From positions 210,122 to 274,121 of the forward strand of contig NMRA01000455.1 of NCBI GenBank assembly GCA_002633005.1: a DNA stretch of 64,000 bases, in the 5' to 3' direction. The DNA comes from Phoronis australis (taxonomy: Eukaryota; Animalia; Phoronida). Under the pieces are notes generated by a model. The model was not told where the DNA came from, searched no databases, and saw only the letters and a list, made by a program, of their open reading frames with translations. The translations under genes were made by a program, and so were the position numbers. This document shows positions 1 through 64,000 of the stretch, in pieces. Numbering within the stretch: position 1 is the stretch's first letter; each line of letters starts with the position of its first letter.

Positions 1-590
1 CTTTACGTAGCGTACGTGGCCTACCTTACCCATTCTTACGTGATACAAAGTGCTGTAGTGGTAAAATTAGAAATAAGTATAGGCGCCCAAAGCCCACTGT
101 ATCACTGAGCATTGAACGTAACTTACGGTGCGTAGGCGCTACGTTCAAATGCCAAAAGGTGGTTGGCTGCGCCTACGTGCGCCTACGCCCCACTACAGAT
201 TGGTGATACAAACTGTGTGCCAACCGGCCGCCTGTATCTCACGTACCCTGTAGCGCTTCATGGGTATGCAACAATTAATACTGAATAGAAGAGCGGCAAA
301 AAGATTGACCACACCAGAGCCGAGCCAGTCCGAAGTTGACTACCCATTTTTAAATGGTCTTAAAACCTGTGCCTTGAACTAGACGGACCCGGACTCATGT
401 GTAGTTCATGAGACCTTTCAACTGAAAACCACGTACCGCATTCTAGTTTTCCGCGGCCAGGGCTTGAATCTCTTTGTATCCGGTTATTTCATAAACCTAA
501 CCCTTAATTTGCTAGTCTGCCGAATTCAGTCTTGGCCCGATTAAATCCGGCATTTGTCTCAGAAGTCCGAAACACTAAGTTAANAGCTAA

Positions 591-660
591 GTCGTGGTGT
601 TGTAGTGGTAAAGCACGCGCGCTCTATCCGTCAGGTCGTGAGTTCGAGTCTCTGGTACTT
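591..660 (+). mobile_element. tRNA-derived SINE-like head
   Basis: A-box-like TGTAGTGG and B-box-like GAGTTCGAGTC; no intact cloverleaf. Confidence 0.45.
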
Positions 661-1104
661 GCAGGTGTTCCTGTATGACACGTTCTCCGTGTTTTTTTTT
701 TCACCTGTTTTTCTTGGATAATACTTCAGGAACCAAGGAAAATGCTTGATTTTTGAGGAAAAAACAGAAAATTTTCCTGGGCGGGAGGGGGGCCCCCATC
801 CCGACCTCCCCAATTCGGTGTTATGCGCATCTACAATCGTGGTTTGCGCAAATCCTTACAGCCGGACAAAATGTCAGGCCCCCCTTGTGATATCCTAGGT
901 CCGCCACTGAAACCTATGAGATTATTATTCAGAATTGGCATTCATGGGTCCAGACCCCTATACATAGAGGCGCTGTTCCCCGGCCCGCCCGGGGGCACTG
1001 CTGTGATCTGATCCCGGCCCTCCGCGGTGACTTGAGAAGTCGCACAGTATTATTGCTTGTCAAAACATTCCATAAAATATTGAATAACAGATACAAAGAC
1101 TTTC

Positions 1105-1411
1105 CAGGGGCGGATTTGGGGGGTGGGCAAGGGGCCCGGGCCATGGCCCCCCTAAAATTCTCTCAGATACCATTTGGGAGTTCGGGGTGCGAATTGCTTA
1201 GTAGCATATGCGCTGCGCGCATCCAGGGGTTCGGGCCGAAGAAAGCACAATTTGAACAAACTCCGTTTACTATAGTTTTTTAGTCAATTATTCCACAAAC
1301 CCAAAAATTCTATAGTGCATCCCTACATTTTACGCTGTATGTGGTGAAATTATGGTTATTCCTGTGCCCCGACCCCCCTTCCCCCTACTCAAAATCTTGG
1401 ATCCGCCCCTG
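1105..1411. mobile_element. Non-autonomous DNA transposon, CAGGGGCGGAT TIRs, 5-bp TSD
   Basis: TSD CTTTC on both sides; internal similarity to copies at 3204 and 49807. Confidence 0.85.
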
Positions 1412-1594
1412 CTTTCCAAGGGCTTTACCTACTCCTTGATTAATATCCTGAAAGCCGTTTTCAACAAAAGAGCATCTGTTAATGTTGCATAACGAAGCAG
1501 CTCATTGGCTGGAAAGGTTTTGCATTGTCATTCTCCGGTCATTCTGCCATTGCCTACCATCGTGGTCTTCATATACAACGACTTGAGAGCTACC

Positions 1595-1642
1595 ATGTCG
1601 GACGTGAAGACTTTTGTTGACGCCAAAATTGGGAAATATAAG
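1595..1642 (+). CDS. GLRX: Glutaredoxin exon 1 (MSDVKTFVDAKIGKYK)
   Basis: Kozak-like accATG, 16 codons, donor AAG|GTATGA; resembles the Grx N-terminal helix. Confidence 0.8.
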
Positions 1643-4600
1643 GTATGAGTCTATTTGGTTGTCTCTATTTTTAAATGGGATGAAAATCACCTGTGAACCA
1701 CAGGCGTCTTCAGCTTCTGATCGTCCCCAATACACTCACAGGCACCTTTAAGTAGCCCTCTACAATATAACATAATATTATGTTATATTGTAGAGGGCTA
1801 CTTAAAGGTGCCTGTGAATACACTACATAGTGTATTGGGGACGATCAGAAGCTGAGGACACCTGTGCTGTGAACAATGTAGGCCTACTTTTCTTAGCTGC
1901 AAAGCAAGTACGATAATCCGCTTCCTACGGTGGCATTAAACTAGTGTCAATGGCCGGTGGCATAGTAGTCGGAGGTAGCGGTCCCACTTTAAACCACCCT
2001 AACTTCTTCAATTTTTAATCTAGAATCATGTTTTTAGTATCCACGTGTTCACGGCGTATAGGAGTTCATTTGTGGCGTTAATTCTCCCATACCTTAATCC
2101 CATGTTTAATTAATTGACTTTGAAGTTCAAGTTCTTTTTCCGACTTGGTTGCCAGTCGGTTACACGCACAGTGACGCACGCCTACCGGCGATTGTATGTA
2201 TTCATTGTCAGGGTAAGAAAACCCCCGTTTCATCATTTGCAGTGTTGCTACCTCTACCCAACTCGTGAACAACCCCATACGGATTGGCGGCCCCGGAGTC
2301 ATCGTGCAAATTGATGAGTCGTTGATGGCCAGATGAAAGAACAACGTAGACCATGTGGTTCAACAACGATGGGTGTTTGGAGGATACTGCCCCGCACAGA
2401 ACGTTGGATTTCTGCAGTTTGTGCCGAACAGGAACGCCAATACACTTGTTCCCATAATACAACAGTTCATCTTACCCGGGTCCATCATCCACAGCGACAT
2501 TTGGGCTGCTTACAACGGTATTGCCAACCTCCCCGTTGTGCCGCCATACACCCACCAGACGGTCAACCATACCATGAACTTCGTTGATCCACAAACTGGT
2601 GCACCCACCAACCATGTCGAGTGTTACTGGAAGAACGCGAAGATGAGGTTTAAGAGCATGTGTGGTGTCCTCCCTGACATGTTGGGTGTGCATCTAGACG
2701 AGTTCATGTGGCGAGAACGTTACACCGGCATCAGCGGTCGACAGGCGTTTTTCACGATAGTCGACCACATAGCACTGTGGTACCCCACTCCTTGAGTACC
2801 AAAAACCCAACGGCCCTATTAAGGGCCACTCATTACTTCCCGATTGGCTGTTTCACTTGAAGTTTTCTACAACGGTAGGCCTACAAGGCACGCCTTAACG
2901 TGACTTATACAAAACCAAATTTTCTGCATAATTACTATTTTATAATAAGCTGCATACCATTACTAGGCCTACAGTGTAATTGGTACAATGGTATCACAAG
3001 AATCTATTATATAAAATGCATCGTTTGCACAAACTCCGTCTTCCCCGCTCCACTACAGACCTTCGTTAAGCACGTTTCGGCACCGGGAGCTGTTGACTGC
3101 TGTTCATTCGAATGAACTATCACAGATAATCGATTCATAATCTATGACTATGGTCTTGTACAGTAATAGCCTACATGACAGGCGCTTGGTCTTTTGTTAG
3201 TAGCAGGGGCGGATCCAGGATTTTGAGTTAGGGGGGGGCCATGGCAGAGTATTAGCCAGGATTTTGCCCATCAGACATTCGCACCCCCCCTCTGACAAAT
3301 GTAAACTGGGAGAATTTTAGGGGGGGCATAATGGCCCCTTGGCCCCCCTCTAAATCCGCCGCTGAGTAGGCCTACTGTTCACTCAAATCAGTCAATGTGC
3401 TGTTCCGACCAGTCCGCTTTGTCTTGCTGTGCGTGAACTTGGAATCCTGCTCATACTCAACTCAAGATCGTGTATGCATGAACTTTTTTGTTAGGATAAA
3501 TGTAAAGAATTTTTTGGGTAGGCCTAATTGGCTTCAATGATCACCCATTTTCTCCTTTACCATGGTTTGTGTCAAAGAATTGGCGGAATACGGGAATGGT
3601 TAAATCAATTATTGTCTGGTGAATAAAGATTGATTGAAATTTACCTTATTTTATTAACATTTAATTTAATTTGGTGCAATGCAAATTTTTATCAACATGA
3701 ATGCGATTGTTTGAGTGAAGTTGTGAAGTTTCTCTTCATCGTATTCTAAGTTTCCGCATACGCTATCTTGAGATTAAGCAAGATTCCAAGTTCACACACA
3801 ACAGCCTGTACATAGATACAATTAACATGATCTATTAATAAATAAATTTGAATCAAAACCAAAACCTTATGAAGTCAATTTTATAGCGATCGAGAGCATT
3901 TTGCGCAATCTTTTTTGTTATTCAAAAAATTAAGATGTTGTTTTATTAGTTCATTGTATTATATTACTGTTTCTCTTGTTGAGGGCCCTCTTGGATAGCA
4001 GTGCTATCACTGAAGAGGCCAACCTCATTTTAAATATCACAATAATAAATAAATAAATAAATAAATTTAAGTCCCAAGATTTTCAATGTATAAGTGCAAA
4101 CAATTTTTAGTGGCTGGAGTGTCAGTTCTGGATCACTCTGACCAGCACACCATGCAAACACCAAATGTTTAACTGTTGATATTGCAGGGATCATGTTAGA
4201 AAAAAACATGGGTATTGGTGAATTGATGCACAGAGCCTCAAGTCTATGGGCCAATTTGGAAGACGTGTGGGCCATGTTAGTTTTTTGTCCTTTTCACTTC
4301 CAGTTTTAGTGGGCCCATTGGCGTGGGCCCGATCTAATCAATGAGTACGTCATGATTTGGAACTAATTTTGCACCAATGACGCGGGACGTGCCTCTAAAA
4401 CTATATTGATATAGAACTAGAAATTCCTTGAAAAACATTTCAGAACTATAACAACACAAGTATTTACTACAGTTTGATGCATGTGCTAAACAAATGACAT
4501 GCGAGTATTCACAACATTTTTTATTTGGAATTTGCGACCTCTCGCTGATGTGCATGCTACTTATACTTAGTACCAAGGTCAAGGCCACTACAAGTCAAAC

Positions 4601-4676
4601 CTCACTGTGACTTTTATCTGTGTTGATACTATTTCAAATCTTTAGATAATTAACAAAATGCTTTTAGATGTCGCAA

Positions 4677-4725
<49 letters not shown>

Positions 4726-6377
4726 TTATATAAGCACTTCCCCTAATCTTGGTGCAGCAATGTCATGTCCACGATGTTGGCATTTTCAAGTTGGGTGAGA
4801 AATCACTGAACATCACACCACTCACCAGTGGTATTTGGTAGTGTTATGAACTTAGATGAGAAACCTGTGAAACTCACTGCTTTGAATTTGTCTCCATGTG
4901 ACATCTTATGAAGGTGCAGCAGAATGTTTGTGCGCAAAATGCTCTCGCCGCCCATCAAAGTAACACAGTTTATTTTACAAGTCACGTCTGCATCAGAAAG
5001 ACGTTTCCCAATTTTCTACTTTTCTACTTAGGTGGTTGTCTTCTCCAAGACTCATTGTCCATTCTGTACGATGGCCAAGTCAGCTCTCGATGATTGCAAT
5101 GCAAAGTATGAAGTTGTGGAGATTGAGAATTTGCCGGAATGTGGTGCAATTCAAGATTACCTTCTCGAGCTAACAGGAGGGCGCACTGTAAGTACGGTAG
5201 AGAAAAAAGATAATGTGTCCTGTAACAACAAGCAATGATATGTCTTGACTTGTAATGATGCTGTTATTCTAGATCCGGTTCTGACGGTGAGTCATGCTTG
5301 CACTTGGCCATCATGCAGGCAGAGTTCTCCCTCGACAAAAATTCAAACAAGGTGTAAATTGTATGTCATGTTCTCATGTAGTGATCTTTCTTTTAGAAAA
5401 CAGCTACAGTTGATCATTATTTTCACTTGCTGAACGTGTCACTATCATTTTTACTGCCCAATAATAAAATTTTCCACGACCATGGAACACAATTTCAATC
5501 ACCTGGTTTTAAAAGCGGAAAAATTGGCTCTTGAAAAATGGCTCAGTATTTCAAACAGATCAATATTTTTAAGCATGGTCAGCCCCCAGCACAGGTGACA
5601 AGGACTGCTTGAAAATACCAGTGACTGCATATTTGCACTTGTATTTTCGGATTTAATTTCGTAAAAAGTGGTGACCAAAGAAACATGTTGAAGGTCCGCT
5701 CAGTGTCTGTACGAGTCGTACAAGCGAGGACAATTTTCTACTCATGTTTTACTTTTTCCACTCGTATTTTGGTGCGTTTACTCGGATACATCGAGCGCTG
5801 ATGGTGAGGACCGAGTGGATAAAGCATGTGTGTCGGGTTATTTTTGAACCGAATGGAATCCCCTTCTTGTCAAGACACCTTTCAATTCCAGTACTTTTTA
5901 AACGGTTGAAATAAGGAATAATTCCAAAGCCATACACCTTGGCGATTTCCTACGTCACCTGTGAAAATGTACATGACATTCCAAAACTAGGTCAATCGAA
6001 ACGACGCGGTTTCTTATCTCCAGGACAAAGGAGAGTTCGATCGCTGCCTAATCCACAACAGCCCGTCTCTTGCGCTCAGATGTCATGAATAGGAATTCCT
6101 GTTCATCTTGTCTGGTTATTTTTGGTGGGTACTGCAGCAAATTTTGAACTTATCATTTTGCAACCAAGTTTGCCACAGCATAAGAGCGCTCAAGTTGGAT
6201 GGATTGGATATTAAGAAGTATTAGATATAATGTGATGACCTTGACCTTGCCTTTAAAAGCTGCATGTTGTTTTTCATTCAGGTTCCCAGGGTGTTCATTG
6301 ATGGGAAATGTATCGGAGGTGGCAGCGAGACGAAGCAGCTCAAGGATTCTGGGAAACTTCAACAGATGGTGGCATAA
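1595..6377 (+). CDS. GLRX: Glutaredoxin (dithiol, CPFC), 3 coding exons: 1595-1642, 5032-5187, 6282-6377; 99 aa
   Basis: Joined translation MSDVKTFVDAKIGKYK|VVVFSKTHCPFCTMAKSALDDCNAKYEVVEIENLPECGAIQDYLLELTGGRT|VPRVFIDGKCIGGGSETKQLKDSGKLQQMVA*. Contains the CPFC active site, TVP and GG motifs. Both introns are GT-AG and phase 0; start context is gctaccATG. Confidence 0.93.
1699..1866. mobile_element. Hairpin MITE (CACAGG...CCTGTG) with nested second MITE
   Basis: 8-bp TSD CTGTGAAC at 1691-1698 and 1867-1874; 38-bp inverted arms. Confidence 0.9.
1737..1816. mobile_element. 80-bp perfect palindromic MITE
   Basis: Perfect palindrome centred at 1776/1777; 8-bp TSD AATACACT at 1729-1736 and 1817-1824. 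Confidence 0.92.
2260..2795 (+). pseudogene. Merlin (IS1016/ISXO2-like) DDE transposase remnant in Grx intron 1
   Basis: IGGPGVIVQIDES...WVFGG...LPGSIIHSDIWAAY...HQTVNH..NFVDP.TG..TNHVECYW...LDEFMWRE; in-frame TGA at 2334-2336; N-terminus not seen. Confidence 0.88.
3204..3364. mobile_element. Same MITE family, 5-bp TSD
   Basis: CAGGGGCGGATCC...AATCCGCCGCTG, TSD AGTAG. Confidence 0.87.
4678..4724. repeat. (CA)n(TA)n microsatellite
   Basis: Seen directly. Confidence 0.95.
5032..5187 (+). CDS. GLRX: Glutaredoxin exon 2 (CPFC active site)
   Basis: Acceptor tttctacttag, donor ACT|GTAAGT, VVFSKTHCPFC. Confidence 0.95.
6282..6377 (+). CDS. GLRX: Glutaredoxin exon 3
   Basis: Acceptor ttttcattcag, VPRVFIDGKCIGGG...TAA. 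Confidence 0.95.
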   Translation, partial: VPRVFIDGKCIGGGSETKQLKDSGKLQQMVA

Positions 6378-7385
6378 TGTTATCTCTGTTTTTTGTACCT
6401 GCAGACCAAATTTAATTGATGTGATCATGTGTTTGCGCACAAAGTAATGCTGTCTTTACATCATTTTTTTGTTAATTTTCATCTGTTTAGTCTTTCCTAT
6501 CTTGCCGTTTTTTGGAGCCAATGGAAGTGAATTTTGTTGTTTGTTACCAGTATTAGTTGTTTGCAATCGTACTCAAATTGCCATTGGTAAATATGGTAAA
6601 ATCTCGCCAATTTCGGACAAAAATAATTGCCAAAATTGGTCTTTTCTCATTTTTCAAACGCTTCTAATATTGTTTTGAATGCCCACAGTTGCTGGAAGCA
6701 TTGTCTGAAGGTAGCTACGACATAGACCTTTAAATTGGTGTAACATCTATTTGGTGCTGCTTATCTTTTGTTAAAAAAATGAAAACAGAAAATTTCACTT
6801 GTCCGTCATATTGTGTCCTAAGTTTGTGAGATTTTACGGTATCAATAATCCTATTGAATGATCATGGACTGATTGTCCACATTACACAGTTTGTTGTAGT
6901 TTATCTCATGAATGTATTGTGACGCACAATTTGAAACTTATCAGTCGGACTTTTGTCAATTTCATTATACCTTTGTAAGCCTTATTTCAGGACAAACTTT
7001 GTTATCTTGGGAAACATTTATTGTATACAGATTATGTTTATAAATAATGTTATTTAATGCGAGTGATATTGTTGATTAATGCTCTGGAACAAAGTTGTGA
7101 TATTGTCTGCTAAGCAAAATAATGTGTATTGATGCAGATAATGGACCAAACCGTACATGTATGTATGTCTGTGTTGCAACCTGACAATCCTTAGTGGGAA
7201 ACATACTGTATTGCTCACTCTGAACCGATATCTACTAGATCTCTTCTACTATTGCATACCAAAATTTTTCTGTTACCGGTATTTAGTCTTCACTGATTTT
7301 GCCTCTGTACTGTGACTTTGTATGTTTTTCTCAGCAGGAAATATATGGATAACATGAATTCATGTGTTTTTTCTGCCAGCACTTC

Positions 7386-7406
7386 CACACACACACACAC
7401 ACACAC
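7386..7406. repeat. (CA)n microsatellite
   Basis: Seen directly. Confidence 0.9.
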
Positions 7407-8839
7407 GATATTGCGATTTGAAGGGTGGTCCAGAAATCCAAGACGAGGCCTGCTGATGATGAAACATATGCTCAAAGTAACTTGACTGTGACTTCCTGTC
7501 TGTTTGAGTCTGCTCAACTGCTTGTTACATTATCCAATCTTTAGTGCATTTTTCTGACACACTCAGTCCCAATGTCGGTTTTTAGGTCCAAACCTGACAC
7601 GAAAGTGCATTTGGTCTCGGCTTAGCTACAAAGACTGTCATCGCATATCTTGTGTCATGACCCAAGTGGGAATGACCAAGGGCAGACTTCGGGGACTCTT
7701 ACAGTTGTAAAAGAGTTCTAGGGCCGAGGGGGGGGGGGGGGNGTCTTAAACCCACTAATTAAGTGCTTTGAAAGTCATTGGAAATTGGGGATGTGGTACA
7801 GAGAAAGGGGGATATTTCTGTGACAAAATAGACGCATCTCCGGGGTTCAGGGGGTCCGGACCCCCCTTTTTTTGGTTGATTTTAGTGATATCAAATCTAG
7901 AATTGTTAACTCGGACCCCCTTTTTAAAACAATCCTTCATCCGACCCCACTATTAAAAAGGCTTGGATCCGCCCCTGGGCTAGCAATTACTGAGGAAGAT
8001 TACCGAAGTAGGCCGGTTCTCCCATAAGTACTGGTTAGGCTTTTCGGGAGATAAAGTTGAACTTATCACCGAGAGTTGGACACTGACCATGTGCGGTGAT
8101 TCACCTGGAAACTAATCTTGCTATGGGTCAAATTTGTTTACCGTGCCACGTTGCTGAAGCTAAATATATCGTCTAAAGATATTTTAACACTGTGTGTTTA
8201 ACATGTGCATACACTGTGGCAAAGAAAAGCAAATACGCTGGACTAGTTTCATATTTCTTTCACGGTGTTGTGACCGGTGTTGCCTAGCTGTTTTATTGCC
8301 AAAATCAATAAAAACCTGCCAAGAGTAAAAACGACAAAAAGGCGACTAAAGAGAAACGTTTGGAATTCTAAGACGTACAAATTTGTCAGTTCCCAAAGAT
8401 AGGAAAAAACACAGTGTAAAAAATGGCGAAAAGTCGTGTCAAATGTGAAAGGCAGTGTCTTCAGATGAATTCGTTTGTGCATAGATGCAGCTAGAAGTCG
8501 TTTACTCTGGAAGTATTTGCGCTGTCGGTCGGCAAACCAACTGGCATAGGAAAAGACGACACTCGAAATCTCATTGGCCGGCCGGGGCTCCACTTTTTCA
8601 GTGCTGCGCCGGCCATGGTCTATGGGGCGGTGCACCACAGAGGAGGCTGGAGACTATAGCCCACTTTTTTCAGTGCTGCACCGCCCATGGTCTAGAACAA
8701 TTGATTTTATGACTAGGTATGAAACCCGAATAAATGAAGAGGCGCAAGGGATCTCCAGCCAACGCACTCACCATTTCGTACGCGCGTTTTACCCTATTTA
8801 TCTGCTATTCGAAACATGTCATGAACTGCGCCTCTGCCA

Positions 8840-8905
8840 GTGTGTGTGTGTGTGTGTGTGTGTGTGTCGGTNTGTGTGTGCGTCCGTGTGTGTGTGTGTG
8901 TGTGT
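8840..8905. repeat. Interrupted (GT)n microsatellite with an N
   Basis: Seen directly. Confidence 0.9.
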
Positions 8906-9314
8906 ACGATGCTTTGTTGATGTTTCGGGCGAAATCATGGACGATCTGAAAACGCGGGCCGGGATCATATCCATTACCTCAAGAATAAATGCAATCCGGA
9001 TCCGAGAGTCTGAAGGGAGTCGGCGTGGGAGCGTCATTGCGCGACTACCGCCGGTATATTAGATTCTGATGGACGGTGTGCCGCTGAGACATGAAATGCC
9101 CGGGTCGGCTCCTAATTTTTCAGAGTAGCCGGGCTACATGTATATCGCGATACTCCTCATTTGTTCCAACCCACTGAAAAAGTTCTTGAACTACATTCAG
9201 TTTGGCGTACGTACTGACCGTAAGTAATCAAGCAACCAAAGGTATGGTGAATAAAAAATGAAAAAATTAACAAAGTTAACATACTATTATACACCAAGAA
9301 AGTTTGAGTTTTAT

Positions 9315-9561
9315 CATGCGCGCACCCAGGACTCCTCCGGGAGAGGGAGCGGGGGCTGGAAATAAAAGGTTCGCTTCGGAGAAACGAAAAGTCCGAAAAA
9401 ATAGAAAACGAGACAAAGCCCGGGCCAGAAAACGAATGCACGGCACAATTCATACTGTAGTTCTGAGCGTACCCCTTGTATTTTGCTTTATTAGTAAACT
9501 TTAGTTGGTACACATTCTCAAAAAATTGAGCCCCCGTGAATTTAGGCTGGGTGCGTGCATG
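9315..9561. mobile_element. MITE with CATGCGCGCACCCAG TIRs, 5-bp TSD
   Basis: Ends CTGGGTGCGTGCATG; TSD TTTAT; related ends near 58766, 59389 and 62375. Confidence 0.85.
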
Positions 9562-10379
9562 TTTATGTCAGTAAATCGACAAGAAAGTAGAAATCTATAT
9601 AATCAGATAAAAGAGAATATCTACAAACAGAATAACTGTTTACGAACAATGAAGGCAACAGAGTGACGAAAGTCGTAATACAGTAGGCCAATAATAGTCA
9701 ACAATTTACACGACCAGCGATTGCACTCCGTAGATGACAGAGGGCACCGGTACAGTAGGTAGCTCCGTTAAACCTCTAGAGATTTAATAAGCCTTTTCCA
9801 TTGTTTGACACCATGCTGAAGCAAACATAATTGAAACCATGAGAGAAAATGTTCGAGAAAGTTTGTTCACAAATCTCAGACATTAGTACACGAGTGATCC
9901 TACTAGATAAGCATTTTGGTCGAGAAAATAGCTGAGAGCAGCTCTCTTCTTTTATCCTCCAAATACATGTTTCAAAGCTCTTCACTGGAGTTTATCAACT
10001 TTCTTAAACTTTTGCACCCCACACAGGTGACATTACCAGAGGACAGTAAGTAAAGTTTGACTATAGCCATGGCATACTTTTATTTTGCTGTCACTTCCAA
10101 TAGGTGGCGTAGTCTATACAGAACATTGGCGTGTCTAGTAGAAGGGTTCTGACATACTGTATATAAAACATGACGGTTATGGAATTTTTGTTTATCATAA
10201 ATAGCTACTTCGTGAAATTTGACCGGATTATTACATTTTATTGTCATATTCGAATGAAGGTACAGGGAACGTGTTTTCCCCATGTCAGTTTGACCGAGTT
10301 ATTACATTTTTAAAAGTAAAAAATACCACAATTTTAACTGTCGTAGTTCAATGAAGGTATAGAGAATAGACTTTATTAT

Positions 10380-10560
10380 TCGCGCGCAAGCGTCGCGTGT
10401 GTATTGGATTTTTCCTGCACTAACAAAATCGCGCCCGTATCGTTACAAAATGCAAACTCGTTCTTCGCGGAGGAATCTAGTTTGTTCTTTTTCAACAGAG
10501 GACGCTCTCGTTCAACCATGACGTCACGATAAACTTTCAAGATGGTGGAAGTGGTGTTGT
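10380..10560 (+). promoter_or_regulatory. Putative CERT promoter/5' region
   Basis: CpG-rich patch with CRE TGACGTCA (10519-10526), YY1-like CAAGATGG (10538) and ETS-like GGAAGTG (10547), 110-140 nt upstream of the ATG. Confidence 0.45.
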
Positions 10561-10661
10561 GTCGCGAAAAGCTTCTCTAAAAGTTTGAGTGAAACTTTTG
10601 CTGTTCTGTACGCATATGCACTGTCGTCAGTTTTACCTGTTCCACTTACCCTGTTGCAACA

Positions 10662-10898
10662 ATGACAGATGAAAAAGAGACAATTAGCCTCACGGATGAC
10701 GAGGAAGACGACATGTCCGACTCCGAGCAGTGTCTTCCCGAACTTCAAGGAACGTTAAGCAAGTGGACAAATTATATACACGGTTGGCAAGACCGGTTTA
10801 TTGTGTTAAAGGAGTTAACATTAAGCTATTACAAATCAGAAAATGACACTTCGTTTGGATGCAGAGGTGCTATAAGCTTAAGCAAGGCTGTTATTACG
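10662..10898 (+). CDS. CERT1: CERT exon 1 (PH domain N-half)
   Basis: [22 protein letters not shown]...[13 protein letters not shown]|GTGAGT. Confidence 0.95.
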
Positions 10899-13800
10899 GT
10901 GAGTACCAATTTAAATGAAGCATTCATGAAGCACAGGGAGAGTCTCTGCCGGAGTAGGAAGTGTGAGACGCCTGGAAGAGGGGGAGGTACTCGTTACTAG
11001 CAGTTTGTCTGCTTCCTAAGGTTTTTGTGTGTGCTGTCTGTGATAACAATTTGGACTTTAAATTTAATTTTGATGTGTTCTTGCTTAAAAGTGACGATGT
11101 AGGAGTATATAATGCAATGGTGTTGTAGAGGTGCTTGCGGACCTTGCAGTGAATCATATGAGCCGCTGTTAACCTCTCACTTAAAGGCAATTGCCATTAG
11201 CTGAATGGTTAACATGCTTGCTGGTCACTGGTTCTATTCCCAGTTTGGGTAGTCAGGTAGTCTAGAGTTGCGAATACTACAATGGCATTGGTTAGTTAGT
11301 CACTTACTGGAAGTTACACTATACAGAGGTCCCGCAGTTTGAGAACCAGATTTCTCTACTGAATAATGGGCATGAACCTAGTTCTCAAACTCCAATACCA
11401 CTGCATAAATTGTGTAGGCCTAAGGATAAGATATACATAGTCGTTCTTGACAGTATACATTTTTGTGAGATTTGTGTTCTGAGGACCAGTCATCCTCTGC
11501 AAAATGCATTATTTTTATTCCCTGGGTTGTAATTCTACGCTTTCTATTTTGTTATGTTGCCATTCTATGGCTAGGTTGTGCGAACGATCCCCAGTATCAC
11601 GACAGCAGCGCCCTCTCTACTGCCTCCTGAGAGAGAAAACCAATTGTTATGGTTTCAGTTCCAGATGACAGCGTTTTTCATATTGAGACTAGTCCAGTTA
11701 TCAATCTAGTGCTTTCTTAAGCATTTTCATGCTTTTTAGGCCGGTATCACGACCAATTGTCTACCATGGTTCAAAGAGCTCATACTAAAAGTATGGGAGA
11801 GATTGCAAATACGAACATTTCCTTCTTACCAAATTTTTTGTTCTTGGATAGCACGTTTTCCGTTATGCAGAACTTGCTCTAGACATGACACTTGTAGTTG
11901 TTGACTATCTTTCTTCCTTTCCGTTTGTATCTATATAACAAAGTTCGAAATTCAACAGAACATTGGCAAAGTCGCTGACCAACAAGAGACATGTTCATAT
12001 GATGCATGGTAGTTCGAAACATGCTTGTTTCATTCTCAAGCGGAAATAAAATGACAGGGTAATACCACCACAGAGCAAAAGCTCAACATGCGCAGTGGGA
12101 CACGGGAGGTGAGAAATACAGCCTCGACCCCAAGCTTCAAGATGGCGCTGATCGGTGTAGCCATTTTACGCTTGGTTGGGAATTGCCTTCCGGGCAATGA
12201 TTGGCCGCTGCCTTGGCGTAGTTAAAACAAAGGTAGTTTTTAATTATTTTCATAGGTGTTGTTTCTGCCATTCATGAAATAGAAGGCATTGTTTCTGTTA
12301 TTGTCTGAAATAAAGATTGTTGGGGTACTTATTTACAATTATTTTATTAATAGTATCATAGAAATTAATCTGTTTTCAAATCAAAATACATCCCTTTTTC
12401 AACAGTTTTTACCGAAATTGCTGCAATATACCATTAGTTTTCATTTTTATGTAAAACTGCTGAAAATTTCAAAAATATATTAATACTCGTGATATTCCGG
12501 CGATTTCCGTATAAATATCTCAGCATTCTGACACATTTCATTTCCGATAACCAATCTCAAATGGCTAATCCGATCAGAATGACAAATGGAGGACGTAACA
12601 AGAAAGTCAAGCAAACAAGTGTAATGTATGGCGCGACATTGCCATGTATATGTGTTTATACAAGTGAAAACTCTAAACCAGGCCATTTAATTGTACAATA
12701 CAGTACAAGACAGAAGTAATCAGTCAAAATACCATTTCCTTGTCATGACAGCGGGTTCTGTTTATAGAAAAATTGATAAGTAATAACTATTTTGCTGGCA
12801 AAATTTTAATTACAGAATGTTTTAACCAACTCACTAACTTTCCTGTTAATTTCCGGTCATACTCAGTCATGAGGGAGGGCTACTCTGATGCCCAGCTGTC
12901 GTGACAGGGAATTGTGGGTCGTTTTTTCTGAATACTTTTGGCTTGTACTGTAGACGTCTCAAAAATCTGCACATTGAGTTTTACCCTTAAACTCGCATCT
13001 GCAAGTAAAAAAGTTTCACAATGAATCTATTTTATAAAAGTGGCCACCCCTTCATGAAATAACCCTTTGGCATGGTCAATCGTTACTTGTTTCTTCAGTT
13101 CGGTAAAAGTTTCCTCAAATCCGAACAAAAGTATCATTTTTCAAATGTACACTCTTTTGTCAAAAATTGTCAAAAAAATCACTGTGCATTTGTTGGTGAC
13201 AGCTGTATACTGTAACAATTTTTCAAGTAATCCAGTGATATTGTCGTCATTTTGCTCCTGTTGAAAATTTTGACAAAACAAAAATTTCATTGTTGTACCA
13301 TGATTGTGTTCTAGAAGAAACCTTACAGTAATTGTTGTCAAGGCAGGGAGATCTTTAGACTGGTTTTGTTATCCGTCGATGTTGTTAATCTCACATTTAG
13401 GCTGCTTCCTAAGTAACAGGAAATCTGCTTCGTAATCTTTCAAATGTCTGACAGATGAAATAATTGTGTTAAACCATGTTAGTCAGGAACAAGAATTGGG
13501 AGTCAAATCAGAATCAGATCTATACATGTGAGTCATTCTGTTCGTGTGTTTGAATCATATCACAACTTTGGTATCTGCTGGGGGTCATTCCTGAGGCAAG
13601 TGAAGTTCTGTCTCGTTAGAAAACAAGGAAGTTGAAGTCCTCCAATGTTTGATTCATTTTTTTATCTACTTTCATAACAACAACACTTAAATATTTCAGC
13701 AGTTAGTTAATATTGGTACATTAGGGTGGGGGGGAGGGTGCATCAAGGCATCACATACCGGTAGACTTAATTTGACGAGTGACCAAAAACTGGAACCGCT

Positions 13801-16800
13801 ATTGTTGCCATTGCTGGTCTTTATAGTCGCATAGTTCAAACTGTTTATTTGAACTTGTTTGAATTCAAGACTGTTCAGGCACAATACATACATTCAGTCT
13901 GCGAAGCGAAAAATTATAGAGATAAATGTACCAATCTTTTGGGGTTAATTAGCTACACGATGCATGATACTTTGAAAGATACCTATTCCATTGCCCTAAA
14001 TACTGTGACCTGTGCCTCTGCTGTATTTATCAAGGGACACTTTAAACCAGTGAATTATAGGTATTATCTTTGCTGATACATAGATGATGACCAATTGAAG
14101 CCACTGGTGCTTCTGTGAGTGATATTTTCTGCTGACAGTAATGAGTGCGATACATAGATTGAAAAATTGATTTATTAATGCATCTTCTTATTTGTAGAAA
14201 ACAAAAAGATCGTGTTATTATTTTTTTGCCTGTTGGGGTAGTAAAAGAAATATCCTGAGTTGCTATTGTGATCAACTCTAACCAGTCCTTCCCATTATCC
14301 ACCCCGAAATCTGAACCGAAGCGATTATGGTGCTGTATTGGTCTTCAACCTGAATCGCGAATGAAAGTTTGGGGATGGGGGTTGTGGGGGAGTGCTGTGG
14401 TCAGTGTTTTTTGTTAACAAAAAATTAAGTCTCAGTGAAATCGTAAATTATCTGTAATGAGGCACTAATTGCGATGAAAACTGTTTTGGAAAAATACGAC
14501 TGATGATTTGAAATTCGAGCTCGCTATTCATGTTTCAGATGTGAGTCTGCAAATTTGAACCTAATCATAATTTGAGCACTTGGACTGGGACTTTCATTGC
14601 GTGATGAGTCATGAAGCCTACCAGGCATTTTATGCAGTGGCATATCATGTTTTTGTGGTCCATTCATTGATCCCATTGATGTGAGTATTTCAAACAAAAA
14701 CATTGGAACTGTCAGCGTGATCAGGGGGATGGTAAGCGTCTTCTTCGTGAAAAACATTGTTTTTATCTAACTGGCTTTCTACAGCATTCTTCAGTAGGAT
14801 CTACTATTGTACATCTATGAAACTAAAGCCGCATTTACACCAGAGACAGCTGACACGGTGCAGTTAACACGCAACAGCTGAACGGGTAAAAGTGTTTGTG
14901 TAAACACGATTGATATGGAGCTAGTGACACTGTGGTGGCCAATTTTTGACACTGGTTTGATAAGTAGAGCGAGTTGTGCTTGATCAGTTGGTCCTGCAGT
15001 TTCAACAACAGGTCTAAACACAACTGTGTCTGGGCAGAAAGGGATCTATCAATGCCCTTGTGCAATAGCATACATTTGGGTGATGGGCTGGCATTCACAT
15101 GGTTTGGACGTTTGCTATTGTTTATGTGAGCATGCCAGACAGTCTTCATGCAAGTTACTCATGCTGATCCAGTTTGTGATCTTATGTCCTGTAAACACCA
15201 CTTAAGTGGAGCAAGTGATCTTATGTCCTGTAAACACCACTTAAGTGGAGCAAGTGGCACCCACCAAAGGCAGAAGGCACCCGTGACAACTGACACTGTC
15301 ACTGACACGGTGACAACTGTCTCTGGTGTAAAAGCTGAGCTAAATCCATGGTGAGAAGGACTGGTGGAAGGAGCAGTGCAGGGACATCTAGTGTTTGGTT
15401 TTAAGATAAGACAGCTGTGTCCTGCAGTTAGTGTGGTTGCTACTTTGAATTACTGCTACATCACATCCTTGGATAAATATTTGTCCTGGAAAGGTGTTGT
15501 TTGTTTAGATAGTCTCTTGACACATGGGCTTGAGCAGAGGTCAGGGGTCAAGATAAACTCTGAAATTAAATAGGGTACATGTAAAATGTAACTTATCTGG
15601 AACAGGCTAGCGATACCTGAACTTTTTATCACCCTATCCTTTTCGTAAAAGACAGCACTAAATCAATGCTTTACTAGTCTTAAGTGTTAGTGCATGTGTA
15701 GGCATCTGACAAGGTTTTGTTTAGGTATGGCCATGTACAATGAAGTTATGGTTCTTAGGAAAATGAAAAGCGATCGATTTTGGTAATTGTTTTTGTCTAA
15801 AATTCGCGAGAGCTTATCTTTGCACCCCACATTGATGGAATGGATCGTTTATGCATGACATACATTGGTATTTTGTAAAGCGCTCTTAAATGCGAGATTC
15901 CTTCATATCTCCCACTACACCGTAGTGGACCACTCTTCCATGAAAATCGTACTGTAGTTAATTAATTTGTGACGATTGTTTTGAGATTTTGACTTTGCTG
16001 TGTTTTTGAAGTTAACCCACTCCAAAGTATTCACCAAGGCATTGACAGTGGTCTTATTCAATGCCCGGTTTTGCACTTTTTATTGGTTTAGATGTGATGA
16101 AACCATTGATTTTTGAATGACCCGTGACAATCATGTTAAATGGTCATTCCGAGATGTTTTTTGTCATTTCCCTTTCTTAAAATATTCTGCTCAGTTATTT
16201 ATTTTGAGAAAGAAATAACCTTTTGCCTTTCAACTGTAGTTTTGCATATGCAAATTTTTCTCGTAACATTGAAGTTGCTGGATCCAGGTTTGGTGAATAA
16301 AATTTGTTCTTGTTACTCTTTGAAATGAATCATGATCTTTAATCAGGTGCAAAAAAACGCAGAAGCCACATATCCTATTCTGTAACAGTAAACAGGGAAC
16401 TTGATTCAGTCAGTGTTCCCAGCCAAAGGTTGTGGTTGTAAGATTCCTATCTTCGTTTGAAAGTTTAGTTTCTTGTTTATCAATCAAACTTTGTGAAAAC
16501 TCGTTTTTAATCTTTTCCAGTTTCAATTTCAAACATTTCAAAACCAATTGAAAATGAAAAAACAGTAACTTTGGGACAGTGCCAGAATTTGGGAATCAAA
16601 AATTCCCCCAGAAATGAAATTTCTTTGTATTGGAAATTTGGAATGTGGGACGAGATTGAATTTGGCGCTCTTCATATTTCTTGAATTTGGGACTATGTGT
16701 TTTTAGTGGATAAGTTTTGATTCTTGAATTTGGGTGGCTAATATTNTTGGACTGGGACTTTCATTGCGTGATGAGTCATGAAGCCTACCAGGCATTTTAT

Positions 16801-19800
16801 GCAGTGGCATATCACGTTTTTGTGGTCCGTTCATTGATCCGAGTGATGAGAGTATTTCAAACAAAAACGTTGGAACTGTCAGCGTGATTAGGGGGATGGT
16901 AAGCATCTTCTTCTTGAAAAACATTGTTTTTTATCAAACTGGCTTTCTACAGCATTCTTCAGTAGGATCTACTATTGTATATCTATGAAACTGAAGCGGC
17001 ATTTACACGAGAGACAGCTGACACGGTGCAGTTAACACGCAACAGCTGAACGGGTAAAAGTGTGTGTGTAAACACGATTGATATGGAGCTGGTGACACTG
17101 CGGTGGCCAATTTTTGACACTGGTTTGATAGGTAGAGCGAGTTGTGTTTGATCAGTCGTTCATGCAATTTCAACTACAGGTCTAAACACAACTGTGTCTG
17201 GGTGGAAAGGGATCTTCTGTCAATGGGCTTGTGCAGTAGCTTACATTTGGGTGATGGGCTGGCATTCACATGGTTTGGACATTTGCTATTTGTTTATGTG
17301 AACATGCCAGACAGTCTTCATGCAAGTTACTCATGCTGATCCAGTTTGTGATCTTATGTCCTGTAAACACCACTTAAGTGGAGCAAGTGGCACCCACCCA
17401 AGGCAGAAGGCACCCGTGACAACTGACACTGTCGCTGACACGGTGACAACTGTCTGTGGTGTAAAAGCTGAGCTAAATCCATGGTGAGAAGGCCTGGTGG
17501 GAGGAGCAGTGCAGGGACATCTAGTGTTTGGTTTTAAGATAAGACAGCTGTGTCCTGCAGTTAGTGTGGTTGCTACTTTGAATTACTGCTACATCACATC
17601 CTTGGATAAATATTTGTCCTGGAAAGGTGTTGCTTGTTTAGATAGTCTCTTGATACATGGGCTTGAGCAGAGGTCAGGGGTCAAGATAAACTCTGAAACT
17701 AAATGTAACTTATCTGGAACATGCTAGCTATACCTGAACTTTTTATCACCCTATCCTTTTCGTAAAAGACAGCACTAAATCAATGCTTTGCTAGTCTTAA
17801 GTGTTAGTGCATGTGTAGGCATCTGACAATGTTTTGTTTAGGTATGGCCATGTACAATGAAGTTATGATTCTTAGGAAAATGAAAAGCGATCGATTTTGG
17901 TAATTGTTTTTGTCTAAAATTCGCGAGAGCTTATCTTTGCACCCCACATTGATGGAATGGATCGTTTATGCATGACATACATTGGTATTTTGTAAAGCGC
18001 TCTTAAATGCGAGATTCCTTCATATCTCCCACTACACCGTAGTGGACCACTCTTCCATGAAAATCGTACTGTAGTTAATTAATTTGTGACGATTGTTTTG
18101 AGATTTTGACTTTGCTGTGTTTTTGAAGTTAACCCACTCCAAAGTATTCACCAAGGCATTGACAGTGGTCTTATTCAATGCCCGGTTTTGCACTTTTTAT
18201 TGGTTTAGATGTGATGAAACCATTGATTTTTGAATGACCCGTGACAATCATGTTAAATGGTCATTCCGAGATGTTTTTTGTCATTTCCCTTTCTTAAAAT
18301 ATTCTGCTCAGTTATTTATTTTGAGAAAGAAATAACCTTTTGCCTTTCAACTGTAGTTTTGCATATGCAAATTTTTCTCGTAACATTGAAGTTGCTGGAT
18401 CCAGGTTTGGTGAATAAAATTTGTTCTTGTTACTCTTTGAAATGAATCATGATCTTTAATCAGGTGCAAAAAAACGCAGAAGCCACATATCCTATTCTGT
18501 AACAGTAAACAGGGAACTTGATTCAGTCAGTGTTCCCAGCCAAAGGTTGTGGTTGTAAGATTCCTATCTTCGTTTGAAAGTTTAGTTTCTTGTTTATCAA
18601 TCAAACTTTGTGAAAACTCGTTTTTAATCTTTTCCAGTTTCAATTTCAAACATTTCAAAACCAATTGAAAATGAAAAAACAGTAACTTTGGGACAGTGCC
18701 AGAATTTGGGAATCAAAAATTCCCCCAGAAATGAAATTTCTTTGTATTGGAAATTTGGAATGTGGGACGAGATTGAATTTGGCGCTCTTCATATTTCTTG
18801 AATTTGGGACTATGTGTTTTTAGTGGATAAGTTTTGATTCTTGAATTTGGGTGGCTAATATTGCCTATTTCTAGAATTAGGGACTTGATCCGTCCTTGAG
18901 CAAAATAATTAATTTTCTCTGTCCCAAATTGGAGAATTTTTTCCGTACTTGTCTTGAGATACATTTTCCATGTTACTGTTCTCCGTTGGTATATTTTCTA
19001 TGAATGGACAATGGAAAGTGACACAAGTGCAAAAGACTGGCATCTTTGTTCTGCATTCACTTCCATTGAGCAATGTGTTACTCACTATTGAACACAGTCC
19101 TCGTCAGTCATTCCTGTTTGCTCCATGGAAGTGAATGCAGAATCAAGATGCACCTGCCTTTTTCATTTATCTCACCGTCTATTGTTCAATGGATAGTGAA
19201 TGTAAGTCCATGGAACAATGTTTTACACCGATAAAACCAAAATAATGCAGTCTATACATGGACTAATGACCAGTTGTTTAGGATAATTAGCTTTATAATT
19301 AGAGCCTATTTAAAACATCCTTAAATTTACGTTTTAATGTTCAACAGCCTCAGGGATCTACATATCTGTTGAAGCTACCATAAACCATATCAGTTACTTT
19401 CCTCTTCGATACTTGCATTGGTATGTTTTTACCACTTCCCATTTTACACTGTTCAGTGTTGCTGTTCATTGTCACGACATTGTTCATGTTTAGGGCCTTG
19501 TCCATGGATCTATTTTCCCAGTCTCCCCACCATCAAGGGTGAGTCATGCTTGCTGCTGCTGCTGTGATATTTTTATTGATCTATGTGGCCTGTGATGGTG
19601 GCTGACTCATCTGCTCTAGTTGTGTCTGCAGTTAATTGTTTACAAAATATTGTAATCAGGCTGCTTGGGTAAACTATGGAATTGGCTGTGTCTGGTTGTG
19701 TTCTTGAACTTGGTGATGAATTATCAGCACCTGATGAATGTTGAGGTTATGAAGGACATTGTATGCATTTGTCAGGTGCCCCTATTTTGAGAACCAGTTT

Positions 19801-22800
19801 GATGCCCATTATTCAGTGGAGAAAACTGGTTCTCAAAATTCCGGCACCTTGTATCCAACCATTACCAGTCTGTATTTAGCCAAATGTATATACAAAACTA
19901 TAGGTTTGAACTCAGTGAATGTAAATATTTTCTGAAAATAGAATGCCCGCTGAATGTGGTTCTTACTTTATACTAATCTGACATTAATCGGTCATTTGAC
20001 GGTCTTTTTAGTAAAATTTTACGAATAAGAGAATGACCAAATTTCATTTGATACAAATGTTCTAGATGAAATCTAAGATACAGTTTTCTAAATTATCATT
20101 TTGTTTTCATTTCATGCAACTTATGTTTTTTTCCATCAACATAATTGAATTGGTGAAATTCTATTTTTGAAAGCTTCTCGTGCGAAAAAGGAACCTTTAA
20201 AACAATTCCTAGCATCGCTTTGGCAAACAGTGCATAAAGTATAGTTTCAGAAGGTTCCACATGAATGTGATCGACTGCGTCTGAGTTGCTTTTTGTGGTT
20301 CTAAAGTCCAAATGATTCAGTGATTGTGAACATTTTCTGGGAAGTGTGCATGAGAGTTTAAATGGTATAAATTTACTTGAAGTCTAAACTCACTTCAGAC
20401 AAAAGAAATGACATGTGGATGGTCGTTCTTTTGGATTTTTCTTTCATTAGAGCTGAGATACCTTTAAGGTACCTGCTCTCCAAGTGGGGGTCACTGTACT
20501 GATTTTGTTCAGTTGCAGTTTTAGTTTTTGAAACTGGACTGAAGATTTTTTTGATGGCACAAGGAACATCGTGTTGGTTTCCGTTGATCAAGCAATGAGA
20601 AGCAAGATTTAAACCCGAGTCGGTCAATAGTGTCTGTTTTAGGTGTACTGTACATGTGGCATTTTGTTGGACTGCACGTGTGCAAAATTTGCGTTTTTGA
20701 ATGCGGGTATGGTTATTCTTGGCTTATTTTACACAGAAATAATTCCCAAAATTGTCTTTTTCAAAGGCTGATTGCTTTACTGGAAATATGGGAAATTTAC
20801 CAAAAGTAGTTTCATGGCATTTATGCAGTACAAACCATGCTAGCAACAGACTGAAATTTTCTTAATCTTAGCTTTTTTATAGAAATTGGAAAAAAATAAA
20901 ATTTGAGTTGTAGACCATATTGTGTTCGTTGCCGAAGTTGAAACAGTGGCAGCAGACGACTGGGAAATGGTCATGTAGTGTTTCTGTAGTAAACATTCAA
21001 GTAAAGGTCCAGGCAGTACGCTTGAATTGGCGAGCCTGAAAATAGGTTTCGTATTTAGCCCAAGTTATCGTAGCACAGCATTCAGGGAATTAGAAACTCA
21101 TTAGACATTAAGTTTTGTCGTTAACGAGTTATCAAGTGCAATAGGAATACTCTTCTTAATTACTGGTGAGTCACAAAACATATCCATCGCTGATCAGTGG
21201 CATATATCGCATTTGCACAGTTGGGCGATTTTCTTATTGAGGTTCTTTAAGCAGTTTACATCAGATACTTCCTGGATTTCAGACTTCTCTTCCAGCGTCC
21301 ACCATCTGCATGATTCACAAGTGTTTGTGGTGGCAAAGTTCCCAACTAAGCAACTTAAAGTGACAATAAACCTGTAGTGTATTGGATAAACTAATTTTGA
21401 TTTAGATCACTTACTGATAAAAAACAAGTAATAAGTGATGTTGTCAGTTGGCTGCAGGTCGCTTTCACTGTTAGTCTTTCCTTCCTGTCACCTGGTTGTC
21501 AGAGCGATGGTTTTAAAGTTCAATTTTTTTTTGCTCCTCAATGTACGGAGTCATGAGCTGTGTGTAGTACTTTGGCCACCACCAGCTATTACGCACCCAA
21601 AATTGCTTAACAGCACCTTGCTCTTAATTTGCACCTGGTGACGATGGAGGTCTTTTCACTTTCTGTTAATTCTGCACAACACAGGCACTTGAAAAAGGTC
21701 TGGCTTGTAAAATATTGTGTAAAATTCATCAGTGATTATGGTTTGCAAAATGTATTGATTGCCTGATATGAGAGTCTGAATCTACTCACTGGGTGACATT
21801 CCACAGCCATCCAGTTTGCACCAGGGTAGCTCTCTGCCTATTTAGATCACAATGCTAGGGAGTGGAATTTTACTTTGTTGAACAAGAATAAACATTAGTG
21901 TGGTTAATTTCATTGCTTGCATGATTTGTGGTGACCATGACCATAAGCACCACAAACCTCACTTGCTAAATATTCTGATGTTGATTGTCTATTATTAAAT
22001 CGGAACTGAACTATGTCATGAGGTTCATCTGAGACTGGGAATTTGACATGATGATCAAAGTTCAGAGTTCAAAGTTTATTTGTAGTGGGAGCTGATTTAG
22101 GCAAATGAAATGTCAAGTTGGCCAAATTTGTTTAGGTGCTATGGGGCTTCCATTTTTCATGGTGGGATTTCATTGTTTCAGATAGTAACTGACTTTGTGT
22201 TGGCAGCATCTGAACAACAGAAAATTCTAACTTGACTGGTGGCCAGAAATTAAAAATTCTTGTAATTGTTTGAATCAAAAATCTATTTCCATACTCTAGG
22301 AAGTCTGTGTGTTAAGTCTTGGAATAAATTCATTGAACAGGTGCATCCAAAATGTCTCCCAGTAATTAAATCACGTTAAGTCTAGGTTTTCAAACTCTTG
22401 GCAAGCTTGAGTAAGCCAAATTCATCACGACAAAATCCAAACTCGACTTGACGATGAGTCAGAGCAGGTTGTATGCAACATTCAAATACTCAAATACTGG
22501 TACCCTTACAGTTGTACTATCTGCTGGAAACCAAGATAATTATCAACCTGAAGTATTGTCCACTTCAAGAATTTCCCAAGTACAAGCTAGCCTTTGGAAT
22601 GAGTTTAATTGTCACTAGGTTTAAAACCATAGCCGTGTGGACGATATTTGTCCTGGAACAACTTGACAGACGTGTGAGAACTTACTCCGCCTTGTTCAAG
22701 AGTACAAGTCCAAATGTGGAATCAAACCTGCAGACAAAGTGGAATTAATTACCAGCAGTTGCACAACTAGGGGCATCTAAATGTTGATGGTGCAGGGTGC

Positions 22801-25800
22801 GTAGTGTTGGACACTTGGTTGAATGGGGAGGGGCACATTTCTCTTGGGTAAGTTGCTCTAGGATAACTTGTGTTGACGCCATCTGTTGGCTGTCTTGGTT
22901 TCAGGCCAAAGTATCTAAAACAAAGAATAACATTAACTAACAGTATAATCAACATCATATATGCAAGCAACGTAAGTAGATGAAAACATTTTGTTTTAAC
23001 TCAAGACTTTGTCGGTGATTCTAACAAAGCACATCGGCAATAGTTGGATAAAACATGCTCGCATTTTGAGAACCAGTTTAATGCCCGTTATTCAGTGGAG
23101 AAAACTGGTTCTCAAAATGCAGGCATGTTAAATCTCAAGTCAACTATTAGCAAACATAACAGTAAAGCAAACAATACAAACAACCAATCACATTGCTTGC
23201 TTTACCCTGATGTTTCCACTGATGATGTTTTTACTGTAAACTCGCAGGTTAATGCCCATGCCATAGTAATCGCCCATCCCCGACTTTCACCAATTTTTGA
23301 TTCAAGTGCCCACTGCTCCGGGAATCACCCACGGCCCACCCCGTCTTAGATTTTCCCATTTTAAGCGCCTAGGACTTTAGCCCGTGAGTTTACGTTAAGT
23401 TAGAACCAAACATTTGGACTTATGTATTTTTTGTTATGTGTCATTGATTATTTGCTATTCTGTTTGCTGCCATATTTTAAAACCCAAGGCGTTAGCTGAT
23501 AGAAGTGGAATAGATCTTGCCAGGGATTTTTGTGGACGTCAGTGTACAAATAATGAGAATTTAACCAGTCAGCAGACTTTTTGTTCTTTGACTAGTTGTC
23601 GGCTAGTACAATTACTCATTAGGAGTCGGCTATTGATTTCTGCTTGTACTGTCTTGATAAGTGAACATTTACATAGAATTAATGGCAACTAGACTTTAGA
23701 GAGTATTCACCTGGAACCAGCAGCACCGCGCTCCTGTGGACATTTTATAACCATATACGTTGAAGATAATGCTTAAATTGAAAAAAAATGAGGAGTGAAC
23801 AGGTGTGCTTAATTTTTTTATTGTGTTGGAGCTTTGGATTTCATTGACATTGCAAGTGGCCTGTTGTTGACGATAACAAAAATTAGGCCTCAGGGTAGGG
23901 GAAGGCTTTAACTTTGCGACACATCTTTTTTCGTTGTTAACTGATTGTTGAAACAAATGCTATAAAGACACTGGGCATATTTCCTGATTTCAAGCAGTGT
24001 TCACAAAGCGGGAGTAGAACATATTGCAACTAAATTTGATGGTGTTTTTAAGAGAAGAGATGGCATTCCCCAGCTAGGATGTTGATGTTGTGATTAAAAA
24101 CAACATTTTATCAGCAGTCTATCCTGGTATACTTGGAAGTTTTTAGTGCCATAAAATAGTTCCTCAAGAGTCCTTGTGCACTGATAAAACACAGATAATT
24201 AGGTTTAAAAGTACTTGTTTATGCAAGCTGTTTCTGATTGGCTATTGACCTGTGTATGACAGAAGTCTCAGCTGGCCTTGTTTGTTGAACTAATCTTTAT
24301 TTGTTGTTTCTACTATTGGTATAGATATAAACAAATGACTTTGATGTGCATGCCATATCAGGTTTTAGAATTGATTTGTGGGAGATAGTGTTGCTTTTTT
24401 CTCTGGCTTGCCTATAGTATGGTGAATTCCTGGATTGGAGACTTTGGCCGGAATTTGCACTCCTTTTGATCTCAGATGAACAATTACTTAATGCAAATAC
24501 TTCCGCAGTTTTATATTTTTAATTTCCCGACATTTTCATGGGCATGACGTCACAAGTAAATGGAAAATCATTAATATTTGTTCAAATTATGGCATTTCTA
24601 TCATACCCAGCTAACCCAGGTACAGCATTAAGTGCCATCCACACACATACTTACTCTAGAACAAGTTACCTCTGCATCAAGTTGTCGCTAGGTGTGAGTG
24701 CTGTTTGGACTCTGTTTAACATTGTTGCACTACTTACCCCACTTGTGACGACTTCACGTTATTGGGGTGGGGTAACTTGTTCTAGGATAACTTGCGCCAC
24801 TTGTAATCGATCTGTAGCCGCAAAAGTGGGGCAGGGAGAAAGTAATTATCAGGTGCAGTTTATCCAGGCCTTTATCCAGGATTTCAAAAAAGGGTGTCCA
24901 AAATGGGGTTCCCAATATTCCAAGGCGTCCATGATTCCGACGCGTAACCCCCACCCCCAGAAATGCCCCCAAACACAGATTTTTTTACAAAAAATGCATA
25001 GACCAAGGTTTTTACATCTAAGTTTACAAGTTTACAAAACAGCCTTCTGTAGTGAGCGTTTTTACTAAAAAAAACTGTAGACCCAGGCATTTACAATGCT
25101 ATCAATCAAGTGTGAGTGTAGCAACATTGTATATACATTGTATATTTCTTCCTGCTTTGAAAAAAAAGAGTCCCCACTGTGAGCCTTCAGAGGCTTCCTN
25201 GATTCCGACGCGTAACCCCCACCCCCAGAAATGCCCCCAAACAGATTTTTTTACAAAAAATGCATAGACCAAGGTTTTTACATCTAAGTTTACAAGTTTA
25301 CAAAACAGCCTTCTGTAGTGAGCGTTTTTACTAAAAAAACTGTAAACCCAGACATTTACAATGCTATCAATCAAGTGTGAGTGTAGCAACATTGTATATT
25401 CATTGTATAAACATTGTATATTTCTTCCTGCTTTGAAAAAAAAGAGTCCCCACTGTGAGCCTTCAGAGGCTTCCTAGTATTCATTACAATGTGTGAGTCC
25501 AAACATGAAAGGTTCCTATTGACAGTGGGTGTCCAAATGATACATTGGGCTTCCTTGCCAGGGCCTCCAGATTAATGCCCAGGACATAGGCTGCATAAAC
25601 GCCTGCGATTACATTATAGACAGGTTTTCTTTTGCACAGGGTATGTGCTTTTGGTGTTCATTGTCATGCATAGAGCAACAACTTCTGCCTTACTCTAGTT
25701 ATCCAACGTGTGTGTGGATGCTCTACTTAAAAGTTGCAAGCGCACGTTCTAGGATAGGCGGTGTGTGGATGGTACTTTAGTCTGTCGAGAAATCCACGCT

Positions 25801-28800
25801 TCAGTTCCAAGACCACCGTTGTACATTTGCAGTCAATGCCATTTTGATGTTGCCTTAGCAAAGTTATTAAACCTTCTGTTGAGACACTTCCATGCCCTTT
25901 AATTTCGGAAGTGTACTTATGTATCCTAAGGAGTTTCCTGCTGGAGCTCCACCAGTTGCAATCTCAACAGAAATCCTTAAAGGGAAATTACCTGTTTTAT
26001 ATTTGAAGAAAACACATTACTAGGATTATTACATAGGTGGACTTCTTGAAAATATTAGGCTTTGATCACAGCCATAAAACAGCAAAAATCCATTATGCTT
26101 TTGTGATTTTATTACATAATCCCCAATTATTGTTGCTGTTGTCTGCCAGGCATATACTGAAATAATAGATTGTGACTAACCTGTGAATATGCTTAATTTA
26201 GCGGGGGGGGNTAGGTTTGATTCCACCCTGAGGTTGATCTTAGAAAATTGCAGTAACACCTTTCATTTCCTACAGGATTTGAAAAATCAAAAAAGTCAAC
26301 AATTTTAACCATTCATGCATCAGATAATTTCATTTTACCTGTGAGACTTTAACTCAGCACAGAAACTGACCTGTCGCAAGCAAGCTTCAGGTCAACCTAC
26401 GATATTTCTTATGACGTAATTTGTCACATTTCGGCTCGAGTCTTATGTACCGTAAGGTTTGATGACCTCGATATAAACTGCAAAGTTAATCGAACCGTTC
26501 ACACCAACTGCGGTAAGTAACGCCATTGAAGTACAGGATCATGAATAAACACTGTCGCCATTAAAGTAATTGCAAAGTAGCTCGGATGTGTAAGGTGGCG
26601 TTCAAGGTATACTGAGAAATGGCTGGTTTTTCATCCCATTTGCACTAAAAAATTTTTTAGGTGACTATTCAAGAACTTTTACGAGTGATAACGTTATGCA
26701 TTTCTCTAATTTGATTGGTGATTATTGAAGATAAAGGAAAAGCAAGTATTGATACCTTTTAATTGTTGACAATAACAGTGGCCCCTGGCGATTACTTCAA
26801 TGAGACTGAAGTTGACCATCCATACTGCAAAGAAATGTTGCTGCTCTGCTGTTAAATCCACCTGTTTACTGCAAAGTTAACTGGTGCTGTTAATTTCAAT
26901 ACAGTACCAAAGTTCATTCATACTGACCACAACTCCCCAAAACATGGATGTGACAACATTTAGTACGGAAAGGCCTACTGTGCTGTCACCTCGTGGGTTC
27001 TTGGTGTAACTAAATTGTGAAAGCTTTCTGTCACTGATGATTGATGAGTGCAAATCCCATTGATTTTGACTTGAAGCGACTTGAAGCGAGTAGACACCAT
27101 GGTGCCTAGCTTTTTTGCTAATAATACGTCCCCTTTAACGGTAAAGTTTCACCAGTTTCGGACTAAAATATTTGCTTAAATTTCCCATATCAGTTATTCA
27201 AGGACTTATCTAACATTTTTGTGACCATCCATTCCAATGTTGAATTTGAACAATGATATCGCAGTTATTTGGCGATTCGTTAATTGTCCAGTTCTTCATA
27301 GAAATACTTTAGATTAATGTTGCTTACTTGCTAGGGTAACTTTTGTTTATCGAAGCTTCGCCGAAACTTCTCTTACCTTTCCGACTAGACAGCGATGTCA
27401 AAGTCATTACTAAGATATCAGACGACGCAGTTCATTTGTACTTTCAAACGAAAATTGAGTAGTGAGTTCGAATCTAACTGAAAATTGTTCTCCTTCCATT
27501 CATGAGTCTTTACGAAAATGATCATTGTCTATTGAGAGGCCACGCCGGCTTCGCTACATTAACAAAGAACACCTTTTGCGAGTCTGGCGTGATCGAAGTT
27601 TCGCTCAGACCTTTCCCACTATGTTGAAGTTTCGGTGAGTACCGAAGCTTCGTTTTTCAATCCTACAATTTTCTGTTTAGTTTCGCTTGCAGGTTAAACT
27701 GCCGGAGTTAACGTTTCCCATTTATCAAAACTTCGATAAAAGCGAAGTTTTGCCTCTAATGGGAAAGCGACGAGAAGTTTATTCTGTTACTAGACTAGCA
27801 TAGTTTGTAATTTGTAGATCATAAAACAACACTTAGTAAGTGTTACATTAATTGTAGCAAAGTAAGCACTGCATCAGGAAAAGTCCCCTTAAAATTTTTG
27901 TGGCAGGACATGATTGATTAATGGTAGTTTCTGCTGGCATGCTTGTTATTTATGTGTAGTTATTTTTCAGGAGGTCCCCTGGCCTACTGCTAGTTATTTT
28001 AAGCTTTCTTATGCTATCATGCATATTTTAAAAACAATTTCAGAAGGCATCCCTGCTGATAAGCAATATTGTACTGCAGGTCAGTGCAGAAACTAGTTTT
28101 GCATTGATTTTTAAATTTGCAAGTACTACCAGTAAATTCCTCCTTAATCTAGGTGATAAAAAGGCCGTTTACCAGAAAGTGTCTACTGTCCTTTTCAAAG
28201 TAAACAAGACAGACTTTATCAAGAACTCTTGCATACTCTGCCAAACTTTTATAGACTTTTTGAGAATTTTTAGTCTAACCTTTTCGTGAAAATACAGTGT
28301 TTTTTGTTAAAATTTAGTGGAATTGTGCCTTAGCCAATAATTGTTCATTTGTTAATGGACTTATGCTGTGAGTTGTTGCAATTGCGATAAAGTGATTGGA
28401 GCGACATCTGTTGAGATTTTGACTAAAGTTAACCTGAATCGAAACGGGTTGTAGTAAAAAATAAGTGGCTATTTTGTCGCGGCTTTGTGCATAAAACTTT
28501 GTTAAATTTTAATTTTGTTTGGTTTATTTTGAAAACAACTGTATGGTTGAAACGGGCAACGACTGTTGAAAGCAAGTAACCCAGAAACCTCCAAATTTTA
28601 ACAACCTGGAGCAGCCCTCTAGGAAGTTAATCATTATTGGCCAGTTTAAGTTCTTGGGAGTTGTCTGAATGTCACATGGTGGAATCTTTGATTTGGCCAC
28701 AGAGTGTCTGACATGTATTAATTAAGGGGGTATTTCACATTCCTTCCTTATAGCAAAGATATTATAGTTAGTATACAGTATCTGCTTGTATGAACCCAAC

Positions 28801-31800
28801 ACCCAGAGCCTATCAACCTCTCTCTGGATCTGCACCTGGTTAACATTCTGTACAACCGAGACATTAGCCTTAAAATTGCAATGAGAAATCTTTACTTATG
28901 GAATCGGAACAGCGAATTCAATGTTCCAACCTCACCAACCATTCACCTCACTGGCTGCCATTTTCCTAAGTTGTGGTGTAAAGTGCGTGGTACACTTGTA
29001 AAACACTCGACTTCCATTCCATGTTTTTGCATAGATTTGCGTGACTTTGCTTTTCTCACAAAATTTTTTACACGTAATGCTATGGTGGAACATTTGTCTT
29101 GATATCCACTGCATGAAAAATGGCAATGCTACCTTGAACCCTGTACTGGTTCAGTGTACTTTGTATCTTGTCCCAGATGGCACTTGTTGATCCTGGAAAG
29201 CTGTGGAGTTGTGTACCAACCATGGCATTCCATGAGTTCCACTGACATAAGGTTGGCCTGGTATTTACATTATTGCTATGACAACTGGAATTCCTAGAAG
29301 TTTTGCTGGTGGCTACTGGAAAATGGGTCATTTTTCTTGAGAGAAATCCCCATCTAGTGCCACACTAAAAGTCAATTAACAGTCTTGGCCTTTGTTTAAA
29401 TTCCATGTTAATTCAGTAACAAGACTTTTGTCTGGTGTTTCCTGGTGCAGGACAATTTCTTTTACTGAACTTCTGTTCCTGAGGTATTAAAAGTAGGTAT
29501 GACCCTAGAAAAATGTCCAAATTTTGCTAACTTTTGACCATCATATCTCAGAAATGGCTATCAGATATTTTTGAAACTTTCACTTACAATGGTTTGTGCA
29601 CTGTTCTCTAAAACTTTGTTAGGAATTAGGAATTGTTTTTAAAATGGCTTTGCACCCTTTTGCATAAGGGGCTATTTAAAATTAGGACTTGTGGTTTTGA
29701 GTCACATAACTTGAAAACAAAATGATATTTTATGAGTAAGTGAAAACTATGTTTTTTGAATATTTATATCCAACATAATTTGATCATGTTTATGATACCG
29801 TTGGTTTGCCATCAATCAATATACCTTTCTTTTTTGCCGAGTTTTACCAAAAAGACGTGTTCACTGACATTTTGGTGAAAAGTCATAAGTCATTTTCCAC
29901 ATGTTTTTTACTTGATTCAGAAAGTGTATGCTTCCGTGAGTTAAAATCTGTATTGTTGTAGACATTTGGTTAAATTACACACTTGTCATTAAAATCCTAC
30001 AAGAACAGTTCACACATGACCACCTGAAAATAACTATGATAACTGATGATCTGGTGCTGGCTGATAACTAAAAGTATTTGAACCTGCATAAAGCATTATT
30101 TGATATTTGATGATTTGTGTTAGATTGTTCTTGTTAATAACTGATAAGTACTGTGTCAACTGGTGGAACATTTTAATGTGATCTTGTGGGTGCTTTGTAC
30201 TACCTGAGTTCCCTGTGAGTGAATGACTAGTCAAGTCACCTGTTTTCTCCTAATTGACCTGATCAGCTACAATACTGGCTAAAAGTATTCAGACGAAATG
30301 ACCCACAATTCCTTGTAGTAGGGGCTAGGCAGAAAAGCCAAATTCATCGTCAGTGGGTTTTCTCTGGTGACCCAGAATGAAGGGGGATTAACAGGAGTTT
30401 TTGTGGCTATGCCTGTAATTAAAAATAAACGCCAGAATACTTATTGATTTCTGAATAAGCCCTCATGGCTGAGAAATTGTATTTTGTCTGATTACTTTTG
30501 TCTCATGCTGTAGTGGTGACCTTTACCTGTAGAACATGCACCAACAAGTTTGCTCCTTCCACACACTCTGTGACTTTGGAAATGTGATCGGAATGAAGGT
30601 GTAGTCAAAATCGGAGTCCAACAAGACGATTGCTCAAACTGTATTGTCTCATCAGAATCTTAGTTTTGACAGGAAACTGATTTGCACTCCTGACTTTCTG
30701 CAATTCACAATGTACAGCTACCGCGATCTGATGATTTAGACTAATGTTATGTCGTGAAACTGATCTCGCTCATGTATGAACCCTCATCAAACCACTCAAA
30801 ACATATTCTGCAGTAACCATATTTACTGCAGTGGATTAAGCTTTTCAACTGAGTTACCATAGATTAAATTTTATACCAGTCACTAATCCCATGTTCTGAG
30901 GAGGAGTAAACATAATACCACAGTAAATTTAATCCAGTAATAGGTGACCATTGACCATTCTCAAAGAAGTTGAGCCACTTTCCTTACCCCTGCCCTGAGG
31001 AATAAAGAAAGGTTCAGTGGGAAAGCAGCTCAAGTGTCCTTTTACAGTGTACTTGTATTGTGTAACTCCCAAGTATCAGTAGCTGTAGGCCTACAGAAAT
31101 GTTGTCATCAAGGACTCTTTCTTAGGAGCTTGTTTTGTAGGATACTAGTAGTCTGTGATTCTGCATGTAAAAGTGCTTGTCCCAGAAGTTTAAGATAATG
31201 CTGCTGGGTCATTTCATTGTGATGATGTGGTACTGAATAATTACTGATTTATTGGGATAAAACATAATTTACAAAATGAATGGGTGGTACGGGGTAATGG
31301 AAGTGCTGACCGACTGAAACTTTTGACAAAAAGTCTCATCCCCCTATGAGACACTTTTTGTGACATGGAGGGAATTGTGACATTTTTCACAAACAGGGTG
31401 GATTGGGGTGATACCTATTTGCTGGCACCTCCCATGTCAGATGTTAGGAGACAGCTGGGCAGGATTTTGTCCAAAAGTCATTGAAATGATTATGACTTTC
31501 CCATAGCGTTTGAAAGTCACAAGGAATATATAACCAGCTGAGGCAAAATCTAGATTGAATTCTTGTGTAACTTTAGTTTTTCAAAACTTTTTGTGTTTCA
31601 AATACAACTACTTGAAATCCAAGAATTTTGTTCATATAGTTAACTACCTGGCTTTCAGTTTGAGTGAGTTGGGATTTTTTGGCACTTAGTCTTCTATCTA
31701 GCGGTAACTGAAGACATAAAAATATCATATTTTAAAATCTAGAAAGTCCCAATGTCCTGTGGTAGCCTTTCTCTGCACTCCATTGCCAAGCGCCCTATCA

Positions 31801-34800
31801 CCTTTTATGGACAAAGCGTTTTTCATAATGTCGCCCCTATATTGGAAAACGACTATTGTCTATAGTACTGGTGTTGTTGGAGTCATTTTGGTACACCTGC
31901 TGTGGTGAAAGCTTGCACATTATGGTTGACAAGTGAATTTTTTTTCTTTTCTCACGAAAGAGAAGTAGCACCAACCAAATGTTTAACATTTTAAAGTTCT
32001 ATACTTTGGCTACTATAAAGAGAATCTTTTGCGAAAGCATTCATAGCAACCTTGCGATGCTTTGAAAAAATAAAAAGAGATAAATTTCCATAATTTTTTT
32101 GTCGGTAATTTTTAGATTTAACTGTAAGTTGTTTAATAAAGTCTTCATTCTCTCTTTGGTTATAGCCGCACCAGTTTGACGAGTGCCGCTTTGACGTCAG
32201 CGTGAGCGACTGTTTGTGGTACCTGCGGACAGAAACTCCTGAACAGCGACAACACTGGATCAATGCACTAGAGATTCACAAGGTGAGAAATAGGGAAACA
32301 GGCAATACATAGGATACTTTACAGATAGATTAATGACCTAGGGTTACATAGGACCCTAGAGAAATGTTCAATTTTGGCCAACTTCGACAGAAATGGCTTG
32401 TCAGATTGACACAAAAACTTTGAGATACTATGGTTTGTCGGCTGTTCTCCAAAACGCTTTTAGGAATGGTATTTGGAATGTTCCGGTTTTGAATGAGAGG
32501 CTACCAAAATACCACTTAGATGGTTTTTACAAAAAAATTTGCCTGAAACGAAAAGGAATTGATAATTTAGAAAGCTCGAAATTTATGTTACTTTTAACAG
32601 GATTTGTTTGACAAAGCTATGGACAAGCAACATCTAGTAAAATTTTGAGTACTAGCAACAATGTGGTAAACCTTAAGCAATTATTTTGTCCCAAATCGAA
32701 GAATTTTTACCCTAACTGGGTGTATGTAACAACAGAGCATAGGCGCTTCGATGCTGTAAGAGAGGTCAATAGTCTCATTGGGGTTATTGGCAGTTGTCGT
32801 ATTATGTATTTTTGAAATGTGCCATTCTACAACTGTAAGCATTTCATTTCATTATATTCACACCTTACATGATTATTCCAAGTTAATACAAATTAATGCA
32901 CCAGCGTAACATTTTTGGAATGCCATCTTACAAGAACTCTGTTAACTACCGAAGCCGGTGTGAAAAGTTCAACTAACATCACGGTTTTCGTTAACACTCC
33001 TCTTGTACCGGAATCAACATCATGTGAACGGCCTTTAACTCACAGGCATAAAAACTAATTACCAAAAATGATTATGTATATTTTACTCATCACGGTGTTT
33101 TTTCCTTTCCAAGCTCATTTAACTCTGCTGTCATTCTGTTTCTAGCAATCAGAATCGGGCTACGGAAGTGAGAACAACCTCCGTCGTCATGGTTCCCTGC
33201 TCAGTATCACCTCGGGAACCAGCACGCTCTCGACGACGTCTGCTTCCTCGTTCAAGGTAAATAAGCGTTACCACGTGCTATAAATTTGGTTCACGTTTGA
33301 ACTGCTGTGCAATACAAACACTGGAAGCAGCTTAACATTTTTGAGGTTCTCCGGCTTCGTTGACTTTTCATTTACGCGCACCAAATTGATGGGATCGTCC
33401 AAAGCATTTGACCAATTTCGTCAAAATTCACCTAGTACTGTGATCATTGTTTAAATTTGAAACTCGTGGAAAACAGATGCTCAATAACACGCAAGTCATT
33501 GGAAAATACGTTAAATAATTTTTATTCAGAAATTTCGCTGAATACGGTGGGGTGTTTAACCAGCTGCCTTGCATGTTCGATAGACCAGTACCTGGAAGTT
33601 TATTTTATGCACTGCATCTTCATCTTTCTGTGCGGCATGTTTTGACATGCACATTAACAAACGCTGATAGGGTGTACGGAGACACAGCAGACTGGCTACC
33701 ACAAGTCCTGCTATTCTTCACGCATGGCAGAATTTCAAGAAACACAAAAATTTACCGCCAGTCCTTGACCTGCAGACGACCAAAGCAAAGAGAATGACCT
33801 GGCCTCTGATTGGTCGAGTTGTTAGAAGGAGAAGTGAGTCGGAGGAGATGTCCGGGAATTTTGTCGACCAAGGAGCATCGCCATCTCATCAGGCAATGCC
33901 CCATTCGTTTTTTGATTTACGTTACATTTTTTGTGGTGACCATAGTCTGGAGTTATTCTCTGATATGTTGTGTTTTGTCCCAGTAGCATTGTGTTTAGAT
34001 TTTGTTAATGTTTACAGTTTTTGATCCTGATCAGCGGAACACTTTAGTTTGGATCTTTGGTGGTCGCCTCACGCTGGCGTACAGTGGACTCACCTGCTAA
34101 AATTCTTGTGATGCATGTCAGTTTCTTGGGGTTCAACAATACAAAGCAGTCCAGAAATTATTATATTAAGCGAAGCCCAGGAGAATATGAAGATTAACAT
34201 GTTTTCTGGAAAGATGAGGTATCTCTGGTGGAAAATTTGCACAGTAAACCGAGACCTGTGCTCATTTTGACAAGTTGAATCTCATGCTTAGGAGGCATGG
34301 GGCCAATTCCAAGAAATGTCATTGTTGACTTAAGTCTAAGATTTGTCTCAACTTCCAAACTTTGAAACTTCCACCTTCCACATCCGGTAAGATAGTCAAA
34401 ATCAAAACGAAACTTAAGTCAAAAACTGAAGTCAAACTTAAGATCTCTTTCTTAAAATAGACTTGAGACAAATTCAAGTTTTATCTTAAAATTGACTGAA
34501 ATTTAAGATTTGTCTTTGCTAAGTCAATTTTCTTGGAACGGGCCCTGGTGTATTTGGTTGCTGACGAGTTGAGTCTGTTACAGAGGGGGCGTGGCCTACG
34601 GGAGAAGTTGGCGGAAATGGAGACGTTCAGAGACATTCTGTGTAAACAGGTGGAGACACTGCAGGGCTACTTTGACGCGTGCTCGCAGGCAGTGTCGGCA
34701 CTCAACCCTAGTATTCATGATTGTAAGTAGCCAATGTTGTTGCGGTTATTTTATGATTAGTTATTGGACAAACTGGAACATACTTCTTGCCAAAATTATT

Positions 34801-37800
34801 TGGAAATTTTGTCAAGTTTTTGCTTTTATCAGGGCTTGGAATTTTCCGCGGAAACGCGAATTTCCGCTTTTTTCAAATGTTCTGTCCGCGNNNNNNNNNN
34901 NNNGACTTGAGACAAATTCAAGTTTTATCTTAAAATTGACTGAAATTTAAGATTTGTCTTCGCTAAGTCAATTTTCTTGGAACGGGCCCTGGTGTATTTG
35001 GTTGCTGACGAGTTGAGTCTGTTACAGAGGGGGCGTGGCCTACGGGAGAAGTTGGCGGAAATGGAGACGTTCAGAGACATTCTGTGTAAACAGGTGGAGA
35101 CACTGCAGGGCTACTTTGACGCGTGCTCGCAGGCAGTGTCAGCACTCAACCCTAGTATTCATGATTGTAAGTAGCCAATGTTGTTGCGGTTATTTTATGA
35201 TTAGTTTTCGAAATTACTGGACAAACTGGAACATACTTCTTGTCAAAATTATTTGGAAATTTTGTCAAGTTTCTGCTTCAATAAAATGGCACTTCTGTTG
35301 AACTACAGTTAGAGTTTAATGCCATGGCACTGCGCCGAGCCACCAATTGTTTATGTGTAAAAGGACTAGCAAAATAAATTTTCACGACTTGGACAGAGAA
35401 CCACACCTATCAAGGCTTGTTGAGAATATGCTGGAATTGAAACAAGCTCTAATCTAAAAGAGTCGCACATTTAGGTGAGGTTTTTGCATTAAAAGTTTGG
35501 CGAATTTTGATGCTGATTGTCCAGCTTACTTTGAAAACTACTGCAGTATCTTTACACCAATAATTTTTCAAATATGGCGTGCTGCAAATGTTCGACAACA
35601 CGAACATAAAGTTTTTTCAATTACTCGGTTACTTACTATGACCGTGTATGACTCTGCGACTCTCTACATTCTGAAAACTAAGAAATTGCTGTTTCATAAC
35701 TTTTCAGCTCAGTCCTTGCAAAAGAGAAAGTAGATTTTTCTTGTTAGTTATTTGGACGTTTCAAAAAATAAATTCCTCTGTCTCACTAACCTAATGTACG
35801 AGAAAAATAACTGTGCACCTTGCAGGGTGTAGAAACAACACAGCTGTCTTCATAAGCATGGCTCTCTGACCACCAAGTATGGTGCAGGGACTCCATGTCT
35901 ATGAACTGTGTTGGCGATCAGTGAGCCATGTTGCTGAGTCAAGAGCTGTGTTTTTGGGTGATTAAGTCGTTTTAGTAAAACGTGCACTGTGTTGGTGGTT
36001 GGTAAGCTGTGTTTAAGAGTTGGTGAATTGAAGTTAAAGGGCCCGTGAGCCGTGTTCACTTGTGGGGAACTGTGATTACAAGTGTAACAGCCATGTTGTT
36101 TCCACTCCATATCTAGGATCAGTTTGTACGTGGGCAGTATTCTGCTGTTTGAATGCAATTTTCATTTGCATTTGTCTGTTGTGACATATCAAATTATCAG
36201 TGTAATTAAGAGGCTCTAACTTAGCTTGTGACTTTCAATCCAATTTAATAGTGACTGTCAAGATATGAGATATCATTGAGTATGGTTTGATTGAGTTCTG
36301 TCTGGTTTTGTTGTGTTGAAGATTGGAAAAATGTATTCATTTTGCTTCAGGTTGACTAATGCTTTCAGTCGATAGTCACCCATGTATTGTTTGATTGTAC
36401 CGTCTACGGTGTCTTGAAACCCGAACAAAAGTGCTTTCTGTTAAAGTACTGCATGATAGATTTCTCTTAAGTCATGAGACATTTGAGTCCATTCATTAGT
36501 AGCTCCATCTGGTGGCTTGGCAGGAAGCCTACCTATTCCCTAGTGTGGTCATCATTGGATTTTACGTACATCAGGTTTAGGACACTCTGGCTGTGTATGT
36601 TGTCCTCATGTCCAAGCTGATGCATGCAAGCAAACTACATTGAATGGAAGCTGAGGAGGCAAGACCTCAGTTGTGGCCTGCAGTCTAGTTTAGTAGGAGG
36701 CACACTCTACATCCCTAGACCGTACTGCCCCCTATTGCAAAACTTAATAAATGCCTTTTAAACAGTCATTCTGGCTGGAATAATCTTGTGTTGTTAGTTC
36801 TTTTGATGGCCAAAAAGTTTTTGTTTTGGGTGGGATTAGAGAAAACAGCGTGTCTACGTTTTAACCGGCCTATGGTCTGCATTGTTGTCAATCAAGACAG
36901 TATTTTGTGAAAAGGATTGTATTTTTGGTTAGTACTTGATTCTTGTCTACAATTGAAAAGTTTTGGCTTTGACTTTGCAAATTGCCATGAAAGAGTGTTT
37001 GATGGTGTTGGATATTGCTGGCTGGTTCGCTTACACAATCTTACACTTATTTATGGTGTTTCTTTTCTGTTAGCCGTACAAAGCGACGACATCGACGATG
37101 TTGATGACTTCGACACTCCCAGACCCGCCAATCAGGTGCCTGTTAGCGATTTCCAAGATGACAGAAGTAGTGATGGTAAAAACGACAAAGATATGGGTAA
37201 GAACTTTGTCCCTGACATACCAAACTTGTTTTCGGCACGTCTGACCTGTTACGAACTTGGTGATGAAATGTATTGTCACTGGTGAACCTGGTCAGTCTTG
37301 ACCAAATGCCTGACTTGTATGTGGCACCCTGTGAGTGGTTCCTTCTCCGATTGTATAGCGCTTGATAATTTTTCCCCTCTTGTATTTCTCCATTGTTGAT
37401 GTGATACTGAGGGGTCAGTCGCACTAGACTTAAAATGTCAGCCAAACTTAAGTCTCGCATATTCAAGCCGCAGACTCACTTGTGTCGGAATTGAAGCGAG
37501 TTGAATTTGAAAAGAAACTGATATTTAGTTGAGGTTTTGTGTGCCAAAACTTTGCCGAATATTCAAAGTTGTCCAGTTCAGTTTCAAAACTGCAATGTAC
37601 TTGTTGAAAAAATTGAACACGTCGTTGCCAGGTGTAAGCCATCATTTCGTCTTCTGGTAATGCTTGGCTGATGGTGAAATAGCTGTGTCCCATGAATTTT
37701 TGCAGTTACGCCGAGACCTTGCTGTCTGAATGAATCTGGGTAAATGGTCTTATGTGAGAAGGCTGAATTAAGCATTGGTTACCGGGGTCATACTGTTGTA

Positions 37801-40800
37801 TCATAGGATATAGTATTGTTTTGTATGGCTGTGTATTGTATTATGTGGAATTGTAATGTGTGGATTTGTATATTGACCTATTGAGACATGCAGTAAACTA
37901 GCAACACCTGGGATTTCTCCTTAAGGGATACCCTTATCCTGTCTGTTCATGTGAATAGAACATTGGTGTTTCTTAGTTGGTATATGACTTTCAGACAAGT
38001 TACGATCCTGTAGTAACTTTTGATCTCCAAGTCGAGTGCCTAGTCACGCCACCATTGCAGCCAACCTAGGAAGAACAGAAAGAGAACTTCGTTTTTACAA
38101 TTTATTGTATAAAGTATCTGAACAACTATAGCTCTAAACTTTAAAATTTACAAAAAGTTTAAATTATTATAATAGTTTGGTACGTTCTAAGGAAATCAAG
38201 GTTTTGTTTGTTTTTCTTTTCTTATTTTTATGCGCCCACATATTTATATGTGGTCGCATATTACCGTCATCTCTGTCTGGGCATCCAACGTGTACCAGAC
38301 CGCCTGCAATTATTTTTTATGTATCTCCTAAATGCTCTACATTATCTTTATTGAATTTTAGTCTGGTGTATTTATATGAAGTTGAAAGCAGAGTACGACG
38401 AGTTTCGAACAGATCGGACTATCGGTGTGCCCCCTAGTGGCATTTTTTGTTTTTTACGTTTATCTCTGTATCTTCAAAGGTTTTCAACAAATTTTCATAA
38501 AAATTAGCAAATAGACATCTATTAGTGAGGTGACGCTACCCTCTAGTTTTCGGTTGACGTTGAGGTATTTTGTGCCACCTAGTGGCCATTTTTACTGTTT
38601 TATGTTTTTTCGGCATCTGCCCCTCTGTCTACCAAACCACTCTAAGGATGATTGTGGAAATTGGCACATATGTTCCTAATGTGAAGAGTAGGGATGACTA
38701 TTTTCTGATGACTTTGACTACTGTGGCACCTCCTAGTGACAGTTTTGTTTTTTTTGCACCCATAGCTGTATCTCCTAAACACTCTGCAGGATGTTTAATT
38801 AAATTTAGCAAATCTATTCATATGAAATTGACAAGGGACGACAACTTTCAGACGTATGTTACGAACGCTGTGCCCCCTAGTGACAATTTCATTTTTTTCC
38901 GTTTTCCTCTGTTTCTTTGAAGTTCCTTTATGGATTTTAATGAAATTCAATAAATAGCTTTCTATTGAAATATGTTAGCATGTTCCCGTTTGTGGATGGA
39001 TTGGACATATTTTGCACCATCTAGTGGCCATTGTTATGAGATACAAATAAACACCCCTGGAAGCACACCATTTGCGGATCATTCATGGTCACATATCAAC
39101 GCTCTGTGTTGCTCTTGTTTATAATGCAGTCGTTAACACAGGAACACTGGTGCAGCAGTGGGCTCCTAGAAGCCCCCCCCTCCCCAGTGCAAAAACAATT
39201 GATTTGGGGGACAAGGACTTCAAGGACATCCCATGGATCTTTGATGGATATTTTTATTATCAGTTGTCTTTGTTAAAAAGTATATTTTTTTAATAACCAA
39301 GTTACGGTACAAGATGGAAGTAATCGCACAAACTTCACGATACTGTTTACAGAAAAAAAAACCCGGCAATGACCACCATGCCGGCAAATTACAGAACGGC
39401 TCAGTCACCTTGCTAAATGTTCGGTTAATTCCCATCTGTTCTTGGTCACAAGCAAAGACTATGCTGACGATGAATTCAGGGAATTCTGGGAAATCTTGCC
39501 TGAATACTTTTGGCCTGTACTGTACTGTATTAATCAAGTCATTCGACTTCAAACATGTTGCTTGAGCCGTGGCCATAGCTACTACCTGCACTAATAATTA
39601 GCACCTGAGCATGATTATACAGACATTGTAATTAGTCCTAATTGATTGGTGAGAGGTAGTCTTCGTATAGCTGATACTATGTAGGTATGCTGTAGCCTGG
39701 CTGGGTGGTGTGACCTTAAGGTCTAAGTTTAGCCTCTGCTGTTGGTCGAAAATAGCAGTTGCAGGTCAGGGTCTGGTAGTGGAAAGGTCGCGGTGTTGTG
39801 AGTCAAACTTCAGTTGTTCAGTCATTTAGGAATAGGCATTATGATTTTCTTAAAGGTTTTTGGAAGATTTTTTACTAGTTTTTGTCTTTGGCAGTGAAGT
39901 GTTATTTAGTACTAATGTTAGTCTCCACCTCAAGACTGTCAATGTATGGTAATGTATGGTAATGTATCAATATATGCCTTACTTGATAACACTATAATTA
40001 CGTGGCTGGTAAAAAGCCAGCCTGTCGCACAGCTGATATGGCATTCAGACTTTCCCCATCCCCGTTCACATGCCCGGTATTTTACAGCATCCATATTCCG
40101 TCAACACGGGGCACATGCTCTAGACTTCAAGGGCGAGGCGTTCACATTCAAGGCAACTACGGCTGGTATAATAGCCACACTTTCACACTGCATCGACCTG
40201 ATGCAACAAAGGGAAGAGGCATGGAGAAAACGAATGGAGAGGGTGGGTAGTTCAACTTAAAATGTCACGGTTTATTGATATTTTTGTCTGTTAAGGTAAA
40301 AATTTGTTTATTTGGGACAAAAAATTTATCGCTGAAATTTCCATGTTTTTATTTTGCAGAGGCTCACCGCATCGTTGCAGATATTCAGAATTTTGACAAA
40401 CGTTTGGCAATAGCTACGCCCATACAAACTGTGCTGAAAGCAAAGTAGATTTTCCTGAAACGTTATTTGTAATGAGAACCTTGACAAGGTGAAATTTTAT
40501 CTGTATGTCCACCATATTGTGTCCCAAACTGAAGAACTTTTACCGTAATACAGGTAACTCGTTTAAGGCCAAAATATCGTAGGAACTACTCACAACTTCA
40601 TGATTGTAGGCGTAAAGTAATGCACGTTGCATATCGTACTAAACTTACTGTGTGTAATTACTGTTGGATTTTGATCATTATTGTGTATAGTGAATATATT
40701 GTGTTCTCTTACTCTTTGTTTTTACATCTGGTAGTCTGGTTTCCTTGTTCGTTTCCAGGAAATTGAAAAGCGGAAAAAATACGAGGAAGCGTACAAGGCC

Positions 40801-43800
40801 GCCCTAGACGACAACCGTCGACCGCCCATAGTGGTTGGAGGCCCAGACTATGAGGTAAGGCAGCACACCGGGGCAATGTTGGTGGGCAGGGCCCGGAGAC
40901 TGTTCATGTGACTAGACCTGAATATCAATCAATTGAAATTTGAAAGTTTGGTTGAATTGTCCAATGTGATCTGTCAACATTTTCAGGCCTTAGTATTCCA
41001 AGTATGGATAGAGGGTTTATGTTGGTGAAGCTATTCTCTTGGCATTTTGTCTGCCAGTAATGCTTCTCTTTGGGAATTGGTCGAGTATTCCTCCTTCAAT
41101 AAAGGTTCTTCAAAAAAAATCAGTTGCTCGGACGTTGCAATTTTTTGTGCACCATTGATCCTACTCAAAATATTTTTTTCGAAATGTGTCTTAACTTTGT
41201 TAAAGCTATACCGACAGGTGTGAAGAGAATTGATTGTAAAATCATGTATACCAGAATTATAAAAAATTACATCAATTTTGCAATGAAGTCTTCTGTGTGA
41301 GTCTTTTAAGTCTGTCAGCCAGATATTTCTTGTTCTTAATATGTTTATGCCTTTAATAATAGTTCAAACACAACATGGCTGGTGTTGTGTGTTTTTCATC
41401 ATGAACAAAAAATCTTCTTCAGGAGGGACCACACTGTGCAATTACTGAGGATGAATTCTTCGACGCCGTAGATGCAACACTTGATAAACTTGACAAGGAA
41501 GAAGATGAGGTAATTAGAGGCTAATTACAGTTTCTGTAGCAATATATAACTTCATGTACTGCAGTGGTCGAGGTTATGTAGAGTCTTATTGTTGAGTCTG
41601 TGCATGCAGGCAATTGTCTTAACAAATGTAGATTTTAACTTTGAATTGGTAAAAGGTTAAACTTTCTAAGAGACAGAAAGCCTGTAGTTTGATTTTTCCC
41701 TTTTCACCATTCTACCATATTTGATTAGTTCACATGTGACCATGTTTTAAGTAAAATTTGCCAAAAAGGAAAGGTACATTAATAGAGAACATGGACATCA
41801 ATAATGGTAAAAATTGACCAAATTTCTAGACGAGATCTTAGAAACGCTGTCGCAGTTTTCTAGAATATCACGTTGTCTTTCATTTTATGCAACTTAGAGT
41901 ATTTTATGTTCACCCCATTAGTCCCGTATTTTGATTGCTCCTCACACACAAACGGATCATTTTAGGTTTTGGAAAACAGTGCATAAATACCATCCAAAAA
42001 TTTTATATGAATTCGGCAGGCCCTTTCTGAGATATGATGCTGTGAAGTTAGCAAAATTTGGGCATTTTTGTAGAGTACTGCATAACCTTATGTCACTGTG
42101 ACTCGCCATTTCAAAGCCAAGATAGTTTAAGATAGGGTGTAGTGATTTTTCGAAATTTATTGTGCTATAATTGTGAAGCCTTCAGCTTATTTGCATATTT
42201 GAAAACAGTTCCTTGACGTGTCATGTGTCTTTGGTACTGCCATATTACCCTATGAAAATATTCCCACAATGCAATGCAGGAAACTCACAACATAATTCTG
42301 TATTATTTATTGTAAATTGGGGAACGCAAGAAAGTCCCCAATAGGAATATTAGAAATGCTCCTAGAAGCTTAAGGAGAAGTATCCCTCAAAGGAACTTAC
42401 AAACCTTCTCCCTACCGGTGTTTGTGTTTACTGTTCTCATTTCATTGTATCAGCATCTCTGACTTCATTGTTTCTGTGTCTGTCCACAGAAGGCATTCTT
42501 TGCCGCGTCCAAACCTAGTCTTCCCCCCAAGACCAGCCTCTCTCCCTCTCATCCATATTACAAGGAGGTAAGTTCAAGATCCACTTCTTTTTTACAATTA
42601 GTATTACTTTTTTGCTGTCTAATTAATCATAAGCCCTCTTTATGTCCATAGGAAATAAAATTTCCGTCACCAAATTAGTCATCAATCTTGAGTGTGATAA
42701 AAAGCATTAAGTGTACGGTAATCTGCCGTTTAATAACACAAGAAAATCTCATTAGAGATAATTCAGTGTTAATAATTGATATACTGATGTAAACTAAAAG
42801 ATTTTCTTAATAGGTATAGCACGGTTTATGAATATTTTGTTGTATGGGCGATGCCAGGATGTCTAGCTGGGACACAGCTCTGATTGGCTGCTGTGTCAGC
42901 GGCTGGCTGCCCTTTGTCATTCTCCAGTTGTCCTGGCAGCGTTTTGTTGCTGTCTGTTTGCCGAAACATTCACGACCTTTACTGTATCGAAAGTTGAAAA
43001 ACTGTAAAGATGCCATGCGCCTCCAAAAGCTTAATGCTGTACACTAAAATCCAGATTAATGACATCGTGGGGGACCACATTCAGCACGCCTGCTTCGAGG
43101 TGAAAGGAGATGACACGTGGGAGCTGATCGCGGAGGAGGGTGAGATGCGCGTCTACCGGCGCCAGCTAGAGGAGGAGGGTATGGTCGTCGACCCCCTCAA
43201 GGCTGTACACACAGTCAAGGTAAGAGCAGACAGAGCTTCGTTAAGTCTCATAACTAACAGCATGAATATGGTGTTTGTGCAAAAGTCCTCCTTATATGCA
43301 AGTCGCATTAATTAGATATAATACTCTACTTTAAATATATTACTGCTTTGAAGAGCCTGCTAAGTTGGCGTATGTGTAGACAAATCAAATAGAACATTTG
43401 TCCCAGGGTAATGGTTCTTGCGTAAAAACTACTCTGGGGCCTTTTTCGTGGAAAGTGACCTAGGACTAAGAAAGAAGTTTGGTCTTACGCTCCACACTAC
43501 TATTTCTGAAAAATAATCAAATCTCACGGCTTGAGCAGAAGAGCTTTTGAAGAGTTTTTGAGCATGTACTTAGAACTGCTAGCTACTGAGATAATTTCTA
43601 TAAATTATTTGTAGACTGTGATGCACTCATAGTCACTTCACCAAACCTTTATTCAACAATTGTGAAGTGGGTGGGTAAGACCAAATTTCTGTCGTAAGTC
43701 TTAAGAAGTCACTTTTATGAAAAGGACCCCTGGCCGGTCAAAAATGATCAAGTTAAAATAAGATAGAAAGGCTGTTTAAATTCTACCGGTAAGTTTCATT

Positions 43801-46800
43801 CTGTTCACTGGATACCCTTAGAAAAGCTGTTGTGCGAAACTAGATGTCCCAAGGTAATAGTGGTATTACGACTCAGTATAACTTTAAATACATCTCCTAT
43901 TCCTGTGTTCAGTTACACAACATTCAGTCAAAGCTGAACAAATATTGATTGTTTCAGGAACCGTGTCTGAGCAGTAAATGTGATTAATGGTCAGCATTTC
44001 TTACCTTAAGGTCAACGGCCTGGCGTTTATTCCACTAACTTTAGAAGTCACGATGTTGTCAATTAAACTATTTGACGGTCTATTTTGAGTACCTTAGGCA
44101 TGTACTCGCAAACAGGTTACTGAAGCTTGGTTCAAGGTTGATGTGCTGTGACTGGGTTGGGGGGGGGGGGGNGGGGGGGGGGGGAGTTTCTTCTCAGCTC
44201 TCTGAATTGTAACTCTCTCGTCACTGAGATAGGTGGTGCGTTTTAATGAGAATGAAAAGTGAGTTACAGTTTGTAGAGCATTATTAACTAGCTGACTGCT
44301 GTGAAGTATCGGAGTTGCCAATTTGAGTACTTTGGTCGTCAGAATAGCGTATTCTAACAGTTTTGTTCAGTTATTAGGTCTCATTTTCCTGCCAGCTGTG
44401 TGCTTGCAGTACAGAGGATTTTTTCATGAGCAGAGCTTTTGTTGTAGGGTATTACCGGAAGAGAAATTTGCTCGTATTTCTGGGACGTCAACGTTCGCAT
44501 GGACTGGGAAAATAAGCTCACCGGTAACTATGCACTGTATTGGCGTGTCTTTTCTAGTCGCTGTCGGCGCGCTTTCAATTTCTAGCCTTTGTTTCAGGGT
44601 GTCACTGGCCATGAGATGGCCCACATGTTCTGGGACGTTAACGTCAGAATGGAGTGGGAGAATAAATTAACTGGTAACGTAGCCGTCATGCACCGTCCTT
44701 GCCACCAGGTGGCGGTAGCTCACTCCCCACTGTCTCGCACCCTATTTCTGTCTGCACACTTGCTTTAAGCCTGTTCACACACGCACGCAAACTGTCCAAT
44801 GAGCATGTTGAAACGGTAGTGATTTAGCCTGATTGTAATTCTGTAATTGGGGACACATTTGATATGCACGTCTGATTTTAATACATCATTTAATTGGTTG
44901 TCATCACTGTATTGTATGAAATAACCTAACAAAATGATGACTAAGTGCATGGGGAATTTCCTGTCACGACAGCTGAAAGTTCGCAAAGTTTCTCATCATG
45001 CCTTTTGATGACTAGGGAAAAGAATATAAATATACTTGCCTTAAAATATATCTCGCAAGCATTTCTAAGTCTGGTAAGCATGCTACCTGTGGCCACATCA
45101 CGTGGTCTAATGAATATAAGTCTAAAACATATCTACACCAACCGGGATTTGAACCCCGGGACCTCCTGTTAACCATGCAGAAGGTTTCATGTTCAAGTCC
45201 TGGTTGGGGCAGAAATGTTTTTAGACTTATATTCATGAGGTCAAGTGATGTGGCTACATGTGGCATGCTGACCAGACTTAGCAGTGTTTGAGAGGGAGCA
45301 GAATATTGTGTAGTTGTGTTTGGCACTTGCTGTTTATGGCGGTATTTACACCCATTATTGCAGTCTATTCTGTTATGACTGTTGTCTGCGTATTCATTTC
45401 AATTTTATAGGGATAAAGAACGTTATCAATACTATACTACTCGCCAAAAAAGTTCAAACAAAATGACCCAGAATTCCCTGCTATGATGTCTGATCAGTGT
45501 CACAGTTACTGTAGCAGTCCCTTGTTACATGGAATCAACAGTAAATCTAGTAATGTGGCTGTAGTTAGAATTCTGCCACCTAAAAGTCGAAATACTTATT
45601 ACCAGTCATTTTTGCTGTGAACAGAATTGGCTGTCATGACGTTGGAACGGTATTTTGTCTGATTTCTTTTTTCTGAAAATGTTACGTTTTTGCCGTACTT
45701 CAGTGCCAAATGAAAATACATTCCTAGTTACAATATGAATTTAACTGTACCCGAACAATTCTACAAAATGCATACACGCAGCCCTCCACTGTTGATGATT
45801 TGAAATCGTTCAACACAGATTAATTGTACTGTGTGCGCGACAGGTACACAAGCCGACTCCATGGTGCTTTCGCTTCTGATTGAAAGTTCCTCACTTGTTA
45901 GATATTCTGCTTCTATTTCTTGATTACAATGCAGAGCAATTCCAATTTTTGGGTCAATAGCTACCGGGGTGCACTCTGAGTATCTGAATCGCTGAACACA
46001 GCATTTCAGCGACTGCATGGGGGATGGAAATGAAATTGTCCTTTCGTGAGACAGAATTTACTGGTCTACATTAATGCTAGATTGATTTTTGGGAAGAGTG
46101 AATTATTCAAATTTTATGAACTACCATAAGTGTTTAGGATAACCCTCATGCTGCTATAAGTGAACTCTACTTTTCAAAAATGCTCTAATTAAACGCCAAC
46201 TGCTCGGACTAGCACCCACCTCTACTGTAAAATGCCCCGTCGCTATGAAGTGACGCTTTCATATTGCCCACATGTATTCAGTCAACCATGCAACTGTTCT
46301 GCCTCAACTTTCAGTGTCTCCATTTCCTAGTTCTCCATGCTGCCTCTGCTCTGAAAGTCCTTCCATTCATTGGATAGTGTTTCCTATTTGGAAAGGCCTC
46401 GGTGTCTGTGCATTGATAGTGCCTAACCGCATCATCTCAAGAATAATGCCATAACCCTACCAGTTTATTGTCTGCTATCTTTTGCATTGGAAACCAGCTG
46501 TTCATGTGTCAAACCATGTCTTTAATGCTTTTAAAACTACTACCAAAAATGATTTTCACTGTTATGTTTCAGATTCTATTATTGCACGGGGTTAACGTAT
46601 TTTAACAGCCAAGGAGTCAATAACAGTGCAATTCTTTTTGTGACTCCAGTGTCCTGTGCTCTTGACGTTTAGTGGTTGCTAGTTTGTACAGTCAAGACAA
46701 AAGTAATCAGACAAAATACAGTCACTGCAAGACAAAAGTAATCAGACAAATTACCATTTCATCGTCATGCTGGCTAATTCTAACAACAAAAAAGATTTGT

Positions 46801-49800
46801 AATTACTATTATGCCGGCAAAATTACAATTACAGAATGGCTTGGTGACCTTTACTAAATTTTCTGTGGATTCTCCTTCATTCTCAGTCAAGAGAACAGGC
46901 TACTCTGAGTATGAATTCGACTTCACCCAGATGTCGTGGCGGAAAATTCCGTGTCATTTTGTCTGTCAGAATACTTTTGGCATATATTATAGTTGCAGAG
47001 TTTCTTGCTCCATGACCTCTTTCTGAACTCTGTTCTATAACATGCTATTTTCTAAGTTCGGCCTCAGTTAAGTGCGTGACCATCAAAATAGCTTTCGAGG
47101 GCGTATTGCTAGCACCACCCCCTATTGGGCTATACGAACGTAAATACAGTCGCGTTCATTAACAGTTCCTTCATGGCTTACTGACTTGCAAACACGGTTC
47201 ACTGATTGCCAAGCAAGATGCCGGACTCGCGCAGTCTTTGTCGGTCATAGAGCCATGTTTGGTGATCGGTAGGTCAAAACTGTGAGTGGCAACTAAGTTC
47301 ATCGGGTCAATAAGCCCTGTTTATAAGGAACTATGGTAGCTGTTCATTTATTTAACACACACAATATGGCCAGCCAGTGAAACTTTAAAGTTCTCCACAA
47401 AAATAAATATATAAAATGGATCAGTGAAATTTTCGGATATTATAACATCCTTTGTCTGTTTCTGTTGATAATAATGTTTATTATAATTCCCACTATTTGC
47501 AAAATTGGTAATCATCGTTTGAACAATAAAAAAGGAACATTTTGGTGATTTGGCAATTGTTGTGCCCACCTGTTACGACTTTGAAAACAATGTTAGGAAA
47601 TTTCAAGTTATTAGGTATTAGTGTGAAAAGAAAAAATTGCCGTCAATGTACACAAAATTTTAGGGCACAATATGGCCGACGACTGAAGTTATATTACATC
47701 TGATTCATATTTTCCATGTAGATATGTCACACTAAATGAGCAATTCCCTGTTCAAGTCCATACTTTAAGTATCTTAAAACGTTTTGAAAAAGTGTGTCCA
47801 TTCACAACACTTGAAAATGAAAAATGCAGTTTTGGCAATGCCTTTGTCTTATTTAAGTGAGATTTTACCATGTAGGAGGACACTTATGGACCTGTGGAAC
47901 CTAAAGCAATGTACGGATTCCTAGCTTTCTTGCAAACCCCTGAGAGGTCAACATAGAGTTTCCAGTCTGTGTGTCAGTTTAGAAGTTCCTGACTAGTTTT
48001 TTTGCAGTGGAGAAGTTGACCTTGTATAATATGTTTTCTTTATGGCTTCAATATGCTCGCTGTGCCACAAAAAGAATCACATGTCCCTTTTTCGTCACAC
48101 AGGTACCCTTGAGAACACTACGGTGCTGGAGTGGCTGTCAGAAGATACTGTCGTGTCATATCAACAGCACAAGAAGGTATGGCCAACGGCGCAGCGAGAG
48201 TCGCTCTTCTGGTCGCACATTCGTCACGTTCCCGACGAGCATGAGGACGGACCAGACTACTGGATCGTCTGCAATTATTCCACGGAGCACCCCAAGGCAC
48301 CTGTGAGTAGCCTAGCATTCAAAAATATTGCCCATTGCCCAAAGCCATAACTGGTCTTTATTGTTGCAAATCTGAAAAGCTGTTGACGCGCTAGGGTTAG
48401 ATGTCCTTCTCTCTGTCTGAAATGCAAGACTTAAAAACTGGCGGTTTGACCAACTGCTCAAAAACTAGTTACCATGTGTAAATGCATGCAGGACGTTGAG
48501 AAGATGTGTCCACACTGTAAAAACTATGAAAGAGCCAGCCTTCTTGTCAGGGTTAGCCAACGCCTGTGATCTGCTTCTTGCCAGTAGCGTGCGACCTGCC
48601 AATTTATTGTATTAGTTGAATCCAACTGCTGTCGGTACAAAGAAATTGTTAACAACTTATTTTATGGTTTTCACATTTAAATGAAAAGGAAGTGCTTTTT
48701 TAAGTATACAGATTTGACTGATTGATTTCAAAAAATAAAATGCAAGAATGATCATCAATGACTGTACAATGTGTCAGCTCATAGATCGGTCACACAAAGA
48801 CTTCATTCACGTTGCAAACATTTTTTGTCACAAGTGCTTCGAGAGCAAACCGCAGCAGGCTGGTCTCAGCAGACATCAAAAAGAACATTATTTCAGGGTG
48901 TTCTATAAGAAGAAGTCTCTTCTAGCTTTTTGGTGAATTTTTGTGTTGGCCATTTCTCTTAGAAATTTACTTTCTTTGCAGAAGAACACTAAGTGTGTGC
49001 GGCTGCGCTTGAACATCGCCATGATATGTCAGACGATTGTAGCGCCACCTGCCGATGGAAAGGAAATCACTCGTGATGATCTTACATGTAGGATACAGTA
49101 TGTGGCTAATGGTAGGTGTTTCTATTCATGTTTCCATGGCTTCTAAATTTGAATATATGAAATTTGTGACGACACATTCCTTTCAACTATTACCCTACCT
49201 GGTGATTACCATTTTCAAAGTTGTTTGTGGAATGCCTTTTAGCAAAAACGATTGTTGCGGCAAAATCGGATACTATTAAGATTTGTCTGAATGTGAAGTA
49301 ACAGAGAACTACCCTCTTTTTGAAAGGGGCATTTCACTGCTATTTAGTTGTCATTGTTGATTTCTTAACTGAAGCGCTTTCTGGTTTAAACATTACACTC
49401 ATCTGATCTTATGATTATTTATAACCCTTTTTAAAATATTGTCTTCCTGAAATATCTTTGTAGTTAGTGACTGTTAACCCATATCGTTCACAACAGTGTC
49501 CAATCTCGTGGTCAGGTGACCTGCATTTTTATGTCTGTGTTTTGTTTTGCTGAGTTGACTATGATCGAAAAACAACAGGTGTAAGTAAATTCATTGATAG
49601 TTTTCCTAAGTTTACCCAACCTATTGCCATGGTGATAATGTTGTTAGAGCAAAGATTTTCCCACAATTTCCAACTAATTTTCTGTCATATTTTGTCTGAT
49701 TTTCCATGTTTTCACCTGATCTTAGATGCACTGCTTTTGAAAACCCCTTCATTTTACATCTGCAGGGGCCTGTCTGACAAAAATGATGTAACTGTATGAT

Positions 49801-50403
49801 GGAGACCAGTGGCTGATTTAGAAGGGGGCCATGGGCCCCCTAAAACTCTCCCAGATTCCATTTGGCAATTGGGGGGTGCGAATGTCTAACAAGCAAAATC
49901 TTGGCTAATACTATGCCCTGGCCCCCCTAATTAAAAATCCTGGATCCGCCCCTGGAGACATACGCCAAAACTCGCCACTGGTTGTCTGTAGGTTTCTATG
50001 TAAAAAATATCGCAAAAGTTAGTATTCTCTAATTGCACAAATTTGGTATTATACTTGAAAACAACGTATTGTGTCCAAAGTACAGTGATTCTGCATGTTT
50101 GGAGCAGTCGCGCTGTTAAAACTGAAGGTAAAACGAGGCATTGTGTCCTAAACAACAATGCACAACAATCATTTTTTGCAGTGCCACCAAAGTGTGCAAG
50201 TGATGAATATTTTAGGGAAACAGGCCCTAGATGTTCAGTCGTTCATTGGATCTCAGTGTGGGCATTTTTTTTCAGTGAACCCAGGGGGATGGGCTCCCTC
50301 GTCTGCTCTGCGGATCGTTTACAAGCGAGAGTACCCGAAATTTCTCAGGAAGTTCACGCAGTACGTCATAGACAAGACTGCCGATGAGCCGATTTTGTTT
50401 TAA
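10662..50403 (+). CDS. CERT1: Ceramide transfer protein (CERT/COL4A3BP/STARD11). Exons 10662-10898, 32166-32282, 33146-33256, 34584-34722 (copy 35028-35166), 37074-37196, 40088-40242, 40759-40854, 41423-41509, 42490-42567, 43055-43219, [44448-44523 OR 44598-44673], 48103-48302, 48982-49111, 50276-50403
   Basis: All junctions are GT-AG and phase-compatible; total 1842 nt = 613 aa + stop. Recognised PH domain ([12 protein letters not shown]), LRRHGS plus serine repeat, [19 protein letters not shown] motif EFFDAVD and START domain ending VNPGGWAP...KREYPKFL...PILF*, collinear with vertebrate CERT. Confidence 0.96.
12701..12950. mobile_element. Tc1/mariner-type MITE (TA TSD)
   Basis: TA|CAGTACAAG...CTTGTACTG|TA; related copies at ~30269-30512, 39305-39522, ~45430-45665 and ~46690-46990. 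Confidence 0.8.
14580..18862. repeat. ~2.1-kb direct duplication (14580-16746 / 16748-18862) around a single N
   Basis: Near-identical copies abutting N16747; probable uncollapsed haplotype overlap. Confidence 0.85.
14828..15341. mobile_element. TIR element, possibly PIF/Harbinger-like (second copy ~16996-17475)
   Basis: TTTACACCAGAGACAG ... CTGTCTCTGGTGTAAA inverted termini with internal TGACAC repeats. Confidence 0.6.
19004..19188. repeat. Foldback/inverted-repeat element
   Basis: Arms GCATCTTTGTTCTGCATTCACTTCCATTGAGCAA / TTGCTCCATGGAAGTGAATGCAGAATCAAGATGC. Confidence 0.7.
19774..19849. mobile_element. ~75-bp hairpin MITE
   Basis: TTTTGAGAACCAGTTT...AAACTGGTTCTCAAAA; further copies at ~11327-11400 and ~23060-23125. 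Confidence 0.75.
24933..25475. repeat. ~270-bp direct duplication around N25200
   Basis: 24933-25199 vs 25201-25475, with a few SNPs/indels. Confidence 0.85.
32166..32282 (+). CDS. CERT1: CERT exon 2 (PH domain C-half)
   Basis: ag|[39 protein letters not shown]|gtgag. Confidence 0.95.
33146..33256 (+). CDS. CERT1: CERT exon 3 (PKD site and serine-repeat motif)
   Basis: [41 protein letters not shown] bounded. Confidence 0.95.
34299..34544. mobile_element. GGGCC-terminal MITE (Harbinger-like)
   Basis: GGGCCAATTCCAAGAAA...TTTCTTGGAACGGGCCC; related copy at ~54172-54394. Confidence 0.7.
34584..34722 (+). CDS. CERT1: CERT exon 4 (copy 1)
   Basis: [33 protein letters not shown]..., donor T|GTAAGT. 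Confidence 0.9.
35028..35166 (+). CDS. CERT1: CERT exon 4 (copy 2, likely the other haplotype across the N gap)
   Basis: Same peptide with one synonymous difference; separated from copy 1 by the N run at 34891-34903. Confidence 0.75.
37074..37196 (+). CDS. CERT1: CERT exon 5 (acidic linker)
   Basis: ttag|(S)[17 protein letters not shown]...KDM|gtaag, phase 1-1. Confidence 0.85.
38225..39030. mobile_element. Helentron/HINE-like element with five diverged ~145-bp tandem units
   Basis: Starts TTTTT plus hairpin ATGCGCCCACATAT..ATATGTGGTCGCAT; units end in GCCMCCTAGTGRC-like motifs at 144-154-bp spacing. Confidence 0.6.
39305..39522. mobile_element. Tc1/mariner-type MITE copy
   Basis: TA|CGGTACAAG...GAATACTTTTGGCCTGTACTG|TA. 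Confidence 0.75.
40088..40242 (+). CDS. CERT1: CERT exon 6
   Basis: [43 protein letters not shown]. Confidence 0.95.
40759..40854 (+). CDS. CERT1: CERT exon 7
   Basis: [32 protein letters not shown]|gtaag. Confidence 0.93.
41423..41509 (+). CDS. CERT1: CERT exon 8 (FFAT motif)
   Basis: [29 protein letters not shown]. Confidence 0.95.
42490..42567 (+). CDS. CERT1: CERT exon 9 (78 nt, pre-START linker)
   Basis: Long pyrimidine tract + cag, [26 protein letters not shown], donor GAG|GTAAGT, phase 0-0. Confidence 0.8.
43055..43219 (+). CDS. CERT1: CERT exon 10 (START N-terminus)
   Basis: [34 protein letters not shown]|gtaag. Confidence 0.95.
43437..43729. mobile_element. Harbinger-like MITE, CTG TSD
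   Basis: ctg|GGGCCTTTTTC...GAAAAGGACCC|ctg. Confidence 0.6.
44448..44523 (+). CDS. CERT1: CERT exon 11A (mutually exclusive variant A)
   Basis: ttgtag|[25 protein letters not shown](G)|gtaac, 76 nt, phase 0-1. Confidence 0.88.
44598..44673 (+). CDS. CERT1: CERT exon 11B (mutually exclusive variant B)
   Basis: tttcag|[25 protein letters not shown](G)|gtaac, 76 nt, phase 0-1. Confidence 0.88.
45065..45281. mobile_element. Foldback element with tRNA B-box-like sequence in the arms
   Basis: CTAAGTCTGGTAAGCATGC...GCATGCTGACCAGACTTAG; ~100-bp imperfect arms; GGGATTTGAACC. Confidence 0.7.
48103..48302 (+). CDS. CERT1: CERT exon 12 (START)
   Basis: [40 protein letters not shown]...[14 protein letters not shown]|gtgag. 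Confidence 0.95.
48982..49111 (+). CDS. CERT1: CERT exon 13 (START)
   Basis: [23 protein letters not shown]...CRIQYVAN|gtagg. Confidence 0.95.
49807..49954. mobile_element. Same MITE family (opposite orientation to 3204), 5-bp TSD
   Basis: CAGTGGCTGAT...GGATCCGCCCCTG, TSD GAGAC. Confidence 0.87.
50276..50403 (+). CDS. CERT1: CERT last coding exon
   Basis: [42 protein letters not shown]. Confidence 0.96.
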
Positions 50404-52771
50404 GAAGGACGCTGTCCTTTCATGCAAAAGCTTGCTCCTGGCCGTGTGCTTGTCTGCGCCACCTAGTGGCTGCCCCATCTGTCGATGCTAGTCCATGACA
50501 CCTAGTTGTGCTGTTCTGTGATTGTCTAAATGCTCAGTTGTTGGATGAATTCAGTCGTGACTGTCAGAGTTGTTTGAATTGTTGTGAATTCATTTGCCTG
50601 ACGATTCTTACGTTCCCAAATGAAGAACAAGTTCTATTGCCGGGTTTGTAAATATTCAGCCTGGACTTTAAAAAGAAATGGTCAGTTTATGGTCGGACTT
50701 GCTACGACTCACGGTGGATTTGACCGGAGTATATAGAGCCAGGTCAATAACCTGATCTGCTGCTCCATCTTTTGGCTGTTGTCAAACCAATGACCTCACT
50801 GTATGTATGTACATGTTTTGTTTGGAACATCCACGTTTAGATTTTGCACATGAACTTCATGTAAAATGTCAGATTCTTTAAGGTTATGTCGAACCTCACC
50901 GACAAGTCTGTACTTGTATGTAGTCAAATATCCACAAAACTATATTAATTTAAACTACAATGTACGTTGATATTTTTGAAAGTAAAAAAAGCCTGAGAGT
51001 AGATTTGATTTTTAATTTGGTCACAGACCTTGTGTTTTTGGTGAAGTTTTGCAAAAAAGAAAGGTATATCAGGTACATCGATAACAAAACAATTGTATCA
51101 AAAACATGACCAAATTTCATTTAATATTAATGTTCCAAGATGAAATCTCTAAAACTCTGTTGCAGTTTTTTTCGTTCATTTCATTTTCCTTTTGATGCAA
51201 CTTGCGATTTTCATGGAAACCAGTATTGATAGCTTCTCATACACATGTGCAAGAGTGTAACATCTTAAAAACAATTCCAAACAACAGTTTGGGCAACAGT
51301 GCATGAAGCATATTATCTGGAGGTGTTGTGTGAATTTTATCAGCCATGTCTGAAATCTGATGTTCTGAAGTTAACCAAGCTGGGACATTTTTCAAGGGTT
51401 TTACCTAACCTTAACCTGTTATGGTCACAGTGGCTTCGGAGCGGTGACAAGTGAGCCACTGGTCTTCTGTGATCAGTAATTCTCAAAACTCTTTCATGTT
51501 GGATTAAGTCAAAATGTAGTGTTGTGCTGTTTGTTTTTTTGAAAGTTGGTGCAGTGAAGCTGTATGACCGTTTGTAGTTATCCATATTTTCAAAAAGAAA
51601 TCATTGCCGATGGCAGCTGAAATGTGTTCAGATGCAACTGGAATGGGTCGGGATACTTGCTTTTACCCATTGTCATCTCTGACGACAGCTTTCAAAACAA
51701 GGCCTGCGCAGACAAGGCCCAATTATACTATTTTTCGATCCGTAGTAGATTGCGAATCCCTGTATATTACGATTAGTACAGTTTCTCCTATCCACCACCT
51801 CTCTTTCCTGAATGCTCCTTTGATTCAGTTGGCATGATGCCTTCATGGTCCAGTGTGGTCATCATGTACTTTTATGTGAAGTAACTATTACACACCAATG
51901 TAAGTGTACCAAGCTGTACATGTGTTTGTCGCCATGCAACACAACACCGTCAGGTTTTGACTACTCTTCACTAAGAAACCCCTGGCAAGTTGTCTTGACA
52001 ACAGCCTGGCATCCTCCTATCTTTTGATTTTCTGAAGTTACTCCAGCTGTCCTTACCTAAATACACTGCAGACTTGAGTAACAGTGTCATGACAGTTGGT
52101 GTCTTAAATGACTCTAACCGTCACTTCTGACAGAGACATCTGTTGTGAAAAACGTTTATCTTAAAGCCTACTTCATTCCATTAACTGGGTCAAGGAGAAA
52201 TATTTCACAATCTCTCCAGTTTGGACACTTATGGGAAAAAAGGGGAAGTCACTCTGTAGGTATGTCCACAATTATTGGAAAGAGTGGTAACTCCCTGGTA
52301 ATACAATAGTTCAGTGACTAGCACCATACCCTACTGTCTGTTCAGCCCAAAGTTGCTGCACACAGGAGTATGCTCCTTGGTTATTTTTTGCACACTTAGG
52401 AGCTGCGTTTTGCCCCATTGCTAACTCTAAAAGTTCCACAACTGTCTCTGCAAACTAAATTGACCTGTTCCCTGTGCCTTATGCACACTATGTAAGAACA
52501 ATATTTATTTTTGTCTAGCTAGCACATTTAAACGAGAATATACCTCTTTTATTGTCCTATCCTGGATAGGCTTATTAGCCTTGAGTCCAGACTGTTGAAC
52601 CAGACCGCAGTTGTGTCTTGATTAAGTTCGTTCTTTTACCTGTTGGGTTCCTAGTAACTATTGCACTTTATTCTAATTTATAATGCCAAAATTAATTATA
52701 GATTCATATTTTCATTTATAAAAAATTCCATGTAAATTATATGTGATTTTGCGTTTTTGCCCAAGTTGGTA

Positions 52772-52777
52772 AATAAA
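52772..52777 (+). terminator. Candidate CERT polyadenylation signal
   Basis: AATAAA after an AT-rich stretch and followed by T/GT-rich sequence; implies a ~2.4-kb 3' UTR. Confidence 0.5.
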
Positions 52778-55018
52778 GAATTCTTGAAATTTTCAGAAAT
52801 TGTAAAGAGTATTGTTTGTATCATGCACGTTTTTGTTTTTGGAGTAATCTTAAGTAGTAGAGTGACTAGAAAGTGGTCCCAGGTTAAAATGTACTGTTGG
52901 TTTCAAAATACATGCACAACGGGCTGTGTTTCCTTGCGAGGAAAGCGAGGTGGTGAAAGTCTTCTCGAGGTATGCCATGCATATCAAGTGAATCACGTGA
53001 TCGCTTTACTTGCTAGTGTCTCTTGTCAGGGAAATGCAGCCTAGGACCTCTGACCACCAAGCTAAACTCGAGAATCGACTTAAAAACGACCAATTATATC
53101 ATGAAATTGCAAGCCATGCACGTCAATTTTCGAGTCAAGTCTGGAGCAGAGATTGGTGGTCGCGGACCTTAGCTTGTCTTTTTGTTGCCTAAAATGATAC
53201 ATGTATGTTGTATATGAGATGGGTCAAATGATAGACAGGTTGTATTCGTTTGTTCCTATGTTCTGCTGGATTTATGTTTTTGACAACCATTCGAGACATG
53301 TTTTTGACCTTGCCTGTGTCATGTTCGCACAATGCTATAGAAGTCACACTGGGATAATGTAATTGTTGTCACTCGGTAGGAATTTTTCGTCAATCGACCT
53401 ATCGTGTTGGTTACGCATTATAGACAGGTGCCTGAAGTTTCGTCAGAAGTTCACGAAAAGGGATGCTAAGTTTGTATCAAGCATGAGGTGGGAGAAGCAC
53501 TTTTCACGGGCCGTAGAACTCACTATTGTGCGAAAACGTTGTCACCCTCCACATGCACTTTACAAAGACTTACCACGCACCGTAAAGTCTTATCATGAAC
53601 CGTAAAAGGGCTTACCACGCACCATAAAGAACCCTTATCATAGAAGCTGAAATATAATCACACGCACAGCCTTACCACGAAAAATTAAGGCAGTGTTTGT
53701 GCGTGTGTGCGAACATGAGGTCGCTTGATACCGCTGATTTAGTTTGGAATTTGCTTGGATGTTTTGGGATGAGTGATTCTTGCTAAATTCGGCCTCAGAG
53801 ACTGTCACCGTGTACGGTTGTTCTCGGATTTGACATACGGTGATCTTTACACTCTAGCGCCCTAGTCAAAGTCCTTGCGCACCAATTCCCCGGATGTTTC
53901 CATGCTGTGATTCGCGTAAAGATTAAATCGGAAACTGTCACTAGGGTCTGTTGTACAAGAGTAGGGGACTGCGGTCACGTTTCGTAATGAGGGTGCGGTC
54001 CGTGGTAAGGATTGTTCCCGCCTACACTGGTTATTAGCACCCAACTGATGAGATAGTATATTAATGGTTTCGTCAGGTGATTGAATGACGGGTAAATGTC
54101 TATTTAATCTCTTATATTCAGGTGATTTGCGGAACTAGGCGCAGCTTGAGTTCCTGTGATCGCGAGGTCTATGACCCGTTCCAATAATCTGACTTAAGTG
54201 TATTTTTATTTGTGTCTCAGATTTGTCTCAGCTTTCAAACTTTGAAACTTCTCCACATTCGGTAAGTTAGTTTAAATTGGGACAAAATTTAAGAGTCAAA
54301 AACTCTCTTTCTTGAAACGGACAAAGTTAAGTTTTCTGTTTAAATTTGGCGGAAATTTAAGATATGTCTTAAGTTTGTTTTCTTGGAACTGGCCTCTGGC
54401 CTGTATGTATTTGGATGGAACATCCGGGACATTCACTGAATAGCAATGTAGTCAGTCCTCCAGCTTCACTAAACAACGGTAATCTGGGATCTTAACGGAC
54501 AACAGTCTTAACCCCATCTGGTGGTTGACATGCACCGAGTCCAGGGGACATCGACTCTTTCTGTTACTCCGGTTCAGAGAGGGCACATTCCCGAGGGTTT
54601 TTACTGAACTCCCTGATGGAGGGCTTGTGGCGGCATTCCTGGATGTACTCGAGTCTGATTTCTTAGAAATTGTATATTCATTTTGCTCACAATCACTTAT
54701 TTCAATATTTTTGTTTGTATTTCTGATCACGCATTGTATGTTCATTTCCGTCTCTGTTCGGTTTGTTGACGTCTTTGCTCTGAGTGATGTGATTTGTATT
54801 TCCTTTTCGTAGGGAACTTTTGGTATGGTTGAGTATGCGTACTACCTATGTTGTTTTGTTCAGTGACTATTGACTATAATTTGTATTAAAAATTGAGAAT
54901 GTGTGCGTTTTTATTTGTAATTGCTTACAGCGTAAGGTTTCAAACGTCTGGCGGCAGGCCAAATTTTTTAATTTCCTTTCTCTGAGGCAGACGTTAAAGG
55001 GTGTCAAATACTGCCATT

Positions 55019-55078
55019 TCTAATATGCATGCATCTAATATGCATGCATCTAATATGCATGCATCTAATATGCATGCA
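55019..55078. repeat. (TCTAATATGCATGCA)x4 minisatellite
   Basis: Four perfect 15-bp units. Confidence 0.95.
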
Positions 55079-55287
55079 CCAAATTGACAGAGCTAGATGT
55101 ATGCATAGCTACAGTGTCCATGTATTACTAATTGCTGGACAATCGTAACTACGACTTCAAATTCCAATATGAGTACCCCCTTGAATAACATGACACAAAA
55201 TTGATTTCCAACGATTTCGTCACTAGGTCAAACGAAAGTAACTTCCACCAGATCATTCCAAACCAACAAGAATTTTTTCTCTCTTAA

Positions 55288-56961
55288 AGGAGCATGTCAC
55301 CCAAAAAATAACCTATTCTGTATCAATTTAGATCGAGTAGTTCAACTCGATAACGGCACGCTCGGTTGCGTTACCTGACGGCAGACGGAGGTGTTGAAAT
55401 TATCCAATGACGTCATTGGTTTCACACTCCACGCAGTCTGTTCAGCAGTTCAAAAACGGGTTACTGGTGTCGGCTTATCGCTCGAATTCGTCGTTTAAAA
55501 CCAATAAATCATCAAATCTTTGATGTAGAACCCTTAAAAATAAACTGAGTTCTTATAAAACGTGTTGTTTTATTTCGCTGTTACGGATTTATTGGTATTA
55601 GGACACACTCTAGTCTACAATGTTCGGCAGGCCAATTTATCAAGGTACGTAACAGGAGTTTGGGGCCTGTTCGGAGATAAATTCGAAGAATTCTTCCGAG
55701 AAATACAGACAGTAGATATGAGTTGTTTAGACTTGTGATTTTTTGAGTTTTAACACACACAAAACGCTTGTTATCCCGGCCAGTGGCTCGGAACCCGATT
55801 AGGCCCGTAGCGGCCGGACTGACTCGTTATCCCGGCCAGTGGCTCGGAACCCGATCAGGCCCGTCGCGGCCGCCGGCACTGGCACGAACATAAACCAGCT
55901 TGAGTTGGAAACTAAACTTCCAGTCACGAAAAGACTATAATAGTGACCCAAATATATAGTGTGCCCGTAATTATTGATGTGAATTAGCCACGAAACTGAA
56001 AATCTACTAGTTGTCGGGAGCCGCGAAGTCGGGTTCCCCTTCCACAGACCGTCAGGGCAAAGGCTATACAGTAACAATGAATTGAATGCTTTTCTAAATA
56101 AAGATTCCTCTAACATGTGACCATAGCAGGAATTGTTTAACAACAGCTTTCTGTCAGCAAACACTGAATTACCATGCGTTCACACGGCCCAGGTGCCAGA
56201 TCAATTACCTTTATTGCCGGCATCAAAAGCCGGTAACGCAGTAGTTTATTTATTGCTAGCTTCTCATCATTTGCACTCACGAACACTCCAAGGCATTATA
56301 AATTGTATCTAATGAGACAGACTTTGTTTCAGTTTTATATAAGCATTGGTTAGAATGAGAATAATTCATTTTGAAACACATCGCAGAATAATACACACAT
56401 GGCAACTCGCCCGGCGCCAATCCTGATTTAGTCAAGAGCTCATCCGACGAAAACTTCATCGGTCGGATCGTTAGGTTTCACAGGCTATCAGTTCAAAGCG
56501 GAACACACTGACCAAGAAATACTAGAGAGGCGCCGTGAACATGCACAGGCAACGGAACGTATGGGTAGTTCTTAGGTAAGCCGGAATTCGTCAGAGAAAT
56601 CACTGTCGACGAAATGCCGGCCACAGACACGGAGATGTTTCACGGCCTCATGCTTGCTTTTAACAGCGTACCTTTCATTCTTCACTACCGCGAACCACTT
56701 CCTAAGCATTTCGGGCTCTTGAGAAAGTCGAAAAAACGATATACCCGCTTTGTTCGCAGCTTCATAGTTCGGACAAGCGGGAACGAAGCACAGCAATATA
56801 GCGGCATTCACTCTGCAGACGAACCACTGACGTCACTGCGTCGTTTCTCACCTTCTTCACAGGTTAACGCGACTCCTCTCGGCAAGGTGAGGCTGACCGT
56901 ATAAGAGGCGATGTGGATATAGACCGATTAAAAGACTAATTAAATCGGGTGGCATTCTCCT
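55288..56961. mobile_element. Kolobok-like non-autonomous DNA transposon
   Basis: TTAA|AGGAGCATGTCACCC ... GGGTGGCATTCTCCT|TTAA (15-bp TIR, 2 mismatches, TTAA TSD); internal THAP remnant. Confidence 0.8.
56572..56807 (-). pseudogene. THAP zinc-finger domain remnant of the transposase
   Basis: CFVPACPN...ISFFRL...RKW...LRVCGRHF..SDF (C2CH THAP signature); likely ATG (MPLYC) out of frame; truncated. Confidence 0.8.
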
Positions 56962-57240
56962 TTAACACAAGCGTTTATGTCGGCTCCACGACTTTGCTTA
57001 AAATACAAAACGAGTAACTTTTAAAAATAAACAACCAGGCGATAACCGACTGAATACTCGATTCATAATTGACTGCGGCAGCGCAAGGCGATGGAGAAGC
57101 TTCTGTAAATTAACAACTAATAACGACGGAGTTTATTTAACAGCATACTTCTAATCACAAGCCTCAAACTCAAAGTTAAATACAATCAACAACATCCCGC
57201 GCCCAATTTCGCCACCAGACAAAAAACTGTGTGACAGACA

Positions 57241-57337
57241 CGCAAAATGTGTCACTTTCAAATGAAATGTGTCACATTCACGCAAAGTGCATGACTTTCA
57301 CGCACAGTGTGTGACCTTCAAGTAAAATGTGAGGACT
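57241..57337. repeat. Degenerate 20-bp tandem repeat (~5 units)
   Basis: cgcaaaatgtgtcactttca-like units. Confidence 0.7.
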
Positions 57338-60300
57338 GGCATCGCAGAATCATGAATAAATGTACAAGTTCATGAAGTCTACGAGCATTCGCTTCTTTTC
57401 AAATTCTGTAGCCGCGAGTACTGAATATCTTTCAGTGATTAACTTGAACTTGACCATCGGCGACATTACAATATCAAATGTGCACAGTTCAACAGAATTT
57501 TACGAATTTTTCTCACGCAACATTTTTTCAACATAAGTACTTGGATTTCTTTCCGCAGGTCTGCTGCATTTTTACATGACTTTGTACGTCGGTTTTGATT
57601 CAAACCAACTCCGGCGTCCTCGGCCATTTTTTACTGCAGAAAAAAAAAACATCCACTACCATTAAACTGGCAGGAAGTCAACGTCAGAAATCCTCGACCT
57701 ATTGCAAAATCACAAAAATCCAAATGATTTTGTTGTTTCGTAACTCTTGTCAAAGTTCAAAAAGTATATCCTACTCAATCCTGTCCTGAAGCTGGTCGTG
57801 TCCCGTTGCTGAGAGATCGGAATCGGGAAGAACTTAAAATCACTATGTTTGTTCACCAGGGGTACCCACGCGTACATGTACATTGAACGACCTTGTACAA
57901 TGTACAGTTGCCGCCAATAACAACTCGAGGAGTTTTTAATGGATATGCTACGATATCAACACTGACGTCATGCCATCAGGTAGCAAGTTCAACACTTTGA
58001 CTGGTGCTAATGCTTACTATTGATTTTAAACTTATTTAAAGTCCTGGTCTCACACGTTGTAAATGATGTTATAAGGATCCAAGAAGTACCGACCCCATAA
58101 TTAATACACGATCCGTACTAGAAAAAAGTTTAAATGAACGCGCACTCACAATTCGCACCCGAAGAACCACCACCATTTTGAACTTGCCGCGAACCCGAAT
58201 TCATTCAGGAACCCAGGCTAAGAAAACGCCGTCAGTGTGAGTGCCTCTTACCAGCCTGCAAACGGGGATAAAATAATGGACAGCGCGCCTTAATTTTAAT
58301 AAAATCAAAATAAGGACAATTTTATCGAATTTGCTGAAGAAATGTGGCGCATAAAATTTGACAGAAATTGTTTTGCCGGCCACGGGACCGCAGGCTATTG
58401 GACCCGGTGCGGATCAAGACAAGACGCAGGCGAACGGTAAAGGCATGCGGTTGCAAGCTGTTTTGTCGAAGTAAAATGTTCAAATCATAAATGCCGTATA
58501 TATTCAAAGGTAGTTTCAGACACTTGCATGAAATTACGGGCTGTTTAATCCTGTGTCACACTGCCGCGGCATGCCTTAGCTAGCCTCAGCGCCAGCTCAC
58601 CAGTGAAGACTACCGTCAAAATACAGCTAGCTTGTTAGTAGACCCATACAGCTTTGGACCAAGGCTACCCTTAGACCTACCTGGTCGCTGGCCACAGCTC
58701 TCGCTCAAACGAGGTTTATTTAGAACTTGGGTTCTTCTGGCGAGCTGTGCAAAGTTGTTGGCTTTCATGAGCGCACCAAGCGTAAAAAATGGGGGGCTGG
58801 AATTTTTGGGAATGTCTATCTTTTACTATAAGATTCACTGGGTACGTTCAGAGTTATGAATTGCAGACGCTAAATTTTGGTACTTCCTATATTCTAGTGG
58901 AATATATCGTCTCGTTTTCTACTTTTTTCGGAGTTCGTGCTTCTCTGACTGAGGCAGACCTTTTTCATTTCTCCAACTAAAGAGGGGCTCGTTCGAGCAC
59001 ATAAGTATGACAAGTCCAATACATGATGTTATATTTTTTTATTCATTAACCCAAAATGAGGCAAACTTTTAACATAATAAGTAACTTAAAATGTACAATA
59101 CTTAACAACATCTAGCATTACAAGCACTATTCAACACATCCGCGCAGTCAGCCTTCAGTATGGGTGCTCGAATTCCCGGCGATGTGGGCCTTTTGCTAAA
59201 AAAAAAAAAGAGTGGGAGGACTAAAAAAAAAAAACGGGAGCACCACTGTGAATTGCGCGTTTGCGCTTCTTTAGTGGACTTTTCTCCCATTTTCTCGGGC
59301 TTTTTGTCTCTCGGGGGTTGACCTTTTTGCCCACTTCGCCAAATGGGTGGCTCATTCGAGCCCCCCCAACCCCCTTGGGTGCGCGCATGCAACAGCAAAA
59401 GTTTCGATGTTATGAAAGTGGACTTACATGTAACTATTACCATGGTGACCAAATAGGTTTTCCTTACACCAGAATTTGACAAGCATGATTAAAAAATATG
59501 AAGTAGCAAGGAACAAGAATTATAGGCTTGAAGCTTCACAATCCAACATAGCTTATTTCCCAAATTAAGATTATTCATTTTGTTGACTTGATAACCTGAA
59601 TTAAAAAGCAATAAGCTACAAAACATGACTTGAAAGAAATAGAGACTTAAAATTTAGAAAAATATGAATCATTTTGTGACACCAAATCAAGCCTTGAACA
59701 GCAGTTGACAGTCAAACAAAAAACCATTTCAAAATTATTTCAACTATTTTTTTAGCTTAGTATAAGAACACCTGAATGGGAAATTCACAGTAAAATATTT
59801 CGAATATATCTTATATTTTGCACAAAAAACATGAAAATTGAACAAAGTTCCTTTTTGTAGCAACGTTTGTCAAAATGTATCAACATTAAATCTTCACAAA
59901 TTACAAAGTAGCCGATTGAGCATGCCTTTCAGTTTAGCAAAACTCGCCATGTTGTCGGTGCTGCCAGAAATAAAATGAAGTCCAACGGGAATTTTGAGCA
60001 CATTTATCACTTAATAAGTAACAACTGCGAGGCTGAAATATGGTGAACACTATTGAGTCGTGCAGAATAGTAAGTAAAGATATGTCTAACTAAATTTCAC
60101 CGTAATTTGTAAGCGAAAATAATTACACAAATCGTAACTAATCCCGCTGTCCTCCAATATGGCCGACGCGATCCAAAGTTACCCAAATTTCGCCACAAAA
60201 CTTGCAAAAACTTTACACTGCTTGCCCCGATTTTGATACTTTTTCTATCTTTACTGAGTAGAATGCACTGACTTTCCGATGATAGCAAAGTACTTTTTCA

Positions 60301-61928
60301 AAAAGAGAAAAAAAAATCAAAACGAAAAAAATTGGTTCGACCCATATTGGTTCCTCTAGCTTCGACCGGCCTACCCGAGGAACTAAACACCAATGCTATT
60401 TTAACATAATAAGTACGCGTTAAATTCCAAAAAAATTCAACGACCACTAACTACAAACTATAAATACACTACATATGCAAACGAATCACGAGATATTACT
60501 AATAAAACAAAATAATGAAGACTTTTCGAGCAAGCGTGGTTGTGGGCTCTGTCGGAGACCCGACACTTCGCTACTTTAATCTTCTTTGAAATAAGTTCGA
60601 GATGGTTTAGCACGCTAAAACTACCGCCCCAGAGCTACCCCGAACGGGCAAGAACAATATTCCGAGCGTTATTGAGCTTGGCAACTTTAGGTCAACATTC
60701 TAGAGCAAGAACTCACTGTAGAGTACAGCAGTGAAACTGCTTTTGATGTGATATAGAGCTATGCTCAACAGTGAAATTAGTGATACGTAAGCGCAGCATT
60801 GTGGGAAAAAATTGGCACCACAGCTTTTGTCCCCTTCCTCTGTTACACACAAAATGGCTCTGTCGTATTTCGGGATACGCCCTTCAAATCACAGTTTTCT
60901 CTAACCGAAAATAATGCCTAGGCCTACTCATCGAAAACGCCACTCAAAGTCAAGTCATTTGAAAATTTGTAATAATCACTGATAAGTTGAGACGTGTACA
61001 CGGGCCCATGTCTCTCATCAAACACCTGATTACAGTTCTGAACCCATTTGTCAAGATGTATGAGGGAGTGTTTCACGGAACTCCAATACTGTGTGACTGA
61101 ATTTTTCGGAAGAACACTCGCAAACTCGTGACGTAATAGCAATGCCGAGGAATCACGCGACTGCGAGGTTCGATTGAATAAGGCTGAACGGTTGGGTATA
61201 AATGTTGCGGGACGTTGATCACTGATTCATCCCAAGTCAGATTTGTTCGTGTGCAGCAGTTACTTCATAATTCCAAGAATGACGTATCTGGTTAGAAATT
61301 TCAGTCTCAAGGCTCCGGTAGGTAAGTGTACCGTTTCGCTTCGTCTTTTTACTTGTTTAGTAGAGAAAAATGTTTAAACTTTGTAAGTATTATTCATGTG
61401 AAATGGTGCATGAGAACAAGCGATACGACATAGACGCGCATCAACAAAATCATTTTTAAATTTTCCAATAAAACACTAATAACATGTGTTTCAAACTAAT
61501 AAAACAATATTGCATTAAAATCCCGAAAATCAGAGTTTCATTGAGTAGTGACAAACATTTCATATTGTTTTGAAAAAGTATAACCTTAACTACTACCACA
61601 ACAACATCGAAACAAAATCAACAACAACAATAGCGGTTCCTTCAACATCACCACTGTATAACCGAAAATAATGCGATAATGATAATGAAAATAACTATTT
61701 CAATAATATTGATCTTAGTGATGGTGAGGAGATAAATGGTAGCAGTGTTTCATGTGGCTTTTTAGGGTCAAATTTGAAATCCAGGAGGCAGTAATAGGAG
61801 CGTGGGTCAACAAAATGCCATGTGTGTATTGTAAACATTTCCTGATTGGAGACCTTTCATTGCGTTGTTTTATTTGTTGTGGGTTGTTGGACAATAAGAC
61901 GACATTCCGAAGCTAACGAAACAACATT

Positions 61929-62222
61929 AGAGAATGCCACCAAAAACAACGTATTTTGTATGAATTTAGATCGAGTTGTTCCACTTGATAACAGCATGTT
62001 CAGTTCTTTTACCTGACATCAGACGGTAGACGGAGACGCTGAAGTTAACCAATGACGTCACAGGTCCTAACAGTCTGCTCAGCAGTTCACGCTTACTGAC
62101 GTCAGATCGCTTGTGTTCATCGTTTTACACCAATGAATCGTCAAAATTCGACATAAAACTCTTACAAATGCACTTAGTTTTTAGACAAATAAGTCGTTTT
62201 ATTTCGCTGTTACGGATTTATA
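61929..62222. mobile_element. Diverged left end of the Kolobok-like family seen at 55288
   Basis: AGAATGCCACC...AATTTAGATCGAGT...CCAATGACGTCA...TTTTATTTCGCTGTTACGGATTTA shared with 55288-55591. Confidence 0.75.
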
Positions 62223-64000
62223 GAAATTTTGAACGTAGCGTACGATACAAAGTTTGCAGGGGTAGGCCAACTTACCGAGATCGGTCGCGGAACAATGTGT
62301 GCATTTGCGCAACCGGTTTCCTGTTTTTTTAGTCGTCCGCATCCTCAGGAATATTTTAGGCTGGGTGCGTCCATGCCATATGCCATCGTGTGCTTAGGGC
62401 AGTTCCCCAGACAAAATGTTGACCCTCTTATGATATCCTAGATCCGCCATTGAAGAGCTAGAGATCTTGCGTGAGCAAGAGGAGCAGTCCTTTCGATCGC
62501 AACAATTAATACTTGTATGATTTACTGGTGAGACTGTGTGTCAACATAGATATTTATACACTCTCTGATGGCCTTTTAATGCTAACATAATTTATACCAA
62601 GCAATAGTTTAAAATACTCCAATCTTAAAAAGGAGTTCTATTTCATTGATTTTTTGTATATCCATAGATTGTGAACTGGAGTTTTCAATCCGCCATGATA
62701 CTAGAACTAATTGGCAACAGCTGCGTCAAACTAAGCTTTTCTTTTTGTGATTTTTTGATTGGCGAGATCGATTTAAACCGTCTTCGCTAGATGTCACTAT
62801 ACGCATACTAAAGACAAAGATGTTGTACTAGCTTTTGCTCAGACATGAACTTTATCTGCGAATATGCGGCTGGCTACGGACTGTTTAAAGTCACAGCACT
62901 TGCCGTGTGGACTGAAATCCGATCATGCTCAGAAAACGTTCACCTCCCAGGAGAAAGTTCGAGGCTTCGAAAATACCCAAGTGTTTCAAATGACTTGGAA
63001 ACTTAGTACTGATTATAGGGAACGGGTTCAAGATCTTAGTCTTAAAGCATATATAAAGACATTTGCAAAAACGCGAACTAATGATTGGAATCGTTGTACA
63101 AACAATGGTAGAAGATCTATTTCTCCGGTGACTGACAGCTAACACCAATACATCCACTTATTTTCCAGCTTTGCCTTGGTGACTCGCATTGTAGATTTAA
63201 TCTCGTCCCAAGACCAATAACCACCCATCAGATGTCGCCCTTCCCCGCTCACGTCTGTTATTTGCTGTCTCCCGTGAAGAACACGGCAGTTGTTGAAAAT
63301 TGCCATGTCGCCTGAAAAGAACCATGATTTCGTGAATACAAGAACAAAAACATTGAGATGCGCCTCACGATCTGAATGCTTTAGGGAGTGTTAATTAGCA
63401 CCATGTGTTATTGTACGCTTTGCTACGGACAAATTACGAAGAACGACCCCTCGCGCCTTTAGATTTACCGCGCTTTTGGTAATGAGATTTTATTTCTTTA
63501 AAAAACGTTTTAATGAGGTAACGAAGATGTCCTCGTAATTCCATCCCGTTGTTCGGATGCCTCGACTCCATCACTGCGACTAGACACCAGTACGTTAGTG
63601 AAATCGAAAATCTCCCAACCTTTTTATGTCATACAGGTGTTTTCAAATAACCATAAAGTATGAATCACCATCTGAATGCAAACCTACATCAAATAATGGC
63701 AGTTCCCATTGTAACAGAGCAAGTCTCCACTGAACCTCAAAATATGTATTTTCTCTCATCAGGCATTCGTTTCAGTTCAATTTGCACATGATAACATCAA
63801 CTTTCCATGAAAGCAAAAGAAGGAAACATCCTTCTCCTAAGCCTGTCGCTAGCGAAGTCCCCGACACATACAGTCGCGCCCACATGCCCACGTAACAAAG
63901 GCGAACTGAGACGCAACAAAGACATTAGCATAAGAATAACTGAACATTTGCAACTAAATAAGAATAACAATAAGCGTAAAGTTACGAACGTCCCGTCACA

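Follow-up and report, generated by a model that had tools for sequence, protein, structure and literature searches.

We detected that the CERT gene of Phoronis australis carries two adjacent homologous exons, A and B, only one of which the reading frame tolerates in a transcript. The duplication, the selection on both copies and the frame that accepts exactly one of them are established, and A and B are probably spliced in a mutually exclusive manner, producing two CERT proteins of equal length; the mutually exclusive use follows from the frame logic taken together with the selection on both copies. The pair lies on the forward strand of the window (the whole 64,000-nt stretch of contig NMRA01000455.1 that was analysed), with exon A at 44448..44523 and exon B at 44598..44673, 76 nt each, separated by a 74-nt spacer intron (44524..44597). 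It is flanked by the constitutive exon 43055..43219 upstream, which has a phase 0 donor and RNA depth over the exon, and the constitutive exon 48103..48302 downstream, which has a phase 1 acceptor, both on the forward strand.

The whole CERT gene (10662..50403, forward strand) consists of 13 constitutive coding exons and the A/B pair. In the gene model all introns are GT-AG, no internal stop is present, and the product has 613 aa whichever of the two exons is used; Pfam PH (N-terminal) and START (C-terminal) domains were matched on single exons. The full gene-model protein has its highest identity to Lingula CERT (70% over 593 columns). A quick tree of 22 rows (the window protein and 21 homologs picked from 120) placed it with the lophotrochozoans but not within the starred mollusc clade, and no starred node includes it. 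According to the literature, CERT transports ceramide out of the ER to the Golgi and determines how fast sphingomyelin-type lipids are made. Within the gene, no diverged copy of any other CERT exon was found. The surroundings of the pair contain several other features. A 152-aa open frame at 2337-2795, upstream of CERT, shows a match (E 4e-13) to a Pfam domain of ISXO2/IS1595-like DDE transposases and is probably a transposon fragment. In intron 1, at about 14900-17600, weak tblastn matches are paired about 2.1 kb apart around a single N at 16746, suggesting another haplotype or an assembly duplication. The intron after B contains a 76-nt inverted repeat (45052-45294, 84% complementary, 91-nt loop) that repeat-derived reads cover on either strand; its likely origin is a small non-autonomous transposon.

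The features of the pair listed in the preliminary description (lengths of 76, 74 and 76 nt, AG acceptors, GTAAC donors after an exonic G, phases 0 to 1, and both translations) were all reproduced, and A and B have equal length, the same phase and compatible AG/GT splice sites. Scored by a small matrix made from the CERT gene's own sites, the donors of A and B reach 5.0 and 2.5, compared to 3.3-11.0 for the 12 constitutive donors, the B donor being the weakest in the gene, while the acceptors (5.9 and 8.7) are both strong. The donors, GTAACT and GTAACG, do not match the U12 donor consensus. Both exons match CERT residues 426-448 as neighbouring homologous exons, with PDB matches to the human CERT START domain at E 6e-7 for A and 1e-4 for B. 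A departs less from the family consensus and has R at the usual H430, and B is the more derived copy, with A at the usual C433 and M at 435.

A and B are identical at 49/76 nt and 18/25 residues; at the codon level, 8 of the 25 are the same, 10 show synonymous differences and 7 encode another amino acid. Synonymous sites are saturated (pS 0.91 vs pN 0.24, Fisher p 7e-6), most clearly in codons 11-25 (pS 1.0, pN 0.08), where 14 of the last 15 residues are nevertheless identical. In 200,000 simulations of neutral change, each with the observed number of 27 changes, not one retained 18 residues and stayed free of stops. This saturation at a low pN implies long-standing selection on the protein encoded by each copy, in agreement with the earlier proposal of an old duplication under purifying selection, and it argues against an assembly artefact, as does the 49/76 nt identity with no gap between the copies.

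With A alone or B alone the frame is intact from donor 43219 to acceptor 48103. Since 76 is not divisible by three, double inclusion and double skipping both shift the frame. With A and B included, a stop follows at codon 467, 389 nt ahead of the last junction; with both skipped, the stop is at codon 513, 99 nt ahead of that junction. These frameshifts support the initial claim that exactly one exon must be used. Retention of the spacer keeps the frame, but places an in-frame stop inside the spacer. A stop well upstream of the last junction is the usual trigger for nonsense-mediated decay, and decay of the double-inclusion and double-skipping products would enforce exclusivity. The short spacer may additionally hinder A-to-B joining. 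Candidate branch adenines are located at spacer positions 33, 54, 55 and 61, the distance from the donor to the likely branch point being about 54 nt; this steric route is borderline, with the likeliest branch adenines at 54-55 nt compared to the <50 nt criterion of PMC5740500. The two weak GTAAC donors, identical to each other, would leave the A/B choice open to regulation. RNA structure around the pair is no more stable than in shuffled sequences (z 0.35), and, of 62 inverted repeats, the 25 listed include none that pairs with either exon.

The two exons differ at seven sites (427, 430, 432, 433, 434, 435 and 444 in human numbering, fixed from the human PDB segment by the spacing of R442, W445, E446 and T448). 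The segment was expected to include the equivalent of E446, and R442 and E446 are present in both A and B. R442 and E446 are named as ligand contacts in PMC11228987 and PMC3127847, and PMC7729066 gives E446 as a ligand contact and W445 and T448 as contacts from docking. Since A and B share R442, W445 and E446, the view of the preliminary description that the swap remodels the lipid pocket does not hold as worded; the Asp/Glu difference that it pointed out is real, but is located at 444, not at the ceramide-binding 446. In the accessible parts of the CERT-ligand literature searched, none of the sites 427, 430, 432-435 and 444 is named as a contact, and the terms H430, Y435 and C433 have 0 occurrences.

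In the AlphaFold model of homolog P0003, which represents a homolog and not the window isoforms (local pLDDT 82-92, TM 0.94 to 5jjd_B), the segment forms a helix at 429-437 and a short helix at 442-445, with the next strand starting from 449. Five of the seven differences are within 430-435, on the first helix. Two of them are at sites conserved in 24/26 distinct homolog segments (H430 to R in A, C433 to A in B), while the sites most variable in the family (439-441 and 443) are identical in A and B, and E431 and F436, invariant in 26/26 segments, are the same in both. Cys433, the single Cys behind the earlier suggestion of a redox difference, is kept in A; its presence in 24/26 segments indicates that B lost it. 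The clustering in 430-435 (p about 0.002) and the low mean variability of the differing sites (p 0.01-0.03), both from variability-weighted draws and post hoc, hint that the divergence of the 429-437 helix may have been directed.

Every residue at the differing sites is also present in some other animal's CERT: R430 was found in Lineus, in one Macrostomum domain and in locus L002, and A433 together with M435 in Macrostomum. The A segment matches the Octopus segment at 18/21 residues and B at 14/21, and is thus nearer to Octopus than to its own neighbour; the best homolog of B reaches 15/21 with B. The Macrostomum protein P0006 has two START domains that differ by R/H at 430, the same swap as in A/B, and may be a fused gene model. 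L002 (1010-2764) is an intronless, divergent CERT coding sequence in a 12.9-kb metagenome contig, also with R at 430.

We consider that the functional difference between the isoforms is most likely modest and indirect, through helix packing, stability or a surface contact, and not a changed head-group site. The possibility that both exons are used, but the proteins are near-equivalent and the pair is kept by divided expression or by mis-splicing into decay that tunes CERT levels, is a serious one, although somewhat short of an even chance. The identity of the named contacts, the occurrence of each differing residue in some homolog and the tendency of variable residues in such pairs to be surface exposed, as described in PMC7954323, all fit near-equivalence. 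On the other side, the differences avoid the variable 439-441 and 443 and fall on the conserved 430 and 433, with the post hoc probabilities given above (0.01-0.03, and about 0.002 for the clustering).

A direct change of the lipid pocket by the swap, leading to different ceramide preference, kinetics or redox sensitivity, appears doubtful. The exon carries R442, W445 and E446, and sites 432 and 433 are positioned, in the modelled helix, one helical turn before F436, which presumably lines the ceramide cavity, so that I432M and C433A could shift the cavity wall. However, no named contact differs between A and B, and the differing sites are nowhere named as contacts in the accessible literature searched. 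A true change in cargo between the A and B forms is unlikely in our estimation.

RNA depth was analysed from three P. australis runs, with 14-17% of each run read, representing at most three samples of one study. Sense-strand depth was detected on both exon bins in 3/3 runs (A 1.51, 1.1 and 0.3; B 1.35, 1.25 and 1.08). The intron background was taken from the 12 of 24 bins without opposite-strand signal, the other 12 being dropped as repeat-derived. The summed depths, 2.91 for A and 3.68 for B, each exceed 11 of these 12 repeat-free bins, which range from 0 to 3.93 (mean 1.58), the one bin of 3.93 being above both exon bins. After background subtraction, A (3.2) and B (5.0) together reach 8.2, compared to 9.1-20.7 on the flanking exons. 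These values weakly fit each exon taking part of the transcripts, the A/B bin depth being only about twice the intron background in a library that includes intronic reads. No CERT splice joint was present among the 15 of 24 joints listed from the three partially read runs, a table that consists mostly of repeats.

It is improbable, on these data, that either exon (the derived B being the likelier candidate, or else A in case of rare use) is a recently disused, still intact pseudo-exon. Such disuse would agree with the B donor score of 2.5, the lowest in the gene, with the absence from B of the Cys present in 24/26 distinct homolog segments, and with the lack of a CERT junction among the 15 of 24 RNA joints listed. 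It is opposed by the identity of 14/15 last residues despite saturated synonymous sites, by the strong acceptors on both exons and by the sense-strand depth on the B bin in 3/3 RNA runs.

A feature that the preliminary description does not mention is that both A and B end in the residues NKLT directly after the E446 equivalent, encoded by a 12-nt extension at 44511..44522 in A and at 44661..44672 in B (forward strand). The insertion is absent from 121/121 homolog segments (from 120 listed proteins, mostly vertebrate and redundant, about 19 proteins not) and also from loci L001 and L002. In the P0003 model its position corresponds to the link, three residues long, that joins the short helix to the strand following it, and the insertion would affect both isoforms equally. 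None of the 4 differences between the two extensions alters a residue (p about 0.0015 if 4 changes were random), which indicates that the NKLT nucleotides are coding.

The presence of the insertion in both copies and its absence from homologs place the duplication later than the insertion. The donor of a single ancestral exon would have moved 12 nt downstream, adding NKLT; the NKLT-bearing exon would then have been duplicated, and the copies would have diverged, mainly at 430-435. On this sequence comparison, the A/B pair is presumably lineage-restricted and not pan-lophotrochozoan. Because Lineus resembles A and P0003 resembles B, we also considered that exons of an A-type and a B-type separated anciently and run through several phyla; this history was set aside as less parsimonious, given NKLT in both copies and in no homolog, although early gene conversion is conceivable.

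It is very improbable that the true exons have 64 nt and end before NKLT at non-canonical AT donors, giving a protein without the insertion. This would restore the length of 121/121 homolog segments, but it needs an AT-AG intron twice, with AT donors scoring -1.1 and -1.4; the 4 differences within the extension are without exception synonymous (p about 0.0015), and the GT donors restore a Gly found at this place in several lophotrochozoan homologs. As for an AT-AC intron, no AC position near 48103, checked by eye, gives an in-frame product. No support emerged for a minor-intron origin of the donor shift; the CERT gene name is absent from the text and supplements of the minor-intron papers searched.

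The chance that the pair is an assembly artefact, for instance two haplotypes placed side by side, is practically negligible: a genuine artefact does exist in the same window, in the form of CERT exon copies at 34584-34722 and 35028-35166 flanking an N gap (34891-34903), but those copies are identical at 138/139 nt, and at 99/100 in the intron, whereas A and B share only 49/76 nt with no gap, and where reads depart from the window in the flanking exons, the three exonic changes listed are single and synonymous. The assembly overlap at 34584-34722/35028-35166 could itself be misannotated as an exon duplication.

A CTCF-like motif was detected at 44702..44714 (forward strand), an exact pattern match that starts 29 nt past the B donor and is a lead only. 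The pattern scanned was a CTCF-like consensus. The window contains 11 matches at 10 sites with at most one mismatch, compared to 0.62 expected (sites at 10097, 22877, 36503, 38428, 38573, 38871, 39015, 44702, 50457 and 54512). Four motifs are clustered on the minus strand (38428-39027), and one is found 54 nt past the CERT stop codon; the 44702 motif has unrelated flanks. Exon inclusion has been linked to CTCF bound downstream of the exon (PMC4446157), and the putative motif past B could, as a post hoc lead, be relevant to the A/B choice. A combined scenario, in which a repacked 429-437 helix (with Arg replacing His in A, and Met-Ala-His-Met in B) and the lineage-specific NKLT would jointly tune which ceramides or ceramide-like lipids form the cargo and the CTCF site past B would help to choose between A and B, is speculative and distinctly unlikely; if true, it would be the first splicing switch within a START lipid-transfer domain that alters cargo.

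The CERT exon pair is apparently undescribed, while the class of duplicated either-or exons is well known and common in animals. The assumption of no prior description agreed with the literature searched; subscription papers, some supplements and public annotations were outside the search and may list the isoforms. The A/B alignment search gave no candidate protein. A scan of metagenomes revealed no genomic copy of the pair, the 2 loci recovered from 299 pattern matches both being intronless CERT coding sequences, and a scan of prokaryote genomes revealed none either, the 6 loci from 33 matches being short chance matches without CERT. As a splicing phenomenon the pair is ordinary. A and B are, on the other hand, natural START variants that differ in one helix, and they provide a ready-made test of the effect of non-head-group residues on cargo choice or transfer rate, while NKLT beside E446 tests how much change the ceramide site tolerates.

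The pair resembles those of the human mutually exclusive exon catalogue (PMC5740500) in consisting of adjacent homologous exons of equal length and phase that are not divisible by three; in that catalogue, frameshift-guarded pairs are the commonest kind (377 clusters, 60%), and 57 clusters (9%) have a donor-to-branch distance of <50 nt. It also resembles the pairs of the structural survey PMC7954323, where the variable residues gather on a single structural element close to a functional site. Unlike in both studies, exclusivity is here deduced from frame and selection, not from junction reads. CERT/COL4A3BP has no occurrence in the main text or in the searched supplements (10 and 6 files) of PMC5740500 and PMC7954323.

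Compared to the human CERT START domain (PDB 2e3m, 5jjd, 5zyg), A and B represent the same segment and fold, with R442, W445, E446 and F436 kept, but both copies add four residues after E446. Among the listed vertebrate CERT segments, no second version was found within a species, a weak comparison with one representative per 90% cluster. Vertebrate CERT and CERT-L (GPBP) are two isoforms of one gene produced by alternative splicing, CERT-L containing a 26-residue cassette exon just upstream of START that acts as an on/off insertion. The A/B pair differs from this cassette in being an either-or swap within the START domain itself.
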